Part shown: piece by piece, positions 1-64,000 of the stretch | Numbering within the stretch: position 1 is the first letter of the stretch | Layout of the letters: each line of letters begins with the position of its first letter | IMG/VR virus record: IMGVR_UViG_3300025723_000028 | Source of the DNA: an uncultured virus (IMG/VR IMGVR_UViG_3300025723_000028) | Lineage: Duplodnaviria > Heunggongvirae > Uroviricota > Caudoviricetes | Strand: one strand, 5' to 3' | Length of the DNA: 64,000 nt | Position numbers and translations under genes: made by a program | The notes under the pieces: generated by a model | What the model saw: only the letters and a program-made list of their open reading frames with translations | Told to the model about the DNA's origin: nothing | Database searches by the model: none

Positions 1-606
1 CTGCTGTATGGAGTATACTCAAGTAAAAAATTGTTTATACTAACTTGTAACGATAAATGGCGTGTTGATCAACACATGCGTAATCGTCCGGGTCGTATCT
101 TCTACATGATCGACTTTACAGGGCTGTCGCAAGAATTTATTGTTGAATACTGTGAAGATAACCTTAACCACAAGGAGCACATTGAGCGTATTTGCTCAAT
201 GGCCAATTTGTTTGCAGAGTTTAACTTTGATATGCTCAAGGCACTTGTTGAAGAAATGAACCGTTACGGTGAAACACCACAAGAAGCAATGAAGCTGCTA
301 AATGCCAAACCTGAGTTTGATTCAGGATGTCAGTATGATGTTGAACTAATTATTAATGGGAAACCACTCAAAGGTAAACCACATCCTTCAATTTTTGAAG
401 GCAATCCACTTGCCAATGTTGTACAGATTGGCTATGATTCAGAAGAAGATGAAGACAATGACTCAGGATGGATTACTAATCGCTTTAATCCACATGATTT
501 AGTAAAAGTGGATAACAAAGGCGCCCGTTTTGTTTTTGAGAATAAAGATGCTCGTTTAGTATTAACACGCATTAAGGCAAAAATCTACAACCCGTATGCG
601 TTTTAA
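1..606 (+). CDS. AAA+ ATPase, C-terminal part (5' truncated by the window)
   Basis: Frame is open from base 1; LFILTCN...MRNRPGRIFYMIDF matches the AAA sensor-1/arginine-finger region. Confidence 0.75.
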   Translation: MLYGVYSSKKLFILTCNDKWRVDQHMRNRPGRIFYMIDFTGLSQEFIVEYCEDNLNHKEHIERICSMANLFAEFNFDMLKALVEEMNRYGETPQEAMKLLNAKPEFDSGCQYDVELIINGKPLKGKPHPSIFEGNPLANVVQIGYDSEEDEDNDSGWITNRFNPHDLVKVDNKGARFVFENKDARLVLTRIKAKIYNPYAF

Positions 607-689
607 TAAATAGCTACGTGGGAAGGTCCCACAACCTACAGACTTTAAATATATGCGCTTAGTCTGTGCGCAGTAACAAGGAGAAGTAA

Positions 690-1496
690 ATGATGTATAA
701 TAACAAGCTAGTTGCGAGCCTAAAAGCTAATGGCAAGATCCTTAGAGAATTTAAGGACACAGTCTATATTCCATTCGGTTCTGAATATAGTTTTCTAATC
801 AAAAATCTACATACAACACGAGCGTTGATCAATATTTATATTGACGGCGATGATGTGACTGAGGGTGGACTAGTTGTCAATGCCGGGCAAGAAGTTAATT
901 TAGAACGCTATATCAGAAATGGTAACCTCAAAGAAGGTAATTGTTTTAAGTTTATCGAACGCTCAGAAGGTATTGAACAGCATCGTGGTATTAAACTTGA
1001 GGATGGTATTGTTCGTATTGAATTCCAATTTGAATTGCCACCAGCAAAAATTAGCGATTTACCACAATGGCAGCAAGATAATTTATTTAAGAATATGGGT
1101 CCGATATCAGGCGCAGCGGGAATTTATAATTCTAGTAACATGCATACTCTTACCAGAAATATTGATTCCGTAATTACCACTAATAATGTTAGCATCGGAT
1201 CGTTAGCCTCTGCCGTCCCAACAGCATCATACGCGGCACCTACGTATAATGATGCTGGTATTACAGTGGCAGGCAGTAAAAGTACGCAGTCATTTAGCAC
1301 AACTTATATGGGTTCATTGGATCCAGAAAAACATAGTATTGTGTTGAAATTATTAGGCGAAACCCCTGATAATAAACCGGTGTTATCGCCGGTTACTGTG
1401 AAATCAAAACCAAAGTGTACCACGTGTGGGCATGTTAACAAAGCTACTGCACAATTTTGCAATAAGTGTGGAACATCTTTGACTATCTTTGCATGA
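690..1496 (+). CDS. hypothetical protein with C-terminal zinc ribbon
   Basis: AGGAG RBS; CxxC...CxxC at the C-terminus. Confidence 0.7.
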   Translation: MMYNNKLVASLKANGKILREFKDTVYIPFGSEYSFLIKNLHTTRALINIYIDGDDVTEGGLVVNAGQEVNLERYIRNGNLKEGNCFKFIERSEGIEQHRGIKLEDGIVRIEFQFELPPAKISDLPQWQQDNLFKNMGPISGAAGIYNSSNMHTLTRNIDSVITTNNVSIGSLASAVPTASYAAPTYNDAGITVAGSKSTQSFSTTYMGSLDPEKHSIVLKLLGETPDNKPVLSPVTVKSKPKCTTCGHVNKATAQFCNKCGTSLTIFA

Positions 1497-1570
1497 TGTA
1501 GATAATGTTGGTCCTACGCCAGGATCCTGGCGTAGTTGACATTATGTTAATGGTATGTTAACATAACAGT

Positions 1571-2017
1571 ATGATGAAAAATACACTCTGGATTCAAAAT
1601 GTGTCGATGGCAGATATTGTCAAAGGACACCACAACTTACCAGATAAACGTACTGTCTTGATACAAATTCAAGATTTCGGAACATGGCAATTTGCCATTC
1701 CAAAATATAAAGATGAATTTGTTGACATACATCAATTTCGATTTGATGACATAGAAGTTGAAAACGGCACTGCTATACAAGATGAGCAAGCTGTAAAACT
1801 GGTTGAAATTTTACAACAAGCACAAGCGGATGGTCATAATGTAATCGTTCATTGCCATGCTGGAATATGTCGAAGTGGTGCGGTTGTAGAAATTGGCGTA
1901 GCAATGGGTTTTACAGAACCAGACCGCCATAGAATTCCTAATCTGTTGGTTAAACGCAAGATGATGAAAGTATTAGTATGGACCTACAGTGAAAGCGATA
2001 TAGAAGGAAACATATGA
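1571..2017 (+). CDS. protein tyrosine/dual-specificity phosphatase family
   Basis: VHCHAGICRS = HCxxGxxRS motif. Confidence 0.85.
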   Translation: MMKNTLWIQNVSMADIVKGHHNLPDKRTVLIQIQDFGTWQFAIPKYKDEFVDIHQFRFDDIEVENGTAIQDEQAVKLVEILQQAQADGHNVIVHCHAGICRSGAVVEIGVAMGFTEPDRHRIPNLLVKRKMMKVLVWTYSESDIEGNI

Positions 2018-2796
2018 AATTTTTAGTTCAGATGAATCTCATACATGAAATGGGATTGTCACAAGTGCGCAATGCGATCGAATCATATCCGCATCAGTAT
2101 GTAAGCGTGATCCCATTTTCCAATGAGTTGATATCCGAAGAGCCAGTTGAAGGCACCGACTATCTTGCCTATGGAAGTACACTGTTTATCAAAATTGGGC
2201 ATGAGCTTGGTTGGCAGGGTGTTTACTTTGACTATGATAACTTTAACTACGAAACCGCAGTTAAGTATCGTAGTGATATGCTGAATGATGATATTATACT
2301 TCCTGCTAGTGAAGTAATTCCATACCTTGAATCATCCACAGTAGATACATGGTTTATTCGGCCTGCGCTTGATCTAAAACATTTTAATGGACAGGTTATT
2401 GAAAGGGAAGAATGTATTACGTGGTTGAAAGATGCCATGGCGTGTGCATCAAGCGGGTCTTATCAAATCACCCCGGATCTTAAAATTGTATTGGCTCGAC
2501 CAAAAAACATTCAAGCAGAATGGCGTTGGTTCATAGTTAATGGGAAGATTATTTCCGGAGCAATGTATCGCTGTCGTGGACAACTTGTTAAGTATCGTGA
2601 GCTAGACCAAACTGTTATTGACGAGGCTCAAAAAATGGCAGATGGTTGGTTACCGCATCTTAATTGTGTCATGGATACTGCATTAGTCGATGACAAACTT
2701 TCAGTAGTTGAATTCAATTGTATCAATGGCAGCGGATTCTATGGACACGATGTCACTGCTATTTTTACAGCACTAGCGGAAGATTATAGTGTTTAA
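2014..2796 (+). CDS. ATP-grasp domain protein
   Basis: WFIRP, EWRWFIVNG, VMD...VVEFNCINGSGFY ATP-grasp pattern. Confidence 0.7.
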   Translation: MKFLVQMNLIHEMGLSQVRNAIESYPHQYVSVIPFSNELISEEPVEGTDYLAYGSTLFIKIGHELGWQGVYFDYDNFNYETAVKYRSDMLNDDIILPASEVIPYLESSTVDTWFIRPALDLKHFNGQVIEREECITWLKDAMACASSGSYQITPDLKIVLARPKNIQAEWRWFIVNGKIISGAMYRCRGQLVKYRELDQTVIDEAQKMADGWLPHLNCVMDTALVDDKLSVVEFNCINGSGFYGHDVTAIFTALAEDYSV

Positions 2797-2889
2797 CAAT
2801 TATTTTTACCAAAATGGTTGATTATGCGTACTTATTTGCGTATAATTTTTATATTAACTAAATAACTTTATAACTTCGTAAAAAAGAAG

Positions 2890-2918
2890 TTGACAAGGAT
2901 ACTAAATAGTAGTACAAT
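2890..2918 (+). promoter_or_regulatory. sigma70-type promoter upstream of leader peptide and tRNA locus
   Basis: TTGACA-17 nt-TACAAT. Confidence 0.75.
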
Positions 2919-2926
2919 TACATATC

Positions 2927-3085
2927 ATGAAAAACACAAGACTTTCCATATCGTATCAGTTACTCCAAACCTCAGCATTATGCTGGAGTCCGGTAGCCAC
3001 TCTACGCTCAGAAAGTCATATTGCGTTTAATATGATTGATACAGGCAAAGAGTATAGTAGGGTCCGAGAAGGATGGGATGGTTAA
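2927..3085 (+). CDS. putative 52-aa leader peptide (attenuator)
   Basis: ATG just after the promoter; MKNTRLSISYQLLQTSALCWSPVATLRSESHIAFNMIDTGKEYSRVREGWDG; followed by a terminator. Confidence 0.55.
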   Translation: MKNTRLSISYQLLQTSALCWSPVATLRSESHIAFNMIDTGKEYSRVREGWDG

Positions 3086-3111
3086 GCAATAGCTAACATC
3101 ATAAACTTTAA

Positions 3112-3145
3112 GGACCCTGGACTAGAAATATGCCAGGGTTTTTTT
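3112..3145 (+). terminator. intrinsic terminator / attenuator
   Basis: GGACCCTGG...CCAGGGTTT stem followed by a T-run. Confidence 0.8.
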
Positions 3146-3362
3146 ATTTTTGCAGTAAGTGTGATAGGCAACGCGAGCCTGTGGCGCACTATAAACATGC
3201 TACTATTAATGAGGGCGGCGTACCGGATGATAAGTTCCTGGCGATAACTGGAATGTGTAAAATGGTATAGTATTAAAGCATATTGGGATCGGCTCTAACG
3301 AGACTCCATAAGATGAGGAACGAAATATGTTTTAATACCGACATTCGTAAGAGTGTCGTAAT

Positions 3363-3439
3363 GTACGTGTGTAGCTGAACGGTTAGGCCACGGATTGCAA
3401 ATCCGTATTATGCAGGTTCGATCCCTGTCACGTACTCCA
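3363..3439 (+). tRNA. tRNA-Cys(GCA)
   Basis: GTACGTG/CACGTAC acceptor, ACGGA-TTGCAAA-TCCGT, T-loop, CCA. Confidence 0.85.
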
Positions 3440-3481
3440 TTTTGCGAACTTACGCTAAATATATATAAAGCGAGGGTTCAA

Positions 3482-4141
3482 ATGTTTTGTCAAAATTGTA
3501 ATATAGAGCACACTGGTATATATGGGTCAGGTAGATTTTGTGGCGTTAAATGTGCGAGAGGGTTTTCTACGAAAGCTAAACGAGAGGAAATTAATAAAAA
3601 AGTTTCCGCTAGCCAAACTGGCAGAAAATTATCTGAAGCGCATAAGAAAAATATAGAATCAGGTAACAATTTTAATAGAGTTGAAAAAGTTACAAAAACT
3701 TGTATTGGATGCTCAACAGAAATAATTTGTCGCATTACATCAAAAAAGAAATTTTGTACTGTTAAATGCTGGGCAACTTACACAGAACAATACAAAGAAC
3801 CTTTTTTATTATATAGAAAAAAATCTAATTTTGATTTTAATATAACAGACTACGAAGATAAATTTGATTTAACGTTGGTAGAGCAGTATGGCTGGTATAG
3901 TCCATCTAACAAAGGAAACAATCTAAATGGAGTTTCTAAAGATCATATGCTAAGTGTCAAAGATGGATTCATATTAGGGGTGGACCCTGAAATTATTAAG
4001 CATCCAGCGAATTGCCAACTCATTCTACATAGACAAAATCAAAGTAAAAGAGAAAAAAGTTCAATAACTTTAGAAGAATTAATGGAAAGAATAGACAACT
4101 GGTTGACAATTAACTCATCCGCTACTATAATACTTGTATAG
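3482..4141 (+). CDS. HNH-type homing endonuclease with Zn-finger and NUMOD3-like segments
   Basis: CxxC motifs, GRKLSEAHKK, SKDH...HPANCQLILHRQN; ATG at 3482 follows TAAATA and an RBS. Confidence 0.75.
   Translation: MFCQNCNIEHTGIYGSGRFCGVKCARGFSTKAKREEINKKVSASQTGRKLSEAHKKNIESGNNFNRVEKVTKTCIGCSTEIICRITSKKKFCTVKCWATYTEQYKEPFLLYRKKSNFDFNITDYEDKFDLTLVEQYGWYSPSNKGNNLNGVSKDHMLSVKDGFILGVDPEIIKHPANCQLILHRQNQSKREKSSITLEELMERIDNWLTINSSATIILV
4103..4131 (+). promoter_or_regulatory. consensus sigma70 promoter upstream of the non-coding array
   Basis: TTGACA-17 nt-TATAAT. Confidence 0.85.
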
Positions 4142-4160
4142 TAAATGTTCTTTAACAAAA

Positions 4161-5898
4161 CGACGTAATATTGAAGCATACCAAGGCGTAAGCCGATATA
4201 GGGATATAGCCGGGCCCCAAGAGCCTCAGGGTTGGCAGGTTCAAGTCCTGCGCAGTGTGTTTCAATATTACGTTGTAGTATGTATAAAGCGTGGGTTCTC
4301 AACGAGTCCCTGTGCAGAGAACTGCTGTCCCGACATTTGTAGCGCCTGATGATAGAGTAACGCCTTGAAACCTTAGGGTAGCGCGGAGTGATCACAGTCG
4401 GGGAATAACTGATCACCAGGGGACTCACTCTTTATACATACTACTGTCCATATTGAAGTACATTACTCTGGGTCGCTCTCAGGTAGGTACATAGGGATTG
4501 ATCACCCGGGTAGGTTCGAATCCTACAGTAGTGTATTTCAATATGGTAATGTGTAGGCTGATACACAATCGTTGAAGTAAGCTCTCAACGAAATGACTGA
4601 GGGGCTAACTATGGGCAAATTTGAACAAACATAGGAGCCGCATACAATTCTAGATATGTATGTGGGTTGTCAAGTCGGAGATCAGCACCGACACCATATT
4701 GAAGTACATTGACAAGCAAGATAGTTGGGCAAACAATTATCTCGCACAGTTGGTATTTGCCATCCAAGGGCCCTATGGACCTTCAGTGTATTTCAATATG
4801 GTAATATCAGTTGTTAGTGGGTCATATGCGGGACTGACACTAAGGGGTACATCGAGGCTCGGAATCTCGGACACTATCAACACAATAGCACAAAGGTTGT
4901 TGCAACAATCTCTCGTGGTCGCAGACTGTACTACGGTCCTTTCCGTTCGATTCGGAGTGTTATTGGATATGCCATATTGAAGTACACTTAACACCTTCAG
5001 GACCCAGTGGTCGCCATGTAGTCGGTTGTGTGCGCACCTAGTGTATTTCAATATGGTTAATAACCATAGTCGGCCCGTGTTCCCACCGTGCGATACCCGA
5101 CTTAAAAAAGCCGATAGCTATATGTGACGAGCAGGCAGTGATCAACGGTGGGGCTATATTGAAGTACATTACTCTCCAGGGTGGGAACCTGAGCGTTAAG
5201 GTGTAGGTAGTAGATTGAAAAATCGAACCTGTATATATCTCGTATTGCTAAACCTCCCAGGTTATACGGACGTAACATCGGTAGTGTATTTCAATATGGT
5301 ATAAACTATATCAAGCGACTGCAATCAATTGATATAGGTTGTGTAGGTGTACTGGCTGGCACACGGAACCGTAGTAGGCAAAGTTGAAACCCTTGCAGGG
5401 GTGAATGAAATGCCGAAGTGGGACTGGGGGTAGGGTTCGAATCCCTAACACATTTGAATTAAGAGCGAAGGGTTCGCTGGTCTTGTGAAGAGGGGTTCGA
5501 CTCCCTGAGCCGTCTGGTTCGATTCCTGGCGGGGCAGGTGCAATAACAAGACACCATATTGAAGCATACTGTACACAAACGCCAATGGTGAGCGACTCGT
5601 CGAGGGACAGGTATAGTGGGTTCGAACCCCACTGTGTATGAAATGACGATTTCAACAGTGTGTTTCAATATGGTACTCGGGTATACGTCAAAACAAAAGT
5701 AGGAAAAAGAATGGGGAATAATGTACTGTTTAAGGACACCCTGGTCGCCACGTCATCCTTGTGGTCGAAGATATTACCTACTACCTGATTGAAAGAGTAA
5801 CCATATTAAAATACATTAACCGGTGTTGGTATGTCGCACACTGATCGCCTGGACTACGAACCTAGGTAAGACAGAGGTACTAGTGTATTTTAATATGG
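4161..5898 (+). repeat. array of stem-bounded non-coding cassettes (units 4161-4275, 4448-4546, 4693-4802, 4972-5056, 5154-5299, 5553-5674, 5801-5898)
   Basis: Recurrent inverted pair CCATATTGAAGTACATT / AGTGTATTTCAATATGG around unique GC-richer inserts. Confidence 0.9.
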
Positions 5899-5974
5899 CC
5901 AATGGGACTGCATGGTGTGGTCGCCGCACTGTCACTGCGGATATCGATGGGATCGTTACCCATATTGGTCGCCA
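5897..5974 (+). tRNA. tRNA-Asp(GTC), atypical T-loop
   Basis: CCGCA-CTGTCAC-TGCGG; GGCCAAT/ATTGGTC G CCA; T-loop ATCGTTA. Confidence 0.75.
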
Positions 5975-5993
5975 AATTATTAATACAAGTTAT

Positions 5994-6063
5994 GCCCCAG
6001 CCTGGGTTGCAAACTGGATTTGAGGCCAGATGTAGACGGGTTCGATTTCCGTTAGGGGCACTA
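5994..6063 (+). pseudogene. degenerate tRNA-like element
   Basis: GCCCC/GGGGC acceptor-like stem and T-arm; irregular D and anticodon arms; ends ACTA. Confidence 0.45.
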
Positions 6064-6071
6064 AGTTTTAA

Positions 6072-6103
6072 GGGTCAGTAGTTCAATTGGCAGAATAGCG
6101 GTT
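6072..6103 (+). pseudogene. 5' half of a tRNA (Trp-like)
   Basis: GGGTCAG TA GTTC AATTGGCA GAAT resembles tRNA-Trp at 9242; stops before the anticodon. Confidence 0.55.
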
Positions 6104-6117
6104 TTGTATAAATAAAG

Positions 6118-6163
6118 TATAAACTACTTAATCTATAAAACTACCAATTTACTAAAACGAAAG
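6118..6163 (+). pseudogene. relic N-terminus of a GIY-YIG (Seg-like) endonuclease
   Basis: Translates as NYLIYKTTNLL, resembling the YxIYKTTNLINGK start of Seg-like enzymes; no ATG. Confidence 0.5.
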
Positions 6164-6171
6164 AAAAAAAT

Positions 6172-6246
6172 GTCTCGATAGTGTAATTGGCAACACTTTG
6201 GTCTCCAAAACCAACATTCTAGGTTCGAGTCCTAGTCGGGACGCCA
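6172..6246 (+). tRNA. tRNA-Trp(CCA)
   Basis: Full cloverleaf, TTGGT-CTCCAAA-ACCAA. Confidence 0.9.
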
Positions 6247-6382
6247 TATATTGCCTCGTAGTAAAGGCGGCGACGATAGCAACGATAATCTAACATTAGT
6301 TTGTCCGAACTGTCATCGTTTAGCACACGAGGGAAAGATTACAGAATTTGTTTCATTGACTACACAAATAGGCGATGAATGA
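6245..6382 (+). pseudogene. relic C-terminus of an HNH endonuclease
   Basis: HILPRSKGGDDSNDNLTLVCPNCHRLAH HNH core without a start codon. Confidence 0.75.
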
Positions 6383-6398
6383 TAGGATGTGAAGATTT

Positions 6399-6485
6399 GG
6401 ATTGGTATACCTCTAAGGACGGGGCCGTGACTGTAAATCACGTGGTTTTATACCTGGCAAGGATCGTTACCTTGACAATCCACCA
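6399..6485 (+). tRNA. tRNA-Tyr(GTA), atypical T-loop
   Basis: CGTGA-CTGTAAA-TCACG, long variable arm, T-loop ATCGTTA, ACCA. Confidence 0.75.
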
Positions 6486-6493
6486 AGTTTTAT

Positions 6494-6569
6494 CTCCGTA
6501 TGGCGTAATCTGGTAGCGTAGCTGGTCTGGAGCCAGGCGGTCCAAGTTCAAATCTTGGTATGGAGACCA
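6494..6569 (+). tRNA. tRNA-Pro(TGG)
   Basis: C1-G72/A73 acceptor; loop TCTGGAG. Confidence 0.75.
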
Positions 6570-6577
6570 AATGTTTT

Positions 6578-6701
6578 GTGTAGATTCTGGAATTGGCAAA
6601 CAGCTGGACGAGCAGTTCAGCCAATGGGTTCGAGTCCCATGGAAGACCGCAAGTCTTTTAGTATGGTACTGTTGGAGGTTCGAATCCTTCTCTACGCACC
6701 A
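6578..6701 (+). ncRNA. extended tRNA-like RNA with two T-arms and no clear anticodon
   Basis: GTGTAGA/TCTACGC ACCA, D-arm, internal ATGGG-TTCGAGT-CCCAT plus terminal T-arm. Confidence 0.6.
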
Positions 6702-6709
6702 AGTTTTTT

Positions 6710-6784
6710 AGCCTTGACGCTGAAATGGTTTCAGCCCGTCACGACATGGCGAGTTAGGTGGTTCGATTCCACACTAGGCCACCA
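6710..6784 (+). tRNA. atypical tRNA, possibly Val(GAC)
   Basis: T-arm and ACCA; CGTC-ACGACAT-GGCG; acceptor mismatches. Confidence 0.45.
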
Positions 6785-6791
6785 GAGCAGA

Positions 6792-6927
6792 GGATAGATC
6801 GCATTATCCAGTATGAGTTGAGCGGGTAGGTACCTAATCCCGACAGCAGGCAATAGTACAGAACTACAATGCGATAGGTGCCAGTATTGTCTGGTATGGG
6901 CGGAGACCTCAAAAACGCTGTCCACCA
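6792..6927 (+). ncRNA. structured RNA with acceptor-like stem ending in ACCA
   Basis: GGATAG/CTGTCC-ACCA closing a GC-richer 136-nt segment between tRNAs. Confidence 0.4.
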
Positions 6928-6933
6928 ATTAAC

Positions 6934-7008
6934 ACAGCTATCGTCTATCGGTTAGGACACCAGGTTTTCATCCTGGCGAGCGGGGTTCGATTCCCCGTAG
7001 CTGTACCA
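6934..7008 (+). tRNA. tRNA-Glu(TTC)
   Basis: Cloverleaf, CCAGG-TTTTCAT-CCTGG. Confidence 0.9.
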
Positions 7009-7050
7009 AAAATTTTTACAGCAAACAAATTTTGCTTAAATAATATCAAC

Positions 7051-7126
7051 GCCCTCATAGCTCATTTGGTAGAGCACCGCATTAGTAATGCGGTGGTGGT
7101 CAGTTCGAATCCGACTGAGGGCACCA
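7051..7126 (+). tRNA. tRNA-Thr(AGT)
   Basis: CCGCA-TTAGTAA-TGCGG; near copy of tRNA-Thr(TGT) at 29111. Confidence 0.85.
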
Positions 7127-7131
7127 GTAAT

Positions 7132-7221
7132 GGGTAAGTGGCCGAGTGGTTGATGGCTCTAGTCTTGAAAACTAGCGATCCTGAAAGGGGTCCGTGAGTT
7201 CGAATCTCACCTTGCCCTCCA
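7132..7221 (+). tRNA. tRNA-Ser(TGA)
   Basis: CTAGT-CTTGAAA-ACTAG, long variable arm. Confidence 0.9.
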
Positions 7222-7234
7222 AATTGTAATATAC

Positions 7235-7324
7235 GGAGCGTGGGCCGGATGGTAAGGCAGCAGATTGCTAATCTGTACAGCGGCTCATACCGCTGATAGG
7301 GTTCGACTCCCTAACGCTCCGCCA
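7235..7324 (+). tRNA. tRNA-Ser(GCT)
   Basis: GCAGA-TTGCTAA-TCTGT, long variable arm. Confidence 0.9.
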
Positions 7325-7333
7325 AAAATTTAT

Positions 7334-7411
7334 TCCGCAGAACCCGAGTATGGACATGGGCGTGGCTGTTAACCACTGTATAAATTGGTTCGATTCCAAT
7401 GTGCGGAGCCA
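7334..7411 (+). tRNA. tRNA-Asn(GTT)
   Basis: GTGG-CTGTTAA-CCAC; TCCGCA/TGCGGA G CCA. Confidence 0.75.
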
Positions 7412-7419
7412 AAAAAAAT

Positions 7420-7514
7420 AGTAGCGAGCATTGGTATGCGGCTGTGTTTTATAAACACGGGAGACTGGTCAGATGGGCTGGAACGATAGAGTTCGAATCT
7501 CTACGCTACTACCA
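7420..7514 (+). tRNA. atypical tRNA with TAT anticodon (Ile) and long variable arm
   Basis: AGTAGCG/CGCTACT ACCA; TGTGT-TTTATAA-ACACG. Confidence 0.6.
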
Positions 7515-7520
7515 GATATT

Positions 7521-7545
7521 GCGTCCGTAACTCAACTGTATAGAA
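7521..7545 (+). pseudogene. 5' fragment of tRNA-Arg
   Basis: GCGTCCGTAACTCAACTGTATAGA vs GCGTCTGTAGCTCAACTGGATAGA at 8330. Confidence 0.6.
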
Positions 7546-7670
7546 AAACAAGTCTTATGTAACATCAATAACAAACAATTAGTGCATACATCCACTTGTT
7601 GGCTCTAAATTCTATATTGCTAAATATTAAAAATACAACGTGTATTATCAAAAATTTACAAGGAATTGGA

Positions 7671-8324
7671 ATGAAAATAATTTCATTGGATTTACAACAT
7701 GACGCTGATGTGGTAAAAGAAGAAATAGCAAATGATCCCAATGAATGGTTTTGGCCTTATTCAGATGAACATCATATATTTGAACAAGCTCACATGAAAT
7801 TTATAAACAGAAATTTAAATTATTTCAACTTTGCTTCAATGGTAGCACAAACTACCGAGCCTGACGATTTCAATCCTAACCTTCAAAAAACACTAAATTT
7901 TTGTAATAAAATTCGAACATTAACTGGAGATAATGGTCCGTTTGGTCGAATGTGTGTATGGGATTTGCCTTCTCAATCACAATTATTACCCCATACAGAT
8001 AGATACTGGTATCATTTTAATATAATTAGAAATATATTTGTAATCAGCGATAATCCTGAAAATAAATTAAAAATCAATATCAATAATGTTCCAGTCATAT
8101 GCAAAAAAGGAACATTATTTCAATTTAATCCTGCTACTGAATTACATGAATTTATCAATCATAGTAATGGGAATTTTTATTTTTTAGGGTTTGACTTTTG
8201 GAAAGTTGAAAATTTGTCAAGACACCTTTCAATTTTAAATATAATGGAAATTATTAATAATCCATCTCGTCTCAATGGGTTTGGAGCAAATGGTACGCCA
8301 TGCAAATATATATCAAAGCATTAG
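7671..8324 (+). CDS. 2OG-Fe(II)/Asp-Asn beta-hydroxylase-like oxygenase
   Basis: LLPHTD...LHEFIN (HxD...H); AGGA RBS before ATG 7671. Confidence 0.6.
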   Translation: MKIISLDLQHDADVVKEEIANDPNEWFWPYSDEHHIFEQAHMKFINRNLNYFNFASMVAQTTEPDDFNPNLQKTLNFCNKIRTLTGDNGPFGRMCVWDLPSQSQLLPHTDRYWYHFNIIRNIFVISDNPENKLKININNVPVICKKGTLFQFNPATELHEFINHSNGNFYFLGFDFWKVENLSRHLSILNIMEIINNPSRLNGFGANGTPCKYISKH

Positions 8325-8329
8325 ATCAT

Positions 8330-8406
8330 GCGTCTGTAGCTCAACTGGATAGAGTTCTGGTCTTCGAAACCAGCTGTTGGGAGTTCGAATCTCTCCAGAC
8401 GCACCA
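8330..8406 (+). tRNA. tRNA-Arg(TCG)
   Basis: CTGGT-CTTCGAA-ACCAG, full cloverleaf. Confidence 0.9.
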
Positions 8407-8412
8407 AATAAT

Positions 8413-8447
8413 ACCTTTGTAGTTAAATGGTATAACAGCCGCTTGAT
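8413..8447 (+). pseudogene. 5' half of disrupted tRNA-Ile(GAT)
   Basis: ACCTTTG acceptor strand, D-arm, ends at CTTGAT anticodon; partner half at 9192-9219. Confidence 0.75.
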
Positions 8448-8477
8448 CTGACTAAATAATCTCATAGGAGATATTTA

Positions 8478-9122
8478 ATGAAAAGAAATACGACTACTTG
8501 TTCAAAATGTAATAGTGAAGTATCATTATCAAACTATACAAAGCATTTTTTAAGTAAAAAATGTTTGTCTGGTGGTAAACAAATTGCTAACTCATCATTA
8601 TCGTGTATTTATTGTAATGCCGTATTCTTACGTTCTTCTGGACGAGGAGTTCACGAAGTTCAATGTGAATTTAATCCGCAAAGAAGAATTCTAAATCTAG
8701 GGAAAGTTGCATGGAATCTTGGTAATAGAAATACACCTGATATGAGAAACCCAGAGTTTATGGGAAAACGGGGTGGATATCGCCCCAACTCCGGAAGAAG
8801 TAAAAAATTTAGAGTATTAGATTCATTCGGAAAAGAAACTGTGTTACAGAGTACTTACGAATTAAGATGTAGTGAAATATTGAAGGAACTTCAAATAAAA
8901 TGGCTTAGACCAAAAGCACTAAAGTATGACAATAGAAACTATTTTGCTGATTTTTATTTACCAGATTATGATATCTGGTTAGATCCTAAAAATAGTTACA
9001 AAGCAAAACAAGACGAAGAGAAAATAGCAAAAGTAATAGAACAAAATAAAATTAAGTTATACATTCTTTTAGACGAACATCTGACTAAAGATTACATTGC
9101 CCGATTAGCTCAGTTGGTTTAG
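8478..9122 (+). CDS. putative homing endonuclease (Zn fingers plus PD-(D/E)XK-like domain)
   Basis: CxxC/H motifs; QSTYE...YFADFYLPDYDIWLDPK; stop codon lies inside the following tRNA. Confidence 0.7.
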   Translation: MKRNTTTCSKCNSEVSLSNYTKHFLSKKCLSGGKQIANSSLSCIYCNAVFLRSSGRGVHEVQCEFNPQRRILNLGKVAWNLGNRNTPDMRNPEFMGKRGGYRPNSGRSKKFRVLDSFGKETVLQSTYELRCSEILKELQIKWLRPKALKYDNRNYFADFYLPDYDIWLDPKNSYKAKQDEEKIAKVIEQNKIKLYILLDEHLTKDYIARLAQLV

Positions 9123-9177
9123 TAGCGCCATCTTGATAAGGTGGAGGTCCCTGGTTCAAGCCCAGGATCGGGTACCA
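9099..9177 (+). tRNA. tRNA-Ile(GAT)
   Basis: CCAT-CTTGATAA-GGTGG region with GAT anticodon; GCCCGAT/ATCGGGT ACCA. Confidence 0.85.
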
Positions 9178-9191
9178 AAATATATACCATT

Positions 9192-9219
9192 ACAAGTTCA
9201 ATTCTTGTCGAAGGTACCA
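9192..9219 (+). pseudogene. 3' half of disrupted tRNA-Ile
   Basis: ACAAG-TTCAATT-CTTGT T-arm, then CGAAGGT ACCA which pairs with ACCTTTG at 8413. Confidence 0.75.
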
Positions 9220-9241
9220 GTAACGTAGTAAATAGTAACAT

Positions 9242-9316
9242 GGGTCAATAGTGTAATTGGCAACACCGCAGTCTCCAAAACTGCTATTCTAGATTCGAGT
9301 TCTAGTTGGCCCGCCA
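9242..9316 (+). tRNA. tRNA-Trp(CCA), second copy
   Basis: GCAGT-CTCCAAA-ACTGC. Confidence 0.85.
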
Positions 9317-9336
9317 AATTAACCTGAGAGGTCGCA

Positions 9337-9807
9337 ATGAAGTTCAACATACCACAAATTAAAGAGTTTATAGACAGTCAAGGTCCCAACACTAAAATTT
9401 ATATTGGTGTGGATTCGGAACGAGTTAAAAAAGGTACACAATGGTTTGCTGACTATACAGCGGCTATCGTTGTTCACTTAGATGGAAAACATGGTTGCAA
9501 ACTGTTTGGCGAGGTAACTCGTGAAAGAGATTATGATCGAGTTGACAAACCAAATACACGCTTAATGACTGAAGTATTCAAAGTGTCGGAATTATATTTA
9601 AAATTATCTGAAGTATTAGAAGGACGTGAAGTTGAAGTTCATCTTGATCTTAATCCAGATGATGAGTTCAAAAGTTCTAATGTGGTAGCGCAAGCTATTG
9701 GATATATACGAGGTACTTGTAACGTTGAACCACGTGTTAAGCCTTTCGGGTTTGCTGCATCGTATGCTGCCGACAGATTCAGAAGTTTGAAGGCGGTTAA
9801 CGAGTAA
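9337..9807 (+). CDS. RNase H-like YkuK/DUF458 family protein
   Basis: IYIGVDS...EVHLDLN...AASYAADR. Confidence 0.7.
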   Translation: MKFNIPQIKEFIDSQGPNTKIYIGVDSERVKKGTQWFADYTAAIVVHLDGKHGCKLFGEVTRERDYDRVDKPNTRLMTEVFKVSELYLKLSEVLEGREVEVHLDLNPDDEFKSSNVVAQAIGYIRGTCNVEPRVKPFGFAASYAADRFRSLKAVNE

Positions 9808-10034
9808 TGTCACAGGATAATTTAATTTATTCTGGACCAATGTTTAGGGCGATGGCCTGGGGAAGAATGTTTGCTGTATTACCTCATCGCTGCATTAGAA
9901 GCCGCAAGATAATATGGTTTAAATATGCTAGATCAGGTTACCTTATAACTGGTCTAGGACAAGGCGATTCAGTATGGGTGTGGATGACTGAACAAGAGTA
10001 CTTAATACATTGTTTAAAGGCTGGCGATGAGTAA
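9807..10034 (+). CDS. hypothetical protein
   Basis: ORF coupled to its neighbours by overlapping stop/start. Confidence 0.55.
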   Translation: MSQDNLIYSGPMFRAMAWGRMFAVLPHRCIRSRKIIWFKYARSGYLITGLGQGDSVWVWMTEQEYLIHCLKAGDE

Positions 10035-10488
10035 TAGCGCAAAAGGACGTAAAAGTTATGACAGTACTATGGGTAATACCATAGTACCGTTCTTCAATCG
10101 CAATGTAACACCTTATCCAACAGAAGCAGGTGGTCCAAAGTTTGAGTTAATTCCTGTTACTAAACAAAAAGACATTATGATTAATAATGCTCGATTGTTT
10201 GCACAACAAGAGTATGATCGTATTATGGAATTGGTTTCGGTATTAGAACGACAAGCTGCTGATATTAAACGCAGATTGGATATGACTGATTTAATACATA
10301 GTTGTGTATATGATTTTCAATTGACTATGGGTCAGACCTACTGGGTAATAAAAGATACACGCAAAGATACAGTAATATTATCAGGAATGTCACCCACAGA
10401 TTGGACCAGTGGTATTCCAGTAGATTATGAATACTTAATAAAGGTACGTTACATGGGTGATCACTCATGGATGGAATTAAATGAATAA
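10027..10488 (+). CDS. hypothetical protein (DUF2452-like)
   Basis: PYPTEAGGPKF...QQEYDRIMEL...LSPxDW-like pattern. Confidence 0.55.
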   Translation: MSNSAKGRKSYDSTMGNTIVPFFNRNVTPYPTEAGGPKFELIPVTKQKDIMINNARLFAQQEYDRIMELVSVLERQAADIKRRLDMTDLIHSCVYDFQLTMGQTYWVIKDTRKDTVILSGMSPTDWTSGIPVDYEYLIKVRYMGDHSWMELNE

Positions 10489-10489
10489 T

Positions 10490-10520
10490 GCCCCGGTGGT
10501 GTAATGGTAGCCACGTTAAT
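10490..10520 (+). pseudogene. 5' half of disrupted tRNA-Leu
   Basis: GCCCCGG TGGTGTAATGGTAGCCACG; acceptor partner CTGGGGC ACCA at 11122-11132. Confidence 0.7.
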
Positions 10521-10565
10521 TTGTTTTTCAACACGTTTAGCATAAATAAATGCGGAGGCAAAAAT

Positions 10566-11024
10566 ATGTTATTAATTGAAAATTATATTACACAATCTAA
10601 AGAACAAAGGCAACGGCACATAGATTTAACTGATCCATGTATAGAACGAGGTGGTCCACAAAAAGGTGGATTATCAAGTTATTGTAAAGGACTAATGGCA
10701 CATTTATTAGATACTACTATTCCAAGTGGTCATAAAATACATGTGTGCCATGCCTGCAACAATGAAAAATGTAGTAACCCAAAGCATTTGTATTGGGGAA
10801 CTGCACAAGAGAATAGATTAGATCAAGGTCATAATACTTCTCCGTGGGACAGAATGGTTGAGAAATATGGTTACGAAGAAGCCTGCAGGATGAACGCTAA
10901 AGGCAAGAAAGGTAACACCAACGGTTCTGGAAACAAGGATAAGCCTAAGACTGAAGATCAAAAGAAAAAAATCTCCGAGAGCATTAAGTTGCACTGGGAG
11001 AAAAGAAAAGGGCTCGTGGCGTAA
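10566..11024 (+). CDS. HNH homing endonuclease with NUMOD3-like tail
   Basis: VCHACNNEKCSNPKHLYWGTAQEN; KPKTEDQKKKISES; stop codon inside tRNA-Leu. Confidence 0.85.
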   Translation: MLLIENYITQSKEQRQRHIDLTDPCIERGGPQKGGLSSYCKGLMAHLLDTTIPSGHKIHVCHACNNEKCSNPKHLYWGTAQENRLDQGHNTSPWDRMVEKYGYEEACRMNAKGKKGNTNGSGNKDKPKTEDQKKKISESIKLHWEKRKGLVA

Positions 11025-11092
11025 TTGGTAGCCGCACTGGATTTAGGTTCCAGCGAGAAATCGTGAGAGTTCGAGTCTCTCCGAGCCCACCA
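11010..11092 (+). tRNA. tRNA-Leu(TAG)
   Basis: CTGGA-TTTAGGT-TCCAG, variable arm, ACCA. Confidence 0.9.
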
Positions 11093-11097
11093 AACTT

Positions 11098-11132
11098 GCC
11101 CCGATAGAGTTCGAGTCTCTCCTGGGGCACCA
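11098..11132 (+). pseudogene. 3' half / minihelix of disrupted tRNA-Leu
   Basis: AGAG-TTCGAGT-CTCT C CTGGGGC ACCA. Confidence 0.7.
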
Positions 11133-11139
11133 AAACAAA

Positions 11140-11685
11140 ATGATAAACATATTAGAAATCAATGATTTAAGTAATACTAAAATAGTTGACTTGTTAAAGT
11201 TTTCGTTTGAAGAAATTAATGATGACAAAATTATTAAAAATTATCATCCTGATTTCCACAATGAACCTGGAAATATATTTTATATACTTGACCAAGGTAG
11301 ATATCGTAAGGGTTTCGGGAAATATTTTGTGGTTACAATTGATAACAAATATGCATGTAGTGCCGGATGGAATGAATATGAACTTAATAATAATGTAGCA
11401 TTACTATTAACTCGTATGTATGTTGCACCTCAATATCGAAGAAAATATATAATCGGTAATAACATATTACCGCAGTGTATAGCCGAAGCTGATAATTATA
11501 AACATCTGTGGATTACAGCCAATGACTATAATAAATCTATATACACATATTTTGAAAGATCATCACAAAATAAAAGAACAACTTTATTTGATGATTGGCC
11601 AGATATCTACCGTAAATTTACTCCTATAGGTAAAAAAACTGTATACTATACAGAACAGTGGGTAGCTGAGTATAATAAAATTTAA
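11140..11685 (+). CDS. GNAT-like acyltransferase
   Basis: ACSAGW...LLTRMYVAPQYRRK acyl-CoA-binding-like motif. Confidence 0.55.
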   Translation: MINILEINDLSNTKIVDLLKFSFEEINDDKIIKNYHPDFHNEPGNIFYILDQGRYRKGFGKYFVVTIDNKYACSAGWNEYELNNNVALLLTRMYVAPQYRRKYIIGNNILPQCIAEADNYKHLWITANDYNKSIYTYFERSSQNKRTTLFDDWPDIYRKFTPIGKKTVYYTEQWVAEYNKI

Positions 11686-11731
11686 TTCATTGCTACGTAA
11701 TAGTAAATATGTCCATACACTTAAGGTTATT

Positions 11732-11953
11732 ATGACAGAAAAAGAAAAAATTGAATTCTTAGAGAAATCTATGGCAAAGTTATTTAACATAACATTCAAA
11801 CTTAATATGGGAGACAATCTATACGATCTTGGTATTGATTCTCTTGATATTGTTGAATTGCAATTAAATTACGAAGAAACTTTTAATGTTGAACTACCAC
11901 ACACTGATGAGCCAATTGTATATGTATCAGACATTATTAAGTTAATGGTGTAA
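11732..11953 (+). CDS. acyl carrier protein
   Basis: DLGIDSLDIVEL phosphopantetheine-site motif; small and acidic. Confidence 0.85.
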   Translation: MTEKEKIEFLEKSMAKLFNITFKLNMGDNLYDLGIDSLDIVELQLNYEETFNVELPHTDEPIVYVSDIIKLMV

Positions 11954-12885
11954 TGTTCAATTTTACACACAACAATCATTTAAAGTATACCGTCGGCAAT
12001 CGACTATACGGGTTTCGAGAGACACCTTATGAAAAATTTGTTGTTTCATGTGGGACAATTGACCATGACTATTACAAATCTAGCTCGTGGTTACAAGAAC
12101 AATATCGTACTGCTGAATTGGTATATAAAGATTTCGGATCAGATTTTGCGGTTATGTTTAGTGGCGGAACCGACAGTGAAATAGTTATTAGAGCCTTTAA
12201 ACATATAGGTATTACCCCAAGATCCGTTTTTATTAAATTTAAAAATGACTATAATATCAATGATTTAATAGTGGCAACAGAGATTGCCAAGCAATTAGAT
12301 ATTAATCTTGAAATTATTGAATTTGATGTTAAAGACTTTTATCATAGCGGCGCAGCATTTGACTTAGCAGAATCTATACAGTGTCGTCAAATTGCATACT
12401 TGACCGTTTATCATCATATTAATAAATTACAATGTCCTTCTGTCATGGGCGGGGAAATGTTATTACGTCGACATGTAGATACCACCGGCGGGCGTTGGTA
12501 TTATTGCTTTCGAGAAAACGAAGATGCTTCTGCCATGCGATTCAGTAATAAATATAGAATTCCATTAGTCAATGAATGGTTTAGTTATACACCAGAAATG
12601 ATGGCATATTACTTAGAACATCCTGGAATACAACATCTTATTAATACTAGATTTAATTATAAATTATCCAGCGTTAGTAGCAAAAATCAAATTTTAATGC
12701 AGTTAATGCCAGGTATCGTTGACAAACACAAAACACATGGATACGAACAATTGTTAGGATTCAATGGTGAAACTTACAATATGTTATACAAAAGTCATAT
12801 CAAGAGATTAGAATCTAGTTTAGATGGTATATTTGTAGACAAGCTAACAACAATCTTATTTGGAGATGATAATGTCAGTAATTAA
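11953..12885 (+). CDS. PP-loop (adenine nucleotide alpha-hydrolase-like) protein
   Basis: VMFSGGTDSE. Confidence 0.7.
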   Translation: MFNFTHNNHLKYTVGNRLYGFRETPYEKFVVSCGTIDHDYYKSSSWLQEQYRTAELVYKDFGSDFAVMFSGGTDSEIVIRAFKHIGITPRSVFIKFKNDYNINDLIVATEIAKQLDINLEIIEFDVKDFYHSGAAFDLAESIQCRQIAYLTVYHHINKLQCPSVMGGEMLLRRHVDTTGGRWYYCFRENEDASAMRFSNKYRIPLVNEWFSYTPEMMAYYLEHPGIQHLINTRFNYKLSSVSSKNQILMQLMPGIVDKHKTHGYEQLLGFNGETYNMLYKSHIKRLESSLDGIFVDKLTTILFGDDNVSN

Positions 12886-13465
12886 ATTAACTAGTCAGCA
12901 TATTGACCAAATAAAAGGTTTGTTTACTCATAAAAAATATATGGGTAAAGATATTAATGATGATGCGTTTAAATTAGAAAGTGCCAGTATCAATAAAATA
13001 ACATATGATATATTTTGTGCCAACTATTTAAGCGACTTAAATAATTTCCATGCATATGGATATATCGAAAATGATGAGATCAAATCATTGATTTCTTTTT
13101 ACGAAAGTGCAGAAGAACCAGCATGGTACTACACAGTATATCGTAGCAGTGGCAACAATGAATTACTGAGACCTGTGTTAGATAAAGTCATTGAATACAA
13201 TGAATCAAATGGACGACTTAAATTTTATACATTAGTGCATCAACGTCATAGTAAATTATTGAGACGGTTTCATTGGAGCAAATATAACGATGAACGATAC
13301 GGGTATTTCGATGAATACATTGTCCCATCCAAATTTAAATGCTATTATACAAATGCATGGGAATTATTATACAAAAGATTGCTTTTGCCAGAAGATAGTA
13401 TTGTACGCTGCAATTTTTTGAAACAGGAATATAGAACGCAATTACCACAAGGTGGAAATCTATGA
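12872..13465 (+). CDS. hypothetical protein (possibly GNAT-like fold)
   Basis: Coupled ORF; fold call is weak. Confidence 0.55.
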   Translation: MSVIKLTSQHIDQIKGLFTHKKYMGKDINDDAFKLESASINKITYDIFCANYLSDLNNFHAYGYIENDEIKSLISFYESAEEPAWYYTVYRSSGNNELLRPVLDKVIEYNESNGRLKFYTLVHQRHSKLLRRFHWSKYNDERYGYFDEYIVPSKFKCYYTNAWELLYKRLLLPEDSIVRCNFLKQEYRTQLPQGGNL

Positions 13466-14283
13466 ATAAACTATCTAAATATTTAACTACTATATCGAAA
13501 TCATTTTGGTTTCAATGGATACCAAGTGTGTTATTGGGGTTAACAACCATTTTACTATTAGCAGTAGGAGTTATACCTTTATACTATCTTTGCTATACTT
13601 TTATTATGTGGATGTTAGTCTGCGGACTAGGTATAGCTGTAGGCTATCATCGTATATTTTCCCATAAAACACATAATTTACCAACATGGAAAGAAAATAT
13701 CATTTTGTTTTTAGCTACATTTGCAGGACAGGGAGCCAGTATTTTTTGGGTCGCATTACATCGTGGTTACCATCATAGATACAGTGACAAAGAACAAGAT
13801 TTGCATAGTCCAATACATGGTAAATGGAATGCATTTGTCGGATGGGAACACAAAATAACTGAAGCTAACAATCCAATAAATCTCAAATATGCTGTTGATT
13901 TGCTACGCAAATCTAATCACATTTGGTTTCACAAAAATTATCTTAGAATATTATGGGGAGTTCCTGTACTAGTTGCATTATTTGATTGGAAGTTATCATT
14001 GACGGCATTCTGGCTTGTGACATTTGTTGGCACAACACAGGACAATTTAGTTAATTTATTTGGACATGTTAAAACATGTATAAGCTATAGAAATTTTGAA
14101 ACTGATGACAATAGTCAAAATAATTTTATTTTAGGATATCTATGCTGGGGTCAAGGATGGCATAATAACCATCACTATGCCCCAGGAAACTTTGATTTTG
14201 GCACTGAAACTAGCGGTAAATGGTGGGAACTAGATCTGTGCAAGATTTTTTTACCATTATTAGGTAAAAAACGTATTACTTAG
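13462..14283 (+). CDS. membrane fatty-acid desaturase (delta-9-like)
   Basis: His boxes GYHRIFSH, HRGYHH, WHNNHH; hydrophobic segments. Confidence 0.9.
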   Translation: MNKLSKYLTTISKSFWFQWIPSVLLGLTTILLLAVGVIPLYYLCYTFIMWMLVCGLGIAVGYHRIFSHKTHNLPTWKENIILFLATFAGQGASIFWVALHRGYHHRYSDKEQDLHSPIHGKWNAFVGWEHKITEANNPINLKYAVDLLRKSNHIWFHKNYLRILWGVPVLVALFDWKLSLTAFWLVTFVGTTQDNLVNLFGHVKTCISYRNFETDDNSQNNFILGYLCWGQGWHNNHHYAPGNFDFGTETSGKWWELDLCKIFLPLLGKKRIT

Positions 14284-14581
14284 TTACTGAAGTAAATGTA
14301 TCAGTAATTCCAACTGATTTATTATAATCATCGCGTTGTTTAAAATAAGCGATATTCTGTGAATCATTATAGTGTGTATCTGCACTAGCTTGATCTACCC
14401 AAGCAATAACTACAGTAATAGTCAAGTCAGTTGGAGTAACTGTTCTTAAAACAATTTTATGTGTATCTATAAAATCATGTAATAATCTGTTATAAAAATC
14501 TGCGCTAGCTGTAGGGTTGTGTTCATTCCACCATTGCACAGATGTAGATGGTCTTGTAAATACTCTAGTTGTTAATATCAT
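14276..14581 (-). CDS. hypothetical protein
   Basis: GAGGAG RBS and TAAATA upstream. Confidence 0.65.
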   Translation of the reverse strand: MILTTRVFTRPSTSVQWWNEHNPTASADFYNRLLHDFIDTHKIVLRTVTPTDLTITVVIAWVDQASADTHYNDSQNIAYFKQRDDYNKSVGITDTFTSVTK

Positions 14582-14605
14582 AATTATCTCCTCAGATATA
14601 TTTAT

Positions 14606-15289
14606 TTATTGATTGATTTTATTAGCAGGAGTGCTAATACCATTTATTGGCATATAAGTTCTATTTAACAGGGTATGATCATGATCAGTTGGGCCCCAAT
14701 CGCCATCAGGATGGAATGATATAACTATCAACCCAGTATCTTCAGTTACGAATCTATGTACTTCCTGTTCCTCCATACAAAATACAGCTCCAGGAATTAG
14801 ATCATGCTTAGTTGTTGTAGATTCAGCATATCCTTTGCCAAATATAACGATACCTAATCTAAATGATGGATGAGTATGAAATGTTTGATTAATTCCCGGG
14901 GGAAAATGTAATGAACTTAAACTAGGATCGCCCATACGTGGGGGATAGACTAGTAAACTGTCACTGCAATGATCTATATAACATAGACGTCCTCGTGGTT
15001 CGATTGGTCCGCCAAATACATTTTGTCCATTAAATCCGAATTTAACGATACATACTCCTACTCCATCAATAACTATCGTATCACTTGAGTATCTACTGCT
15101 AATCGAAAAGAATTCATTTGGTAATACAGTTTTTGAATCTGAAACTTTCATTGATCCACTAATACAAAATCCGTAGATAGTGGAATTTTTAGGTACAGTA
15201 AATGTTCCATTGGTAATCTTATGGACCTCGCATGGATACATGCTATCAGTTCTGTCTAATACCACATTATCGTTATTACTTATAAACAT
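14606..15289 (-). CDS. cupin-domain protein
   Basis: QTFHTHPS...EVHRF cupin metal motif. Confidence 0.7.
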   Translation of the reverse strand: MFISNNDNVVLDRTDSMYPCEVHKITNGTFTVPKNSTIYGFCISGSMKVSDSKTVLPNEFFSISSRYSSDTIVIDGVGVCIVKFGFNGQNVFGGPIEPRGRLCYIDHCSDSLLVYPPRMGDPSLSSLHFPPGINQTFHTHPSFRLGIVIFGKGYAESTTTKHDLIPGAVFCMEEQEVHRFVTEDTGLIVISFHPDGDWGPTDHDHTLLNRTYMPINGISTPANKINQ

Positions 15290-15317
15290 TGTCTGTTCCT
15301 TTTTATAGTACGGATAT

Positions 15318-15767
15318 TTATATACGTTGTATACTACGATAAAATTCTAAGTTTGCGCCACGTTTTCTTGCCGCACTTAACATTTTTTCGTTGTTAATTG
15401 ATATAACACTACCTATTGTAACGCCCCCGAGATTTTTGATAATTTCAATTAAACATTTGTGGCATATTTGATTTAATCCTTGTCCTCGATATTTCTCATC
15501 AGTAAAACTAAGATTAATCCAACATTCTTGTCTATCTGTTATATAATCATATACTTGCCCTGTTACAACAGTTTTGTCTGAATTCTCTAACCATATAACT
15601 GATGTGTTATTTCTAAATGGTATACCAGGGGTATTAAAATTATTTTCTAGTAGTTCTAAATAACAACTAGTCATTAGTTTAATAGGAGGAACTGATATGC
15701 AATTATCACTGTGCCATACCGTTAAAATTTCATTTTTATGCGTAATTTCTTTCAATAATTTCATCAT
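15318..15767 (-). CDS. GNAT acetyltransferase
   Basis: FTDEKYRGQGLN motif A; N...M motif B. Confidence 0.7.
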   Translation of the reverse strand: MMKLLKEITHKNEILTVWHSDNCISVPPIKLMTSCYLELLENNFNTPGIPFRNNTSVIWLENSDKTVVTGQVYDYITDRQECWINLSFTDEKYRGQGLNQICHKCLIEIIKNLGGVTIGSVISINNEKMLSAARKRGANLEFYRSIQRI

Positions 15768-16957
15768 TATTTGCAAACCATTTTTTTCCATGTATTGATA
15801 ACGTTCATATCATTAGTATATCTATCTAAATTGTTATTATGTATCATAATCATTCCCATAACTGACGGAAAGTTTTTAGTTACTGGAATTATACCAGGAA
15901 ATAAATTATGTCGTTCTTCGTAATAATCAAATGAATCTAATTTTTTAATGTTACTCATGTCTAAATTTTCTATGTATCTTTCAGTATAATTGTTAATACA
16001 TATTTTGTTAAAATCTCCTAATTTCTTATACATCATATTATTTTTATTGTGTGTATTAATGTTTAGGTAGCTTTTCAAACTATCTAATGCCCAATTATTA
16101 TTAGTAACTGCATGTATTGGACCAACTACCGCTCTTCCCTGGCTTCGGAAATTTATCTCAACCAAATGCGGAGTTCCATTTTTAATCTTTACTTGTGTCC
16201 ATGTTAACCCAATTCTAACACCTAGTGCATCTAGGATAGTAACTACATATTCATACAATATTTTCATATAAGGATGAGTACTATCTATTAATTCATTTTC
16301 TTCTCGCCAAGGAAATATGTTATCAACCAAATATTCACCTTTATACACACTAGCCATTGTGCATTTATGTAGTCCCATATAACTAGACATTTCAATACAA
16401 AATTCTTCTCCATCTACATAGTCTTGAACCATATATATAGTGTCAGAATTAACCAAATTACTGATGGTATTAAAATCTGGCTTGATATGGACATCAATAT
16501 TGCCTGCACCATTAACTGGCTTAACTACTAATGTTTGGTTACGGCATTGATCAAGTGTGTCTTGAGTTAACAGAAATTGTGTAGTATCTACAATGCTTTT
16601 AGTCTTTAAATAATTAAGATAGTCAAATTTACTATTTCGATATACTTGTTTATCTGGATCATTACATAATTCTGGAAAAAAATAAGATTGTAATTTATCA
16701 GCCAACGGAAATGCTGCACAATCGCCAACCAAAAAACACTGTACATTGTATTTTTGTAATAAATTAACGGTATCGTCAAAATTACTATGAACTATTTCTT
16801 CGTCTAATAAATGCAATGCACGATTATATCCACTGAGTTTATGATTATCACTTGGCCAAAGTCCAATCAGATAATAATCTTTAAAAAAGTTTTTGATTAT
16901 ATTAATATAACCATATCCAGTATACCTAACAGGATTTACAATAACGATAGATTTCAT
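15767..16957 (-). CDS. ATP-grasp ligase
   Basis: VVKPVNGAGN, VQDYVDGEEF, LVEINFR. Confidence 0.8.
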   Translation of the reverse strand: MKSIVIVNPVRYTGYGYINIIKNFFKDYYLIGLWPSDNHKLSGYNRALHLLDEEIVHSNFDDTVNLLQKYNVQCFLVGDCAAFPLADKLQSYFFPELCNDPDKQVYRNSKFDYLNYLKTKSIVDTTQFLLTQDTLDQCRNQTLVVKPVNGAGNIDVHIKPDFNTISNLVNSDTIYMVQDYVDGEEFCIEMSSYMGLHKCTMASVYKGEYLVDNIFPWREENELIDSTHPYMKILYEYVVTILDALGVRIGLTWTQVKIKNGTPHLVEINFRSQGRAVVGPIHAVTNNNWALDSLKSYLNINTHNKNNMMYKKLGDFNKICINNYTERYIENLDMSNIKKLDSFDYYEERHNLFPGIIPVTKNFPSVMGMIMIHNNNLDRYTNDMNVINTWKKMVCK

Positions 16958-17904
16958 ATAGGCATTAACTGCTGTAACAATTCATTGTAATCAATGATGA
17001 TTTCTGTTTCACCATATTCTTCGACGTCTTCTATTATTTTTTTAATATCATCATCAACTTGGTTACTTCTGTATAATTCATAAAATTTTTCTAGTCCTGT
17101 ATATTTTGGTCTAATAGCCATATCAGGCCAATGTCTATACATAGCAAAAGGTTTAATACTAAAGTAATTCATATTGGTCCATGCACTTGCAAGCGCATAT
17201 TCATACTTAATCCAATGTTGAATATCAGGATCAAGCAACCATGCTAACATTATTTCCGGAGTTTGCATAAAGAATCTGTGACTAATGTCGTTGCCAATTT
17301 CTCTAGCAGATTCAATTAGTGCTATCGAGACTACTTCTTCTTCTAAATACAAACCCGTTAAATTCGGTCTACCATTGTATCTATGTCGTTGCAATTGTAT
17401 GTCCCCTCCGCCTAATACACAATGATAATCTTGAAAATGCTTAATCATTTCTCGATGTAATAAAATACCAACGTAGTCAATATTGTATCGCTTTGCATTG
17501 TTCAATAATTGATTTCGCAAGAAATATTCAAAATCAATGTTGACTATAGTGTGTTTTATGTTATGCTGTGTAACATAGTCTAATGCATATTGAATATCAT
17601 GCTTATTAATACTTGGATCATCGAGATAAGTTAAATTCATAATGCCAACTTCAAACTCAACATTAGCTGATTGAAAAGACCGAATTACAACTTCGCTGTC
17701 GATTCCTCCACTAAAACATATTAGTATTGGTTTTGTCGCATTTTCAGAAATTAATTTAGCTGCTCTAGTACATTCGTATTTAAATGACGTTGGCATATAT
17801 TCGCAACGTCCAAATTTTACCCAATAATTACCGATTTTATTATCAAAATTAAATAGACTGTCGCCCCAGCCAAATTGAAAATGATTGTTATGTGTAGTAT
17901 ACAT
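16954..17904 (-). CDS. PP-loop protein, paralogue of 11953-12885
   Basis: ICFSGGIDSE; shares THNNH start and TPExM motif with the paralogue. Confidence 0.7.
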   Translation of the reverse strand: MYTTHNNHFQFGWGDSLFNFDNKIGNYWVKFGRCEYMPTSFKYECTRAAKLISENATKPILICFSGGIDSEVVIRSFQSANVEFEVGIMNLTYLDDPSINKHDIQYALDYVTQHNIKHTIVNIDFEYFLRNQLLNNAKRYNIDYVGILLHREMIKHFQDYHCVLGGGDIQLQRHRYNGRPNLTGLYLEEEVVSIALIESAREIGNDISHRFFMQTPEIMLAWLLDPDIQHWIKYEYALASAWTNMNYFSIKPFAMYRHWPDMAIRPKYTGLEKFYELYRSNQVDDDIKKIIEDVEEYGETEIIIDYNELLQQLMPI

Positions 17905-17971
17905 ATTAATTTAATAACCTAACAATATTTAGCACTAAATATTAACGTTGATATAATAGTAAAAATTATTC

Positions 17972-18000
17972 TTGACAACATATAATAAAGAATATACAAT
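17972..18000 (+). promoter_or_regulatory. sigma70-type promoter
   Basis: TTGACA-17-TACAAT before tRNA-Leu. Confidence 0.75.
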
Positions 18001-18023
18001 AGTAACATAGTAAGAAATTAAAT

Positions 18024-18108
18024 GGGAGTGTGGAGAAATTGGTAAACTCAATTGACTTAAAATCAATCGGCGCAAGCCTTGGCGGTTCAAGTCCGCCCAT
18101 TCCTACCA
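18024..18108 (+). tRNA. tRNA-Leu(TAA)
   Basis: ATTGA-CTTAAAA-TCAAT. Confidence 0.9.
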
Positions 18109-18128
18109 AGAATTAATTGAAGTACAAT

Positions 18129-18203
18129 GCGGGTATAACTCAGTGGTAGAGTGTCAGCCTTCCAAGCTGTTCGTCGCAGGTTCGAATCCTGTTACCCGCT
18201 CCA
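18129..18203 (+). tRNA. tRNA-Gly(TCC)
   Basis: CAGC-CTTCCAA-GCTG. Confidence 0.9.
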
Positions 18204-18225
18204 AATTTAGTATAAATAATAATAT

Positions 18226-18301
18226 GCGGGTGTATCTCAGTTGGTAGAGAGCTTGCTTGCCAAGCAAGATGTCGTCGGTTCGAACCCGATCACCCGCTCC
18301 A
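18226..18301 (+). tRNA. tRNA-Gly(GCC)
   Basis: CTTGC-TTGCCAA-GCAAG. Confidence 0.9.
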
Positions 18302-18307
18302 GAGTAC

Positions 18308-18364
18308 TCCTTATATGACAGTTGAACATAGTCATATAAGGGAAGGGCAGCGTTCAACCTGCCC
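18308..18364 (+). ncRNA. two hairpins with complementary loops (kissing-loop candidate)
   Basis: CCTTATATGAC/GTCATATAAGG loop contains GTTGAAC; GGGCAG/CTGCCC loop contains GTTCAAC. Confidence 0.55.
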
Positions 18365-18375
18365 GAGAGTTTTTA

Positions 18376-18453
18376 GGGGGATGGGTCTGCTCGGAGTGGA
18401 CACCTGCTTTGCAAGCAGGAATCAGAACGGTTCGAATCCGTTATCCTCCACCA
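18376..18453 (+). tRNA. tRNA-Ala(TGC)
   Basis: G3-U70 pair; CCTGC-TTTGCAA-GCAGG. Confidence 0.85.
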
Positions 18454-18471
18454 AAATAATTATTTTAAAAT

Positions 18472-19086
18472 ATGATCAACACAAATTACTTAAAAATAGC
18501 AAATGATATTGAGTTTAATAGTTGGAATATTGAAGAAATAGAAAAATCATTTATCGATGTTGCTATACCAAATGAATCGACGGTTTATATACATCCTTCT
18601 GGTATGCCACATTGGCAATTATTTAAAAATACAAACATTGCATTTTCTAGAAACTTTTATTATAATTTTAAAGAACAATGTATAGAAGTTTCTGAAAAAT
18701 TAATAAATTTACAAAAATCTATGCAGTACGAAGATAACGCATTAGTAAAAAAATTTATAAATCATAAAATTACTCCACATAGGGTAGTACTTATGAAAGC
18801 AATAGCAGGATATGATGTATTACCGCATTGTGATGTAACTAGAAATATCAGTATTAATATAGGATTAAAAAATTCCAATATAGGTACTACTTATATTAGT
18901 GAAAATAAAGATTTTACAAATTTTTGGGCATATCCCAATTCGTCATTCACAATGCAAGATGGAGATGTATATTTGTTACAGGTAGAAAATGCGCATACAG
19001 TTACATCTAATGTGCCAAAAAGCGACAATTTAGCTAGATATATTATCAGTTATCATTTGGAGTTTAATTCCTGCCAAAATGCTTGA
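18472..19086 (+). CDS. 2OG-Fe(II) oxygenase-like protein
   Basis: VLPHCD...AHTV...R. Confidence 0.6.
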   Translation: MINTNYLKIANDIEFNSWNIEEIEKSFIDVAIPNESTVYIHPSGMPHWQLFKNTNIAFSRNFYYNFKEQCIEVSEKLINLQKSMQYEDNALVKKFINHKITPHRVVLMKAIAGYDVLPHCDVTRNISINIGLKNSNIGTTYISENKDFTNFWAYPNSSFTMQDGDVYLLQVENAHTVTSNVPKSDNLARYIISYHLEFNSCQNA

Positions 19087-19120
19087 TAATAAGTAATATG
19101 TGTACTATAATAAAGTTTGA

Positions 19121-19200
19121 TGCGGGATAGGGGAGTCTGGTCGTCCCCGCTAGTCTCATAAGCTAGAGATCGTGTGGTTCAAATCCCACTCCCGCTACCA
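19121..19200 (+). tRNA. tRNA-Met(CAT), initiator-like
   Basis: CTCATAA loop; unpaired 1-72. Confidence 0.8.
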
Positions 19201-19222
19201 GTTTTAAATTCAAAGGAAAATA

Positions 19223-19441
19223 ATGTTTATCAAAGTAACCAATGCAAGTCCCGCCCACAAAGGCAAGGCACTACTGCTTAAAGCTGATCTTATTCTAACT
19301 GTGTACGAAGGTACTGCAACCAGAGAAAATGACGTAACTGAAGAAGTAACCTTTGTCTTTAGTCCTGAACACGGGACTTGGGAAGTAGAAGACAGTGTTG
19401 AAAGCGTACTACAACAGTTAAACGAAATTTACCGTAATTAA
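19223..19441 (+). CDS. hypothetical protein
   Basis: AAGGA RBS, 72 aa. Confidence 0.65.
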   Translation: MFIKVTNASPAHKGKALLLKADLILTVYEGTATRENDVTEEVTFVFSPEHGTWEVEDSVESVLQQLNEIYRN

Positions 19442-19463
19442 TATTATAGTGTAATCAATATTT

Positions 19464-19538
19464 GCGTTTGAAGCTAAACGGACAAGCAAGAGCCTCTAAA
19501 ACTCCGAATAGTGGGTTCAACTCCCACCAAGCGCACCA
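19464..19538 (+). tRNA. tRNA with CTA anticodon (amber suppressor candidate, Arg-like body)
   Basis: GCGTTTG/CAAGCGC ACCA; AGAGC-CTCTAAA-ACTCC; T-arm GTGGG-TTCAACT-CCCAC. Confidence 0.7.
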
Positions 19539-19559
19539 AATTTTTAAAAGGAAAGTAGC

Positions 19560-19916
19560 ATGAAAAAATAGATTGGAAGTTCATCATTAAGACTGTGGAA
19601 GTGGGGCAATGACACTTATCATACTGGATACAGAATATTTACGCTGTGTTTTAGTAAGTTCTTTGATTGTTATATTTTTCACTATAAATTAGGTAGTTAC
19701 ATACCAAAGCACAAAGATCCAAGTGCTGGTCGTAAAATTTATAGATTAAACATAGAATTAGTTAAAGCAAAGAAAGGTGGGCAATTTGTTTGTAATAAAA
19801 TGATATGGTCTTTATGGAATAGAATCTATTTATTTCGTGCAGATGACTCTTATCACTATGTAACTTCGATTGAGCAAGGTTCAAGATGGGTTTTTAGTAT
19901 AGGAGTCAAATTGTAA
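19560..19916 (+). CDS. 2OG-Fe(II) oxygenase with in-frame TAG at codon 4 (not in the ORF track)
   Basis: AAGGA RBS, ATG AAA AAA TAG, then 114 open codons with YIPKHKD...GGQF...YHYVT...SRWVFSIG. Confidence 0.7.
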
Positions 19917-19925
19917 AGTTTTTAT

Positions 19926-20001
19926 CTGGGAGTAGTTCAATTGGTAGAATGCGTGCTTTGGGAGCATGTGGTTGCAGGTTCGAGACCTGTCTCCCAGACC
20001 A
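19926..20001 (+). tRNA. tRNA-Pro(TGG), second copy
   Basis: CGTGC-TTTGGGA-GCATG. Confidence 0.9.
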
Positions 20002-20032
20002 ATTTTAATGTAGTCTTAACTTTAGGAAACAC

Positions 20033-20251
20033 ATGCAAGTAAAAACAGCAGCAAGCCTTATCGATGTCAATATTTGTACCGAACAAGTTGGTAATAAACG
20101 CTATGATTTAGTTTTAATCGCCGCTGCCAAAATGCGAGAGATGAGATTTCATCGTACCGGATCAGGCAAGATTACAAGATTATCTGAAGCATTACTGGAA
20201 ATTCAAGAGGGGCGTGTTGACCCTGCTGAATATCTAAGAAAAATAAAATAA
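20033..20251 (+). CDS. RNA polymerase omega-subunit-like protein
   Basis: VGNKRYDLVLIAAAKMRE...ALLEIQEG resembles RpoZ. Confidence 0.7.
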   Translation: MQVKTAASLIDVNICTEQVGNKRYDLVLIAAAKMREMRFHRTGSGKITRLSEALLEIQEGRVDPAEYLRKIK

Positions 20252-20257
20252 GTTAGT

Positions 20258-20334
20258 TGGAGATTCGCCAAGCTGGTTAAGGCATCGGGTTTTGATCCCG
20301 ACATGCGTAGGTTCGAATCCTACATCTCCTGCCA
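20258..20334 (+). tRNA. tRNA-Gln(TTG)
   Basis: TCGGG-TTTTGAT-CCCGA. Confidence 0.9.
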
Positions 20335-20371
20335 TAAATTTAAATAAATACAGTATTAGTGAGGTTATCAC

Positions 20372-20992
20372 ATGAGATTCAAAGAGTTGTTTGAAATGCC
20401 AACATTTATCAATAAAGAATTGCCAGTCACAGATGTTAAGGTGCATGTTGCTAGCGTTGACACGTTGGACCGCGAATATGACTTATTAGGTTCTATCCCA
20501 GTTAGGAATAAAAAAATCATTGCAGCACTTAAAAAAGATAAATCCAGTGCTGTTATTGGACCTGCAGTTCTACGAGATGATGGTAAACCTTCTATAGAAG
20601 TAATTGTTACTCTTACCTTTCATGAAGCACCAAATTTGGGCGAGGCTAATAGTAACAAAACCTTGCAAGTTGATACTGTAACTTCAACTGATGAAGCTAG
20701 AGGGTTTGGATATGGATATCAGCTTTATAAAATGATTTTAAATCATGGATATACACTGGTTAGCGACAATATACAATGGAAAGCTGGTAAAGAGTTATGG
20801 TTAAAGATTATACGTAAAAGTGCAGCGGATCGACATAATGTTTTTATTTTGCAAGATGGTAAATACATGCGTGATGCTGAAGGGAAAGTTATAGTGTTCG
20901 ATGGAGTTAATATTTCACCTGAGGATATTTGGAGTGAAAAAAGGACAAGCGTAAAGCATTATCACACATTATTAGTAGCAAAAAATATTTAA
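20372..20992 (+). CDS. hypothetical protein
   Basis: TAAATA and GAGG RBS; ARGFGYGYQLY is GNAT-like. Confidence 0.65.
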   Translation: MRFKELFEMPTFINKELPVTDVKVHVASVDTLDREYDLLGSIPVRNKKIIAALKKDKSSAVIGPAVLRDDGKPSIEVIVTLTFHEAPNLGEANSNKTLQVDTVTSTDEARGFGYGYQLYKMILNHGYTLVSDNIQWKAGKELWLKIIRKSAADRHNVFILQDGKYMRDAEGKVIVFDGVNISPEDIWSEKRTSVKHYHTLLVAKNI

Positions 20993-20998
20993 AGTTTT

Positions 20999-21074
20999 AG
21001 GGGGTTAGCTCAGTTGGTAGAGCATCACGCCTACACCGTGAATGTCGTCGGTTCGAACCCGGCACCCCCTACCA
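20999..21074 (+). tRNA. tRNA-Val(TAC)
   Basis: TCACG-CCTACAC-CGTGA. Confidence 0.85.
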
Positions 21075-21121
21075 AATCAATATCAATATTATTGTCGAAA
21101 AAGACAAGTATGAAAAATATT

Positions 21122-21200
21122 GCGTGGTGAGCTAGTCTGGTGATTTCAGCGTATCCCTGAAGAGGATAAGAACCTGGTTCGATTCCGGGACCACGCACCA
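21122..21200 (+). tRNA. tRNA-Phe(GAA)
   Basis: TATCC-CTGAAGA-GGATA. Confidence 0.85.
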
Positions 21201-21218
21201 ATTTTATAAGAGAAAATC

Positions 21219-21524
21219 ATGAAAATGTATATCGCAATACGCGAGTCCGTTCCTGTTGGCTTTGCTATTAACAGCGCCAGTCATGGTAGCTTGATGGCCT
21301 ATCTCAAATGGCACATGGATGATGTTGACTTTCAAAACTGGATGCTGTATAGTTTTAAAAAAGTAACTTGTCGTGTTACCGATGAGGAATTTGAACAACT
21401 TAAACAGTTGGATAAATCACTTGTGGTGACCGAAAGTGCGTTAAAGGGTAACGAAGTAGCAGTTGTATTAGCTCCAAGAAAGGAATGGCCCGAAATTGTT
21501 CGGCAACTGAAATTATATAAATGA
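21219..21524 (+). CDS. peptidyl-tRNA hydrolase (Pth2-like)
   Basis: KMYIAIR...G...ASH...W...KKVTCRV...VAVVLAP pattern. Confidence 0.7.
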   Translation: MKMYIAIRESVPVGFAINSASHGSLMAYLKWHMDDVDFQNWMLYSFKKVTCRVTDEEFEQLKQLDKSLVVTESALKGNEVAVVLAPRKEWPEIVRQLKLYK

Positions 21525-21530
21525 TCGGCA

Positions 21531-21770
21531 ATGAAGACATTGTATTTTGAATTAAATGAAGAAACAGCCGGCAGACTCAATCTGCCTAGATATGTCTTTT
21601 ATAATAATACTCACCCTAGATATTATTATTTGATGTTCCCTGCTGATCGTGCTTGGCTTGAGGACGAACAGGGAGTTGTTTTTGCAAAGAATAGGCTGGT
21701 GGATATCAACCAGGCAGTGGTTGATATGAAGGAATTTTTAATGGTTAAATTGAGAAGTGTAGGAGCGTAA
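21531..21770 (+). CDS. hypothetical protein
   Basis: ORF track; operon context. Confidence 0.55.
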   Translation: MKTLYFELNEETAGRLNLPRYVFYNNTHPRYYYLMFPADRAWLEDEQGVVFAKNRLVDINQAVVDMKEFLMVKLRSVGA

Positions 21771-21994
21771 TGTATAAAATATATTGGACCAGAGCAGATG
21801 GTCAAGCGTGCAGTAAAGATTATATAGAAATGATGGAAGCATTAACCCAAACTAATCATTTACGTAGCATAGGACTTACTTATGTTACTATGGTTAGTGA
21901 AAATCCCAATAACGTCGGTAAAATGGGAGTGGATAGTATCACCGATGGTAAACTTCCCAATGGCGAAGATTATCTTTGGAAAAAGCGTAGGTAA
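21770..21994 (+). CDS. hypothetical protein
   Basis: AGGAG RBS, coupled ORF. Confidence 0.65.
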   Translation: MYKIYWTRADGQACSKDYIEMMEALTQTNHLRSIGLTYVTMVSENPNNVGKMGVDSITDGKLPNGEDYLWKKRR

Positions 21995-22000
21995 TACAAT

Positions 22001-22076
22001 GGCGGAGGTAGCTCAATGGTAGAGCCCAGGATTGTGATTCCTGTGGTTGCGGGTTCGAGTCCCGTCCTTCGCCCCA
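22001..22076 (+). tRNA. tRNA-His(GTG)
   Basis: G-1; CAGGA-TTGTGAT-TCCTG. Confidence 0.9.
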
Positions 22077-22077
22077 T

Positions 22078-22106
22078 TTGACAATTAATTGAAGTTCAAC
22101 TATAAT
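22078..22106 (+). promoter_or_regulatory. sigma70 promoter
   Basis: TTGACA-17-TATAAT. Confidence 0.85.
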
Positions 22107-22133
22107 AAGTACTTGTTAAACAAAGGAGCAGTT

Positions 22134-22262
22134 ATGAAAGCGTTCGGATCTAAGCGTTGCTACCACGACTGCCGTGTTGTTCAGGCAGGCAACGGTAAGA
22201 AAATCAAATTTACCGTTGGCGTGAAGTCACGCAAAAGCGGTCGTAAAATTGAAAAGGAGTAG
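22134..22262 (+). CDS. small basic protein (42 aa)
   Basis: AAGGAG RBS; MKAFGSKRCYHDCRVV... Confidence 0.55.
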   Translation: MKAFGSKRCYHDCRVVQAGNGKKIKFTVGVKSRKSGRKIEKE

Positions 22263-22264
22263 TT

Positions 22265-22399
22265 ATGAAAGCTCTTTATCGTAAACACAATGATCGTACT
22301 CATAATTCCAGTACATATCATAAAAAGGATGGCACCCCTGTACGTGCTCGTTTTAAAGAAATGTTACAACAACTTTTAAGGAGAAGTGATGAAGTCTAA
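22265..22399 (+). CDS. small basic protein (44 aa)
   Basis: AAGGAG RBS; MKALYRKHNDRTH... Confidence 0.55.
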   Translation: MKALYRKHNDRTHNSSTYHKKDGTPVRARFKEMLQQLLRRSDEV

Positions 22400-22598
22400 G
22401 ATGATCGTGCCAACACTGAATCCACGAAACCCGTTCGTGATGCTGGCACATAAAAGAAGTGCGGGAAGTCACGCTAAGCCACACAAGGCTCAGCGCAAGT
22501 TAGATAAGCAGAGGGGGTATAGCTCAATAGCAGAGCATCCGGCTTTTAACCGGTCGACCACGGAGCGTTACCGTGTGCCCCTACCATTATTATATTAA
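22386..22598 (+). CDS. small basic protein whose frame runs through tRNA-Lys
   Basis: AAGGAG RBS; RNPFVMLAHKRSAGSH. Confidence 0.5.
   Translation: MMKSKMIVPTLNPRNPFVMLAHKRSAGSHAKPHKAQRKLDKQRGYSSIAEHPAFNRSTTERYRVPLPLLY
22513..22586 (+). tRNA. tRNA-Lys(TTT), atypical D- and T-loops
   Basis: CCGG-CTTTTAA-CCGG; T-loop AGCGTTA; D-loop lacks GG. Confidence 0.75.
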
Positions 22599-22683
22599 AA
22601 CACACTAACCGGTGTTGGTATGTCGCACACTAGGACGGTCTTAAACACGGTCACTAGCAGTATAGTGTGTTTTAATATAATAA
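22587..22683 (+). repeat. outlying copy of the stem-bounded cassette
   Basis: TTATTATATTAAAACACACTA/TAGTGTGTTTTAATATAATAA; insert starts AACCGGTGTTGGTATGTCGCACACT as in unit 5801-5898. Confidence 0.85.
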
Positions 22684-22684
22684 T

Positions 22685-22759
22685 CCGGCTATAATTCAAC
22701 GGATAGAATAGAGGATTTCTACTCCTCCGATGTGGGTTCGATTCCTACTGGCCGGACCA
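22685..22759 (+). tRNA. tRNA-Arg(TCT)
   Basis: GAGGA-TTTCTAC-TCCTC. Confidence 0.8.
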
Positions 22760-22760
22760 A

Positions 22761-22836
22761 GGTAGTATAGCTCAGTTGGTAGAGCGGTGTCTTCATACGG
22801 CAATGGTCGGGAGTTCAAATCTCTCTACTACCACCA
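22761..22836 (+). tRNA. tRNA-Met/Ile2(CAT)
   Basis: TGTC-TTCATAC-GGCA; GGTAGTA/TACTACC ACCA. Confidence 0.8.
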
Positions 22837-22849
22837 CATAAATACAATA

Positions 22850-23548
22850 ATGAGAGCAACAGAATTCTTATCCGAACTAATTAGCCAAAAGCTCGCTCAA
22901 CCGATAATATGGGTTAATTCAAGTATAGCTAGATCTAGATTACCGTCTGGTGATGAGATTGAAGTACAATTTGCGCCTGTGGCTCCCGGGTATGATGACA
23001 TATCGTTTAGCGTGAATCGTAAATTTACAATAACTAGTGGCGGAAATGCAAATCAAGTATTTGCAACAGTTATACAAGCAATAAAAGAATATATAGCCAA
23101 CAATCCCAAATTACACACAATTACCTTTGCTGCAAACGAAAAAAGCCGTGCTAGGGCATATGATGCGTTAATTAAACGAATAACTCCCGGGTTAGGATGG
23201 CATGTAGTACCGCATGATGATATAATAAAAGATCCCAAATATATAAATTCCATGGGGCGTGGTGGATATTTATTTGCTATGGAAAAAGGAGTGGCACCGG
23301 ATCATAGACAGCCTGAACAAAAACCAAAGCATGGAAAATTTAAAAATGTGTGGTATATAAACAATATACAAGATAAGACATTGCCCCAATACAAAGTTAC
23401 TGGCGGTGAAAAAGCATGGCATGCTATGAAATATGTACTTGATAATATAGAAGAATACAAACAACTAAACCCTCAAGCTATTATCATTAAACATTATCCT
23501 AGTCCAGGACAACAAATTATTGACTTAGGCGAATATAACCCATCATGA
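22850..23548 (+). CDS. hypothetical protein
   Basis: TAAATA upstream; starts MRATEFLSE. Confidence 0.65.
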   Translation: MRATEFLSELISQKLAQPIIWVNSSIARSRLPSGDEIEVQFAPVAPGYDDISFSVNRKFTITSGGNANQVFATVIQAIKEYIANNPKLHTITFAANEKSRARAYDALIKRITPGLGWHVVPHDDIIKDPKYINSMGRGGYLFAMEKGVAPDHRQPEQKPKHGKFKNVWYINNIQDKTLPQYKVTGGEKAWHAMKYVLDNIEEYKQLNPQAIIIKHYPSPGQQIIDLGEYNPS

Positions 23549-24546
23549 GATTACATGAAATAACACAAAATGTTAACGAAGCAGTGAACTTCACTAGATA
23601 TATTCACGATGTCGAAAATGCTATCAAACAAGGTATTTTAAAGTCTGTCGATACGCTTCCGAAAATAAAAATTACTTCTGAAATGCAGGACGAAATCGAC
23701 ACAACTAATAGCTTTGGGTCTGTTAAGAAAAAAGCTAATTTGGCGAAATTAATGTCAACTTATTGTTCGGTTAATTTAAAAAATCTAGCAGTAAAACAAA
23801 TGCAAGTACCTGTTAAGAGTGTTATTTTTGCTGCATTGGAAAATAATCATAATGGCGAATGTACGGGATTAGACATTGGCCTAAACATTAATTATATAAA
23901 TTCCATAAGCAATAAAATTTGGCATCACTGGTCCGATACATTACATAGACTATATGACAGATACAATCAAGATGACAATGATGACGATTCGTATGATGAT
24001 AATTACATAGATGATTATCCCATGGACTATAATGAACTGGCATCTGATGCAATAGCTACGTTCAAAAATAATTTATTTCTTCCCAATATAGAAGACACTA
24101 TTGACAAATGTGCCAGTACTTTTATACACGAAATAGTTCATGCACGACAGCATCAAGCTCAGTATGCCCTTGGCAAAGACGATGATTATAGAAGTTATTT
24201 AAAAAATAAAGATATACAGACAAAACAAGAATTTCAAGATATGATATCCACATCTGGCGCATTAGATAATCCCGAAAATTATAAATTATATCGTGCTAGT
24301 CCACAAGAAATGGCTGCATTCGCTAATCAAGAAGCTGCAAAATTTATTAAAGTTAATGGATTAAATAAACCCGGCGTCAAGCCTAATGCAGCAATTATGT
24401 CAAGACTTGAAACGCATCTCGGAAATTTGTTTAGAGATAGGTCTAATTATAAAGAGTATCAACTACTAAAACGGTACGGAACATTGATATATAAGGCAGT
24501 TGCTGACTATCTCAATCGAAAAGCTGAATTAGAAAAAAATCAATAA
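23545..24546 (+). CDS. putative zinc metallopeptidase-like protein
   Basis: FIHEIVHARQ (HExxH)...PQEMAAF. Confidence 0.6.
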   Translation: MRLHEITQNVNEAVNFTRYIHDVENAIKQGILKSVDTLPKIKITSEMQDEIDTTNSFGSVKKKANLAKLMSTYCSVNLKNLAVKQMQVPVKSVIFAALENNHNGECTGLDIGLNINYINSISNKIWHHWSDTLHRLYDRYNQDDNDDDSYDDNYIDDYPMDYNELASDAIATFKNNLFLPNIEDTIDKCASTFIHEIVHARQHQAQYALGKDDDYRSYLKNKDIQTKQEFQDMISTSGALDNPENYKLYRASPQEMAAFANQEAAKFIKVNGLNKPGVKPNAAIMSRLETHLGNLFRDRSNYKEYQLLKRYGTLIYKAVADYLNRKAELEKNQ

Positions 24547-24638
24547 TTAATAAATTTTAATAAGTCAATGTCAACCCTTTGGTTGACGTATTCATTTGAC
24601 TTGTGTTACAATATGTTTTTAGTTAACAAGGAAAGAAA

Positions 24639-25835
24639 ATGTACCCAATAGACAACGTAAAAATGTGGTCCGGCGATATGGAAGTCGAACAGGCTGCTAT
24701 GGATCAACTGCGTAATATCAGTGCTTTGCCAATTTTAGCAGGTCATGTGGCAGTTATGCCCGATGTCCATATGGGCAAAGGTGCCACCGTGGGATCAGTT
24801 ATCCCAACCCGCAGTGCAATTATTCCTGCCGCAGTTGGTGTGGATATTGGGTGTGGAATGTGTGCGGCTATGACTAATCTAACCGCATCTGATTTGCCAG
24901 ATAGCCTAGTCAGCTTGCGTAATCAAATTGAACGTGACGTACCTGTGGGGTTTAACGAACACAAGCAGGGTATTCCCAGTGTAACAGGTCCATATGCTGA
25001 TGTATTGCGTAAGAACTTACGCAATACCATGGATCGTTTTGAACATTTAGCCCTAGTGCCACATTTGAACCGTGCTGACTTTAACAAGATTGGACGGCAA
25101 GTTGGTACTCTTGGTGGCGGAAATCACTTTATCGAGCTGTGTTTAGATAGCGAAGATCGAGTGTGGATCATGTTACATAGCGGCAGTCGTGGTATTGGTA
25201 ATCAAATTGGTTCTGTTGCTATCGAATTAGCTAAGGAGCAAGCATTGAAGCGAGATTACAGTCTTGCTGATCGAGACTTGGCTTGGCTTGACGAAGGAAC
25301 CGCAGAGTTTGATGCTTACATTGAAGCTATGTTATGGGCGCAAGATTATGCACGTTTTAACCGTGATACTATGATGAATTTAGTTACCTCACTGATGCTA
25401 CGTCGATTTCCACAAATGAAAATTGTAGGAGAAGTTGTTAATTGTCATCATAACTTTACCTCCATCGAAGAACATTTCGGTGAAAAAATGTGGGTCACAC
25501 GTAAAGGTGCAGTGTCAGCGCAAGCAGGACAAATGGGAATTATTCCTGGATCAATGGGTGCTAAATCATTCATTGTACAAGGAAAAGGCAATGCCGATTC
25601 TTACTGTTCGTGCTCACATGGTGCTGGGCGTAAACACAGCCGTAATGGTGCAAAACGTCTATTTTCATTAGATGATCTAGCATCGCAGACTGCTGGTGTT
25701 GAGTGCCGCAAAGACTCAGGTGTACTGGACGAAATTCCAGGTGCTTATAAGAACATAGACGACGTTATGAGTGCTCAAAGAGACCTTGTTGAGATCGTTC
25801 ATACGCTAAAACAAGTATTATGTGTCAAAGGTTAA
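24639..25835 (+). CDS. rtcB: RNA 2',3'-cyclic phosphate/5'-OH ligase RtcB
   Basis: VMPDVHMGKG, VGVDIGCG, GTLGGGNHFIE, HSGSRG, SHGAGR, DEIPGAYK. Confidence 0.95.
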   Translation: MYPIDNVKMWSGDMEVEQAAMDQLRNISALPILAGHVAVMPDVHMGKGATVGSVIPTRSAIIPAAVGVDIGCGMCAAMTNLTASDLPDSLVSLRNQIERDVPVGFNEHKQGIPSVTGPYADVLRKNLRNTMDRFEHLALVPHLNRADFNKIGRQVGTLGGGNHFIELCLDSEDRVWIMLHSGSRGIGNQIGSVAIELAKEQALKRDYSLADRDLAWLDEGTAEFDAYIEAMLWAQDYARFNRDTMMNLVTSLMLRRFPQMKIVGEVVNCHHNFTSIEEHFGEKMWVTRKGAVSAQAGQMGIIPGSMGAKSFIVQGKGNADSYCSCSHGAGRKHSRNGAKRLFSLDDLASQTAGVECRKDSGVLDEIPGAYKNIDDVMSAQRDLVEIVHTLKQVLCVKG

Positions 25836-25892
25836 AGATATTATTATTGTAATGGCAGCACAAATGATAAATACTTTAAAGGAACATATACA

Positions 25893-26741
25893 ATGAAAGA
25901 ACTAACTTTAAAGGAATGGACAAAACTAAGCGAGCAATATCATTTACTTGAAATTGCTCGCATTATAGGCTCTAACAAAAGCACCGTGCGAAGAAAGTTA
26001 AATGAGTTGGGGCTAAATCCACTGCCATATAAACAGAGCCAAGAAACCAGAAATAAACGAAGTAAAACTCTTCTTGAATTTGCCAAAGACAATCCAGGAG
26101 CAGTAGCCGAAAGATGTGAAAGTATGATCATTTCCAATAAGGATAAAAAAGGCAAGACGCTACACGAGATTTACGGGAAGGATGCTGAAGAAGTTCGTGC
26201 TAATTTAAAGGCAGGGCATTCTTACCGTATTGGCAAAACTTTTGAAGAAATATTTGGTGAAGGAAATGCTACTACCATAAGAAATAAGATGAGCGATTCC
26301 CACAATGGCCGTATTCATTCTGTCGAAGCAATCAAAAAGATGTCACAAACTCGTAAAAGAAAAATCGCTTCTGGGGAAATAAAACTATCGCCAAAAGCAG
26401 GATGTGGCAAGGGTGGATTTAAGGAAGATATCGGGCATTATATCAGAAGTAGGTATGAACATTATTTTGCGAGAGAACTGAAAAAACAAAATATCAAATA
26501 CAAGTATGAACCAGAAGTGTTTGATATTGTAGTTGATGATATACAAACAACCTATACCCCAGATTTTTTGATAGATAGCGTTTATTACGAAATAAAAAAT
26601 TCCTACAATGCTACATTAGAGACTTTTATAAAAAAATTAAATGCGTTTAGGGAAAAATATCCAGAAAAAAAAGTCATAGTTGTAATAGGCAGTAAAAAAG
26701 AATCTGATTATTCAGAGATCATAGATAATATTTTTAATTGA
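25893..26741 (+). CDS. putative homing endonuclease (NUMOD3-like plus PD-(D/E)XK)
   Basis: HSVEAIKKMS; RSRYE...YEPE...YTPDFLI...EIK. Confidence 0.75.
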   Translation: MKELTLKEWTKLSEQYHLLEIARIIGSNKSTVRRKLNELGLNPLPYKQSQETRNKRSKTLLEFAKDNPGAVAERCESMIISNKDKKGKTLHEIYGKDAEEVRANLKAGHSYRIGKTFEEIFGEGNATTIRNKMSDSHNGRIHSVEAIKKMSQTRKRKIASGEIKLSPKAGCGKGGFKEDIGHYIRSRYEHYFARELKKQNIKYKYEPEVFDIVVDDIQTTYTPDFLIDSVYYEIKNSYNATLETFIKKLNAFREKYPEKKVIVVIGSKKESDYSEIIDNIFN

Positions 26742-26753
26742 AAGGAGGCATTT

Positions 26754-27359
26754 ATGCCGGCAAGTTTTTTGTATTCAGACCCGCATTTCTCACATGCGGG
26801 AGTTTGTAAATTTCTCAGAGCAGATGGCGTAACTAAGTTACGTCCATTTGATGATATTACTGAGATGGACGAACATTTGATTGAACGGTTTAATGAAACT
26901 GTTCGGCCCAGTGATAAAGTCTATTTCCTCGGTGATGTTGTTATTAACCGTAAGGCCTTGGCAGCAATTATGCCTAGGCTGAACGGCGATAAAGTTCTTA
27001 TTCGTGGCAATCACGATATCTTTAAATTGTCGGATTATACTCCGTACTTTAGAGATATTCGTGCATATCATGTATTCAATGGTATGATTCTTAGCCACAT
27101 TCCGGTCCATGCTGCAAGCATTGGTCGGTTTGGGGTGAACATACACGGCCATTTGCACGAAAAACGTGTGAAGAAACCCACGGGCGTTGATGCATGGACT
27201 GGCGAAATTATCTATGGCGATGAAATTGATCCTCGCTACCACTGCGTTTGCGTAGAAGCCACAGACTTTGCTCCAATACTCTTTGAAGACGTTATCAAAC
27301 GGATTGAAGCAGAGGGAGGCACAGTGGGCTTCCGTAATGGAAACGGTCCTACTATGTAA
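26754..27359 (+). CDS. calcineurin-like metallophosphoesterase
   Basis: SDPHF, LGDV, RGNHD, HGHLH. Confidence 0.9.
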
Positions 27360-27915
27360 GCGTTCTGCCTCGGGTCCAATCAGGTCCGGGGCAGTCTTTT
27401 ACTACTTTGTTGATTGTGCCATCGGTCCACCAAATGGCACCAATGCGTCTTGCTCCAATAAGTTGTTTGGTAGATTCAGATAACTTTTGACCTGTTTTAC
27501 TTTTACCACCTCGAGCATTTTGATTGCCTATAGCACGAATTGATCTTGCTTTACACATATCTTCTGTATATACAGTATTCTTTCCGAGTTGATTTCCTAA
27601 CAAACGAACAGCCGATTGTTGCCTGTGTTTAATTGATGGAATCCATCCAGATACACCATCTCCACCATCTGTTTTGTTGTGTAGTATTCCGGTTCCTAAA
27701 TCCTTGCGTCCGTACCAAGATATCATTCTGCGTTCGAGTGCCAGGGCACCAACTTCGGATAGATTAGATTCAAGTATGACTATTTTGGTTTGGTCTTTCG
27801 GTACTGATACATTGTGTCGCCGATCCCAAGCCCGTTTTCCCGAACCTTTTCCGATATAATATGGAGAGTTATCCGATTTTCTCAGATAGGCGTAGACATA
27901 GAAGTGTAAATACAT
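27352..27915 (-). CDS. GIY-YIG homing endonuclease with NUMOD3-like tail
   Basis: FYVYAYLR...PYYIGKG...[22 protein letters not shown]. Confidence 0.85.
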
Positions 27916-28086
27916 TGCTGGTGCTCCTCATAGCATTAGAGTCAGTGGATATTGGCGTATCGCGACTGGCACTTTTATTTATACTTTTGGTTAAAAAGAT
28001 CCAGATAATTTTTTCTACATAAAATAAACAGTATGACTAAACTCGATACTTTAGAGACATCTTCGAACAGGATAGAAATCAGCGTT

Positions 28087-28143
28087 ATTGAAGCAGAAGG
28101 TGGGCAAGTTGGTTTTAAAAATGGTAATGGGCCTACTATGTAA
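28087..28143 (+). pseudogene. duplicate 3' end of the phosphoesterase gene
   Basis: IEAEGGQVGFKNGNGPTM* vs [18 protein letters not shown]. Confidence 0.85.
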
Positions 28144-28160
28144 TTAATAAATAAAATACT

Positions 28161-28781
28161 ATGATTATAAACTGTGGGCCCGACTTTGATCAACGTACTT
28201 TATCACTGATACTTCCAGAAAAAAGAAGTGTCATAGCAGTTCTTATTAGTGGCGGAATCGACAGTGCTATACTATATTATTTGCTGTTGACTGAAAATAA
28301 TAATACAGGAAACAAGCATAACATATTACCCATATCCATAATGAGATCAGAAGGATCTGAATATTTTAGTAAATTAGTAGTGGCGAATATGAATGAAAAA
28401 TTTGATTTGCCTAAACATGATGCTATTATAGTCGGCGATCCATTATTGCCTGATAATGAACAGGTTAAGTCAGGTGTGCTAGAAGCTTTTAATATAGGAT
28501 TTAATATGGTGTACTGCGGTATTATTGATCAACACCCAGATCATATGGTTGGATGGACTCCGGCTGCTATAACAGAAAGTCACAAATTTAAAATCCCATT
28601 AAAAAATCTTAATAAATCACACATAATAGATCTTGTAATTAAATGCAATCAACAGGATTTATTTTATATTACGCATACTTGTGTTAAATTTAAAATTGGC
28701 AGATGCCATGCGTGTAATGGGTGTAATGAGAGAGCGTGGGGATTTGAGAAATTGGGATTGGTTGATCCTGGTAACATATAA
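28161..28781 (+). CDS. QueC-like PP-loop ATPase
   Basis: ISGGIDSA; THTC...CHACNGCNER zinc motif. Confidence 0.7.
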   Translation: MIINCGPDFDQRTLSLILPEKRSVIAVLISGGIDSAILYYLLLTENNNTGNKHNILPISIMRSEGSEYFSKLVVANMNEKFDLPKHDAIIVGDPLLPDNEQVKSGVLEAFNIGFNMVYCGIIDQHPDHMVGWTPAAITESHKFKIPLKNLNKSHIIDLVIKCNQQDLFYITHTCVKFKIGRCHACNGCNERAWGFEKLGLVDPGNI

Positions 28782-28833
28782 AAATTTAATGTGTACTAAA
28801 ATTTATAATAAGTAAGTTAGTAAAGGAAATTAC

Positions 28834-29061
28834 ATGGCAAAGAAATCATTAAAATCATCCCTTCAAACTAAAACTGGTAAGACCCTGTTGGGCCCATTAA
28901 GTATTAAGCAGTTAGAAGAAATGTTAGAAAAATCAAGTCGTCCTAAAGATAAAGCAAAGATTCAAAATCGTATTCGTATTCTTACATCACGCAAAAATTT
29001 TATCAAAGCAGTACCTGTAGTTTCCTCGCAAGAGGTGGTGGAGCCGGCAGAGTCAAACTAG
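28834..29061 (+). CDS. small basic hypothetical protein
   Basis: AAGGA RBS. Confidence 0.65.
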   Translation: MAKKSLKSSLQTKTGKTLLGPLSIKQLEEMLEKSSRPKDKAKIQNRIRILTSRKNFIKAVPVVSSQEVVEPAESN

Positions 29062-29110
29062 TCACTTGACTCTGTTTTTATTTTGTAGTACAATAGTAAG
29101 AGTAATAAAT

Positions 29111-29186
29111 GCCCTCATAGCTCATTTGGTAGAGCACCGCACTTGTAATGCGGGGGTGGTCAGTTCGAATCCGACTGAGGGCACCA
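29111..29186 (+). tRNA. tRNA-Thr(TGT)
   Basis: CCGCA-CTTGTAA-TGCGG. Confidence 0.9.
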
Positions 29187-29203
29187 TAGTTTTGTAGCAC
29201 AAT

Positions 29204-29279
29204 TGGCCAGTAGCTCAGTTGGTAGAGCAACAGACTGTTAATCTGTGGGTCGCAGGATCGTGCCCTGCCTGGCCAGCCA
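29204..29279 (+). tRNA. tRNA-Asn(GTT), T-loop ATCGTGC
   Basis: ACAGA-CTGTTAA-TCTGT. Confidence 0.85.
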
Positions 29280-29296
29280 TTTAAAAAGGAATTACA

Positions 29297-29464
29297 ATGA
29301 GTAAAATGTCAGATATACTTAAACAAGCATTAGATAAGAAAAAAGGTATACATCACATTGAACCCGATGGAACTCCAGTAATAGAAAAGAAACCCAAGGG
29401 TAACACATCTTCTACTACCCCGGGTAAAAAGCCCCCAACACGTTCAGCTGGACGCGGCAGATAA
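29297..29464 (+). CDS. small basic protein (55 aa)
   Basis: AAGGA RBS; MSKMSDILKQALDKKKG... Confidence 0.55.
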   Translation: MSKMSDILKQALDKKKGIHHIEPDGTPVIEKKPKGNTSSTTPGKKPPTRSAGRGR

Positions 29465-29478
29465 TTTAAAATTAATCA

Positions 29479-29606
29479 TTGACAATTAATCCCTACATGT
29501 TTATAATAGATATGTAGGGTTTATTTTTGATTAAAATTTGATACTGTTGTAAAAATACACAGCAACAAATTATATAGTTGACAATTAACCTTATACACAC
29601 TACAAT
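29479..29606 (+). promoter_or_regulatory. two tandem sigma70 promoters
   Basis: TTGACA-17-TATAAT (29479) and TTGACA-17-TACAAT (29578). Confidence 0.75.
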
Positions 29607-29664
29607 AACTATGCATTAATAAATTATATAACTTTTATTTTAAACTTTTTAAGGAACACAGCCC

Positions 29665-30750
29665 ATGTCAGATACTAGACAAGTTACTACAGTACAAGCC
29701 CGTCGCTCATTGCTTACGGCATTTAAACTTCAACGCCCGTTGTTTTTGTGGGGTCCTCCAGGAATTGGTAAATCAGACTTAGTAGCTGATATTACTGCTG
29801 ACCTAGGTGGTTTTATGATTGACTTGCGATTAGGTCAAATGGAACCGACAGATATTCGTGGTATTCCGTTTTATAATCGTGATATTGGCAAAATGGATTG
29901 GGCTCCTCCAATTGATTTGCCAGACGAAGAGTTAGCAAGTCAATATCCAATCATCGTATTGTTCTTGGACGAAATGAATTCGGCAGCTCCATCTGTACAA
30001 TCAGCAGCTTATCAACTGGTACTTAACCGTCGCATTGGTAAGTATGTATTGCCTAAAAACGTTGTTATGGTTGCAGCAGGTAATCGTGAAAGCGACAAAG
30101 GTGTAACCTATCGTATGCCTACTCCATTGGCAAATCGTTTCATTCACCAAGAATTAAAAGTAGATTTTGATGCTTGGCAAGATTGGGCTGTTATGCACAA
30201 AGAACACAAAGACGTTATTGGTTATTTAGGTTCTAACAAACAGGACTTAAACGAGCGTGATGCTAAATCAGCAAGTCGTGCATTTCCTACTCCGCGCAGC
30301 TGGCATTTTGTAAGTCAACTTTTGTCAGATGATTCTGTCGACGAAGAAACCCTTACTAACTTGATTTCAGGTACTATTGGTGAAGGACTTGCTATTAAGT
30401 TCAACGCTCACCGTAAGATTGCTGGTCGCATGCCTAAGCCAGAAGATATTTTGTCAGGCAAAGTAACCACGCTTGATGTTAAGGAAGTATCGGCTATGTA
30501 CTCATTGGTTATTTCAATGTGTTACGAGTTGAAAGAAGCTGTAGACAAAAAGATTCCCGACAAAGACTTCCATTCTATGTCAGATTACTTTTTTGCTTAC
30601 ATGATGAAAAACTTTGAAGTTGAATTGGTAGTTATGGGTGCTCGTATTGCGCTTACCGTATATAACTTGCCATTCCAGCCAACTAAGTTGAAAAACTTCG
30701 ACGAATTCCATAAGAAATTCGGCAAGTATATTTTGAACGCATCAGCTTAA
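29665..30750 (+). CDS. MoxR-like AAA+ ATPase
   Basis: GPPGIGKS, LFLDEMN, AAGNR, PLANRF, TPRSW. Confidence 0.9.
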   Translation: MSDTRQVTTVQARRSLLTAFKLQRPLFLWGPPGIGKSDLVADITADLGGFMIDLRLGQMEPTDIRGIPFYNRDIGKMDWAPPIDLPDEELASQYPIIVLFLDEMNSAAPSVQSAAYQLVLNRRIGKYVLPKNVVMVAAGNRESDKGVTYRMPTPLANRFIHQELKVDFDAWQDWAVMHKEHKDVIGYLGSNKQDLNERDAKSASRAFPTPRSWHFVSQLLSDDSVDEETLTNLISGTIGEGLAIKFNAHRKIAGRMPKPEDILSGKVTTLDVKEVSAMYSLVISMCYELKEAVDKKIPDKDFHSMSDYFFAYMMKNFEVELVVMGARIALTVYNLPFQPTKLKNFDEFHKKFGKYILNASA

Positions 30751-30780
30751 CGGCAACGGAGGGTTGTGCGGTTGTAATAC

Positions 30781-30802
30781 AGGGCTGTGTTCGCACAGCC
30801 CT
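30781..30802 (+). terminator. stable hairpin after the AAA gene
   Basis: AGGGCTGTG-TTCG-CACAGCCCT; weak U-tract. Confidence 0.45.
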
Positions 30803-30815
30803 CCAATACTTTTAT

Positions 30816-33337
30816 ATGAAATATAGCATACATACTTTTACCGAAAATAAAAACTTTAAACATGGTATTTTGTTTAATACTATGTTAGACTATCATTACG
30901 CCAGACAATGGATAACAAAAACCTATGGTGATGGTGTAAATGCAAGGTTACTACTGGATGCTGAATATAGCCAAATAAAATGGGGTTATGTTTTAGAACG
31001 TTATTCATATATGATTTATCTTCGAGATGATAGTATGCTTAGTTGGTTTATATTGAAGTACGGAGAATCTACTATATGAAAACACTGCGTCGGCAAATTA
31101 TCATCAGAGAAAACGAATATATAACTCTATGTGCCAAGTTTGCTAGAACTAAACTTTATGATCGTGCTGATTGTGATACAATGATCTATTCACGTATTCA
31201 ACATGAAAATTTGTTGGCTGTATTGAAAAATCCCGATCTTATCTACAGAGAGGCATATCAACGTAATGCATCAGCTTACCAAATTTTAACTGATCGCAGA
31301 GCTATACTATATAATCAAAGATATTTAGATTGGATGTCGTACATTGATTCTGTCACTGGCGAGTTTTGGATTCAACCCAACCGCTACAATGCAGAAGAGG
31401 ATCGTCTGGTACTGGCTACATTTGAAAAAGATTTACCATGAAAGCATCGTTATCAACCAATCGATTCCAATTAATATCAGGTTCGTATAGTAGCTTGATG
31501 CTAGCGGTTACGGATTATGTATGGTGGTCCAAAAATGAACGTGAAATAATGAACTGGATGGTTGAAAGTTTGCCCAGGGGAATTGATCATTTAGAAGGAT
31601 CGATATTGGTATTCGATAACGATTTTGATCGTATAAATTTTTTAATGCGATGGGGACCATAATGGCACGAGATTTAGAAGAAGATATTAAAAATGATGCC
31701 ATCATAATGGCTAAACTACGAAACAACTCTTATGCTCAGAATGTCTACGCCGCTATGTGTAACATGCAGTGGCAAGCTCAAGAAGTATGGCCTATTTTAA
31801 AAGAAGAATTGTGGCGTACTAGTTGGCGGGGTGCCGGTGGAATAGTGGCTGATCTTCGTGACTGTAATGAAGATTATATAGATTGGTATGCTAGTGGAAT
31901 GGGCGGGGTAGCTACCTATGACGAAAATGAAGGGCGAGAATCTATGTCACGCCAAGGGTACGTACCGGAAGGTGTAGTAACCGATGAAATACGCGAAGAC
32001 TTTGCACGAATTGGATGGCGACCTGTACCATATCCCAGCGACAAATAAAAAGTTAATGACTAACCAAGAGATAACCGACTATTTCGACGAAGCTTCGACA
32101 ATAGCAAAGATACGTTATGCTGCCAAAAATGATCCAGCCTTGCGAGAAATGCTGGACCAATTGATAGTTTTCTATAAGCTAAAATATAGTGACATCGCAG
32201 ACACATTGAAAGAAGAGTGGGAAGAAGAAGACGATGACAGTGAATTATACAACCCGTGGTGGGATGACGGAGATGAATAATGTCATTAACTGCTGATCGA
32301 GTTAAAAAGAAATGGTACAACGATGCAACCGGAGAATGGGTTGATTATACGTTATATCGAATTGATTATGACAAAAAGGTGCATGCTTGGCTTTCTAAAA
32401 GTTTTGCAGGAACCGAGTATAATTTAGAATCAGGAGTGGGATGGAGTTGGTTAATGAACCGAATTTTTATGGATGAATCAATTTATATGATGTGTCAGTT
32501 AAAATTTGGTTCAACATGAAAGACGAGTACTATAATTCGCATAAGGCGAGATTAGATACAATAACCGGCAGAAATTTGTATTGGATAAGGTTAATATCTG
32601 CTAAAAAAGAATTTGATGATCTCTATTTAAATAATATGGATGACCCATCATTAGTCAGCTTTAATAATTACATGCATAATACTTATGGCATAGATATAAA
32701 TTCAGATTCATCTGGTAAAATACTACCAACTTATAATATAATAGATGAACACAAATATCTTATATTTTTATTGAAACACGGAAACAAATGAAAACCAAAA
32801 TCAAATATAATACCATTATCTTTGAAAAAGAATCAGAGTGGAACTATATTCGTGATCGAATTAAACAGGATTTTGGACGAACTATTTTTACTATATCATG
32901 GAAACTAAAACGCGAACTGGGGTTTACAGTTAGATATCACAAAGGATTGGTCCCATGGAATGACGACGAAACTAAAATGTACTATCAGAATCAAGTTCAT
33001 CTTGATTTTTATACAGAATCAGCACAATCTTGGTTCCTATTAAAGTATGTAAATATCGATGAACAGTAACAAATACAAAATCACAAAATTAGATAAACGA
33101 TATGCAGGACATTATTATTATAAATGTTTTGTTACACCATACGCAACTTCGGGCGATGCATATCTCAAGGATTTTATTGATTTTAGAATTTGGTGTTGGG
33201 AAACTTGGGGGCCATCGACTGAATTAGACATATCATTCCGTAACAAATTTTGGGCATGGGATACTAAAGATAGTCATTTTCGTATATACTTAAATGATGA
33301 AGCATACACTTTTTTTATTTTAAAATTTACTGCTTGA
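30816..33337 (+). other. run of small hypothetical CDS (30816-31079, 31076-31441, 31438-31662, 31662-32048, 32056-32280, 32280-32519, 32516-32791, 32788-33069, 33059-33337)
   Basis: Tightly coupled ORFs with overlapping stop/start codons. Confidence 0.7.
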
Positions 33338-33362
33338 CAATAAATTTAATTGACATTATAAT
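33334..33362 (+). promoter_or_regulatory. sigma70 promoter
   Basis: TTGACA-17-TATAAT. Confidence 0.8.
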
Positions 33363-33392
33363 ATTTTTACATTAACAATTTAGGACTGTATT

Positions 33393-34679
33393 ATGGCAAC
33401 CTCCGGTACAACTACCAACAAAAAAGAAAGCGACAAATTAAAAAATCTGTTAGGACCTACAGATCCTAAACTTGATTCTATTGTACGCGAAAAACTTATT
33501 ACTGCTCGTGTGGGGCTTTTGCTTCGTGCTAGCTTTTTCGGTAACTTGGCAACACGCCTTAAGTTAGTAAATGCAGACGAATGGCTTACTACTGCTGCAA
33601 CTGATGGACGTCATTTTTATTACAATAGTCGTTTTATTGATATGTTGCGTCCTAAGGAAATCGAATTCTTGTTCGGACATGAAGTATTGCATTGTGTTTA
33701 TGACCATATGGGTCGACGTGTTGATCGAGATCCACAACTGTGGAACATCGCTGATGACTATTGTGTAAATTCCGATTTGATCAAACATCGCATTGGTGAA
33801 AAGATCACTACTGTGCCATGCTTGTATGACTCGAAATACGACGGCATGAGTGCTGAACAAGTGTATGATATTTTGTACGAAAACGCTGAAAAAATTAACA
33901 TCCAACAATTGATTGATCAATTGCTTGATGATCACTTGGACGGTGAAGGTGACGACGAGGGTGACGGCGAAGAAGTTGACGGCAGTGGCAAAGGCAAAGG
34001 TCGTCCTAAACTAAGCCAAGCTGAAAAAGATGCTATTCGCGATGAAATTAAAGAAGCTGTGCTAGCAGCCGCATCCGCATCCGACAATGCTGGAAATATT
34101 CCAGCAGGTGTTAAACGTCTTATTGAAAATATGACACAGCCTAAGATGAATTGGCGTGAATTGCTACGTATGCAACTTGAGTCTACTATCAAATCAGACT
34201 TTACTTGGATGCGTACTAGCCGTAAAGGTTGGGATATGGATGCAGTCATGCCTGGCATGAAATTAGATCCTATGATTGATATTGCAATTAGCATTGACGC
34301 ATCTGGTTCTATTAGTCATAAAATGCTTAATGACTTTTTAAGTGAAGTGCAAGGTATTATGGATTCTTTCCCAGCGTATAAAATTCATATTGTGACTTTT
34401 GACACTTGTACTTACAATCCACAACAGTACAATAGTGATAATTTAGATACTATTTGTGATTACGAAATTGTAGGCGGCGGCGGAACTGATTTTGACTGCG
34501 TATTTGAATATTTCAAACGTGAAGAAATTGAACCTAAACGTCACATTATGTTTACCGATGGTTACCCTTGTGGTAGTTGGGGTGACGAAAATTATTGCGA
34601 TACTGTGTTTATTATTCACGGTAACGACAGTATTATTCCTCCGTTCGGACAACATGCGTATTACAATGAGAATGCATAA
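33393..34679 (+). CDS. VWA-like domain / HExxH metallopeptidase (MoxR partner)
   Basis: TAATDG, HEVLH, IDASGS (MIDAS), GGGGTDF, FTDGY. Confidence 0.85.
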   Translation: MATSGTTTNKKESDKLKNLLGPTDPKLDSIVREKLITARVGLLLRASFFGNLATRLKLVNADEWLTTAATDGRHFYYNSRFIDMLRPKEIEFLFGHEVLHCVYDHMGRRVDRDPQLWNIADDYCVNSDLIKHRIGEKITTVPCLYDSKYDGMSAEQVYDILYENAEKINIQQLIDQLLDDHLDGEGDDEGDGEEVDGSGKGKGRPKLSQAEKDAIRDEIKEAVLAAASASDNAGNIPAGVKRLIENMTQPKMNWRELLRMQLESTIKSDFTWMRTSRKGWDMDAVMPGMKLDPMIDIAISIDASGSISHKMLNDFLSEVQGIMDSFPAYKIHIVTFDTCTYNPQQYNSDNLDTICDYEIVGGGGTDFDCVFEYFKREEIEPKRHIMFTDGYPCGSWGDENYCDTVFIIHGNDSIIPPFGQHAYYNENA

Positions 34680-34859
34680 TGAAAAAATTTAAATTTTGGT
34701 ATTTTAAGAATCGAACAAAAATTACCTGGTTTATTATCGGTTGGTTAGCTCTTAATTCATTAGACGAATTGGCAAAAGGGAATTATATTAGTATGCTAAT
34801 AAGTTTAGGATTAATCTGGGTTAATGTAAGTATGCAGTAATTATAGTTCAATATTACCA

Positions 34860-34890
34860 AATGCCCCTTAAATGGGGCATTTTTATTTTT
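34860..34890 (+). terminator. intrinsic terminator
   Basis: AATGCCCC-TTAAAT-GGGGCATT then T-run. Confidence 0.8.
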
Positions 34891-34920
34891 AACAGTAATT
34901 AATTTACATTAAATAGTTGT

Positions 34921-35160
34921 ATGGAAAATACAACACATACAATTACTGTAGCAGATTTAGATGCACTAAGAATCATCGTTAATCTTGCAGCTACCCGTGG
35001 TGCATTTCAAGGACCTGAACTATCCCAAGTTGGGGCAATCTTTGATAAACTCACTGCTTTTCTTAATTCGGTAGTTGAACAAGCACAATCTGCAAACAAC
35101 GAACCCACTGAGCCACTCAGTGATACAACTCAAGGAGTACAAAATGGCACAAATGATTAA
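34921..35160 (+). CDS. hypothetical protein
   Basis: 79 aa; TAAATA upstream. Confidence 0.65.
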   Translation: MENTTHTITVADLDALRIIVNLAATRGAFQGPELSQVGAIFDKLTAFLNSVVEQAQSANNEPTEPLSDTTQGVQNGTND

Positions 35161-35902
35161 ACACGTAGGTAAACACGGGGACCGAAAAGTCTTAGTATTA
35201 TATCGCGAAGTACCAAACGAAGAACACATGTGTTTGGTAATTTATCCAGAAGTATTAAATGCAACATGGCAAGATGCAATTCAACGTGTTGTCGAAAGTT
35301 CTGTAGGACAATCAGAAAACAGCTTGGCAAACGCTTTGCATCGTTCATTACTTCCTGACGGGCGTCCTATTTTAGAAACATTACACAATGAAAGAATGAT
35401 TAAAAAGATTCGTTGTGCCGATGTCATTATGACTCCGGGCGGCAATGCAACAGTTCGTTTAGATGAAATGAATAAATTAGTTAACGAAATGAACAAGGGT
35501 GACGAAGCACGTAAAAAAATGGAAGAAGCTGAAGCTACTCGTGGCATGGTTGATCCATCAGTTAAACGTGCAGCAGAAGCTCGTTATAAAGAAGAGCAAT
35601 TAGCTAAACAAGATGCAGCACAAAATCGTTATATTGAACCAATGGAAAACTTGATTGCACCAACTGATGGTGTTTTAAGTGACCGAGCTATTGCAGCCAA
35701 CATGCTGACCCAAGCTAAACGTATGGAAACCGAAGCAAACTCTATGATTGCAGAAGCTGCACGTATGAAGAAAGATGCTGAGCGTATGGTACCTGGAGTT
35801 AATCCTGCTGAGGCCACATGGACTCCTCCTGTCGCAGAAGCACCAAAGCGTCGTGGTCGTCCTCCTAAAGCAGAAACAGTAGCAAATGATGCAACCAATT
35901 GA
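35144..35902 (+). CDS. hypothetical protein with C-terminal AT-hook-like motif
   Basis: AAGGAG RBS; KRRGRPPK. Confidence 0.7.
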   Translation: MAQMIKHVGKHGDRKVLVLYREVPNEEHMCLVIYPEVLNATWQDAIQRVVESSVGQSENSLANALHRSLLPDGRPILETLHNERMIKKIRCADVIMTPGGNATVRLDEMNKLVNEMNKGDEARKKMEEAEATRGMVDPSVKRAAEARYKEEQLAKQDAAQNRYIEPMENLIAPTDGVLSDRAIAANMLTQAKRMETEANSMIAEAARMKKDAERMVPGVNPAEATWTPPVAEAPKRRGRPPKAETVANDATN

Positions 35903-36191
35903 TGAGATGTTAGATCAGTGGGAAACGATAGTCGATGAAGTAAATAAGACTGACGTCCCACTTGAATGCATTAAAAAAATTGTATTCAAATTAACAAACA
36001 ATCGTCAACGCACCATCAATATTCATACCCTAGCTAAACAGGGGCTGAATATTGATGATATCGAACAAATAGTTACTAGAACATTTAATGATTTAGATTC
36101 TGAAATCAAAGATGTTGAATTTATTGTCGATATTAAAAGTGTGGCGGCTCTAGTACAACCCGAAACCGATAAACTATTAGGTAAACTTTGA
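35886..36191 (+). CDS. hypothetical protein
   Basis: Coupled ORF. Confidence 0.65.
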   Translation: MMQPIDEMLDQWETIVDEVNKTDVPLECIKKIVFKLTNNRQRTINIHTLAKQGLNIDDIEQIVTRTFNDLDSEIKDVEFIVDIKSVAALVQPETDKLLGKL

Positions 36192-36865
36192 AAGTAACAT
36201 TAATATCATCAAGTCAACCCAGTAAGGAACTAGTAGAACAGGGCATTGTAAATGCTCAAGAACTAGTTGCTTACTGTGCAAGAGTTAGTAATCGTGACAA
36301 TCAAACAAATACAGACACTAGCGAAAAACTTATACGCTATCTTATCAAGCACCAGCACTGGTCTCCTCTCGAGATGGTCTCAGCCTGTTTAGAGATCGAA
36401 ACAACTAGAGATATTGCTCGACAAATTTTGAGACATCGTTCATTTAGTTTCCAAGAATTTAGTCAGCGTTATGCAGTTGCTGACCTCGGGTTCGATATTA
36501 GAGAAACTAGATTGCAGGATACAAAGAATCGACAAAACAGTATCGAAGTAGGTGGATTATCTATATCCGATCAAAATTTAATAGAACAATGGCGTTGGAA
36601 ACAAGAAGCAGTTATTGCTGCGGCTGAACATTCTTATGAATGGGCATTGAAAAACGGTATTGCAAAAGAACAAGCTCGCGCTGTATTACCCGAAGGATTA
36701 ACCGTGAGTCGACTGTATATGCAGGGTACATTACGAAGTTGGCTGCATTACATTACACTCCGTAGTGGTCCCGAGACACAGAAAGAGCATAGATTAGTAG
36801 CTCAATTATGTGCAGTAGAACTCGAATCAATATTTCCAATGATCAACGAATTTATTGTAAAATAA
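36188..36865 (+). CDS. thyX: FAD-dependent thymidylate synthase
   Basis: HWSPLE, RQILRHRSFSFQEFSQRY, EQARAVLP. Confidence 0.95.
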   Translation: MKVTLISSSQPSKELVEQGIVNAQELVAYCARVSNRDNQTNTDTSEKLIRYLIKHQHWSPLEMVSACLEIETTRDIARQILRHRSFSFQEFSQRYAVADLGFDIRETRLQDTKNRQNSIEVGGLSISDQNLIEQWRWKQEAVIAAAEHSYEWALKNGIAKEQARAVLPEGLTVSRLYMQGTLRSWLHYITLRSGPETQKEHRLVAQLCAVELESIFPMINEFIVK

Positions 36866-36893
36866 TATCTGTTTATGTTATATTATATAATAC

Positions 36894-37220
36894 ATGGACC
36901 TATATAAAAATAAGAATGACTTCCTTAGTAATTTAACCGAATGGCGCCTAATTAACGGTGCGCCGGTAAAAATCTCAGGGGTAGTGGTACACACATTTAC
37001 CATGGGCGATGTTAGCGACCCAGATATCTATGCAGCTGAACCTTTATGGCAATGGCAACAGACAGAAATGGGTAAATGGGTTATGGAAAATGCTGTTGGC
37101 CCGCCTGAATGGAACCGTATTGTAGATCCGATAACATATGGCTACAAGTATTATATTGTTGCCAGACTTAAAGAACAGGATAAGACTTTCTGGACACTAA
37201 AATGGAAAAAATCTGAATGA
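36894..37220 (+). CDS. hypothetical protein
   Basis: Coupled to the next gene. Confidence 0.6.
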   Translation: MDLYKNKNDFLSNLTEWRLINGAPVKISGVVVHTFTMGDVSDPDIYAAEPLWQWQQTEMGKWVMENAVGPPEWNRIVDPITYGYKYYIVARLKEQDKTFWTLKWKKSE

Positions 37221-38161
37221 AAATATTAGTTACTGGTGGACTGGGATTTATTGGACATAACATAGTTCGTATGTTAGAAAATTTAGGGCATGATGTCAGT
37301 ATTATAGATAATCAAACAGATTACGGAATCATACCTGAAACAGAGTTGAATTACGTAATGGCAGAACGCGGCAAAAAAATTCTTACTCGAAATATCGTGT
37401 TGTCAGACATCACCCACCCATTAGATGATCAACTATTCCTCGGTGTCGACATTGTTATACATTTGGCTAGCTTTCCCAGACAAAAAGTCGTAAATAAAAA
37501 TCCTGTGGCGGGAAGCAGAGTAATGAGTGAAGGATTACTCAATTTATTAGAAATGTCAGTCAAACATAAAATAAAACGTTTTGTTTATGCTAGTTCAAGT
37601 ATGGTATACGGAGATTTTAATCATACTAGTATTAAAGAAGATGCGGTATGTAACCCCATTGGGCAATACGGTATAATGAAACTAGCTGGAGAATGGTTAG
37701 TGAAAGATTACAGCCGTCAATATGGATTAAATTATACTATTGTACGCCCAAGTGCCGTGTATGGTCCATGTGATGTGACTGATCGTGTTATAAGTAAATT
37801 TTTTGCTGCTGCTATGAACGGTGAAGATATTCAAGTACATGGGATAGAAGAGCAATTAGATTTTACCTATGTTGACGATGCAGCTATGGGAATCGTATTA
37901 GCTGCGACAAATAAGAAATCTGCAAACTCTACTTACAATATATCCCGAGGCCAATCACATTCATTAATGTCAGCCGCTATGTTAATAACTGATATAGTAG
38001 GTGAAGGAACTATATTCATAGGTAAACGTGATTTATCATATCCTGTACGTGGACAATTGAGTGTGAAAAAAGCTAAAAAAGATTTTGGTTATTTGCCCGA
38101 AGTTGATCTAAAGCAGGGACTAATAAAATACTATGAATGGCTTACACAAATAAAAAAATAA
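37217..38161 (+). CDS. NAD-dependent epimerase/dehydratase
   Basis: VTGGLGFIG, SSSMVYG, YGIMK. Confidence 0.9.
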   Translation: MKILVTGGLGFIGHNIVRMLENLGHDVSIIDNQTDYGIIPETELNYVMAERGKKILTRNIVLSDITHPLDDQLFLGVDIVIHLASFPRQKVVNKNPVAGSRVMSEGLLNLLEMSVKHKIKRFVYASSSMVYGDFNHTSIKEDAVCNPIGQYGIMKLAGEWLVKDYSRQYGLNYTIVRPSAVYGPCDVTDRVISKFFAAAMNGEDIQVHGIEEQLDFTYVDDAAMGIVLAATNKKSANSTYNISRGQSHSLMSAAMLITDIVGEGTIFIGKRDLSYPVRGQLSVKKAKKDFGYLPEVDLKQGLIKYYEWLTQIKK

Positions 38162-38163
38162 AA

Positions 38164-40194
38164 ATGCTGAATATACCCATAATACCACGCGAACAAGTTG
38201 AACAAATTGAATGGCAAAATGATTATTTAGAATATGATCATCAGTTAAGACAATTAGGGCAAGCCCATGAAGAATTTTTAGTAATAAATCCCATATACGA
38301 GGGAACTGCTTTACTAGACACCATTGACAAAATACCACCAACTCCCGGATTAAAATGTATAGTATGGAAATTTAATGACAACTGGGTCGCAAAGTATTTC
38401 AATAAAAATTGGAAACTTGGCATGGGCTATTGGGCAGTTGATATTAAGATGATGTGGGAAAGGAATCCAGATATTCCTGACACAATTCCCTTTGCCGATG
38501 ATCCATCTAAAATTCCTTTCAATAATTTATATGATTTGAAATACGAAAACATATGGTATTTAGACCCTACATATAATCCTACTAAAGATAAAGTATGGGT
38601 GTTTCGATGCCGATTGCCAAATTATAATGTAGAAGGTACTAAAGACATGGGCTATATTAGTCCAAAAGTTAAGATAAAATATAACAAAGATTTGCCCGAT
38701 TTAACTTTTGATAAAAATTTATCGATTCCTTGGTATGATTTAAAATATGAACATGTATGGTACTTAGATCCTAAATTCAATCCCACTGATGATAAAGTAT
38801 GGGCAGTTAAAGTTAAATTATTAGACGGGAATCCCAAATCCACAAAAGACATGGGCTATGTTTCTCCAAAATTAATATGGGAGAGAAATCCTGCAATACC
38901 AGAAGATATTACACTATTAAATGATCCGTCGAAGATTCCCCTGAATAATTTATATGATTTAAAATATGAACATGTATGGTACTTAGATCCTAAATTCAAT
39001 CCCACTGATGATAAAGTATGGGTTTTACGTTGTCATTTAGACAATAGTACTATACTGGGAACTAAAGACATGGGCTATATTAGTCCAAAAATAAAAATAA
39101 AATACAATAGTGATATTCCTAAAATAGATTTTGATTTTAATTTAGCTATTCCTTGGCATGAATTAAAATACGAACATGTATGGTACTTAGATCCTAAATT
39201 CAATCCCACTGATGATAAAGTATGGGCAATCAAAGTTAAATTATTGAATGGCATGCCTAAGCCTGTTAAAGATATGGGTTATGTTAGCCCTAAAATAATT
39301 TATAATCCAGCATTGCCTAAACTAGAATATACTATTGACGATCATATACCCTATTATGATTTATCTTACGAACATGTATGGATGGTAGACAAAAAATTAT
39401 CAGTCACTTATCAGGATGTATGGGCAGCAAAAATTACTCCACACGAACCTAAGGGTACTAAAATTGTAGGTAACGCTAAATTTAATCTTCCTGTACGGTT
39501 AGATGTTGTGTTTATAAGCTACAATGAACCTAACGCAGAAACCAACTGGCAAAAAGTATTGACCAAAGCACCATATGCTAAACGTATTGATAACATAAAA
39601 GGTATTGTATCTGCACATAAACAAGCTGCATCCATAGTAAAGACTGACATGTTTTATGTGGTAGACGGCGATGCTGAGTTAGACGATAATTGGGATTTTA
39701 ACTTTCAACCTGATATCTTTGATCGAGATTGCGTGCATGTTTGGCGTAGTATCAATCCCGTCAATGGGTTAAAATATGGTTATGGAGGAGTGAAATTATT
39801 CCCAACAGACTTAGTATTATCAGCTGATGAAAATAATACCGATATGACTACCAGTTTAAGTGACAAATTTAAATTGATGCCTAAGATTAGTAATACTACT
39901 TCGTTTAATAGTGACGAGTTTAGTGCTTGGCGTAGTGCTTTTAGAGAATGTGCTAAATTATCCAGCAAGATAGTAAATCGACAACTAAGCCGCGAAACTG
40001 AAAAACGGTTAGACATTTGGTGTACCGCAGGTGACGACAAACCTTTTGGCAAATATGCTATTGCCGGTGCAATAGCTGGAAGAAAATTCGGCAAAGAAAA
40101 TATAGATAATGTCAAGGTATTGCAATTAATAAATGATTACGATTGGCTTAATACACAATTTAAAAATTTATACATTGAATCTGTACTAGAGTAA
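38164..40194 (+). CDS. repeat-containing glycosyltransferase-like protein
   Basis: Five ~70-aa repeats, then VVFISYNEP...VVDGDA (DxD)...AWRSAFRE. Confidence 0.7.
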   Translation: MLNIPIIPREQVEQIEWQNDYLEYDHQLRQLGQAHEEFLVINPIYEGTALLDTIDKIPPTPGLKCIVWKFNDNWVAKYFNKNWKLGMGYWAVDIKMMWERNPDIPDTIPFADDPSKIPFNNLYDLKYENIWYLDPTYNPTKDKVWVFRCRLPNYNVEGTKDMGYISPKVKIKYNKDLPDLTFDKNLSIPWYDLKYEHVWYLDPKFNPTDDKVWAVKVKLLDGNPKSTKDMGYVSPKLIWERNPAIPEDITLLNDPSKIPLNNLYDLKYEHVWYLDPKFNPTDDKVWVLRCHLDNSTILGTKDMGYISPKIKIKYNSDIPKIDFDFNLAIPWHELKYEHVWYLDPKFNPTDDKVWAIKVKLLNGMPKPVKDMGYVSPKIIYNPALPKLEYTIDDHIPYYDLSYEHVWMVDKKLSVTYQDVWAAKITPHEPKGTKIVGNAKFNLPVRLDVVFISYNEPNAETNWQKVLTKAPYAKRIDNIKGIVSAHKQAASIVKTDMFYVVDGDAELDDNWDFNFQPDIFDRDCVHVWRSINPVNGLKYGYGGVKLFPTDLVLSADENNTDMTTSLSDKFKLMPKISNTTSFNSDEFSAWRSAFRECAKLSSKIVNRQLSRETEKRLDIWCTAGDDKPFGKYAIAGAIAGRKFGKENIDNVKVLQLINDYDWLNTQFKNLYIESVLE

Positions 40195-40197
40195 AAA

Positions 40198-41259
40198 TTA
40201 AGATTGATTAAATGATAAAATTTGTGATAACTCTTCATCAGTATATTCAGATTTAACATTTCCAGATTCACTTCCCAATCCTCTTATCGGCACCATATCA
40301 ATTGATAATAAATTAGGTGGCAGATTGTATAATTGTATAACTTTTTTAATTTCATTGGATAATTCAATAGACTGATTAATAGTACCAGGTTTGGTCATTA
40401 ATTTAACAATGAACTTGGTTAAATTTTTTGTTCCTTTTGATAATGTATTAGCCACTGCATCAACATTTTTCATAAACAATTCTTTTTTCATAAATTCAAA
40501 ATGAGCACTGAATATTAGTATACTATAATTGTCGCAATTTTTTTCCCAGTATTTAGGACCCTGGCTTCCATTTGATACTAACATAGTCCATTGATTTTTA
40601 CTGCTAAGATATTGTATAAAAGGTTCAAAATCAGGATTCAATGTTGGTTCGCCTCCGCCAAAATACCAACGTATGCGATGTCCTTCGCTCCAATTTTCAA
40701 TCATATAATCAGCTGTTTTGATTAATAAATCTAAACTTTTATGAGGATCTGTTGTATTATGTACATCTGGCCAACAATAGCTACAATTATAATTGCATTG
40801 TCGTCCTATATCCCATAAAATTTGTTTAGGAACTTCATGATTAAATTTCAAAGCAGTGATATTAGTAACAGTATCAAATATTTGATTGGAATTCAAAGGT
40901 TTAGAATTTATAAAATCGATACTATTAACATCATCTTTTTTATATTTTGTCACTGTTATATCAGATCCACATCCACAAGTTTTATATGGACATATAACTG
41001 TTTCTTTAGGCAAGGTAAATCCGTCATTGATGTTGCCCAATTTGCCCCAAGCCGGCTTATTATTTTTTAAAAGCCATTTTCCTGCACTACCTGAACAATT
41101 TCCGTTCCAAACATTACCATCAAAGTCTATATATAAATTCTGCAATCCAGTATTACATACCCAGCCTTGAAATTTATTTAATTTAGCTGTAACTATATCT
41201 TCTATACTGGCCATTATTCTGCGATTATCATCAGACAATACTACTAATTGCTTAGACAT
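40198..41259 (-). CDS. radical SAM protein with N-terminal SPASM/twitch-like Cys domain
   Basis: CNYNCSYC and GGEPT; N-terminal C...C...CPYKTCGC. Confidence 0.8.
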   Translation of the reverse strand: MSKQLVVLSDDNRRIMASIEDIVTAKLNKFQGWVCNTGLQNLYIDFDGNVWNGNCSGSAGKWLLKNNKPAWGKLGNINDGFTLPKETVICPYKTCGCGSDITVTKYKKDDVNSIDFINSKPLNSNQIFDTVTNITALKFNHEVPKQILWDIGRQCNYNCSYCWPDVHNTTDPHKSLDLLIKTADYMIENWSEGHRIRWYFGGGEPTLNPDFEPFIQYLSSKNQWTMLVSNGSQGPKYWEKNCDNYSILIFSAHFEFMKKELFMKNVDAVANTLSKGTKNLTKFIVKLMTKPGTINQSIELSNEIKKVIQLYNLPPNLLSIDMVPIRGLGSESGNVKSEYTDEELSQILSFNQS

Positions 41260-42208
41260 CTTTGTATTCCTTAGTGCTCATAATGTCAAAATTACAATGA
41301 CACATAGTCTTAGTACAAAGTATCGGATCAGTGGGTAAAACTAAATTTTCGTCAAATATACTACCTATTGCCCCACCTTCTAAACACCATCCTCGAGAAA
41401 TCGTTCCACGTTGATCTACAATTAGCTGCTCAACACCAGCATAGCAGTTCCACCCGGACCAATCATTTGCTTTTTCATTAATAAAACGATGAGCACTGGA
41501 TACTGCTGATGTCCCGTTAGGATATAGCATTCGCATCGCACCTCTATAATATTCAAAAGTTCGATCAAATTTAATATGTTGACTAATTAAACTATGTTGA
41601 TCATCAATAATTTTCTTTTGTTCAGGTGTATAATCATACAATACTTCGCCAAAATCATGTATAAGTGGCTGTAGTGCCATTGATATATTGCCTAAATCTT
41701 TTATTTTGTTGGCTATATCGAAACAATAATCAAATTTTTCAGGACTCATCATTATATTAACATGAGTACGTACATCATTGTTTAAAATTTTTACAACCTC
41801 AATAAAATGATCAGCATCACCAAACTCAGGATGAAAACTCAAACATACGTGATCAAAATATTGTTTGTTTTCATTCCAATATCTTAATGTTCGTGATCCA
41901 TTAGATATTAATCCTACTTTCACACCTTGTTCTGTACAATATTGACAAATGTCTATAAAATGTTTGTACAGCGTAACTTCTCCGCCTGTGAATTCGAAAT
42001 AAAGTTTTTTGTTAGGATGTGTTTCTTTAATTTTTGAAATAAAATTCTTAATGGTATCTGGGGTTGGCCATGGATTAGTACCATTGTGTAAATTATCTGG
42101 GCAATAGCTGCAACTGAAATTGCAAGTATTACCCAGACACCAGTTAACTACAAACCAATCAGTATTAACGGGGTTAGCATGTTCTAGTTTGAAATATTTT
42201 TTTTGCAT
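41252..42208 (-). CDS. radical SAM protein with C-terminal SPASM/twitch-like domain
   Basis: CNFSCSYC, TGGEV, C...C...CTKTMCHC. Confidence 0.85.
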   Translation of the reverse strand: MQKKYFKLEHANPVNTDWFVVNWCLGNTCNFSCSYCPDNLHNGTNPWPTPDTIKNFISKIKETHPNKKLYFEFTGGEVTLYKHFIDICQYCTEQGVKVGLISNGSRTLRYWNENKQYFDHVCLSFHPEFGDADHFIEVVKILNNDVRTHVNIMMSPEKFDYCFDIANKIKDLGNISMALQPLIHDFGEVLYDYTPEQKKIIDDQHSLISQHIKFDRTFEYYRGAMRMLYPNGTSAVSSAHRFINEKANDWSGWNCYAGVEQLIVDQRGTISRGWCLEGGAIGSIFDENLVLPTDPILCTKTMCHCNFDIMSTKEYKDV

Positions 42209-42260
42209 TGTAAGCCTATGAAATTTTATATGGTGAATTATTTATACTAATAAGTACACG

Positions 42261-42803
42261 ATGTTTAACAAAGATGCTTTTTCAAATGGGCAAATAGATA
42301 GCAAATTATGGTTATGTCGAGAGCTTGAAAATCTAAATTGGCATAGCAAATTAACTCGAATCTATGCAGGCTGGTACGGTATTACTGGATTTCTATTATT
42401 AAGTAGAGAACGATTTAATGTAGATCGAATTGAAAGTTACGACATAGATCCCACTTGTGAATCTATGGCCGATACAGTAAATGAAAATTGGGTCTTTAAA
42501 GAATGGCAATTCAAAGCATACACAGGTGATTGTAACTTGCTATTGCCTGGTAATCCTGATTTAATAATCAATACCAGCACTGAGCATTTTGATTCTATGG
42601 ATTGGTTCAACAATATCCCAATAGGTACTAGGGTTATATTACAGGGAAATGATATGCCACACGATGATCACGTGGTACATTCATCAACTTTAGATGATTT
42701 TATTGACCATTATCCATTAACTAGTATTTCTTACCACGGTAGTTTAGATTTTATATATCCCGATTCGCAATTTACTAGATATATGCTAATTGGAACAAAA
42801 TAA
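42261..42803 (+). CDS. SAM-dependent methyltransferase-like protein
   Basis: YAGWYG, SYDIDP, IINTSTEH. Confidence 0.6.
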   Translation: MFNKDAFSNGQIDSKLWLCRELENLNWHSKLTRIYAGWYGITGFLLLSRERFNVDRIESYDIDPTCESMADTVNENWVFKEWQFKAYTGDCNLLLPGNPDLIINTSTEHFDSMDWFNNIPIGTRVILQGNDMPHDDHVVHSSTLDDFIDHYPLTSISYHGSLDFIYPDSQFTRYMLIGTK

Positions 42804-43748
42804 TTACCATCCCTCTTGTCTACGTATTACATCTATTTCACGAATCATTATGCCTTGATTATACCAATTATTTCGATAATGCCTCTTAAAAAATTTGCTT
42901 GCATTTTCATCTAACATTGTAATTGGCAAGTCTAGTTGGTTTTGCAAATCAGGTGCAATACGTGCAGCAATGACTTCGGGATTATGCCCATCTACAGTGT
43001 CGTATATAAGTTTTAACGCATTGAAATCTTGTACTTGTTTATAATCCCATGTAGGATTAATCATAAGCATATATGTACCCATACGAGCACCTAAAATAGC
43101 CCATACCCCATTCTCAATGTCTCTTCCTACATTATGCCATACTGTTAAATGATCAAGATTACGATGGTGTACATTTTGTTTAAAATTTTTAATTGTAGGC
43201 TTAACACCACGATCTAAACACATCTTTACTCCTTCCCGAAATCCAGCACGCCATGCTTGAAATGGAGAACCGTTTGGATATGTTGTACTATAGCAATCGT
43301 GCATAGCCCAATAATTAGAATAAAAACAAAATTCTACATCATTTTCTGCTGTGCCATCAGTGTTTTCGTGTGTCTGCATATTATTCACAAAGGTACGTGT
43401 CCATGAACTAATACCGCCATTGCCATACATTAATCCGTTAATCTCATTTCGAGCACGCCAACGATATACAGCATTCTCCCATTCTGTATCAGGAAATTCC
43501 AATGTTAAATCAAAGAAATCTTCCTCAGGCATGTTATCGCCATCGATCAATATAAATCTTTCAGTTTCACTTGCAGCAGCAGCGGCTTTATGTGCTGCAT
43601 CAGAACCTGCTACTCCATCAACTCGTTTAGCCCACGGTATCATATTCTTAATTTCAACCCAAAAATTTTCCTTTTGTGGCTCGTCGTAGGTTAAAAATAT
43701 TACATCTAAGTCTGCTACATCTATCCTTGTTGTCATACTAAATTCCAT
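42804..43748 (-). CDS. glycosyltransferase-like protein
   Basis: VIFLTYDEP...IDGDN...AWRAGFREG; homologous to the C-terminus of 38164-40194. Confidence 0.65.
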   Translation of the reverse strand: MEFSMTTRIDVADLDVIFLTYDEPQKENFWVEIKNMIPWAKRVDGVAGSDAAHKAAAAASETERFILIDGDNMPEEDFFDLTLEFPDTEWENAVYRWRARNEINGLMYGNGGISSWTRTFVNNMQTHENTDGTAENDVEFCFYSNYWAMHDCYSTTYPNGSPFQAWRAGFREGVKMCLDRGVKPTIKNFKQNVHHRNLDHLTVWHNVGRDIENGVWAILGARMGTYMLMINPTWDYKQVQDFNALKLIYDTVDGHNPEVIAARIAPDLQNQLDLPITMLDENASKFFKRHYRNNWYNQGIMIREIDVIRRQEGW

Positions 43749-44050
43749 TTTTTGTGTGGGAGATTTTCTTCTACTACTATACTGATATCAGTTGGATGAC
43801 AAGCAACACCACAATTAGTTGGCATTAATCTTGTTACTACACAAGTATCGATTATAGTTAATTTACCGTCAATTACTCTTATATGAGTAGGTGGATTAAA
43901 AAATGTCTCTGCGTCGACATTTATATAATTACCTGATAATTCTTCCTGACTAAAAAATAATGGCAAACCTTGATCATTGTAATATAATCTATGTATTACT
44001 GGTTTTATTACTACCGGTTGAATGGCATTCCAAAATTCTTGTTCATTCAT
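43733..44050 (-). CDS. hypothetical protein
   Basis: Coupled ORF. Confidence 0.6.
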   Translation of the reverse strand: MNEQEFWNAIQPVVIKPVIHRLYYNDQGLPLFFSQEELSGNYINVDAETFFNPPTHIRVIDGKLTIIDTCVVTRLMPTNCGVACHPTDISIVVEENLPHKKWNLV

Positions 44051-44348
44051 CTTCAGGTAATGTTCCGTTACTATGTCTTTCGCGAAATGTATCTAAATCC
44101 TGTATAGCCCGCTGTTCTTGTAATGTAAGCTCTCCGAAAAACTTACGAGGATTGCCACACATTACACAGTTTGCATCACCGCATGTCATTCCCGATACTT
44201 TATGATAACGATGAGGGCTATCATTTGCAGAATCAATCCCGCCTACTCCAAATGAATGTGCTTTGCGAATATTCATTTGTCTGTTAATATGATTTTCCTT
44301 CTGCTGTTGTCGCTTACTATGTTTTAATTTATCTTGTTCGTCACTCAT
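44043..44348 (-). CDS. hypothetical protein
   Basis: CGDANCVMCGNPRK. Confidence 0.6.
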   Translation of the reverse strand: MSDEQDKLKHSKRQQQKENHINRQMNIRKAHSFGVGGIDSANDSPHRYHKVSGMTCGDANCVMCGNPRKFFGELTLQEQRAIQDLDTFRERHSNGTLPEDE

Positions 44349-45105
44349 TAGCTAACTCCTTGATATAATAATGTACAAAACCCCACTGTGCGACAGTGTT
44401 AATTCTAACCCCAGGGTTAGTTTTTTCAAAAACTAATTCCTTACTCCAATCATTTGATTCGATAGGTATCATATTTTTTTTCATATGAACTATCTTTGGT
44501 CCAATGTCTTTAGGCAAAGTTACATTTTCAATGCCTATGGTAACAGCAGCTATAGCATATACTACATCTGTAGTTGGAATTTCATCGGGAAATTTCAATA
44601 AAGTCTTATATATTTCCCAATTCTCAAATATGTTGCGAACTAATATAAAAAATTGTTCAGCTGTATCGCTTACTTTCCAGTATGTGATAGCATTATACAC
44701 ATCAGGCAAGTTATTGTTATCAAATATCTTACGATAAAATCTTGACTTACCAGTATTGTCATAAAAATCTCTGCATCCTTGACTTATGACTATATCCCGG
44801 GTAGAAAATAAATCCCACCAATGATTAATCGGACTAGCACACCACATATCAGCTTCTAATTTAATAGTATGTCGATAAGGACTCACCAAATAGCATTGCC
44901 AATCATTAGCAAATCCATTGAGATTTCCATATGGCAACATATCTTCAGTCAATATAGTGATTTCAGCATCAGGATGCCATTCCAATATACTATTGCGCAA
45001 TTTTTCAGCACACTTAATATACACATCGCCTATCGCAGGAATTAAATATCCTTGATCAGCAGTCACTTGCAATAATATCTCCCAAATGTCTTTTACCCAT
45101 AGCAT
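44341..45105 (-). CDS. glycosyltransferase-like protein (start may be downstream)
   Basis: SPYRHTIKLEAD, PDVYNA, HMK. Confidence 0.6.
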   Translation of the reverse strand: MLWVKDIWEILLQVTADQGYLIPAIGDVYIKCAEKLRNSILEWHPDAEITILTEDMLPYGNLNGFANDWQCYLVSPYRHTIKLEADMWCASPINHWWDLFSTRDIVISQGCRDFYDNTGKSRFYRKIFDNNNLPDVYNAITYWKVSDTAEQFFILVRNIFENWEIYKTLLKFPDEIPTTDVVYAIAAVTIGIENVTLPKDIGPKIVHMKKNMIPIESNDWSKELVFEKTNPGVRINTVAQWGFVHYYIKELANE

Positions 45106-45856
45106 GAAAATCCTGTTTGCATATAGTTATATAGCGTGATTTTTGATCATGTGTTAGAAAATCTACACGATATTCATCCACTGCTATTTTTGTCAAGGAA
45201 CGGGAGGGAGTTAAAGATGCTAATTTCCAGGGTATATCATTATGATCAAGAGTGTGACCATTAACAATACCTAATGCTATACTCAACGCAAAATCGTTAC
45301 GATAGGTAGGTGTTAAAATTTTATATAAATTTTTGTAATGTTCCCAATTTTTTTTGATCATATTCATACAATCAAAAATCATTTCAACTTCGGGACTTTT
45401 TCTAAACATCATTACGGTAGCCCACCACATGGGCATTTTAAAATTACCAAAACTATTAAGATTGTCAAAATTATCTTGATGTAGTATATCATATGCTGTT
45501 TTATGGGCTGCAAAATTACAATTCATTGTCAACACTTTCTTTAATTGATTACTAGCTACAACATAGTCAGCATCTAAAACTAAAGTTTGATCCCAGGGAG
45601 ATAGACGATAAGCATCTACGCGATTACCATTATACCAAGTTACATCATTTTCTTGATCTGCAAATTTTCTTGTATACTTTCCTTCAGGATTTGCATATAT
45701 GCATTGCTCATAATCTTTAGAAACAAATGTGTTGTCTGTTATTATAGCAGTGGGAATATCTAGACAACGCTGAATATTCCCTGCCGACCAACGAGCCATA
45801 GATAGATAGTCTATATGTTCGTTATTAAAGGCAAAAATCAACGCACCTGTTGTCAT
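45056..45856 (-). CDS. glycosyltransferase-like protein
   Basis: SPWDQTLVLDAD (DxD), RNDFALS, HAMGK. Confidence 0.65.
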   Translation of the reverse strand: MTTGALIFAFNNEHIDYLSMARWSAGNIQRCLDIPTAIITDNTFVSKDYEQCIYANPEGKYTRKFADQENDVTWYNGNRVDAYRLSPWDQTLVLDADYVVASNQLKKVLTMNCNFAAHKTAYDILHQDNFDNLNSFGNFKMPMWWATVMMFRKSPEVEMIFDCMNMIKKNWEHYKNLYKILTPTYRNDFALSIALGIVNGHTLDHNDIPWKLASLTPSRSLTKIAVDEYRVDFLTHDQKSRYITICKQDFHAMGKRHLGDIIASDC

Positions 45857-46161
45857 CTTTTCTTAATGAGTTCTTCGTATTCTTCTAACCAATCCCGCAT
45901 TGTATCATGCCAGAGATCCGTTGCTAGACTTTTTACTGGATATACATCGATCCTCACTGGGTTTCCATATAAATCTACTAGAACAAGTTCTGATTTATTC
46001 GAAAAACTCGTAAGAGTATTGATGAGTTCCGGGCCAGCACGAAACATTCCGTCATTATAAGTAAAGATTAATTTTGCTTCGTATTTTTCTTTAAGTGTGC
46101 GTTTTGCTGCCGCGTGTTCGAATCGTGCTCGTGAGTGCGAAACTAATTTATCAGTATCCAT
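45853..46161 (-). CDS. hypothetical protein
   Basis: Coupled ORF. Confidence 0.65.
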   Translation of the reverse strand: MDTDKLVSHSRARFEHAAAKRTLKEKYEAKLIFTYNDGMFRAGPELINTLTSFSNKSELVLVDLYGNPVRIDVYPVKSLATDLWHDTMRDWLEEYEELIKKR

Positions 46162-46227
46162 GATTTTATTTTACAGTAGTATAGTAACAATGTCAAGGGC
46201 ATAATGCCCTTTTGACAAAATATTATA

Positions 46228-47184
46228 TTAAACTACCGTAGATGATATAGTCGGGGAACCCCAGGAATTTGAAATATAAGTTGTTTCTGGGGAAAAGTAA
46301 GTAACTAGTGTAGTTGGTGCAGTGCCAAATATAATACCACTAGTTGGAGTACCACCTGATATAACTGATCCGTATAAATCACCATTATCGTACCAAGTAG
46401 TGTTTATAGTTATAGTCGAACCATTTAATGAAGCTTGGACTAGTACATAATTGCTGGAATAAGCATATACCCCACCATCAAATTGCTTATAAATGGCAGT
46501 TGGGGTTGATGATAGTTGTTGAAACCCTATACCAGTTGCTAAAATTGTAGGTGCACCTGATCCACCAATCTTAGTTGTGCCCGTATATGTATACCCACTA
46601 ATTGTCTTACTAGCACCAGTGCTGGACAAATAAATTGCACCGCAAATACCATTAACAAAATTATTCCACATATTATCTGAAGAATTACCTGTACTGGTTT
46701 TACTAAACTGAATTTTAAGCAATCCGCCAGAATTGAAGAAATAATTAGCGGCTGCAACACTGGCAAAACTTATAGTACTTGAATAATTGATTGACCAAGA
46801 CGATGTACCCGCGCCGGTAGTCGAAGTTTTACTAACTGCACCTGTCCAATTTGTAAATTGTGAACCTAATGTACTTGCATTATGTAAATTATTATAACAA
46901 TTTGTAATGTCAGTGCCTAAGTTACTCAATACTGAAACAACACCGCCTGTAGTAGGGTTAGTTCTTGCTGTAATAGATGTACCCTGGTGTGCTGCCATTG
47001 AACTTATCGTTGAATTTAGCGAGGCCCATTGTGCAGCAGTTACAGTTGTGCCCGTTGATACTGTGGGTAATAAAGTCTGTCCGTAGGCAGTATTCCAAGT
47101 AGCATTGATATTTCCGCCAGGCGTAGTTGAAACAAATCCATTATAATCTGTAGCTTGTACTATACCTCCAGTAGAGTATGTCAT
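46228..47184 (-). CDS. virion structural protein (tail-associated)
   Basis: Thr/Ser/Gly-rich; structural gene block. Confidence 0.6.
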   Translation of the reverse strand: MTYSTGGIVQATDYNGFVSTTPGGNINATWNTAYGQTLLPTVSTGTTVTAAQWASLNSTISSMAAHQGTSITARTNPTTGGVVSVLSNLGTDITNCYNNLHNASTLGSQFTNWTGAVSKTSTTGAGTSSWSINYSSTISFASVAAANYFFNSGGLLKIQFSKTSTGNSSDNMWNNFVNGICGAIYLSSTGASKTISGYTYTGTTKIGGSGAPTILATGIGFQQLSSTPTAIYKQFDGGVYAYSSNYVLVQASLNGSTITINTTWYDNGDLYGSVISGGTPTSGIIFGTAPTTLVTYFSPETTYISNSWGSPTISSTVV

Positions 47185-47204
47185 TGGTGGTGTTCCGTTA
47201 TAAT

Positions 47205-48497
47205 TTATTTAATAGTAACAATAGCTTCGACTATTCCTACTTCAGAATCTAATTTTTCAGTCAGTGAACGACCAATAACATTAAATGCTGTAGCTTCTCC
47301 AGTCTGTGCAGCTCTTGCCATACCATTACCAGCAGAAACTAAGCGATCGCCACGACGAACAATACCTGTAACTTGTACTGGAACACGTCCTGTCATAGCA
47401 ACAGGAGGATGTGTTACGTTATTGCCTGCTCCATTATTCATTAAATATGCAGCATTAGTGCTTATCACGCCAAATACTGATTCACTTAACTCAGTATTTG
47501 ATATAGTAATTTCGTTAATACCCCCTAACTCAACAACAGTACCGGGAGCATATTCTGCATCAGCAGCAAAGCGTTCGGCTACGTCTGCATAATTAGCAGT
47601 AATACCATATGCACCACTGACAATGCCTGTTGCCCCGTTAATTGTCATTGCAGTTACAGGGGTACCAGATTTATTAATAATAAAATTAACATTTCCATTT
47701 GGATCATGGTTAGTTAAATTTACATCAGCACCTGAGACACCGACTGTAAAATCAGCATTTGTACCAACTGATAATCCAGTATTATTAATTACACTCAATG
47801 TACCTGTTGTCGATGTATTTGATCCTGATGTCATAAATCCGGATGCAGCAACACCGCCCAATGCTTGAGAATTAGTAGCGGTACCTTGAAACAATGGCAC
47901 CTGACTTGGATTTCCAACTGATGTAGCTAGTGTGATTCCTGGACGAATTGTAGTAAACCCTGAAACTACAGTTTGTGGAGTAAATGCTGCATCCTCAGAA
48001 ATAAACCCAACTATTGTATTATTTACATATAATTCAACAACGATATGGGAAGAACCAGTATTATCGAGAATTACGGCCGGAACAGCACCAGTTGTGCCAG
48101 TTGCAGCACTGTAAACTGGACCAACTAATAACCAATTTGAACCAGTCCATACACTTACTTGTTGATTAGTAGTGCTGTACCACAAATCGCCTATTGCGTT
48201 GTTTGTAGGGGCTACTGATGTAGCTTGTGCGCTACATAAAGTTTTAAATCCCACCCCATTGTATACTTGTAACACGCCAGTTGTTGTGTTAAACCAAAGT
48301 TGACCCGTCAATGGAGCACTAGGAGCAGTACTATTAGCAGCATTTTCTAGTAAATGAACAAAATTATCATCTAAAAATTGACCGTATCCGGGATAATTTT
48401 TACCTACTAACACTTGCGAACAAGCAGTAGTATTGACGGTACCGTCAGGAACTGTAACTAGTAAATTACCGTTCGTTAAATTAATTGTATATGACAT
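47205..48497 (-). CDS. tail fibre-like protein with C-terminal autoproteolytic chaperone-like domain
   Basis: GQLWFN repeats; YADVAERF...GTVV...GVIST...VAMTGRVPV. Confidence 0.7.
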   Translation of the reverse strand: MSYTINLTNGNLLVTVPDGTVNTTACSQVLVGKNYPGYGQFLDDNFVHLLENAANSTAPSAPLTGQLWFNTTTGVLQVYNGVGFKTLCSAQATSVAPTNNAIGDLWYSTTNQQVSVWTGSNWLLVGPVYSAATGTTGAVPAVILDNTGSSHIVVELYVNNTIVGFISEDAAFTPQTVVSGFTTIRPGITLATSVGNPSQVPLFQGTATNSQALGGVAASGFMTSGSNTSTTGTLSVINNTGLSVGTNADFTVGVSGADVNLTNHDPNGNVNFIINKSGTPVTAMTINGATGIVSGAYGITANYADVAERFAADAEYAPGTVVELGGINEITISNTELSESVFGVISTNAAYLMNNGAGNNVTHPPVAMTGRVPVQVTGIVRRGDRLVSAGNGMARAAQTGEATAFNVIGRSLTEKLDSEVGIVEAIVTIK

Positions 48498-48545
48498 TTA
48501 GGTTACTCCATCCTTTTATTATTTATTGCCGTTTAATATATGTAT

Positions 48546-49151
48546 TTATGCAGCACTTAAATTAGTAAGAGTCTGTATTCTCAAAGTGTAATCTATTTGA
48601 ATTTGTCGATTCAAACTTTTTTGAACTGGATGAAAAATAACATGTGTAATTAAAAATAGATTAGACGCAGATCCATTCCAACACTGTAATCCTAATTCAT
48701 CAAATACATACTCGCCATTAAAATTGGTACTATTATCAAATGCTTGTTGTCCTGCTGGTTGTCCATAATCTAGCAAACAAGATACCAATATATCTGTATA
48801 TGGATTGCCTGATGTGTGCAGCACCGTCATATTATTATTAGCAGGATCTAAATTACTAGCTGAATTTTGATCCACTATCTGCGCATACGTTTCGTTATAT
48901 AAACTAGCATTTTGACCTACAACATTCGGTGGCAAATAAGTAATGACACCAGTGGGATCTACTGCTGATCCGCCGTTACCAAAAGCCATAGTATAAATCC
49001 AGCCCTTACCTTGATCAGCAAGTGTATTTGCCATAGCAATTGAAATATTTTCATAATTAACTGCGTTCTTTTTATCTATCAAAATTTCACCAGTATTTGG
49101 ATCAGTAATTTTGATAAACCCTTCTATTTTTGCTAAACCTGGTTGTATCAT
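48546..49151 (-). CDS. virion structural protein (baseplate/tail-associated)
   Basis: MAFGNGG...FDELGL...HPVQKSLNR; structural context. Confidence 0.6.
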   Translation of the reverse strand: MIQPGLAKIEGFIKITDPNTGEILIDKKNAVNYENISIAMANTLADQGKGWIYTMAFGNGGSAVDPTGVITYLPPNVVGQNASLYNETYAQIVDQNSASNLDPANNNMTVLHTSGNPYTDILVSCLLDYGQPAGQQAFDNSTNFNGEYVFDELGLQCWNGSASNLFLITHVIFHPVQKSLNRQIQIDYTLRIQTLTNLSAA

Positions 49152-49285
49152 GCTTTTTGCTCCACAAATACCTTGCGTGTTTTTGGATCGGAAATCTTTA
49201 AAAAAGACTCAAAAGATACAGTTCCAGTATCATTAGGAGTTTTTTCGGGTTTAGATTGCGATTGAGTAGTGTTATTATTTTCCAT
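49148..49285 (-). CDS. 45-aa protein resembling the N-terminus of the next gene
   Basis: FFKISDPKTRKVFVEQK vs FIKITDPNTGEILIDKK; TAAATA upstream. Confidence 0.55.
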   Translation of the reverse strand: MENNNTTQSQSKPEKTPNDTGTVSFESFLKISDPKTRKVFVEQKA

Positions 49286-49332
49286 TGTTCTTTATTTATT
49301 GTAATTTATACCTATACTAAACCTTACAGATA

Positions 49333-52300
49333 TTAATTAACTCCCCTTAAAAAGAGCGCCGATGAAGTTGTAGTATCTTGCAATGGGGTGCCATTCGATG
49401 CTGTTTGTGGGCTCGTACCTTGAGCATACCATGTTACGCCACGACGTACTAAAATAGTTACTTCTTCTCCGACAGCTGGGGCAGTTATAAATGTCACTGA
49501 AACTGGTGTTTCATTAGTTATAGTGTACCCAGTGGTTTGCAATATACCACCGAGATATACTTCTACTTGTCTATTTAAAGATTGCCAATAAGTTGTATTA
49601 GTAATAGCAGTATTATTAGGAACCGTAATAATCGCACGGTAGTAAAATCCATTATCAACTACTACTGTGCCTTCTGTATAACTATTTGCTGCTACCCATG
49701 TGATTGCATCGGTAAATGCTAATGAAATATCTACTGCTTCAAATACTGTAGTTACTCCATTTCCTATCATTCTATCACTAACGATATAGTTTTGAGATGC
49801 AGCAGGCAGTAAATTGCTTCTACCCATGTCATAAACAGTCGACCCTATTGTATGCGATGCCGCTGCGGTGCCAGCTGTGCCACGTAATAAACTACTGACC
49901 GTATTAGCTACCATATCAATTTCACGATACATAATGCGTTCGCCATTTATAGTTATAATTCCCCATGTATTGGTAGAAAAATTAGGAATTGTTAATGCAC
50001 TAGCATTAGCTACATGTATAATATCATCAGTTTGTGCTAAATTTTGAGTCAATAATGTAGTAGAGTCTATGGTCATACGATAAGTTGCTTGAACCCCGCG
50101 CATATCCTGGAATATTCTAAATTCCATAGCTTCAGGTACCACTGAACAAGTAACATTCGTCACTACCACAACATCAGTTGTCTGTATTGTGCCACTATTT
50201 AAACTCAATACATTTCCATTAATTGTATAATCAATATTTGGAGATAATACTTTTCCATTTTTAGAAACCCATGGGCGTGAAATATCTGTATAAGATTGAT
50301 ATAATACAAAATTATTGATGTAAATTGTTTCTCCTACGGTAGCATCAAATTCACCTGGTAATGATGATGCAGCGCCAGGCGGATTATCGAAGTCTGTTGT
50401 ATCAAACGCTTCATAAACTGATATTCCTTCACTATCTGGCCCGACAAAAATTTGCGTTGACAGTCTTTGTTCTCGTGTATCATTAAATGATGTAATCGAA
50501 ATAATTTGACCAACTTGCGGAACGAGTCCTTTGCCTGTTATAAAGGTTAAAGTATGTGCTATAGGATCAATTATATACTGCGCTGTCGCATTTACTGCAA
50601 TATAAATTTGTGCATTATCTGCAGGTGTGTTAGTCAGTATTACAAATACAGTATCAATATTTGGATCAAACGGTACAGTTGAATAATAATCTGCTTTCAT
50701 ATTTCCACTAAATCCAGTATATATCGATATGTCATATAATGCAGGATCTAATAATATACCGTCAACATAAACACTTACCATAGATTTAGTTATTGCTGCT
50801 GAATTGATTCCTATTCTCGATGGTAATGGGAATCCAGTATTTCCATTTTGTACTATGTAGCTGGCCCCAGCAGAACCTTGTGCAACAACCCCGCCCACTG
50901 TTACAATTGCAACCACTGGATTAGTATATTCTAAACTAAATGCTGGATCCAGATCAAATACAGTTTGTCCTGGTGTTGCTACACTAAAACTCTGAGTCAC
51001 AGGTAAACTCCAACTGTAATTTGTAGTTACATTTTGAATTGTAGTAGGTTGAATTACTACTAAACTTATAAAATCAGTTGAATTATATACATTAGTAAAT
51101 GTTACTTGTGTCGAGGACAATGAATAAGGAGCGTAGGAATAATTTGAATTAGCCAAATATACGCCATTAACAAAAATAACAAATTCTTGTATTGCTGGTG
51201 TAATACCATCATTTTGGTAGTATGCTACAGGAACTATCAATGAATTTCCTACTTGACTGCCATTATAAGTATTTTTATATACTTGATTGCCGCCACCCAA
51301 TTCATACACATAAATTGCAATTTGATCACCTTGTGCAACCAAAATAGATGTATTTAAAATTGTAACTGTTTGGACAGTCCAATCTATTGTATAATCAACT
51401 CCTAGAGTTAAATCATACCCTTGAGTTACATCAGTAACTTCCACGATAAATGGATATGGTAATGCACCTGCAAAACTAATAGTTGCATTGCTGCTTTCAT
51501 AAATGAATTGTATTACTGCTTGCGGAAAGCTGTGTCCTAACCCTTGCCAATCAGCCCCAGGAGTCGTATAAACTCGCATGTCTAATGTATCAAATTCAAT
51601 TCCTGGCACTAATTCTTCTGGTGCATGACTTTCGTATACATCTACATACTTACCACCATCGATATTGATATCAGTAGGGCGTGTTCCAAGGTACGGATCT
51701 AAATAACTGCTTGCAAAAATTGTGTCCAATACCCCTATGTCATATGTTGGTAATCCATTTGCATCATAAGATATGTTATCAAAAGGATTAATATCAAAAT
51801 TATCTCGGGCATATCCAGTGTCTTGGCTGAAATTTAATCCAGAAACTTGTACTCCAGGATAGTCAACACCATCTATAAGCAATGGTAAAGATAATCCAGG
51901 AGAATTTACGGTGCTGACATAATAGCCCATAGTACGGTTAACACCGCTTAATTCACTGGCTGAAACCATTGTCCATTGCGACGGGTCAAATACTGAATTA
52001 GATTCCGTATTATTAGAGCTCCAAACTATATTGTCGTATCGTACCTGAGTCCCAGTTTCATAAGTTATATTTGATTCCCAGTCAACGATTGTTGATTCAT
52101 ATTCATAGCGATCATATTTTAATGTAAGATTAAATGTACGAGATAATGTATGTCCAGACGGATTGCCCATTATTACACTGGCCTGAGCTGGTTGACCAAC
52201 AAACAATAATGATGCTGTACCGTTAATTTGATCGTTGTGTCCAATTGGAGCAACATTTCCTAATATTCCTGCTTCGGCAACTTCAAATATATTGCCGTTC

Positions 52301-55300
52301 GGAGCAATAATATAACTATTCGAAACTACTGCCAACCCTGCACTCCATTCAATAGTAACTCCAGGTAATCCACCACCTGTGATATTTATAAATGCATCTG
52401 TAATATAGCCACTACCTGGATTAGTTATTGTAATCGAAATAATATTTCCAGTCGTATTAATTATACTGGTTCCAGTAGCAGGGTATCCAGCATACATTAA
52501 CGTAGCACTACCATCAATCGCTGAACCAGACATGAATGTAGGAGGAGTAGACCCTGATGTACCCGGAACTGTAATGGTATATAAGTTATTTGCATAATAT
52601 ACTTGTTGTCCAATACTATAAGCGGTGTTTGGATACCACATCGTACCGAATGTTATAATAGGAGCATTTCTATATCCTGTTCCTGCATTAGTAATATTGA
52701 CACCTTGCACGTTCAACAGATAATTATTAAACCATTGACTATATAAACTTGGATATTGCCAAATTTGTGCATTAGGCGCAGTATTGCTTACTAAAGAATT
52801 ATGAGGGGTTATAGCTTGATTGTACGGAGTCAATATAGGGCTTACAAATTGTGGACTTTTCAGCAATGAATTCCAATATGCAGGTAAGTCAAAATCAGTT
52901 AAATCTCCTAAGAAATTATCCTCTCCGCTATAAGTTAAATTAAACTGTCGCACCTGAACATGATAAGGTTTAACTTCTTGGAAATAATTTACTACAAAAT
53001 CTTGATTATCTGAAAGATAAGTTTGATAAGGTAATAATGAACGAATCTTATGATTGACATCGACATAACTTGTTTTAATTAACCAAGATGGATCAGTAAA
53101 CTCACTGTATACAAAATTAAACATTAATATTAAACTACTATTACGTTCAATTAGTAAATCTTCAATATAGATTTCCTCATTCAACGCACGTATAATATAA
53201 CGGGTTTCAATCTGTGCAGTTTCATCAAAATATTGTGAATCATAAGTTTGTGCATCAAACCCAAAATCAGCAACTGCGTAATTCCATAATTCTTCTTTAA
53301 AGGCTATAGTGCCATCTTCTAACCCGACACGTTGCCAGTCACTGACAGGATTAACACCTGTACGTAAATAAATTTCCCATTTGCCCGAACCATTAGAAAT
53401 AACACGCACAGACGACCCTACTGGTGCTGTTGTATAACTTAATGTTGCCAATTGCCCATAATTTTGAACCGCAGCAACTGGTGCAATAGTCGAATTATAT
53501 CCTGGTAAATACCAATTGACATAATACCAATATAATGGAGTATCATAACTTTGTACTTGTGTTAACAACAATGTTCGAGTAGCACTAACCGTATAAATTG
53601 TCCATCGGCCGTTTTCGGTACTATCATTTAATACAAGATACTTGTATCCAACTGGAACTACATACAGATCTTGATAGCCTAAAACTTCTAAGTTAGGTAC
53701 TTCAAAATTCCATGCTCCAGATCCAGCAGAAGGAATCGGATCTGCTGCATTCAATAAATTAAAACTACGTGTTTCGGAAATAGGATACTGCAATAAAACT
53801 GAATTTGCTCTACCTAAATAATTTTCTAATGCAGTAAATCTATCTGCAAACATTGACTGTCTGGGACGGAACTGTACACCAAAACGCATACCTGGACTTA
53901 AAGTTGGATCTGGTACTGCATTACCTGCTGTATCAATACCACATAAACTATCTATAAACTTTCGATATAACTGAGTATTAAGGAATGATTTTGCAATGCC
54001 ATCTGTAACTATTTGATATTCTTGATGTACTACAGAATCTGTTAATTTTCTTGAAAAACTAACATTCAATATAGTATTAGTAGCATTTAACAAACGCTGT
54101 GCATTATAAATCGCAATCGTTGATGCATTTAATCCAGCAATGAAAGGTAATCCACTGCTACGAGGATCAAAAATATAGCTGGCAACTCCTGCTGCACTTA
54201 ATGTTTTTCCGGAACCTGAAGCAATTGTTGTAATTCCCTTGACCCAAAAATAATAAATTGTTGTAAAAATATTATTTGATCCCAATGATGTTGCTACACA
54301 ATAACTAGTAGGACTCAATGGTGTGCCTGATCCAGTGTAGTTAGATGGTGGGGTAGTACTTGATATCCATTGGTAAACATCAATACTACTGCCTGGGAAA
54401 GTCGTACCCCAACGACGACTAGCATATACTATGTCATCTTGACTAGGATCGATGAATCTTACTGTATCAGTATCCCACCACATTTCACCGATGTGTTCTG
54501 CGCCCCAGAATTGACCATTATTATGAACTGTACCCTGATTATATTGTGCTGGGTCAACTGATCCAATATAATCAATGTTACTACGAGCAATTCCAAGTAT
54601 TTTACCTTGTAATGGATCAAAGAAGTCGAAGTATGTTTGATACGCACCATTTAACGTATCGTTAACTCCAATAGCTTGTCCACCATTGTAACTAAACACT
54701 CCATCGATCGCATGTACATCTACAACTGGTTGTTGTACACGTATAGGCGCCCATGCAGGAGTATTGTTTGGATTATTAAAAATTACTATATATCCATTAC
54801 CATTAGTAGAAGTATTTGTTCCGCCTGGAGCGCCTACCATTAATCTACCATTTGTATAATTTACTGCGGTGCCAAAGAAATTACCAGATTCAATGACATT
54901 ATTGTAAATTTGTTGCCCAAATGCAAATTGTCCAGGATTTTTGATATTATTTGTACTACTTGGGAAGAAATCATATGTATATGCCACCCCTCCGTTGTTA
55001 ATCGGATTATAAAAAGTGGTACTATTTTCATCAAAGTAAGTTTGATTAGCATCAAAAGTTGTTGGCTCGTAAACGTTTCCATTTGGTGCACCAACAATTA
55101 AATTAACTGCGCTAGAATCAATACTTAGACTTGCACCAAATTGAGCATTGAATGCTGGAGATGGGCTTAAAATTTGCTGAGTAAAGACTAAAGTATCAAA
55201 TCCCAATTGACCAAATACCGATGTTACTGTCCCAGGAAGTACTGTAATTAAATTGTTTGGTGTTCCTGCTTTGGAGTTTTTAATAGATAATGTTAATCTT

Positions 55301-58300
55301 CCAGAAACAACAATTATTTTTACACCAGGTAAAGGTGCAAATACAAAATTAATAGTTTCCGCAGAAGGATCATAGGAGTAATCTATCCCAGCAATTTGCA
55401 ACACATTATTCAAATAGACAACAGTAGTATATGAACTAGCAACCGTATATAAAGATCCAATATAAAAAACTTTAGTTGTACTATCGCCTGTAAATGTTAA
55501 ATCTGGAGTAGTTGATGCTATTACATTCGGTATAGCCATTTCATTGATTGCTTTCGCAAAACCTGCTACTGTATTGTTAGGTTGCGCTGGCACAGTTACT
55601 ATTGAATTATTAATACGCAATGTACCAGAAGGAGTTAGAACAGGATTAGCTATTGTAGATGTGGTAACCCCGTATACCCTCGATTGATTAACTTGGTGAT
55701 CAACTGACCCAGCTAAATCAATATAAGTGCTATCGTATGGTGCACCGATATAAAGACTGCAATTCAATGGACATGAATCAAGTACTAGCCCGTATTCTGC
55801 TGATTTTACTGGTGTGCTACTTGATAATTCTTGAATTTGTGTAATTTGATTAGTACCAATTTCAATTATATCTCCGTAATTAAACGTTATATTAGAAAAT
55901 ATGATATTATTTCCGCTTATACTATATTGTCCTTCGATTGACTGGCTAGTAGTTAATAAAAATGTTTCGTTGACGCTTACTGTCACAGGATTTGTAACAT
56001 TACCAGGTATTGTATATGTTAGTTGAGAAGGATTCGAAACTATATAACGAATTACGCTTCTGTCAAACATATACACTACCCCGGAATTATTTAAATTATC
56101 ACGTGTAGTATTAGGTGCTCCTACGTATATTTGTGCTCCATCCGTTGTTGTTGCAACTGATGATCCGAAATTATCTCCGGATATCGAATCTGTAGACGTA
56201 ATAGTAGTAACATATTGCCAATATGTCGGTGTTGTTACTATAATATCTGCTCCAACTGGCGGAATAGTAATAAATGTCAACTCAGTAGTTTCATTATTAA
56301 ATGTATAATCAAAATAGGGACGTTGTATTACTTTATTTACAGTCACTGCAAAAGTTTCGATAGTGGTTGCATTATACAAATATGTGTTTAATGCAAAGGT
56401 ATTAGTTTGATTTATACCAATACCAGTATACGTATACCCGCTTATTGCACCGCCTACTGCAATTCCAGTAACAGTTATTGTTAAATCATTGGCAGTAGTA
56501 GTTCCTCCTAATCTTGATCCAGAAATAACTAACGTATCATTAATAGCATAAGACTGTCCGCCAGTTATTAGATTTATTACATATTCGCCGCGTACATTTT
56601 GAATTGTAAAAATTGAATTATATCCAGCGCCTGAGGTTGAACTTTGTCTCAGATTGTAATAAGTCGTAGCATCTAATTGTTTACTCAAATTGCGAGTCAA
56701 CGTAAGTGTTTGTCCTGACACTGTTGGGTGAACTAATGTTACAAAATTTTGATCTACAGTATAATCTTTTCCGTAAACTAACTCAATTCCACTTAATGCA
56801 ACTGATAATTGTTCAGGATGCAAGTAATTAATCTGTATTGCGTTTGAATATTCGTAACTAGTTACACTATAGTTTGTAGTATATGTAATAGTTTGATTTA
56901 CTACATCTATTTTTTCATAGGCATAAACTGAATTAGCTGCCGGTGCTCCGATATACATCCATTTTTCGTCTGCACTAATTACTCCCGATGTTCCAAATTT
57001 AATAGGATTAAAATTTTGTGTCGGCGGAACTAATAATTGAGTAATAGTGAAGGAATTTACATCTGAATTTCTATAAATTACTACAGCATAGCCCATGTTT
57101 GATGCACTGGTATTAGCTCCTGCTATAGCCCAATTAGAACTACCAAAGGATACCATATTACCAAAATTACTTGAATCAATAGTTTCCAGTATTAATGTGC
57201 TGTTAAATTGATAGTCAGTAAAATTTCCTCTAATATAAGTCAGTATAGAATTGGCTCCAGGTGCACCTACCATAGCGCCAAAGTTAGATGCTGATTGTGT
57301 TATACTTACACCATATCGATCACTAGGAGTAAATCCCGTGGAAATAACAGAATCGGTAATAAATGGAGTTTGTTTTTGTACAGTTTCCCAATGTCCACTG
57401 CCGTTATTATCTATCCAAGCAATCGAACCCGGTACTAAATTATTAACATAAGGTAAGTTTGAAATGTCACTAGCTTGTGATACTCGAGCACTTTGTAAAT
57501 GAAAGACTAACCCAGTACCTGTTATATTAGTTACATTTGTGTTTACGAAACTAAAGGCGATAATAACGGTAGTTGGAGTTGGTGCTGCTAAAACACGATA
57601 AACCCCGTTAACCCCATTATTAAAATATTTAATAATAATTAAATCATATAATGATAACCCATGTGCCGCGTTAAATTGTACAACACTAGTACCATTGAGA
57701 TTATCAGTTAACCGTATCATTTGCCCTGGCACACTGGCTACACGATATACACCCCAGTCATGCGTGTTGGTTTTAGCAATCCAGATATAAGTGCCAATTC
57801 CAATATTGTTGATATCAGCTTCAATTGCCGCAGGATCTTCAATACTGAATACCGTAACATCAACATCATCTAAACATACATAACCTGCAGACGGTAATGC
57901 ATCTGGCAAACTACCTGATTCATATATAGTAGGAAGAATGTTAATATTATTAATAGAATAACTTTCTTTCCATAAATTGCTCAAATAAACCTGCTGATTA
58001 GCTTGACTTACATCGCCTGGGTTTGTAATTTGTATAGTTGACGGATTGTAAGATAATAGAGCTTCGTTTAATTGAATTTCAAAGTAACTCTTATTAGCAT
58101 TTGCCCCGTACACTCCGGATAATATGCCCCAGTTTTCATAGATATTATAATCGCCGCTTTCTTTGCCGTTAAGTTTTGCTAAGTTGAATATTTCAGCAGC
58201 TTGTAATGTACCTTTGGTACCAATAAATTGTTGATATAACTGAACTTGTGTTACACCATTAAGATTCATGTCTGTCATATATGGACGAGGACGGAATCCA

Positions 58301-61300
58301 ATCAATCCAAATGCAAATAAATCGTTATCACTGGTTAAATTAGCTTGGTATACATCGTATGAGCTTACTAATTGATCTGCTTTATTAGCCAAGTTAGGCA
58401 ATAATCCAGTGTCAATTGCTTGATAATCACTTTTTATCCACTCACTATAATTAAAGGTTTCTTGTGGCTCACTAATAACCAATGCTTGCCAGTAGGTATT
58501 TTTGTATAATACCATATCTCCCTTGGTATATTTTTGATAAGATTGCCATTGCTTTACATTGTTTAAGTTAAGAATAAATCCTTGTGCATTTAATTGCCCA
58601 TCCCATTCAGTTGTCGTAGATGCGATTAAACTTAAACGAACTTGTCTTGCGGCTGTAATTGGATCATATATCAAATCTCTAAATTGTGTAGTATTATCTA
58701 GCACAATCATATCTTCGTAATTTGTGAATTTCAATGTAAGATAATTGATAGTTTGTCCGTTTGTAGATGTAATCGAAAATTGATTACCATCACGATTAAC
58801 TATCATTGAGCTAACATCCAACACAGTACGATTTTGATCCAGTAACATATTTTCCGGAGTTATGCTGGCAATAGTATCTACAATACTGATAGGTTGACTT
58901 GCTTTAATTGTAGTGGCAGCTGGATTTAGATTAATCATTGTACCTGCTTGCCACCCTTGTTCTCCAAAGTATAAAAACTCTTGAGACATCTGTAACCAAT
59001 TTAATGTGTACCCATTGTATGTATTATCAAATATTAATCCTTGAGATGTTAGCCATGCTCCATAACTCATTAAGAAATCGCAGACACTAGATGGACTGGT
59101 AAAAACATATCCATACGGAATTTGTTTTATATTATTTGTATATTGTGATGGAACTTGAACTGTGGTATTACCAGCGGTAATAGTCTGGTATAACCCTACT
59201 GGACTACTTTCTAATATTTCAAAATAAGGTTGTACATTGCTATAACCATAAACACTATATCCTATTCCACCTGAGCCTAAACGTTCTACTTGTACAATAA
59301 CAGAACTATATGTAATTTGATCAAATGGTTGATTTTTATAAAAAATCAAACTATAACTGCTTGGGGGAATTTGTAAACTATTATTCGTAGAACTTGGTCC
59401 GGCTCTTTCAGTAGATATTTGAACATACGCAGAATCACTGAATGAAGCCATACGGTAGCATAGACGCACATCTAAGTTTGCTAATTCGTTAGTCAATGCC
59501 GTAGTACTATTAACTCCTGTTTGTTGATTATAGTCAACAATCCAATTGATATAACTTGCTTTGCTTACACCATTACCATATACTTGTACACCTGAAGCAT
59601 TTAAACGGTAGCGACTATTTAACAAGTATTGACCTAGTGCATTATTGTATCGATATAAATCTCTATCAGCAAATAATGAGAAAAATTGTGCTGGTTTTGT
59701 CAGTGCTAATAATCGCATAATAGCAAATGGATACGAACTACTATTCCACCAAGATGCCTGAACTGGACCACCGTCACCAGATACCCATGATTGTTGGAAC
59801 CCATACGGATCATTACGACCCATTACGCATTCAGACGGAGGCAGAAGATAACCTTCTGAACTAGCAGGAATAATTTTTGATAAACCAGGTCTTATATATT
59901 CAGGAAGAACATATGGACCAACAGGATCTGCAACAATACCAGCTTCTAAATCATCCCAAAGTACTGTATTTCCTGATGTATATGGACCTGGACCATAACG
60001 TGTCGCCCACCATGCAGGTTCTTCAGAAAATCCAACCATTTCCCAAGGTGTAGTATTTGGGGTTTCAGTATCATAAAAATAACGATATATGCCTCTCCAG
60101 TTACCCTGTAAGAATTGTGTTTGGTCGATACGATTAGCGGCTTGGCTATAGTTATAAGTAAACGGATTGTCTGTAATATAATTTTGTTGAGTATAATCTA
60201 CACGATTTTGCCCAACCCATGTTAAGAAATCCTCGCTCATTATTTGATTCACTTCCGAATATGTGTAAGGCGTTTTTCGAAAGAATCCAGGTAATAAAGC
60301 AGTAGTTTGCGCTGGGTAAAAAGTAGGATCTACTTGATCTGATGTCAATGGAATTGGATTATCATCGACTTTAATGTTATCATAAATTCGCTTTTCAAAT
60401 TCAAGTAATACTTGATCTCGAATATCACCAAAAGCAATAGTAGTTGATCCGTCGTGTCCTTGAATTACTACAGTAGGCTCTGAGTACGTATCGTCAATAT
60501 AAATTGACGGAGTAAATTTAGGATATAACCCCATTTTACTAGGTGTATTTGGACACCAGCTGGCCACAGTAGTTGGATATTCGTTAATAGTAACCACATC
60601 GCCAACATGTAGTGGTACTAAAATTGTTAATTTCTGTGCATCAACTGACACAGTATATTGACTATTGCGCAATAATAATATATCATTGACATATACCAAT
60701 AACCCAAGATAATTACTTGACGTAAAGTTATACATTTGACTTGTGTTAAAAGTCGCTGATGTAATTGGATTAACTACCGTTGTCGTCGATGTATAATTTG
60801 TGCCAATCGGAAGCATATCTGACCAATAAAACGAATTTGACTTTGTCAAACTTTTTGTTATATTACTGATTCCCAGATCAAGTACTTGCGATACCGTTTC
60901 ATTTCCAGTAAGATTTAATTGTGTTACTGCGGTTAGCAATTTATTTTTATACTTGATGTATTCTCTGCTGTTATAATCTAAAGCAGCAAATAAATCGTAA
61001 TTAATGTTACGTAGGAAAAATCCAGCTAATGTTAATGGCGAAGATTGTTGTAATATTAACTGACCATAAGGAATAATATTTCCCAAATCTCGTGTATTAT
61101 TACGTCCATTTATTGGCCCAGCTAGATTAACTAAATTTTCACAAATAGTAGTATAATGTTGTCGAACTGTACCAAGACTAAATTTTGCACTATTACCATT
61201 AAACGGATTATTTTCTAAATTAATAGGAATTTGATAAAATGCAGTAGCACTCACTTGCTGACTATATGCCAATATTTCAACTATGTCACCAATAACCATA

Positions 61301-63999
61301 GTAGGACTATTAAGCGCAACCACTGAAGTGTTAGACTGTGAATTAATTGATAACGTATACATCGTTGGAAGCTGATACACATTATTAACAAAAACCTGTA
61401 CTGGAGGAACATCCAGAGCTGTTTCGACTAATACATCTAATTGTAAAGGTGTGCCACTATACGTGAATTGAAATTGTTGTCTAGGCAATGATGGTATAGC
61501 AGCAGTTTGCCATCCGATTTCAGGAGTAAATGCAATCCTATCTGAATACTGATATACAAATCCGGTGCTGACGTTAACAGTAATTCCTGTTGTACCTGCT
61601 GGAGTGTAAATAAAGGAGTCAGTATATAAATTATTGTCGAATAAAATATCACCAATATTGTCTACACTAAAAAAATCCAATGGTATACCTAGCACTGAAT
61701 CAACTGGATTATCAGGATTTTCTGCATAGCTTAATAATTTACAACCTGTAAAATTAGTACTTGGATACTGGGAAGCATCTCCAAAGCTATAACCATTACT
61801 ATCAAAAACATCAAATAATGGAGCTTGGTTAACCGCTATTTTTTGTTGTGAATCTATCCAAGATGTGCCGTTATAATAAAAACTTTGTCCTTGTATTCCG
61901 ATTGTGCCGCCTGAGATATAAGCAGCAGTAGTAGTACTGGAAAATGTTACCGATGTTGTTGTACATTTGGTTACAATAAAACTGCCATTATACGATGCAG
62001 GGGACACTCCTGTTACTGTAATTGCTTGTCCTATTGTATAAGGTATCGAAGATCTTGGCGTAAAATATAAAGTTACCGCAGTTCCAGTACTACCAATTGA
62101 ATGTATTGGTAAAGTGAGTCCATTAAGACACACAGTAGTTTGATTGACCAATGCTGGGCTATAATTAGTAGGAACCAAATCAATAACAGGAGTAGTTGAT
62201 ATTGAAGGATCCGGTACGATAAAATTAACAAGATAAATTTGAGTGCGTACCACTGGGTCATTATCGGCAGCAAAAATTACTAAGCTACCCTGTTCTAACG
62301 TATATCCGTTAATTCCATACCCTATTTTTCCATTTACATTTAATAATGCATCAGTTTGTGTAAAATCAATAACATTAACTGCTGGGAGGCCTTGTGTACC
62401 AAAATTATATAATTTTAGTCCAGAACGGAATTCTAAGATAGGACGATTAGCACGTTGAGCATTAGTATAAGTAGGACTTATGTCATTGAATGCCGCGGCA
62501 TATTCGATAACATCGATATGGAACCATCGATTACTACGTGTCCATGGATTAAGATCAGGACTGGCCATATTGATAGTAATGTAGTCAGGTACAATAGGCT
62601 GCCCGTTGACATCTGTTGAATATGGTTCTACTACTATTAATTCTGAGGCAGGGACCAATTTAATGCTAGTTCCGACTCCCTGCACATAGTAAGTATTATT
62701 TACATAATTAGTAGGGTAAACATTTCCTTCGAATACAATTTTCAATCCATTTGTAAATATTACGCCGTTTGGACTTGTGTAATTTTTATTTCCTAAAATA
62801 TCCGTATTAACATTAATATAAGAATTAATGCTTATTGAATTTATCACGCCTCCACTGACATACGCTCCTGAATATGTACCATTATATGTTACTGACGATG
62901 TGGTACAAGATAAAACCGTATAATTACCGTTATAGTTCGATGGATTAACTCCAGATACAATAATGGTATCACCGATTGAATATAGTACCGATGTCTGGTC
63001 ATCAAAATGTAAAGTTACTGCGGTACCTGATGCGCTAATGCCATTAACTGCCAACGGAGGGACTGGGGAATTGGTATTTTCGTTAATTAAATTGATTGTA
63101 CCAAAAATAGTTGGATCTTCACTATCTTGATAATACAATTGGGATGCTGATGCTGTGAGTAATGGCATCTGTGTAAAATACCCAGCTGAACTTTTATACC
63201 ACTGAGTATTAACGTATTCTGTACCAGATGTAATAATAAATTGTGTTGAGTTAGGAATCGTTAATATATTATTAAGTTGTATATACAATGCACCAACGTT
63301 GTCTGGAATATACTGTATTTGCCATAAATTTATTTGTGTAGATAAATCTGTTGGATTTGATGTAAATACTAATGTTTTGCCGTTAAGATCAGTGACTCCG
63401 TCGATTCCATTTGTATAAGTTGTTAAAAATTGATCAACATATACTCCATTAATTTGGTTAAATTGTAAAGACGAACAAATTAAATCTACTTCTCCTGTGG
63501 AAGATGTTGGATATCCGATATATGGTAATGAATAATAAAAATCTTGCGCATTAGAATTAGGCACGCTAAATGATACCGTACCGAGATCTGTTCCGTTATT
63601 AGATACACCCAAGATATCTCGACTGCTAATGTTTTTTGACCAAGGTAATTTACCATCTGCCCCAGGCGCAAGTTGAATCCAGAAATCAGGGCCAGTGCCA
63701 GGAGTAGCACTAACAATATCAAATTGTCCACGTAAATTAAATTCTATATCATTACAATAGTAAAGTGTGTCTGGAGCATCTTGTGGAACAGTAAAAGTAA
63801 CTAAACCCTGTGTTCCCCCATTATTAACTACCCCTTCGGACCATAAATTAGTAGTACCAAAGCTTTCTTGAGTCTTAATATAAAATGCATGACTTCCCGT
63901 TTGTACTAAATTAAATTCATAAGTGTTACCGCGAATAAGCGTTAGTGTTGGGTTATTTTGAGAATCGATAATCCAGCTACTGGTTCCATTGTTATTAAC
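49333..63999 (-). CDS. giant virion structural protein (baseplate/tail), >4,800 aa, 5' end outside the window
   Basis: Frame stays open upstream of the 63612 TTG; FG-GAP-like GAP repeats and EVKPYHVQVR motif. Confidence 0.8.
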   Translation of the reverse strand, partial: VNNNGTSSWIIDSQNNPTLTLIRGNTYEFNLVQTGSHAFYIKTQESFGTTNLWSEGVVNNGGTQGLVTFTVPQDAPDTLYYCNDIEFNLRGQFDIVSATPGTGPDFWIQLAPGADGKLPWSKNISSRDILGVSNNGTDLGTVSFSVPNSNAQDFYYSLPYIGYPTSSTGEVDLICSSLQFNQINGVYVDQFLTTYTNGIDGVTDLNGKTLVFTSNPTDLSTQINLWQIQYIPDNVGALYIQLNNILTIPNSTQFIITSGTEYVNTQWYKSSAGYFTQMPLLTASASQLYYQDSEDPTIFGTINLINENTNSPVPPLAVNGISASGTAVTLHFDDQTSVLYSIGDTIIVSGVNPSNYNGNYTVLSCTTSSVTYNGTYSGAYVSGGVINSISINSYINVNTDILGNKNYTSPNGVIFTNGLKIVFEGNVYPTNYVNNTYYVQGVGTSIKLVPASELIVVEPYSTDVNGQPIVPDYITINMASPDLNPWTRSNRWFHIDVIEYAAAFNDISPTYTNAQRANRPILEFRSGLKLYNFGTQGLPAVNVIDFTQTDALLNVNGKIGYGINGYTLEQGSLVIFAADNDPVVRTQIYLVNFIVPDPSISTTPVIDLVPTNYSPALVNQTTVCLNGLTLPIHSIGSTGTAVTLYFTPRSSIPYTIGQAITVTGVSPASYNGSFIVTKCTTTSVTFSSTTTAAYISGGTIGIQGQSFYYNGTSWIDSQQKIAVNQAPLFDVFDSNGYSFGDASQYPSTNFTGCKLLSYAENPDNPVDSVLGIPLDFFSVDNIGDILFDNNLYTDSFIYTPAGTTGITVNVSTGFVYQYSDRIAFTPEIGWQTAAIPSLPRQQFQFTYSGTPLQLDVLVETALDVPPVQVFVNNVYQLPTMYTLSINSQSNTSVVALNSPTMVIGDIVEILAYSQQVSATAFYQIPINLENNPFNGNSAKFSLGTVRQHYTTICENLVNLAGPINGRNNTRDLGNIIPYGQLILQQSSPLTLAGFFLRNINYDLFAALDYNSREYIKYKNKLLTAVTQLNLTGNETVSQVLDLGISNITKSLTKSNSFYWSDMLPIGTNYTSTTTVVNPITSATFNTSQMYNFTSSNYLGLLVYVNDILLLRNSQYTVSVDAQKLTILVPLHVGDVVTINEYPTTVASWCPNTPSKMGLYPKFTPSIYIDDTYSEPTVVIQGHDGSTTIAFGDIRDQVLLEFEKRIYDNIKVDDNPIPLTSDQVDPTFYPAQTTALLPGFFRKTPYTYSEVNQIMSEDFLTWVGQNRVDYTQQNYITDNPFTYNYSQAANRIDQTQFLQGNWRGIYRYFYDTETPNTTPWEMVGFSEEPAWWATRYGPGPYTSGNTVLWDDLEAGIVADPVGPYVLPEYIRPGLSKIIPASSEGYLLPPSECVMGRNDPYGFQQSWVSGDGGPVQASWWNSSSYPFAIMRLLALTKPAQFFSLFADRDLYRYNNALGQYLLNSRYRLNASGVQVYGNGVSKASYINWIVDYNQQTGVNSTTALTNELANLDVRLCYRMASFSDSAYVQISTERAGPSSTNNSLQIPPSSYSLIFYKNQPFDQITYSSVIVQVERLGSGGIGYSVYGYSNVQPYFEILESSPVGLYQTITAGNTTVQVPSQYTNNIKQIPYGYVFTSPSSVCDFLMSYGAWLTSQGLIFDNTYNGYTLNWLQMSQEFLYFGEQGWQAGTMINLNPAATTIKASQPISIVDTIASITPENMLLDQNRTVLDVSSMIVNRDGNQFSITSTNGQTINYLTLKFTNYEDMIVLDNTTQFRDLIYDPITAARQVRLSLIASTTTEWDGQLNAQGFILNLNNVKQWQSYQKYTKGDMVLYKNTYWQALVISEPQETFNYSEWIKSDYQAIDTGLLPNLANKADQLVSSYDVYQANLTSDNDLFAFGLIGFRPRPYMTDMNLNGVTQVQLYQQFIGTKGTLQAAEIFNLAKLNGKESGDYNIYENWGILSGVYGANANKSYFEIQLNEALLSYNPSTIQITNPGDVSQANQQVYLSNLWKESYSINNINILPTIYESGSLPDALPSAGYVCLDDVDVTVFSIEDPAAIEADINNIGIGTYIWIAKTNTHDWGVYRVASVPGQMIRLTDNLNGTSVVQFNAAHGLSLYDLIIIKYFNNGVNGVYRVLAAPTPTTVIIAFSFVNTNVTNITGTGLVFHLQSARVSQASDISNLPYVNNLVPGSIAWIDNNGSGHWETVQKQTPFITDSVISTGFTPSDRYGVSITQSASNFGAMVGAPGANSILTYIRGNFTDYQFNSTLILETIDSSNFGNMVSFGSSNWAIAGANTSASNMGYAVVIYRNSDVNSFTITQLLVPPTQNFNPIKFGTSGVISADEKWMYIGAPAANSVYAYEKIDVVNQTITYTTNYSVTSYEYSNAIQINYLHPEQLSVALSGIELVYGKDYTVDQNFVTLVHPTVSGQTLTLTRNLSKQLDATTYYNLRQSSTSGAGYNSIFTIQNVRGEYVINLITGGQSYAINDTLVISGSRLGGTTTANDLTITVTGIAVGGAISGYTYTGIGINQTNTFALNTYLYNATTIETFAVTVNKVIQRPYFDYTFNNETTELTFITIPPVGADIIVTTPTYWQYVTTITSTDSISGDNFGSSVATTTDGAQIYVGAPNTTRDNLNNSGVVYMFDRSVIRYIVSNPSQLTYTIPGNVTNPVTVSVNETFLLTTSQSIEGQYSISGNNIIFSNITFNYGDIIEIGTNQITQIQELSSSTPVKSAEYGLVLDSCPLNCSLYIGAPYDSTYIDLAGSVDHQVNQSRVYGVTTSTIANPVLTPSGTLRINNSIVTVPAQPNNTVAGFAKAINEMAIPNVIASTTPDLTFTGDSTTKVFYIGSLYTVASSYTTVVYLNNVLQIAGIDYSYDPSAETINFVFAPLPGVKIIVVSGRLTLSIKNSKAGTPNNLITVLPGTVTSVFGQLGFDTLVFTQQILSPSPAFNAQFGASLSIDSSAVNLIVGAPNGNVYEPTTFDANQTYFDENSTTFYNPINNGGVAYTYDFFPSSTNNIKNPGQFAFGQQIYNNVIESGNFFGTAVNYTNGRLMVGAPGGTNTSTNGNGYIVIFNNPNNTPAWAPIRVQQPVVDVHAIDGVFSYNGGQAIGVNDTLNGAYQTYFDFFDPLQGKILGIARSNIDYIGSVDPAQYNQGTVHNNGQFWGAEHIGEMWWDTDTVRFIDPSQDDIVYASRRWGTTFPGSSIDVYQWISSTTPPSNYTGSGTPLSPTSYCVATSLGSNNIFTTIYYFWVKGITTIASGSGKTLSAAGVASYIFDPRSSGLPFIAGLNASTIAIYNAQRLLNATNTILNVSFSRKLTDSVVHQEYQIVTDGIAKSFLNTQLYRKFIDSLCGIDTAGNAVPDPTLSPGMRFGVQFRPRQSMFADRFTALENYLGRANSVLLQYPISETRSFNLLNAADPIPSAGSGAWNFEVPNLEVLGYQDLYVVPVGYKYLVLNDSTENGRWTIYTVSATRTLLLTQVQSYDTPLYWYYVNWYLPGYNSTIAPVAAVQNYGQLATLSYTTAPVGSSVRVISNGSGKWEIYLRTGVNPVSDWQRVGLEDGTIAFKEELWNYAVADFGFDAQTYDSQYFDETAQIETRYIIRALNEEIYIEDLLIERNSSLILMFNFVYSEFTDPSWLIKTSYVDVNHKIRSLLPYQTYLSDNQDFVVNYFQEVKPYHVQVRQFNLTYSGEDNFLGDLTDFDLPAYWNSLLKSPQFVSPILTPYNQAITPHNSLVSNTAPNAQIWQYPSLYSQWFNNYLLNVQGVNITNAGTGYRNAPIITFGTMWYPNTAYSIGQQVYYANNLYTITVPGTSGSTPPTFMSGSAIDGSATLMYAGYPATGTSIINTTGNIISITITNPGSGYITDAFINITGGGLPGVTIEWSAGLAVVSNSYIIAPNGNIFEVAEAGILGNVAPIGHNDQINGTASLLFVGQPAQASVIMGNPSGHTLSRTFNLTLKYDRYEYESTIVDWESNITYETGTQVRYDNIVWSSNNTESNSVFDPSQWTMVSASELSGVNRTMGYYVSTVNSPGLSLPLLIDGVDYPGVQVSGLNFSQDTGYARDNFDINPFDNISYDANGLPTYDIGVLDTIFASSYLDPYLGTRPTDINIDGGKYVDVYESHAPEELVPGIEFDTLDMRVYTTPGADWQGLGHSFPQAVIQFIYESSNATISFAGALPYPFIVEVTDVTQGYDLTLGVDYTIDWTVQTVTILNTSILVAQGDQIAIYVYELGGGNQVYKNTYNGSQVGNSLIVPVAYYQNDGITPAIQEFVIFVNGVYLANSNYSYAPYSLSSTQVTFTNVYNSTDFISLVVIQPTTIQNVTTNYSWSLPVTQSFSVATPGQTVFDLDPAFSLEYTNPVVAIVTVGGVVAQGSAGASYIVQNGNTGFPLPSRIGINSAAITKSMVSVYVDGILLDPALYDISIYTGFSGNMKADYYSTVPFDPNIDTVFVILTNTPADNAQIYIAVNATAQYIIDPIAHTLTFITGKGLVPQVGQIISITSFNDTREQRLSTQIFVGPDSEGISVYEAFDTTDFDNPPGAASSLPGEFDATVGETIYINNFVLYQSYTDISRPWVSKNGKVLSPNIDYTINGNVLSLNSGTIQTTDVVVVTNVTCSVVPEAMEFRIFQDMRGVQATYRMTIDSTTLLTQNLAQTDDIIHVANASALTIPNFSTNTWGIITINGERIMYREIDMVANTVSSLLRGTAGTAAASHTIGSTVYDMGRSNLLPAASQNYIVSDRMIGNGVTTVFEAVDISLAFTDAITWVAANSYTEGTVVVDNGFYYRAIITVPNNTAITNTTYWQSLNRQVEVYLGGILQTTGYTITNETPVSVTFITAPAVGEEVTILVRRGVTWYAQGTSPQTASNGTPLQDTTTSSALFLRGVN

Positions 64000-64000
64000 T

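Follow-up and report, generated by a model that had tools for sequence, protein, structure and literature searches.

We identified, within a 64,000-nucleotide window (the whole stretch of DNA that was analysed) from an uncultured Caudoviricetes virus (IMG/VR record IMGVR_UViG_3300025723_000028), a locus that we read as a probable ribosome-mediated transcription attenuator gauging overall translation capacity or aminoacyl-tRNA supply. On the strength of sequence comparison and folding, we give this reading a probability of roughly 0.7. On the + strand, a promoter, a leader open reading frame (ORF), a terminator, a structured RNA, a long-stem element and a tRNA-Cys gene follow one another in that order. 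An earlier note on this DNA had proposed that translation of the leader chooses between an antiterminator and the terminator, and covariation, the geometry of the stop codon, the open frame and the amino-acid coverage of the leader all lend support to that proposal. The promoter, the 52-codon ORF, the AGGGTCC/GGACCCT pairing, the small hairpin and the terminator described there were each recovered in a check of the sequence. The features of the locus are as follows.

2818–2846, + strand: second, upstream sigma-70-like promoter, TTGATT-17-TATAAT (10/12 matches)
2890–2918, + strand: promoter, TTGACA-17-TACAAT (11/12 matches, consensus scan)
2927–3085, + strand: leader ORF of 52 codons plus TAA, with all 20 amino acids (ORF list and scripted count)
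3055–3065, + strand: antiterminator 5′ arm, UAGU and AGGGUCC, within codons 43–47 (folding, covariation)
3068–3109, + strand: inner hairpin between the antiterminator arms, containing the stop codon at 3083–3085 (folding)
3112–3124, + strand: shared arm, being the antiterminator 3′ arm (GGACCCU..ACUA) and, at 3112–3120, the terminator 5′ arm (folding, covariation)
3133–3145, + strand: terminator 3′ arm CCAGGGU and T-run (folding, covariation)
3150–3270, + strand: conserved structured RNA, directly after the terminator (covariation, presence in five lineages)
3270–3338, + strand: long-stem element, its 15-bp stem enclosing a variable interior (z=−2.6)
3363–3439, + strand: tRNA-Cys (GCA), the first downstream tRNA gene (tRNA prediction)

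The element is widespread among uncultured phages. Using the 52-residue translation, conserved DNA words and a peptide alignment, we found 15 distinct DNA variants in the window's clade, and through the conserved block that follows the terminator we reached four distant lineages (L015, L108/L115, L114 and L117). The element recurs in these five diverged lineages of uncultured phage contigs, always ahead of the conserved structured RNA. Contigs carrying it reach 235,812 bases and therefore belong to large phages; a DNA search with positions 2700–3500 as the query gave no match among cultured-phage records. Beside the element lies an R2K ATP-grasp gene with relatives in IMG/VR contigs, and synteny with this gene is not universal. 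In the two contigs closest by the ATP-grasp gene (L003 and L011, 83–84% identity), the element is absent at the syntenic site, where a tRNA begins ~56 nt after the gene with no leader there. The diverged copy L015 sits on the same contig as L011, ~10 kb away from the ATP-grasp site.

Two helices with one arm in common form the core of the element. AGGGTCC at 3059–3065 (codons 45–47) is exactly complementary to GGACCCT at 3112–3118, and between them lies a small hairpin (3077–3100; GAUG/CAUC and inner pairs) with the stop codon inside. The terminator consists of a GC-rich stem (3112–3120 with 3133–3141), a loop of 12 nt and seven consecutive T; it was not listed by a consensus terminator scan, which accepts loops of 3–8 nt only. 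Within the window's clade, pairing of the terminator is 100%, two of its pairs are compensatory and 0/500 shuffles match this; over the five lineages it is 97% paired with compensatory changes at four of nine pairs (0/500 shuffles). The antiterminator is 97% paired in the clade, with one compensatory pair, which is not beyond shuffles. Because covariation within the clade alone was too weak, we used an alignment spanning the five lineages (alignment A8, 11 sequences) for this helix. Its 7-bp core is 96.1% paired there and compensatory at four of seven pairs, with a covariation score reached in 0/500 shuffles and a pair count reached in 3/500. Columns 73–79 of the alignment take part in both helices. 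Conservation of the pairing in relatives had been suggested as a check by the earlier note, and both helices do covary around their common arm.

Folding models place the two structures close to each other in energy. The antiterminator was the minimum free energy (MFE) fold in 11 of 12 distinct variants, and the terminator with the inner hairpin, folded with the antiterminator 5′ arm blocked, lay 1.0–3.6 kcal/mol above the MFE in 12/12, so that the two folds are nearly isoenergetic in the model. Nascent RNA ending before the terminator 3′ arm was predicted to adopt the antiterminator fold in 12/12 variants, and the terminator formed in 12/12 once the footprint of a ribosome at the stop codon was kept from pairing. 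This modelled behaviour repeats in 5/5 lineages. We found no anti-antiterminator of the 1:2 type, and the antiterminator persists in the fold of the entire leader, whether MFE or centroid. Since no pairing was found that sequesters the antiterminator 5′ arm in untranslated RNA, the predicted default is read-through, and untranslated transcripts, including any from the promoter at 2818–2846, would therefore read through constitutively.

The placement of the ORF relative to the switch is fixed in all five lineages. In each, the antiterminator 5′ arm lies in the last codons of an ORF of 45–67 codons and ends 13–18 nt ahead of the stop codon, which itself falls in the inner hairpin between the arms; counted from the first stop-codon base, the terminator stem begins 23–27 nt downstream. 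In the folding model, the ORF is placed such that a translating or terminating ribosome would exclude the antiterminator.

The reading frame is also retained. It is open in 15/15 distinct DNA variants of the clade and in 4/4 distant lineages. When the 63 variable columns of nine variants were placed at random, all eight relatives stayed open in 13 of 5,000 placements (P=0.0026), and under the same column permutation of the nine variants the observed amino-acid differences were fewer than expected (101 versus 130.8 ± 9.9, P=0.003). The sole indel within the ORF is 3 nt long, and indels of 1 nt occur just past the stop codon. Retention of the frame and the deficit of amino-acid changes could also be read as signs of a conventional gene for a small protein, complete with promoter and terminator, in which the peptide is functional and the antiterminator a mere structure in the 3′ part of the mRNA. 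The blocks LCWSPVA and FMPTYWS, conserved within their respective families, fit such a gene, as does the annotation of the ORF as a hypothetical protein in gene calls. We nevertheless hold a small protein gene to be quite improbable. The leader peptides are only 22–29% identical between lineages, yet the ORF, the covarying switch helices and the position of the stop codon are kept; no Pfam family was matched; and the two folds are nearly equal in energy in every variant. Within the conserved blocks, first, second and third codon positions are all conserved, a sign that the RNA is what is constrained. Variable sites fall almost evenly on codon positions 1, 2 and 3 (19/18/26), and the coding signature of a constrained protein is weak, which counts against the attenuator reading.

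That same even conservation across codon positions would suit a second alternative, an untranslated riboswitch-like leader or stand-alone small RNA whose 5′ 130 nt binds a ligand, a tRNA or a protein and whose frame is incidental. The full-length leader is strongly structured (z=−3.4), no SD precedes the ORF, and a transcript ending at the terminator would be a 220-nt RNA, all of which are compatible with this alternative. We consider it improbable, because the frame is open beyond chance in the clade, it is open again in every distant lineage with a structurally fixed stop codon, and the one indel within it is in frame. Few compensatory pairs occur in the 5′ domain, and retention of all 20 amino acids, described below, would be meaningless for an RNA that is not translated. 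Known RNA families offered no support either: a T-box or other described family was rejected for lack of an Rfam match, including the T-box leader model, at E up to 1 on a 31-kb stretch and at E up to 10 on positions 2880–3370.

Translation of the leader, as the attenuator reading has it, would begin in an unusual way. The hexamers of the promoter at 2890–2918 and their spacing are kept in 9/9 distinct variants, with a spacer of varying sequence, and the ATG at 2927 lies 8 nt past the −10 box. The ATG is 6–9 nt after the −10 box in those lineages whose ORF starts there, which suggests that the mRNA is leaderless or nearly so. The missing SD was scored by a crude motif search that finds an SD before 18 of 36 long ORFs, and leaderless initiation would be required because there is none here. 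The earlier note had itself remarked on the short 5′ leader and the lack of a clear SD; both remarks hold, and a leaderless arrangement would account for the second. L114 and L115 differ: the ATG at their start site leads into a mini-ORF of only two codons, and the long ORF begins 36–45 nt downstream. The MFE fold of the full-length leader pairs the AUG, so the start codon may be hidden in structure, and the mode of initiation is uncertain. The upstream promoter at 2818–2846 would, by its position, yield a transcript carrying a 5′ leader.

The leader ORF is diverse in its content. A scripted count agreed with that of the earlier note: the 52 sense codons comprise 40 different ones and cover 20 amino-acid types, and AGA, AGG, CGA, ATA, CTA and TCG are each present once. 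No codon occurs more than three times, and there is thus no cluster of regulatory codons and no run of codons for a single amino acid; Ala makes up three of the 52 residues, which is no enrichment. When the bases of the ORF were shuffled and the open results kept, 40 or more distinct codons were reached at P ~0.006–0.011 and all 20 amino acids at P ~0.09–0.10. On the window alone the composition is mildly unusual, and the weight comes from the relatives. In line with the attenuator reading, the leader's codons are unusual relative to the phage's own genes, with a CAI-like value of 0.547 compared with 0.713 ± 0.067, in the lowest 1.4% of 1,141 gene windows.

Across relatives, the inventory of amino acids is retained. 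In the window's clade, extended to members as low as 56% identity by searching proteins with the peptide alignment, 24/24 distinct peptides hold all 20 amino acids. A permutation null in which substitutions stay at their positions and are shared as observed, with only the introduced residues exchanged among them, gave a mean of 14.4 complete peptides and reached 24 at P=0.0002; a composition-based null (null B) reached 24 in 0/5,000. A protein search with the L117, L115 and L114 peptides recovered a second family of 73 cluster representatives, mostly of 45–51 residues; these are gene-call proteins, with the switch observed in the three members examined as DNA. As deposited, 60/73 of them hold all 20 types. 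Trimmed to the family start, 59/73 are complete against a null of 39.6 ± 4.6 (maximum 55; 0/3,000 permutations), the coverage permutations in both families taking the consensus as ancestor rather than a tree. Exactly one Cys occurs in 59/73 peptides and exactly one His in 68/73, each spread over 10 alignment columns, which is unlike a folded or metal-binding protein and speaks further against the small protein gene. Where His, Cys or Phe is lost at one column, it is present at another.

These data also bear on whether the attenuator senses only general ribosome speed or antibiotic-like stress, the full amino-acid set being an unselected by-product of a balanced sequence. Open shuffles already average 17.4–18.8 amino-acid types, and 14 of the 73 second-family peptides are without one or two amino acids (C in eight peptides, V in six, W in one). 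The four distant lineages hold 20, 20, 19 and 19 types, L114 being without W and L117 without C, and none is significant alone against shuffles (P 0.26, 0.05, 0.21 and 0.40; combined by hand with Fisher's method, ~0.09). Codon diversity, moreover, is not conserved: relatives use 34–40 distinct codons, not above the null (P=0.66), and we rejected selection for codon diversity or for rare codons. Against the by-product explanation, permutations that keep positions and shared ancestry reject it in both families, and residues lost at one column are present at another. We regard it as unlikely, and judge it slightly better than an even bet that the complete amino-acid set is itself selected. The pan-codon sensor of the earlier note is accordingly narrowed, with amino-acid coverage retained in the clade and in the second family and the diversity of codons, checked in relatives, not retained.

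Downstream of the terminator, the first products would be RNAs other than tRNAs. The structured RNA at 3150–3270 follows the terminator in 5/5 lineages, shows compensatory changes at nine of 23 predicted pairs (seven sequences) and has no Rfam match at E up to 10 on positions 2880–3370. The long-stem element is one member of a repeat family also found at 4166–5900, and its stem survives in L115, L114 and L117 although the bases have changed. A Y-RNA-like reading of these repeats gained no support from the searches: no Ro/TROVE domain was present in the 43 ORFs scanned, and the only YrlA match (E=0.23) overlaps a tRNA.

The tRNA-Cys gene is followed by 26 further tRNA genes on the same strand. 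No promoter-like site was found between the terminator and tRNA-Cys, a 12/12 consensus promoter lies at 4103–4131, and others occur further on. Because downstream tRNA groups have promoters of their own, control of the array cannot lie with the attenuator alone. Read-through into the phage tRNA genes, as the earlier note had it, remains plausible for tRNA-Cys; the structured RNA and the long-stem element come first, and the rest of the array can draw on its own promoters. In four of five lineages tRNA genes lie within 1.2 kb downstream, with none seen in the DNA examined for L117; within ~1.3 kb there are 10 in L114 and seven in L115, and L015 has six, the first ~580 nt past the terminator. 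The tRNA region encodes an RtcB RNA ligase (Pfam, E=3.7e-125), with genes for a QueC-like protein and a dual-specificity phosphatase inside it or adjacent, a gene context that fits a theme of tRNA damage.

We propose the following mechanism. Transcription would start from the promoter at 2890–2918, at or a few bases from the AUG at 2927, and the 52-codon leader would be translated as a leaderless mRNA by a ribosome presumed to be coupled to the polymerase. By default, the nascent RNA would pair 3055–3065 with 3112–3124 around the stop-codon hairpin, and the resulting antiterminator would withhold the shared arm from the terminator 3′ arm, allowing read-through into the RNA at 3150–3270, the long-stem element and tRNA-Cys. 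A ribosome keeping pace would melt or occupy the 5′ arm (codons 43–47) and then sit at the stop codon in the antiterminator loop; the shared arm, now free, would pair with 3133–3141 and transcription would end at the T-run. Any upstream delay, whether an aminoacyl-tRNA is lacking, tRNAs have been cleaved or translation is under general stress, would favour read-through, and these are the physiological triggers that we envisage. As at least one codon for each amino acid is kept, often with a single Cys and a single His at varying positions, a shortage of any one could be sensed. It is about an even chance that the leader serves as a complete 'one of each' test message for all 20 aminoacyl-tRNAs, closing a feedback loop in which the structured RNA and phage tRNAs are made when host tRNAs are short or cut. 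The nearby RtcB ligase could mend cleaved tRNAs, and the main regulated product may be the RNA at 3150–3270 rather than the tRNAs.

In the trp, his, leu, thr and pheA attenuators a leader ORF is combined with an intrinsic terminator, one arm of which can pair instead in an antiterminator, and the position of the ribosome decides between the two. The phage element resembles these classical leader-peptide systems in its leader ORF, its terminator and the common arm, with the ribosome proposed to be decisive here too. Unlike them, it has no run of codons for one amino acid, and the genes that it would regulate are RNAs. Unlike trp-type leaders, it has no detected 1:2-type anti-antiterminator, and its untranslated default would be read-through rather than termination.

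By analogy, the closest known system is the whiB7 (wblC) uORF attenuator of mycobacteria and other actinobacteria, in which efficient uORF translation leads to a Rho-independent terminator and impaired translation to an antiterminator and read-through (PMC10274678). In that account, removal of Trp codons from the uORF reduced the response to Trp starvation, removal of His codons abolished the His response, 18 of the 20 amino acids are represented among the hits, and Cys is the one residue missing from the M. smegmatis uORF (PMC10274678). The uORF varies strongly in length and sequence across species, with universal alanine enrichment (PMC10274678). Both systems pair termination with efficient translation and antitermination with its failure, both have a variable uORF, and in both sensing depends, or for the phage would depend, on the amino acids that the uORF encodes. 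Unlike whiB7, the present element is phage-borne and lies upstream of a structured RNA and tRNA genes rather than a WhiB7/WblC transcription factor gene; it has no alanine enrichment, the full 20-amino-acid coverage is itself retained, and its start appears to be leaderless.

Stalling in a short upstream ORF also relieves premature termination at vmlR (PMC9226507), toiL/topAI (PMC12121999) and mef/mel (PMC4335068). As described in those reports, and unlike the phage element, they control resistance or toxin genes in cellular genomes, with stalling tied to particular drugs or codons. A long, horizontally spreading tRNA-gene array in Anabaena sp. PCC 7120 is induced when translation is impaired (PMC8421152), and the switching on of tRNA genes by impaired translation is what we propose here; the main text of that paper is without the words attenuat-, leader peptide, terminator or uORF and describes no such mechanism. 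Among open-access papers we found no attenuator ahead of phage tRNA genes. Phage tRNAs have recently been linked to escape from tRNA-cleaving defences (PMC10264068, PMC11555353, PMC11464382).

The attenuator logic is that of whiB7; what differs here is the phage setting, RNA genes as targets, the lack of alanine enrichment and the measurable retention of the full amino-acid set. If the proposed reading is true, a compact, cis-acting gauge would give a phage tRNA array a regulatory logic, with more tRNA when translation falters, and its design could be reused as a sensor of translation capacity. It would also provide a natural case of selection on the amino-acid inventory of a peptide rather than on its sequence, and it points to the conserved RNA at 3150–3270 as a stress-induced product of these phages.

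The leader switch is followed by further elements, located as follows.

3150-3270, conserved structured RNA, directly 3' of the terminator
3270-3338 and 4166-5900, eight repeat units, each a stem with a variable interior
4103-4131, consensus promoter with 12 of 12 matches, within the last codons of ORF 3482-4141

The structured RNA at 3150-3270, whose loops include UGGCGAUAAC, was found in all five lineages carrying the leader switch (the window's clade and four diverged lineages of uncultured phage contigs). Compensatory changes were identified in 9 of its 23 predicted pairs when seven sequences were compared, and an Rfam search of 2880-3370 with E values up to 10 returned no match to it. The promoter faces the repeat units and additional tRNAs, and the product of the ORF in which it lies had no Pfam match.

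Each repeat unit is closed by a stem of 15-20 bp built from the conserved motifs CCAUAUUGAAGUACA and UGUAUUUCAAUAUGG. The stem encloses 40-126 nt of variable sequence with a branched fold, and the units have fold z-scores of -2.6 to -6.3. Some interiors include a tRNA-like T-arm, and one scored 27.1 bits against the tRNA model, slightly below the threshold of 29. These units could be stems processed by RNase III, or else RNAs resembling Y RNA; a Pfam scan of 43 ORFs found no Ro/TROVE protein.

Rfam tRNA matches at 19464-19535 and 22513-22583 (46.4 and 51 bits) lacked an ARAGORN call, and the tRNA-Ile(UAU) called at 7420-7514 is unusually long, at 95 nt. A related contig, L007, encodes a tRNA with anticodon CUA (237-311), labelled tRNA-Pyl by ARAGORN, which, judging from its anticodon, would read the amber stop codon.

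At the predicted transcription start of two of the diverged lineages, the long leaderless ORF is replaced by a mini-ORF.

L114 938-946, two-codon mini-ORF (ATG-NNN-TAG)
L115 934-942, two-codon mini-ORF (ATG-NNN-TAG)

The long ORF begins 36-45 nt downstream, where ribosomes finishing the mini-ORF may possibly re-initiate. Among the 73 leader peptides of a second family (P0017-P0089), a few C-termini recur (EGWDD, EDRVA, EGAGYA and RRTVV), and RVREGWDG, the C-terminus of the window's own leader peptide, reappears in P0086. Because the codons of these C-termini overlap the antiterminator arm, their recurrence probably reflects RNA constraints, or similar RNA read in different frames.

A giant ORF on the minus strand (49333-63999) has at least 4,759 codons (4,888 if read to the window's edge) and runs past the window end.

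Within or adjoining the tRNA region are four RNA- or translation-related genes.

1571-2017, DSP/PTP phosphatase
2014-2796, R2K ATP-grasp protein (RimK-like clade)
24639-25835, RtcB ligase (E=3.7e-125)
28161-28781, QueC-like protein

Follow-up and report, generated by a model that had tools for sequence, protein, structure and literature searches.

What does an array of inverted arms, repeated almost unchanged around a different interior each time, do in the DNA of an uncultured phage, and is it maintained as DNA or as RNA? The array lies in a 64-kb stretch, here called the window, in which an earlier note had described seven units behind a promoter. The covariance model R1 finds nine hairpins in the window: seven in tandem at 4165–5899, where the note's coordinates are right to within a few bases, and two at 3267–3341 and 22589–22681 that its count had missed. 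All nine score higher on the + strand, on which the tRNAs also lie, than on the − strand, in keeping with the note's reading of the arm mismatches as + strand G-U pairs. Each unit folds so that a long stem closes off a top that varies from unit to unit, with z-scores of −3.7 to −6.8, equalled by none of 200 shuffles. The sigma-70 promoter reported at the head of the array is indeed present (TTGACA-17-TATAAT, 4103–4131, + strand, 12 of 12 consensus positions), and the surrounding 4100–4144 region is about 87% identical in the related loci L057 and L068 and falls inside longer matches to L006 and L042. From this promoter the array runs through seven hairpins interleaved with six other structured RNAs and on into tRNA genes, and the same alternation of hairpins and structured RNAs is seen in L042, L006 and L116. 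GC content is 0.42–0.49 within the array vs 0.30–0.33 in the flanking coding DNA, and the five ORFs inside the array (71–129 aa) have no Pfam match, which upholds the claim that it holds no credible ORF. When the whole array was used as a query against INPHARED, only the upstream ORF was matched, by a 735-kb record of an uncultured phage that is present there twice. These data support a non-coding, promoter-driven array whose + strand RNA hairpins share a conserved stem and carry unrelated tops, and we infer from its sequence that the + strand would be the one transcribed.

The individual units, all on the + strand, differ mainly in their tops. H1 (4165–4271; R1 31.3 bits; z-score −5.6) carries a tRNA-shaped top on a stem whose base reads GTAAT/ATTAC and is homologous to L006 and L042; it has no CCA upstream because it is the first unit behind the promoter. 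H2 (4447–4547; 59.4 bits; z-score −5.8) has a T-arm-like hairpin stacked onto the stem, and it is followed by H3 (4693–4802; 58.0 bits; z-score −6.8), H4 (4971–5057; 56.0 bits; z-score −3.9) and H5 (5153–5300; 48.5 bits; z-score −3.7), the last with the longest top of the array at about 110 nt. The top of H6 (5553–5674; 54.7 bits) includes a near-tRNA at 5571–5640 that scores 27.1 bits against the Rfam tRNA model, whose gathering score is 29 bits, and ARAGORN calls no top in the window as a tRNA. H7 (5800–5899; 55.6 bits) has the stem TTAAAA/TTTTAA, in which the G-C to A-U change is compensatory, as had been proposed. The two units outside the tandem array are H0 (3267–3341), a degenerate copy 5′ of tRNA-Cys with 16 of 19 stem pairs (23.8 bits on the + strand vs 16.8 on the −), and H8 (22589–22681; 51.1 bits), which sits between a tRNA at 22513–22583, followed by CCA, and tRNA-Arg at 22685–22759. 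The tops of H7 and H8 are related, with their first 24 nt identical.

The spacers that the earlier note placed between the units do exist, but they are themselves GC-rich structured RNAs of 100–260 nt, none of them a tRNA, and five of the six end in CCA. S1 (4272–4446, +) is not a tRNA; it is closed by its own 15-bp stem, detected as inverted repeat I3 (22 nt, 91% complementary), ends in TGTCCA and lies in a region (4269–4450) with an MFE of −59.5 kcal/mol. S2 (4548–4692, +) starts with GGTAA and ends with ACACCA. S3 (4803–4970, +) ends with TGCCA, and the roughly 100 nt of its 5′ half are conserved in other phage contigs (alignment A1); it shares 92.6% identity with L098 over 202 nt and 80% with L021, and its core pattern is present in seven viral contigs. 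S4 (5058–5152, +), about 74% identical to L042 and L116, ends with GGGCTA and is the only one of the six without a terminal CCA. S5 (5301–5552, +; z-score −2.5) is a 250-nt structured RNA with T-loop-like hairpins and an ACACCA end that contains the repeat families D4 and D5 (GGTTCGAATCC-like) and is in part similar to L069; against Rfam it gives only weak matches to tmRNA T-loops. S6 (5675–5799, +) ends with TAACCA. The array had been said to run straight into tRNA-Asp, and ARAGORN does call an atypical tRNA-Asp(GTC)-like RNA with a GCCA end at 5897–5974 (+), although it is absent among the Rfam tRNA matches; its 5′ end coincides with the GG of the H7 3′ arm, and it is 88–92% identical in L116 and L038.

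The stem itself consists of 19 bp plus 1–2 further pairs, with the consensus ACCA-UAUUGAAGYACAYU on the 5′ side and AGUGURUUUCAAUA-UGGU on the 3′ side, and it is the sequence of the stem, beyond mere pairing, that is nearly invariant. The covariation expected across homologous units is found in alignment A2 (45 units), where 96.3% of cells are paired, 10 of 19 pairs have changed on both sides and 0 of 500 shuffles are as good. Across 188 units, with orientation set by the strand of the tRNAs, there are 370 G-U cells vs 55 A-C cells, and pairing is better on the sense strand in 154 units, worse in 7 and tied in 27. Much of this G-U excess falls at two conserved wobble positions, 8 (G-U) and 13 (U-G); when positions 5, 8 and 13 are left out, 91 of the 188 units are better in sense, 16 in antisense and 81 are tied. 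Position 5 goes against the strand trend, with 27 A-C cells and no G-U, and its A-C cells may partly be due to the 3′ arm being fixed in the search pattern. The strand specificity of the G-U excess points to selection on the transcript and, read from their pairing, the seven repeated stems of the window are real RNA hairpins. In a tandem array each 3′ arm could alternatively pair with the next 5′ arm so as to enclose the S RNAs, and the pairing register is fixed only by units 1, 7 and 8 and by solitary units elsewhere.

The ends of the stem tie it to its neighbors. It opens with four bases, the discriminator and CCA, that belong to the RNA directly upstream, and it closes with UGGU. In 72 of the 188 units an ARAGORN tRNA ends on the A of ATATT; the bases at positions −2 and −1 are C in 165 and 158 of the 188, respectively, and 166 have A or G at position −3, with the stem U covarying with it. 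On the other side the next tRNA begins immediately 3′ of AATAT in 23 units. The stem reaches from the CCA that ends one RNA to the start of the following one, and often stops directly at the 5′ end of a tRNA. The 74 tRNAs that abut a hairpin upstream include 16 Glu, 13 Leu, 12 Lys and 10 Gln, types that make up about 22% of all tRNAs in the loci, a comparison uncorrected for the kinship of junctions. In the window array, most upstream partners of hairpins are non-tRNA RNAs.

A scan of uncultured viral contigs, which by design required at least one conserved 3′ arm per locus, found this stem in at least 132 stretches; 167 of 176 exact 3′-arm matches have an upstream pairing partner, and 73 of 80 long loci contain tRNA arrays. 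In bacterial and archaeal genome contigs the 17-mer was found in 85 stretches, 77 of them solitary matches with no partner arm, about the number expected by chance on a rough estimate. The full unit appeared in only 8, all of them MAG contigs and perhaps phage DNA that was binned in error; with 77 solitary 17-mers and 8 doubtful contigs, we rejected host assignment through bacterial genomes. MAG labels suggest that the carrier phages are mostly from freshwater. The hairpin was not found among the deposited phage genomes of INPHARED, which yielded only the T-arms of tRNA genes for a query unit with a tRNA-shaped top, and three chance-level matches of 18–23 nt for one with a short top. With Rfam 15, the whole window gives only tRNAs at the gathering score and the 3300–7000 region gives no match on the stems at E-values up to 10, consistent with the earlier statement that no named family is recognizable; in 20 related loci, the best 150 of 205 matches are all to tRNA, permuted tmRNA or group I intron. 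Within the accessible portions of the literature on hairpins in phage tRNA arrays and on theta ribozymes we found no description of the element, and searches with strings of the stem sequence returned, in the excerpts retrieved, only unrelated primer matches. On sequence grounds, the hairpins are a large, so far nameless RNA family that big uncultured phages carry in their tRNA arrays. Neither the CCA anchoring of the stem nor the widespread inter-tRNA cassette with swappable tops figured in the earlier note.

Whereas the stem is constant, its top is exchangeable. The 188 tops fall into 137 unrelated clusters and range from 20 to 130 nt, differing among units, among junctions and among close relatives: junctions with 95–100% identical 45-nt flanks bear different tops or none, and the same top is found behind different tRNAs. 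Many tops are just 20–40 nt long and share no common motif. A T-loop-like motif is present in 25 of the 188, mostly 3–8 nt from the 3′ arm, and some top families are conserved across contigs with their internal pairing kept. The clearest case is a tRNA-shaped family of eight aligned units including H1, for which 32 pairs are predicted and 10 show compensatory changes; it has a T-arm but no standard anticodon loop, and the long stem takes the place of the acceptor. We also considered tops as guide RNAs and rejected this role on the absence of any significant antisense match inside the window.

Our best reading is that the stems would be cut by an RNase III-like activity, and we put about even chances on the account as a whole, in which a CCA-anchored family uses its stem as a cutting mark in a precursor from which the tops are released. 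In such a long precursor, the stem would clamp the 3′ end of the upstream RNA in about two turns of perfect dsRNA, and this duplex would serve as the mark for a double-strand-specific endoribonuclease. The upstream RNA would then be trimmed back to its CCA by 3′ exonucleases, the 5′ end of the downstream RNA would be freed by RNase P, and the tops would be set free as small, stable hairpin RNAs, some of them tRNA-shaped. With 19 bp plus 1–2 more and 96% pairing, the stem has the length of RNase III processing stalks, in which the flanks of a stable RNA form a duplex of about 20 bp or more. No RNase III (PF14622) was detected in any of five complete carrier genomes, which excludes a phage-encoded RNase III as the general explanation and makes the host enzyme the likeliest candidate; the same five genomes also yielded no CCA-adding enzyme and no RNase P RNA. 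Most tRNA junctions in the same arrays carry no hairpin and empty orthologous sites were found, so that tRNA processing can evidently do without the element.

A whole 19-bp stem that stays nearly invariant across many phages exceeds the demands of RNase III, which needs little sequence, and hints at a sequence-specific partner. It is possible, though on balance unlikely, that a phage or host protein binds the conserved helix as a handle, in a sequence-specific way, and that the function lies in the exchangeable tops, which might be tRNA mimics, might divert tRNA-targeting defences as decoys or might work as aptamer-like modules, with processing merely releasing them. Such a division of labor would fit a stem that stays nearly fixed while its tops form 137 clusters and turn over among close relatives, the two conserved wobbles (G-U at 8, U-G at 13), the T-loop-like motif of 25 of 188 tops, and the top families that are shared across contigs with pairing kept, including the 10 of 32 compensated pairs of the tRNA-shaped family. 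It has to contend with the many 20–40-nt tops that lack a shared motif, with the window tops that have no significant antisense match within the window, and with a search that gave no candidate protein: RNaseH_like (PF04308), whose gene is often close by, occurs in only three of the five complete carrier genomes. We offer as unlikely speculation the more specific version in which the helix and its two wobbles are a protein handle and the swapped tops are cargo, giving a modular RNA display behind tRNA CCA ends that is reshuffled against tRNA-targeting defences, or else an RNA-level mobile unit that targets CCA ends. Top turnover could also be read at the DNA level, as a selfish or recombinational cassette (MITE-, attC- or T4 PeSL-like) that lands 3′ of tRNA genes and makes an RNA hairpin only as a by-product. 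Orthologous junctions do show presence, absence and replacement, one top can stand behind different tRNAs, insertion is precisely 3′ of CCA with the old spacer kept at one site (L045 vs L111), and HNH endonuclease genes are present in 9 of 80 loci and in the window (10488–11024). We consider this origin distinctly unlikely, as none of three filled/empty comparisons shows a target-site duplication, similar tops occur in 83 same-orientation pairs and no inverted pair, the interior is not conserved as it would be in MITE copies, no transposase or integrase family was found in the 42 window ORFs scanned (of 72 of at least 70 aa), and the strand-specific G-U excess bespeaks selection on the transcript.

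The pairing of UGGU with the discriminator and CCA in most units raises another idea, that the stem is a clamp or timer on the 3′ end, holding the tRNA before it in an inactive or shielded state for as long as the hairpin stays attached and so tuning when particular tRNAs become available; the threats could be exonucleases, premature RNase P cleavage or aminoacylation, or tail-cutting nucleases. The skew of upstream tRNAs toward Glu (16 of 74), Leu (13), Lys (12) and Gln (10) would suit this idea, except that the skew ignores the shared ancestry of junctions; the upstream partners in the window are mostly non-tRNA, we know of no regulated nuclease for such a role, and we regard it as very doubtful. 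Hardly credible, finally, are RtcB-dependent circular RNAs, a CRISPR-like array or a DNA inversion switch. The earlier note had connected the array with the RtcB gene encoded in the window (24639–25835), a link weakened by the absence of RtcB from all five complete carrier genomes. The units are repeated and inverted arms flank every top, as a CRISPR-like array or an inversion switch might suggest, but the note was right to set CRISPR aside, since each unit has inverted, not direct, arms and the 42 scanned ORFs include no Cas family. The inversion switch we rejected on the orientation of similar top pairs, with 83 in the same orientation and none inverted among the 188 units.

Phage tRNA arrays, usually annotated as mere lists of tRNAs, thus also hold a large conserved family of RNA modules that is physically tied to tRNA 3′ ends and that none of the sources checked annotates. 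Should the stems serve as cutting marks, they would represent a new phage way to organize the maturation of long tRNA precursors through host enzymes; should the stem instead be a handle for a protein, with the tops as its cargo, the hairpins would form a new class of modular phage small RNAs. The window array is the richest locus found and a good experimental template, because its seven units stand in one promoter-driven operon interleaved with CCA-ended RNAs.

Among known systems, the hairpins recall the RNase III stalks of rRNA operons, whose stems surround 16S and 23S, of the T7 early transcript and of the ‘species 1’ RNA of the T4 tRNA cluster. In these as in the phage array, the flanks of a stable RNA form a long double-stranded stem in a polycistronic precursor, bringing the 3′ end of one RNA beside the 5′ end of the next. 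The phage hairpin differs in that its stem sequence is conserved across many phages, upstream CCA included, its top is exchangeable and the element is optional at each junction, and cleavage here is only presumed. In murine gammaherpesvirus 68, a tRNA-like RNA is followed by pre-miRNA hairpins that are freed by tRNase Z, and bacterial tRNA operons yield small RNAs derived from their spacers. Such hairpins, too, are carried on tRNA transcripts, from which the tRNA machinery frees them, as it would the phage hairpins, but the phage element belongs to a bacterial virus with no RNA-interference context, pairs with the CCA of the tRNA itself and has one stem sequence common to all units. HDV-like theta ribozymes reportedly adjoin phage tRNAs, with a proposed role in tRNA end formation (PMC10879173). 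They are similarly small structured RNAs directly beside tRNA genes of uncultured phages, whereas the phage hairpin has a perfect conserved helix and a variable top in place of a ribozyme core. Neither HDV-like nor other Rfam ribozyme families match the hairpins.

Integron attC sites and T4-type PeSL cassettes share with the phage units conserved ends, a variable center, an arrayed arrangement and modular shuffling between relatives. The phage cargo is RNA rather than ORFs and its tops are of fixed orientation, with strand-specific G-U pairs that show selection on the transcript. No integrase was found among the ORFs scanned (42 of 72), and tRNAs and other RNAs lie between the sites, unlike an integron array; MITEs are likewise a poor fit (0 of 3 target-site duplications, 0 inverted vs 83 same-orientation pairs, 137 interior clusters in 188 units). 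Bacterial Y RNAs (YrlA-like) come to mind for the tRNA-shaped tops, which place their long stem at the acceptor position, whereas the stem of a Y RNA leaves from the anticodon side; no Rfam Y RNA match was obtained, and no TROVE domain was found in the 42 scanned ORFs. In the T-box, a UGGN bulge pairs with the NCCA end of tRNA, as does the GGU loop of L15 in RNase P. By the same logic the phage UGGU pairs with discriminator and CCA, its U covarying with the A or G at position −3, but it does so in cis, within one transcript and as part of a 19-bp helix.

The seven tandem hairpin units described in the earlier note were confirmed in position (H1, 4165–4271; H2, 4447–4547; H3, 4693–4802; H4, 4971–5057; H5, 5153–5300; H6, 5553–5674; H7, 5800–5899), and each forms a long terminal stem that encloses its own distinct variable top (fold z-scores between −3.7 and −6.8; not one of 200 shuffles folded as well). 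A covariance model from 45 units, used to scan both strands of the window, returned nine units, all scoring higher on the + strand: these seven, a further unit at 22589–22681 (H8), whose top shares its first 24 nt with that of H7, and a weak match at 3267–3341 (H0, 23.8 bits). The proposed promoter at 4103–4131 matches 12 of 12 consensus positions, and the view that the array contains no credible ORF also stood, its five ORFs (71–129 aa) being without a Pfam match. The GC content of the array is 0.42–0.49, compared with 0.30–0.33 in the adjoining coding DNA and 0.36 in the whole window. Directly upstream of the promoter, between tRNA-Cys and the array, lies an ORF (3395–4141, +) that matches phrog_23051 (unknown function, E 3.6e-36). 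In deposited phages, blastn matched the region only within this ORF (76% over 95 nt, in a 735-kb uncultured phage record); in the related locus L006, tRNA-Cys is near the first hairpin.

A scan with the 17-base 3′ arm of the stem across public viral contigs yielded at least 132 stretches, 124 of 132 loci carrying at least one full unit, and for 167 of the 176 exact arm matches we found a partner arm lying 25–220 nt upstream and pairing at no fewer than 16 of the 19 positions. ARAGORN detected tRNAs in 73 of 80 long loci, for the most part in dense arrays, and the tRNA strand was used to orient 188 non-identical units. In 72 of the 188, an upstream ARAGORN tRNA ends on the A of ATATT; the two bases preceding this A are C in 165 and 158 units, respectively, and these are themselves preceded by a purine (A or G) in 166. 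The next tRNA starts directly after AATAT in 23 units, with its G1 and G2 supplied by the GG of the arm. These counts define a 19-bp stem in which N-CCA-UAUUGAAGYACAYU pairs with AGUGURUUUCAAUA-UGG-U. Within the window, units 2, 3, 4, 6 and 7 are preceded by a CCA-ending RNA and unit 5 by CTA, while unit 1, the first behind the promoter, has a different, compensated stem base. H8 is anchored on the CCA of a tRNA at 22513–22583 (+, 51.0 bits) that, like another at 19464–19535 (+, 46.4 bits), was found by Rfam and not called by ARAGORN. Glu (16), Leu (13), Lys (12) and Gln (10) tRNAs make up 51 of the 74 cases abutting a hairpin upstream, and the downstream tRNAs in related loci are chiefly Asp, Ala, Ser and Met, both tallies being uncorrected for shared ancestry.

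An alignment of the same 45 units has 96.3% of cells paired and changes on both sides in 10 of 19 pairs, and no shuffle or slid register came near the observed pairing. As the earlier note had claimed, G-U pairs favor one strand: over the 188 units we counted 370 G-U versus 55 A-C cells, and pairing was better on the tRNA strand in 154 units, worse in 7 and tied in 27 (91, 16 and 81 when positions 5, 8 and 13, the last two being conserved wobbles, were left out). Position 5 shows the opposite trend (27 A-C cells, 0 G-U), to which the search pattern may contribute, as it fixed, in every locus, the 3′ arm of one unit or more and thereby inflated arm conservation. Similar tops occur as 83 pairs in the same orientation and none inverted. 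Covariation, G-U bias and the lack of inverted tops point to selection on the stem as a transcript of the tRNA strand. Strand-specific G-U pairing and top orientation also argue against a DNA inversion site and against an orientation-free transposon.

The ‘spacers’ between the hairpins (S1–S6) are structured, 102–259 nt long with GC of 0.42–0.52, and each starts on the GGU of the arm before it, five of the six ending in CCA. A stretch of locus L098 shares 93% identity with S3, and one of L021 shares 80%; the 5′ half of S3 is almost invariant across six loci, and 7 viral contigs contain the core pattern of S3. Homologues were also found for S4, part of S5, the promoter with unit 1, and an atypical tRNA-Asp-like RNA (5897–5974), and hairpins alternate with non-tRNA CCA-ended RNAs in L042, L006 and L116 as well. 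The window therefore holds a non-coding RNA operon of a conserved type, which leads into the tRNA array. Where units stand in tandem, a 3′ arm might just as well pair with the 5′ arm that comes after it; what sets the register adopted here is solely the compensated stems of units 1, 7 and 8, together with units that occur singly in other phages. Permuted (two-piece) tmRNA genes (RF04321) adjoin homologous arrays in both of the most closely related contigs (L006:4899–5179, −, 110 bits; L042:6234–6626, −, 66 bits), and none was found in the window; group I introns (RF00028) lie within related phage tRNA arrays (L038:1904–2099, −, 71 bits; L037:4764–4957, −, 53 bits). By eye, we noted a tRNA-like stretch with a T-arm (~5992–6065) and an apparent 5′ tRNA fragment (~6072–6110), neither called by ARAGORN or Rfam, and, behind tRNA-Trp, a short stretch resembling the C-terminal piece of an HNH endonuclease (6247–6385). 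The tRNA-like stretches (5990–6110) and the HNH-like piece are possibly decayed array genes.

Clustering by top sorted the 188 units into 137 groups. A given top family can be found behind different tRNAs, and different tops occupy junctions with 95–100% identical 45-nt flanks (L045 vs L108; L066 vs L071/L095; L091 vs L102; L010 vs L044). Three filled junctions have empty counterparts (L057/L068, L121 and L045); in the clearest pair the filled junction equals the empty one plus UAUUGAA...AAUAUGGUA, placed directly after CCA, and no target duplication was seen in any of the three comparisons. Some top families are conserved with pairing kept. That of unit 1 is tRNA-shaped, with the long stem in place of the acceptor stem and a T-arm abutting the 3′ arm, and a T-loop-like motif occurs in 25 of 188 tops.

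That the hairpin is optional at any junction, and that its stem, including two conserved wobble pairs, is conserved far beyond what RNase III requires, argue against a plain processing signal and leave room for three other readings: a protein handle bearing exchangeable cargo, a recombining DNA cassette, and a clamp on the tRNA tail, the last also favored by the skew of upstream tRNAs. RNase III, RtcB, the CCA-adding enzyme and type A RNase P RNA are absent from all five complete carrier genomes, so a candidate stem nuclease would be the host’s or an unrecognised phage protein, and the suggestion that RtcB circularises the units has lost its main support. An RNaseH_like gene (PF04308, phrog_11311) lies inside or beside the tRNA/hairpin arrays (window 9337–9807, +; G002:16954–17388, G003:43497–43892 and G004:45352–45783 in complete genomes). 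It is not universal: clustering ORFs by similarity placed it in 16 of 80 related loci, and three of the five complete genomes have it, in each case within a few kb of the hairpins. The window also contains a single 4759-aa open reading frame (49333–63612, −).

In the five complete viral genomes (162–400 kb), one to four units lie within one small region, and no copy was found in deposited phage genomes. Bacterial and archaeal contigs gave the 17-mer in 85 stretches, by our estimate roughly a chance number, and the full unit in only 8, all MAG contigs labelled Planktophila, Aquiluna, Crocinitomicaceae, Planctomycetia (LacPavin), Alteromonadales and Methylophagaceae, several of which are freshwater groups. 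Phage contigs may have been binned with bacteria here, and we therefore assign no host. No Rfam family matches the stems in the window, nor among the 150 best of 205 matches in 20 related loci, in keeping with the initial impression of no named family, and literature searches by stem-sequence string and keyword returned no published description of the element.

The stem would provide about two turns of perfect dsRNA that join a stable RNA, at its 3′ end, to the 5′ end of the RNA that follows. Known RNase III processing stalks are laid out in this way, and by analogy with them we propose cleavage at the stems. We rate the hairpin among the structured spacer and processing RNAs of stable-RNA operons, as one for which we found no prior description, and there is an appreciable chance that it stands further apart from them.

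Follow-up and report, generated by a model that had tools for sequence, protein, structure and literature searches.

A free-standing homing-endonuclease cassette that occupies a phage tRNA gene, does not splice out, and brings its own spare copy of that gene is the probable explanation (we put it at about 0.8) for a tRNA-Ile(GAT) gene that lies in two pieces in the 64,000-nucleotide stretch of uncultured virus DNA analyzed here (the window). To our knowledge, homing endonucleases are thought to persist in essential, conserved genes only within self-splicing introns or inteins and to settle otherwise between genes. The layout described below would represent a third route, in which the gene is destroyed and the element carries a replacement that its enzyme presumably does not cut. 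An earlier note had interpreted the locus along these lines from the letters of the window, and comparison with related contigs supports that interpretation. The window itself belongs to a large lake phage with 27 tRNA genes called by ARAGORN, an RtcB-type ligase, an HNH gene, and an ORF of 4759 aa, and a search of 50,697 deposited phage records (INPHARED) returned no near DNA match to it.

A tRNA-Ile Gene Broken at the Anticodon

The locus lies on the plus strand between two genes called by ARAGORN, a tRNA-Arg(tcg) (8330..8406) that forms a left flank common to insert-free relatives and a tRNA-Trp(cca) (9242..9316) that forms a right flank common to contig L018. The first piece of the resident tRNA-Ile(GAT) occupies 8413..8447, exactly where the earlier note had placed it, and runs from ACCTTTG to CGCTTGAT, the last bases of which are the anticodon GAT. 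This dead gene fragment covers tRNA positions 1-36 and consists of the acceptor strand ACCTTTG, a D-arm GTTA/TAAC whose stem pairs 4/4, the anticodon-stem strand GCCGC, and the loop TT-GAT, ending at the third anticodon base. An orphan 3′ part had been described as well; it is present and slightly longer than claimed, spanning 9187..9219 rather than 9192..9219. It begins with position 43, the last base of the anticodon stem, and continues through the variable loop, the T-arm ACAAG/CTTGT, CGAAGGT, A73, and CCA. The pairing of CGAAGGT with the ACCTTTG of the 5′ half, also part of the original description, holds at 7/7 positions of the acceptor strands. When searched with an nhmmer profile of tRNA-Ile, the two pieces match model positions 2-36 and 45-75, respectively. 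Positions 37 to 41/42 of the resident tRNA are missing in the window, and an insert of 739 bp (8448-9186) stands in place of 5-6 nt, AAGCG(G), just 3′ of the anticodon.

Intact counterparts of the broken gene are found in related phage contigs. The exact 35-nt 5′ half occurs in five IMG/VR contigs, an intact 74-nt tRNA-Ile(gat) begins there in 5/5, and the window half agrees at 35/35 positions with the intact tRNA-Ile genes of L016-L020. Since the match to intact genes is exact, the tRNA halves are not a chance resemblance. In L001, L014, L016, L018, and L020, the last 33 nt of the intact tRNA match the segment at 9187-9219 at 33/33 positions. In three of the intact-gene contigs (L016, L018, and L020), the Arg(tcg)-Ile-Trp-RNaseH-like neighborhood of the window is kept. 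By blastn, these three align to the window at 93-96% identity over 8329-8447, break at 8447, and restart at 9187 with 100% identity across the remnant; on the right flank, L018 aligns with 9187-9821 of the window at 86%. All three are without 8448-9186 while aligned on both sides of it, and L058, L059, and L060 contain the cassette. The earlier note had made its reading depend on relatives that possess an intact tRNA matching the rejoined halves, and such a gene is present in them. The comparison confirms that a single 74-nt tRNA-Ile(GAT) gene has its two ends at 8413-8447 and 9187-9219.

In the window this resident gene is dead, and splicing cannot restore it because the anticodon stem has lost its 3′ strand. 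The unit had been called nonsplicing, and this is borne out in three ways: no group I or other intron model matches 7000-11500 at E ≤ 1, the ORF starts 30 nt past the junction, and the ORF ends in the next tRNA. The locus also falls outside the class of group I intron-encoded enzymes, having no ribozyme core and exons that do not rejoin to a complete tRNA.

The Carried tRNA-Ile(GAT)

A second tRNA-Ile(GAT), of 79 nt including CCA, lies at 9099..9177. It overlaps the last 24 nt of the nuclease ORF, so placed that the nuclease stop codon falls in the tRNA D-arm (D-loop). The earlier description of an intact but divergent tRNA at these coordinates agrees with the ARAGORN call, which gives a GAT anticodon, and with a score of 52.8 bits against the Rfam tRNA model RF00005, for which the gathering score is 29. 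Minimum free energy folding of the carried tRNA alone gave no cloverleaf, as is usual for tRNAs, and its identity is based on ARAGORN and Rfam rather than on that folding. The carried tRNA has a G1-U72 pair and a 3-bp D-stem and shares just 22/35 positions with the resident 5′ half. It is the sole tRNA-Ile(GAT) among the 27 tRNAs of the window, in keeping with the proposal of a replacement with the same anticodon. If expressed and charged, as we presume, the carried tRNA would keep the phage supplied with tRNA-Ile(GAU).

The identical 79-nt tRNA is also present in L015 and L059. A search of IMG/VR found it only in L015's contig, where it again sits beside the nuclease gene. Between the carried tRNA and the resident 3′ remnant is a 9-nt linker, AAATATATA (9178..9186), which forms the right end of the insert; it is identical in L015 and reads AAAATATATG in L059.

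The Nuclease and Its Upstream Spacer

The nuclease ORF (8478..9122, stop TAG at 9120-9122) would encode a homing endonuclease of 214 aa. It is free-standing, located outside any intron or intein and provided with its own ribosome-binding site. Two zinc fingers (approximately residues 8-30 and 43-63) precede a PD-(D/E)XK domain (approximately residues 106-214). E128, D158, and D169-P-K171 are invariant in 19 homologs, as are C8, C11, H59, and C63, and we read the former set as the PD-(D/E)XK catalytic motif (E ... D ... (D/E)xK). An AlphaFold model of the 214-aa protein is confident for residues 110-214, and the fold of the nuclease domain is PD-(D/E)XK, with a restriction-endonuclease-like alpha/beta core. 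Comparison of the ORF with that of L059, whose enzyme is 95% identical, gives 17 synonymous and 10 nonsynonymous differences (pN/pS 0.15); the nuclease gene is under purifying selection.

No Pfam nuclease model matches the domain in the window ORF or in 19 family members, no GIY-YIG Pfam model matches these 19 members at E ≤ 1, and a PDB sequence search with the 214-aa protein gave no match. The PHROG matches are phrog_9019 'Holliday junction resolvase' (1e-6) and phrog_15137 'endonuclease' (0.0055), and INPHARED contributes, at the protein level, just five weak tblastn matches of 25-36% identity. The family is large, with 287 homologous clusters at E ≤ 1e-3; among the 120 of these 287 clusters that were listed, 'hypothetical protein' is the sole source name and none has a Pfam domain.

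The order of TAAATA, ribosome-binding site, and nuclease ORF after the 5′ half had been noted before and can be read directly from the letters. The left end of the cassette (8448..8477) opens with CT as part of CTGAC-TAAATA-A (TAAATA at 8453-8458) and continues through the ribosome-binding site AGGAG (8466-8470) to the ATG at 8478. Across the nuclease family, the spacer from junction to ATG measures 16-41 nt (30 nt in the window). Among 28 distinct spacers, TAAATA is present in 26 and CT directly follows the anticodon in 20. The exact motif TATAAATA occurs in 12 of the 28, compared with 0.7% of shuffles, and the window version, ACTAAATA, has two mismatches to it. Across the window as a whole TATAAATA is not enriched, with 7 found and 16 expected. 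TAAATA resembles a T4-type late promoter, and the spacer motif may act as a promoter of the late type. A hairpin over the ribosome-binding site in the 5′ UTR was no better than in shuffles (z = -0.87), and we therefore make no regulatory claim for it.

The Same Cassette in Three Phage Backgrounds

The earlier note had also called the unit mobile, and the cassette is both present and absent in syntenic genomes and occurs in three different phage backgrounds. The sequence of L058 is identical to that of the window. L059 and L060, contigs of 188 kb and 116 kb, have an enzyme 95% identical to that of the window and the same left junction, and their right junction differs from that of the window by one indel and one base. 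Downstream of the remnant, these two contigs are L020-like and include an ORF, whereas the window and L018 lead directly to tRNA-Trp. In L015, the enzyme gene is represented by its final 44 codons (93% identical), together with the same 79-nt tRNA, linker, and remnant. Downstream, L015 is L014-like with a different tRNA-Trp, and the surroundings of the cassette in the window are L018-like. The left junction of the window was not found in IMG/VR. One junction in three backgrounds is what homing through flanking homology would predict, and ordinary phage recombination could have contributed to the spread of the cassette.

Recurrence across the Nuclease Family

Protein-alignment scans identified 36 viral and 80 metagenome loci, which with the window make 117 loci in 83 distinct regions. 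In 44 of the 83 regions, ARAGORN calls a tRNA-Ile(gat) that overlaps or abuts the nuclease stop codon. Other tRNAs take this place in a few regions: Arg(tct) in three and Met, Ile(tat), and 'Asp(atc)' in one each. The remaining 33 regions have no ARAGORN tRNA at the stop codon, a number that takes in contig ends, distant homologs, and a few tRNAs recognizable by eye, among them those of L021 and L045.

The target side was examined with an nhmmer profile built from 37 distinct carried tRNAs and applied to the 100 nt upstream of each ATG. A match starting at model position 15 or earlier was found at 40 loci. These matches end at the anticodon in 33 of the 40 (at position 36 in 25, at 35 in 6, and at 34 in 2), and a single one extends to model position 74. 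In the window, L059, L022, L027/L072, L070, L071, L092, and L099, the carried tRNA is immediately followed by a remnant of the 3′ part that begins within model positions 40-57. Acceptor pairing of the remnant with its own 5′ half was scored as 7/7 in the window, 7/7 in L027, and 6/7 in L022, and by eye it is 7/7 in L071, 7/7 in L093, and 6/7 in L070.

A second, independent empty site was also identified. L141 has an intact tRNA-Ile whose beginning is identical to the L033-type 5′ half, and the L033-type 3′ remnant, present in L005/L006, is also without AAGCG. A search of IMG/VR for an intact version of the L027-type half found none. In all, a matching 3′ remnant or an intact counterpart is available for at least six further types (L022, L027, L070, L071, L093, and the L033-type). 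The layout in which one tRNA gene is broken and a spare is brought thus recurs across the nuclease family at the same tRNA position.

Alternative Readings of the Layout

The family data also contain observations that speak for a different account, which would make the 5′ half an old, conserved stretch of control region that belongs to the element and moves with the nuclease gene; the resident gene would then be the tRNA lying downstream, and the enzyme would simply home in front of tRNA-Ile. The 5′ piece is nearly always present in the nuclease family and the 3′ remnant is often absent; in L028, L038, L044, and L046 the 5′ piece is shortened to GGTAGAGCA plus the anticodon-stem strand; and the carried tRNA is poorly tracked by the enzyme tree. 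We nevertheless consider this account very unlikely. The window half is 35/35 identical to an intact gene at the same place in insert-free relatives, and it pairs 7/7 with a remnant that lies beyond the carried tRNA. Furthermore, the 5′ halves differ throughout in acceptor and anticodon stems from locus to locus and yet keep their D-stem pairs at 4/4, and at least six further types have a matching remnant or intact counterpart. The control-region account may hold for some truncated members of the family.

Neither junction shows long homology, and 5-6 nt were lost, as might be expected if a nuclease gene and a neighboring tRNA had been pasted in by a single illegitimate recombination without any targeting of the anticodon loop. 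A one-off scar of this kind is highly improbable when 33/40 upstream tRNA pieces end at model positions 34-36, the same AAGCG is missing in two unrelated target types, and three backgrounds hold the same cassette. An equally improbable proposal is that the phage had tandem tRNA-Ile(GAT) genes and that the nuclease inserted in the first of them, which would make the supposed spare a resident paralog rather than cargo. Extra copies do occur: in L044 and L046, the truncated half is immediately preceded by an intact tRNA-Ile(gat). However, the interval from Arg(tcg) to Trp contains just one tRNA-Ile(gat) in L016, L018, and L020, and these contigs have nothing like the 79-nt tRNA, which in IMG/VR is found only beside a nuclease gene (in L015's contig) and which in the window contains the nuclease stop codon. 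That the split tRNA still functions, through a self-splicing intron or through joining of its halves by an enzyme such as the phage RtcB ligase, is scarcely credible given that no intron model matches at E ≤ 1, that the ATG follows the junction by 30 nt and the ORF continues into the next tRNA, that joining could not rebuild an anticodon arm whose 3′ stem strand is deleted, and that many family members are without any 3′ remnant.

Proposed Mechanism and Choice of Target

Homing by a cassette that breaks its target and brings a spare could proceed as follows. In a mixed infection, the 214-aa enzyme would recognize the DNA of a cassette-free tRNA-Ile(GAT) gene across the D-arm and the anticodon arm and would cut this allele at or near the anticodon loop. 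Repair of the break from the cassette-bearing genome, with the two tRNA pieces and their flanks serving as homology arms, would then install the cassette with its ends between target positions 36 and 42/43, which is where they lie in the window. The target gene, visibly broken in the window, should no longer be cuttable. The carried tRNA would escape cutting through its different D-stem and anticodon stem and, having the GAT anticodon and an intact cloverleaf, would maintain the supply of tRNA-Ile(GAU). The victim in the window is the TAAC-D-stem allele, which other cassettes of the same family carry as their spare; this allele is the commonest carried type in the family.

The D-stem distinguishes broken from carried genes more widely. 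GAGC, the canonical D-stem strand, is present at positions 22-25 in 20/28 distinct broken tRNAs and in 3/33 carried tRNAs (Fisher p = 6e-7, a value that overstates independence and serves as a guide only, since the sequences counted are related). Similarity between a broken 5′ half and the tRNA carried at the same locus never exceeds background (at most 25/35), and resistance of the carried copy to its own enzyme would be consistent with this divergence. Finger number could be compared with target allele at 33 loci with a mapped junction, in counts that again include related sequences and, for the fingers, near-duplicates. Eight of these enzymes have two CxxC fingers and 25 have one. All 25 one-finger enzymes are in GAG(C/T) targets. 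Seven of the eight two-finger enzymes (window, L059, L021, L061, L022, L032, and L035) are in T22 targets (TAAC/TAAT/TAGC/TAGT), and the eighth, L105, is in a GAGC target. This association of finger number with target allele is a correlation, and it fits a finger region that reads the D-arm and cassettes that attack each other's spares. Together with the allele differences between broken and carried tRNAs, it lends indirect support to the ideas that the enzyme cuts the resident allele and that the carried copy resists it.

The two-finger enzymes included in the enzyme tree fall in two clades. Agreement of this tree with the carried tRNA is weak (Mantel rho 0.13, p about 0.05), and with the broken half there is none (rho -0.06, p 0.66). 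With co-phylogeny weak or absent, enzyme, spare, and target are evidently reshuffled, and enzyme and spare are no fixed pair. An arrangement of two clean reciprocal cassette classes was considered and dropped for the same reason, as co-phylogeny is weak for the carried tRNA and absent for the broken half. What we put forward tentatively, as a possibility somewhat short of an even chance, is an arms race in which one-finger enzymes break the tRNA with the GAGC D-stem and spread spares with odd D-stems, while a two-finger lineage, which includes the window enzyme, has been retargeted to the TAAC-type spare, breaks it, and installs a third allele. If this is true, the diversity and the debris of phage tRNA arrays would be largely the work of competing elements of the 'break one, bring a spare' kind, and finger modules would read the D-arm of a tRNA gene.

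Relation to Known Systems

The closest precedent in setting is SegB of T4 and T6. Two reports describe it as a free-standing GIY-YIG homing endonuclease in the phage tRNA cluster that cuts within the tRNA genes of related phages and drags neighboring tRNA genes along (PMC2330249, PMC13096335). It is further described there as recognizing the T-psi-C motif with relaxed specificity, such that many tRNA genes are cut without isotype preference (PMC13096335). In T4, segB also lies between tRNA-Arg and tRNA-Ile (PMC2988022). The two systems have in common that a free-standing nuclease gene sits within an array of phage tRNAs. The enzymes are of different families, however, with GIY-YIG in SegB and zinc fingers plus PD-(D/E)XK in the window. 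SegB occupies an intergenic spacer, whereas the window cassette is located inside its target gene after position 36 and leaves the target as two pieces. Also unlike SegB, the window cassette is tied to one isoacceptor and has a spare with the same anticodon overlapping the nuclease stop codon.

I-Ssp6803I is a PD-(D/E)XK homing endonuclease of a group I intron in the anticodon loop of a cyanobacterial tRNA-fMet (PDB 2ost). It shares with the window enzyme the same broad fold and the occupation of a tRNA gene at its anticodon loop; unlike intron enzymes of this type, the window element is without a ribozyme. The catalytic domain of I-Bth0305I and the Vsr/DUF559-like endonucleases (PDB 3r3p, 1cw0, and 3hrl) have a sequence identity of just 12-21%, and the N-terminal CxxC...H...C fingers are specific to the window nuclease family. 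Integrative elements likewise use tRNA genes as landing sites; they insert via an integrase, and an attP copy of the tRNA 3′ end restores the same gene. In both cases the sequence that is brought should keep a functional tRNA in place. The window element differs in that a nuclease and repair would do the work and in that a complete, divergent gene replaces the target.

Protein genes offer a further parallel. 'Genes in pieces' are protein genes split by homing endonucleases, with mobE in nrdA of Aeh1 and mobA in gene 39/60 of T4 as examples (PMC2988022). There, too, a free-standing nuclease gene with neither intron nor intein is found inside a conserved gene. The proteins from such genes reassemble and work, but a tRNA cut at the anticodon cannot, and the cassette accordingly carries a whole spare gene. 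In a literature search that covered papers open without subscription, no account of a split tRNA accompanied by a nuclease-borne spare was found. The present analysis adds statistics across the whole family, an empty site for a second target type, and an association between the number of fingers and the target allele. The layout would account for the orphan halves found in phage tRNA arrays and for the turnover of tRNA alleles there. It also points to a modular nuclease family, built from zinc fingers and a PD-(D/E)XK domain, in which each enzyme appears tuned to one tRNA gene and in which the relation of finger number to D-arm allele provides a testable specificity code. Finally, phage tRNAs are reported to counter host anticodon nucleases, for which SegB and Septu offer a comparison (PMC13096335), and one may speculate that cassettes such as this one spread tRNA variants relevant to defense.

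Nuclease Genes That End in tRNAs

The window encodes a second nuclease, of the HNH / His-Me finger type (10488-11024; phrog_1872 at 2.5e-8), whose gene, like the first nuclease gene, terminates within the tRNA gene that follows it, here tRNA-Leu(tag) (11010-11092). No broken tRNA half is visible upstream of this HNH / His-Me finger gene, since the ORF in front of the gene runs right up to it. Among more distant relatives of the first enzyme's nuclease domain (29-43% identity), the stop codon again lies within other tRNA genes, or tRNA 3′ fragments adjoin the gene. The tRNAs concerned are Arg(tct) in the related loci L114, L119, and L121 and Met(cat) in L123, with Gln nearby in L125, L126, and L131. 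The wider nuclease superfamily may contain lineages that are each specialized on a different tRNA.

A further distant homologue of the nuclease domain, in L128, terminates within a tRNA of the long-arm "tRNA-Ile(tat)" type. In the window this conserved tRNA, which measures 92-95 nt with its long extra arm, occupies 7420-7514, and it is also present in L128 and in three contigs that keep the resident tRNA-Ile(GAT) gene whole (L014, L016, and L020). A 242-aa ORF (7596-8324) with a weak match to Asp/Asn beta-hydroxylase (20 bits, below cutoff) separates it from tRNA-Arg(tcg) in the window. L018, L020, and L059 lack the ORF and have tRNA-Ile(tat) and tRNA-Arg(tcg) side by side; its presence or absence is another insertion/deletion in the tRNA array. 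An RtcB-type RNA ligase (24639-25835; phrog_1075, 1.6e-144) shares one region with the 27-tRNA array, an arrangement that fits repair of tRNAs cleaved by host anticodon nucleases.

Variant and Remodeled Cassettes

One cassette lineage carries a spare tRNA (L047:1766-1839, the same in L008-L013 and L048-L051) that matches the TAAC-type tRNA-Ile throughout, the anticodon loop being the sole exception. This loop reads TTATCAA, which is why ARAGORN calls the gene tRNA-Asp(atc), and it is the exact reverse complement of TTGATAA. Its occurrence in several contigs rules out a read error, and the loop may have arisen by hairpin-loop inversion. The upstream broken half in this lineage has GGG instead of GAT.

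In the window, an 11-nt direct repeat, ATCTGACTAAA, has one copy at the left junction (8446-8456) and a second (9079-9089) that stops 10 nt short of the carried tRNA and codes for the conserved HLTK motif. The repeat is possibly due to chance; it could also mediate loss of the nuclease gene. In L015 (2540-3000), the nuclease gene has lost its 5′ three-quarters to a non-coding stretch of approximately 450 nt that is richer in GC and looks structured; this stretch lies between tRNA-Leu(taa) and the last 44 codons of the enzyme. In L005 and L006, approximately 100 nt separate the carried tRNA from the 3′ remnant, and this stretch ends in ...TTTGAT-TAATAAAC, which looks like a second left-junction signature with no nuclease gene attached; possibly one cassette inserted into another and one of the genes was later lost.

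Follow-up and report, generated by a model that had tools for sequence, protein, structure and literature searches.

Why do the two ends of one tRNA-Leu gene lie on either side of a nuclease gene and a second, intact tRNA-Leu? The question is raised by a locus in a stretch of 64,000 nucleotides from an uncultured virus, here called the window, which is apparently part of a very large uncultured phage and holds 27 tRNA genes called by ARAGORN and two more found by Rfam. The first-pass annotation, which had only the sequence to go on, described a 5' tRNA half, the motif TAAATA, an HNH open reading frame (ORF), an intact tRNA-Leu(TAG) and a 3' tRNA half; each of these was found at the position claimed for it, base for base (Table 1).

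Table 1. Features of the tRNA-Leu locus and of the neighbouring tRNA-Ile case, in window coordinates
Feature	Position	Strand	Basis
tRNA-Ile(GAU) case: 5' half 8413-8447, nuclease ORF 8478-9122, intact tRNA-Ile 9099-9177, 3' half 9187-9219	8413..9219	+	Sequence match
DUF2452-like gene of 153 aa, upstream of the cassette and anchoring synteny at the empty site	10027..10488	+	ORF call; Pfam DUF2452 at 23.3 bits, slightly below the cut-off of 25
5' remnant of resident tRNA-Leu(UAG), comprising the acceptor strand and the D arm with ~3 nt of the anticodon stem	10490..10518	+	Sequence match; pairing
Cassette leader: conserved block, CATAAATA (T4-late-promoter-like), GGAGG ribosome-binding site	10519..10565	+	Sequence; conservation
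HNH / His-Me-finger nuclease gene, 152 aa; ATG at 10566, stop at 11024	10566..11024	+	ORF; PHROG; conserved motif
Intact tRNA-Leu(UAG), class II, A73, encoded CCA, 83 nt	11010..11092	+	ARAGORN; Rfam, 53.9 bits
Spacer, 5 nt	11093..11097	+	Sequence; 4-5 nt in sister cassettes
Minihelix / 3' piece: inner acceptor-like strand, T arm, 3' acceptor strand of the resident, ACCA	11098..11132	+	Fold; pairing; match to tRNA-Leu(tag)

Two pieces of one tRNA-Leu gene

The 5' piece begins 1 nt past the stop codon of the upstream gene; its acceptor strand GCCCCGG occupies 10490-10496, its D arm extends to 10514, and resemblance to a tRNA fades at about 10518. The 3' piece is made up of GCCCCG (11098-11103), a T arm (11106-11121), CTGGGGC (11122-11128) and ACCA (11129-11132). 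The orphan 5' acceptor strand pairs with the 3' strand at seven of seven positions, one G-T pair included. When the pieces were compared with 243 distinct tRNAs of related loci, the best six matches to the 5' piece were all tRNA-Leu(tag), the top one agreeing at 22 of 25 positions, as were the best ten matches to the 3' piece, for which the top match (26 of 27, 96%) covers positions 51-77 of a tRNA-Leu(tag). The pairing and the shared best match bear out the proposal that the T arm with CTGGGGC-ACCA belongs with the orphan 5' half. Positions ~30-48 of the broken gene, which we refer to as the resident, are absent from the window. An independent metagenome contig (L116; loci compared with the window are given L numbers) is identical to it from -100 to +650 nt around the HNH start, so the arrangement is not peculiar to this assembly.

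Several further features of the window were recorded. The two tRNAs missed by ARAGORN and found by Rfam lie at 19464-19535 and 22513-22583 (46.4 and 51 bits). A tRNA-like stretch with pairing ends at 5994-6062 was called by neither program, and a 20-nt tRNA-Asn fragment lies at 6669-6688. The tRNA-Ile(tat) call at 7420-7514 is 95 nt, unusually long for Ile, and L003 and L082 show the same. An RtcB-type tRNA/RNA ligase gene (24639-25835; phrog_1075, E = 1.6e-144) is located within the tRNA-rich region, and a reading frame of at least 4,888 codons on the minus strand (49333-63999) continues past the window edge.

The unbroken site in relatives

The protein encoded by the upstream gene has 528 relatives in IMG/VR, of which the best 80 were fetched and compared. 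In four of the five closest (81-85% identity), namely L001, L003, L004 and L005, an intact tRNA-Leu(tag) follows 5-9 nt downstream (9 nt in L001, 5 nt in L003), and in L001 its acceptor pair is identical to that formed by the two pieces in the window. Among the other 75 of these best 80 loci, ten have a tRNA-Leu(taa) ~100 nt downstream; in 65 no downstream tRNA was called, and these are therefore uninformative about the empty site. Cultured phages gave no match to 9300-12300 by megablast, nor to the upstream protein by tblastn.

The site is thus polymorphic for presence and absence: unbroken in L001, L003, L004 and L005, filled in the window, and filled by another nuclease in L002. The first-pass annotation had looked to the empty site to decide between one broken gene and an unrelated tandem duplication, and the single intact tRNA-Leu(tag) that follows the same upstream gene in L001 and L003 decides for the former. 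Synteny with these relatives extends over the left flank only, as to the right of the cassette the window has ~6.9 kb that is absent from L001; that the 3' piece belongs to the resident is therefore argued from two facts, that it pairs with the 5' piece and that it is recognizable as tRNA-Leu(tag). With these points in hand, sequence comparison confirms that 10490-10518 and 11106-11132 are parts of one broken tRNA-Leu gene.

The nuclease gene and its leader

The final 15 nt of the nuclease ORF, stop codon included, fall inside the following tRNA. The product matches six PHROG endonuclease/HNH families (E = 1.9e-8 to 1e-3); Pfam matches to zf-His_Me_endon (22.5 bits, cut-off 27) and HNH_3 (20.4 bits, cut-off 24.8) are both below cut-off, and the motif region matches I-PpoI weakly (E = 0.027). 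No GIY-YIG family was found among the Pfam or PHROG matches. Across 21 homologues (44-94% identity) the residues C61, H62, C64, N66, C69 and N83 are invariant. Ungapped comparisons with four relatives gave dN/dS of 0.03-0.07, with L126 and L127 left out because indels invalidate such comparisons; these values point to purifying selection on the nuclease gene. An AlphaFold model built from the 21 sequences was too poor to use (pLDDT 65.7, pTM 0.42), and a Foldseek search of the PDB with it returned no match at E<=0.001, its top rows being ankyrin repeats. A longer ORF starting from ATG 10488 was rejected, as the homologues begin at the Met at 10566 and GGAGG precedes that codon. The window also holds a second, large HNH endonuclease gene, at 33393-34679 (phrog_1314, E = 2e-107).

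Within the 47-nt leader, CATAAATA, which contains TAAATA, is located at 10541-10548 and GGAGG at 10554-10558. In 69 of 78 loci the 60 nt before the nuclease start contain TAAATA, a motif present in 5% of random 60-nt windows. Copies of the full T4-late-type octamer are fewer in the window than chance predicts (seven against 16), and most of them lie directly upstream of ORFs. This distribution fits the view that the TAAATA-type motif is a real promoter, and any timing of expression read from it would be a prediction.

A family of mobile cassettes linked to tRNA-Leu

The intact tRNA has a cloverleaf, a long variable arm, A73 and CCA according to ARAGORN, Rfam and a reading of the sequence, and its Rfam score lies well above the gathering score of 29. 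Its acceptor, D and anticodon stems all differ from those of the orphan pieces.

Relatives of the nuclease were collected from IMG/VR (32, all fetched) and from metagenomes (best 80 of 340); together with the window's own region, the 112 loci fetched in this way make a set of 113, of which 81 are distinct. We found that a tRNA-Leu starts 300-560 nt after the nuclease start in 70 of the 81 distinct loci, with anticodon tag in 47, taa in 21 and caa in two. The remaining 11 loci have another tRNA (two) or none (nine, of which four end too early). An overlap between nuclease ORF and tRNA is seen in 56 of these 70 loci; it measures 15 nt in 28 of them and 10 nt in 18. In L095, L103, L108, L109, L125, L163 and L169 the nuclease-linked 'tRNA-Leu' is only 76-77 nt long and of class I shape, with a short variable loop and a UAG or UAA anticodon.

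A tRNA-Leu 5' piece precedes the promoter-like motif in 46 of the 78 loci with enough upstream sequence. For the 43 loci in which it lies within 100 nt of the start, tRNA-likeness ends at positions 23-36, with a mode at 28. The acceptor strands of the broken residents vary by locus and are paired 7/7 by the resident's own 3' remnant in the window, L082, L083, L091 and L103. Roughly half the loci that have a 5' piece lack a 3' remnant, and L084-L088 carry the nuclease and a tRNA-Leu without any fragments.

L082, L083 and L118 have cores that are 99-100% identical and 300-nt flanks that, on either side, are at the background level of 56-61%; conversely, L082 and L091 are 96% alike in the flank and only 78% alike in the core. 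What L082 and L083 have in common starts at the end of the D arm and stops a few bases short of the T loop, and the T stems of L082 and L118 are chimeric, so that exchange took place within the tRNA gene's two most conserved boxes. Judged by these alignments, the cassette is mobile. A pattern scan for more copies of the window-type right end found L082 and L083 only, and one for the L082 site in its empty state turned up L082 and L091 only. In L082, L083, L118 and L133 an extra block of ~90 nt, which includes an anticodon-arm-like hairpin, fills exactly the place between spacer and inner acceptor-like strand; the window lacks this block.

The same layout with other nucleases

The first-pass annotation held that the tRNA-Ile case upstream has the same layout with a nuclease of a different family, suggesting convergence. 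Our results agree with this, and extend it to a third family. The Ile halves correspond to positions 1-35 and 42-74 of the intact tRNA-Ile(gat) of L002 and L003 at 100% identity, 6 nt having been lost right after the anticodon. The nuclease between them is non-HNH, matching phrog_9019 and T7-endonuclease-I/NUMOD3-like clusters; it had no match among PDB sequences and no detectable relation to the L002 nuclease (BLASTP E = 0.23). The possibility that 'TACC' before the Ile T arm is an acceptor copy was ruled out, as it consists of junction and variable-loop sequence.

In L002 (6464-7299), the tRNA-Leu(tag) site that is filled in the window has an L004-type 5' part up to the anticodon loop, followed by TAAATA and a nuclease of 238 aa with a DUF559 domain (54.2 bits), the end of whose ORF is overlapped by a different intact tRNA-Leu(tag); there is no 3' remnant at this site. 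As DUF559, too, has split the Leu site, the same layout is used by unrelated nucleases: non-HNH in the Ile case, HNH in the window's Leu case and DUF559 in that of L002.

Two further observations concern these regions. At 7343-7640 of L002, the anticodon loop of a tRNA-Leu(taa) is interrupted by ~230 nt, by its appearance a candidate group I intron. A decayed third cassette lies at 6073-6370 of the window, where the first 30 nt of a tRNA-Trp, identical to that of L003 (100%), are followed by TATAAATA at 6107-6114, an intact tRNA-Trp at 6172-6246 and a short frame with an HNH-like Cys/His motif (noted by eye).

An acceptor/T-arm minihelix behind the linked tRNA

Folded alone, the 35-nt piece at 11098-11132 forms an acceptor/T hairpin (-15.8 kcal/mol, z = -3.1; 2 of 200 shuffles were as good), and the 5' piece with the leader folds no better than shuffles (z = -0.6). 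The earlier idea that the 3' piece, preceded by GCCCCG, is a leftover able to fold by itself therefore holds as regards folding; GCCCCG, however, is not simply left over, since the inner strand travels with sister cassettes. Its presence before the T arm is not explained by a simple homing model, and it may be either a scar or a processing signal. It could have come from a duplicate of the resident whose D, anticodon and variable arms were removed by a deletion centred on the cut, or it could have arisen through selection for a self-contained hairpin such as a minimal RNase P site. A reading of GCCCCG as the 3' half of a variable arm was ruled out: the variable arms of intact tRNA-Leu genes here end otherwise, and the inner strands track the acceptors.

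It is conceivable, if doubtful, that the minihelix with its CCA is a selected RNA and no neutral scar, possibly a minimal RNase P substrate that frees the 3' end of the rescue tRNA and separates the downstream message. Behind the cassette family we found 21 orphan T-arm-plus-acceptor remnants (one of them a spurious second hit, and two identical pairs among them), and 14 of the 21 have an inner strand with at least five contiguous pairs to the 3' acceptor strand, compared with 6 of 217 intact-tRNA controls. The versions in L182 and in L117/L119 fit quite different acceptor stems, so the inner strand appears to have arisen more than once, which counts in favour of this reading. Changes in the inner strand, assessed by eye, are C-to-T or G-to-A and leave G-U or A-U pairs in place; the same pattern would, however, result from C-to-T decay of an AT-rich genome without selection. 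In most loci the inner strand begins 4-5 nt after the rescue tRNA, the spacing found between neighbouring tRNA genes, and the spacers mostly end in T. In E. coli, polycistronic tRNA transcripts are separated by RNase P, according to two reports (PMC2190699; PMC7049720). Against selection, pairing is lost after transfer to a new resident in L083 and L118, where the inner strand arrived with the cassette and is mismatched to the new 3' strand; ~90 nt separate tRNA and minihelix in L082-type cassettes; roughly every second locus with a 5' piece lacks a 3' remnant; and the events counted are non-independent. When 1.19 Mb of related DNA was scanned with strict criteria, such minihelices appeared behind this cassette only, apart from one probable chance hit, so that the minihelix is no general punctuation device.

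How the resident gene may have been broken

The explanation that we favour, at a probability of roughly 0.78, is that a mobile cassette made up of a late-type promoter, the gene of a free-standing HNH homing endonuclease and a linked, probably cut-resistant rescue tRNA has been copied into the resident tRNA-Leu(UAG). In a mixed infection, the nuclease would cut cassette-free tRNA-Leu genes near the boundary of D stem and anticodon stem, the cassette-bearing genome would serve as the repair template for the break, and crossovers would fall in the short, near-universal D-arm and T-loop boxes of the tRNA gene itself. Use of such boxes would allow the cassette to enter tRNA-Leu genes in unrelated surroundings. 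The orphan pieces would then be the outer ends of the old gene, left in place. The linked tRNA, whose D stem is different, is predicted to escape cutting, and the cost to the phage would be low because this tRNA supplies the decoding function that is lost.

A possible target is indicated by the tail of the D stem, which reads (G/T)ACAC in 31 of 41 broken residents and in one of 41 linked intact tRNAs; the linked tRNAs have compensating D-stem pairs in its place. Among 16 tRNA-Leu genes fetched independently of the nuclease, six have (G/T)ACAC. The distribution is compatible with a target that takes in the D stem's 3' strand, beside the breakpoints, with escape via D-stem swaps; we regard it as a lead, and the tally is to be read as one of non-independent events, because the part of the 5' remnant that starts at the end of the D arm moves with the cassette and the loci share ancestry.

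A more ambitious version of the favoured explanation can be put forward, and we think it improbable as a whole. It describes a natural 'cleave-and-rescue' drive that uses the universally conserved D- and T-loop boxes of its own target as portable homology arms, overwriting any susceptible tRNA-Leu in any phage. In this version the CCA-bearing minihelix would also be kept as a functional RNA: as a minimal RNase P site it would allow maturation of the rescue tRNA and set free the message downstream. As the stop codon of the nuclease lies inside the rescue tRNA, RNase P would on this proposal also strip that codon from the nuclease message, limiting the nuclease.

Alternatively, the nuclease could be a mere passenger: the block would spread because tRNA-Leu paralogues recombine in the ordinary way at their conserved boxes, and the HNH enzyme would cut something else or nothing. 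The junctions do lie in sequence common to all tRNA-Leu genes, which could allow recombination without a targeted break, and the nuclease is also found free-standing beside tRNA arrays, in L084-L087 and in Citrobacter phage Ursula. Homology of 10-20 nt is, however, a poor substrate for break-independent recombination. The near-exclusive association with tRNA-Leu (70 of 81), the narrow range of breakpoints and the strong selection on the nuclease also speak against a passenger, and linked tRNAs are depleted of the GTG/CAC D stem, as a targeting enzyme would lead one to expect; we therefore consider a passenger distinctly unlikely. Next to no credence is given to a local tandem duplication of tRNA-Leu followed by decay, with the nuclease gene between the copies by chance: the inner GCCCCG is in the window indeed a second copy of the 5' acceptor strand, but the intact tRNA differs from the pieces in three stems, the same intact tRNA and nuclease occur elsewhere with pieces of other residents, and relatives have a single intact gene at the site.

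Comparison with known systems

If targeted breakage is accepted, phage tRNA arrays are being rewritten by at least three nuclease families (HNH, DUF559 and endonuclease-I-like), each of which brings a spare tRNA and breaks and replaces a resident. Because nuclease cassettes break and replace resident tRNA genes, tRNA sequence in these phages may be shaped by immunity to selfish elements as well as by decoding. The favoured explanation predicts a tRNA-gene-specific nuclease with a directly testable target and D-stem-swap escape variants. Orphan pieces and ORF/tRNA overlaps of this kind are, in addition, traps for automatic annotation.

In the literature searched (open-access papers and bioRxiv), we found nothing that describes a cassette of nuclease and replacement tRNA splitting a tRNA gene. 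The nearest described system is SegB of phage T4, and the window cassette works like SegB without being a member of its family. T4 SegB is reported to have the conserved T-loop box of tRNAs in its recognition site and to cleave tRNA genes, and its homing into T2L takes the adjacent tRNA genes along (PMC2330249). As with SegB of T4 and T6, the nuclease gene lies among phage tRNA genes, the predicted target is inside tRNA genes and a tRNA is carried along (PMC2330249; PMC13096335). SegB, as described there, is of the GIY-YIG type, cuts the 3' end of many tRNA genes and swaps whole segments between homologous flanks, whereas the window cassette has an HNH/His-Me motif, is associated with one isoacceptor family, has an ORF that overlaps a dedicated tRNA, and leaves the old gene as two pieces. 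The F-TflI/II/IV endonucleases of the T5 tRNA region (Akulenko et al. 2004) are of HNH type and treated as mobile (PMC10644984; PMC2330249), and so resemble the window nuclease by description; the available text of these sources mentions no split-and-replace layout.

Intronless or trans homing, as reported for T4 MobE (PMC2790892) and for nuclease genes at exchange boundaries (PMC10448857), likewise involves a free-standing endonuclease, polymorphism between presence and absence, and flanks that are co-converted. The window cassette differs in that the targets in those cases are protein-coding genes and long flanking homology is needed.

Group I introns of tRNA anticodon loops, for example in tRNA-Leu(UAA), are similar in that insertion is in or near the loop; the 5' pieces of some sister cassettes extend past the anticodon as far as position 36, and the Ile break falls right after the anticodon. 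A reading of the locus as an intron was nevertheless ruled out, as Rfam found no group I intron or other ribozyme intron family in window positions 1-32000 at E<=1 and the would-be exons do not make a whole tRNA. Splicing cannot restore the old gene because its anticodon and variable arms are gone, and, unlike in tRNA introns, function would here be rescued by a second gene.

Homologues of the nuclease are also present in cultured phages. Gene 169 of the jumbo Ralstonia phage RsoM2USA, annotated as a hypothetical protein, is 52% identical over residues 1-86; as in the cassette, the end of its ORF overlaps a tRNA-Leu, here tRNA-Leu(taa), and ahead of it lie a fragment of a tRNA-Leu D arm and a motif of the TAAATA type. 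It differs in that the old acceptor strand is gone and there is no 3' remnant. In Citrobacter phage Ursula, the homologue closes the tRNA array.

In synthetic cleave-and-rescue drives, Cas9 destroys a needed gene in insects, and a linked, recoded copy that cannot be cut rescues the carriers. The logic proposed for the window cassette is the same, with the difference that the system is natural and viral and that the needed gene is a tRNA; it would thus be a natural example of the break-and-rescue logic of engineered gene drives.
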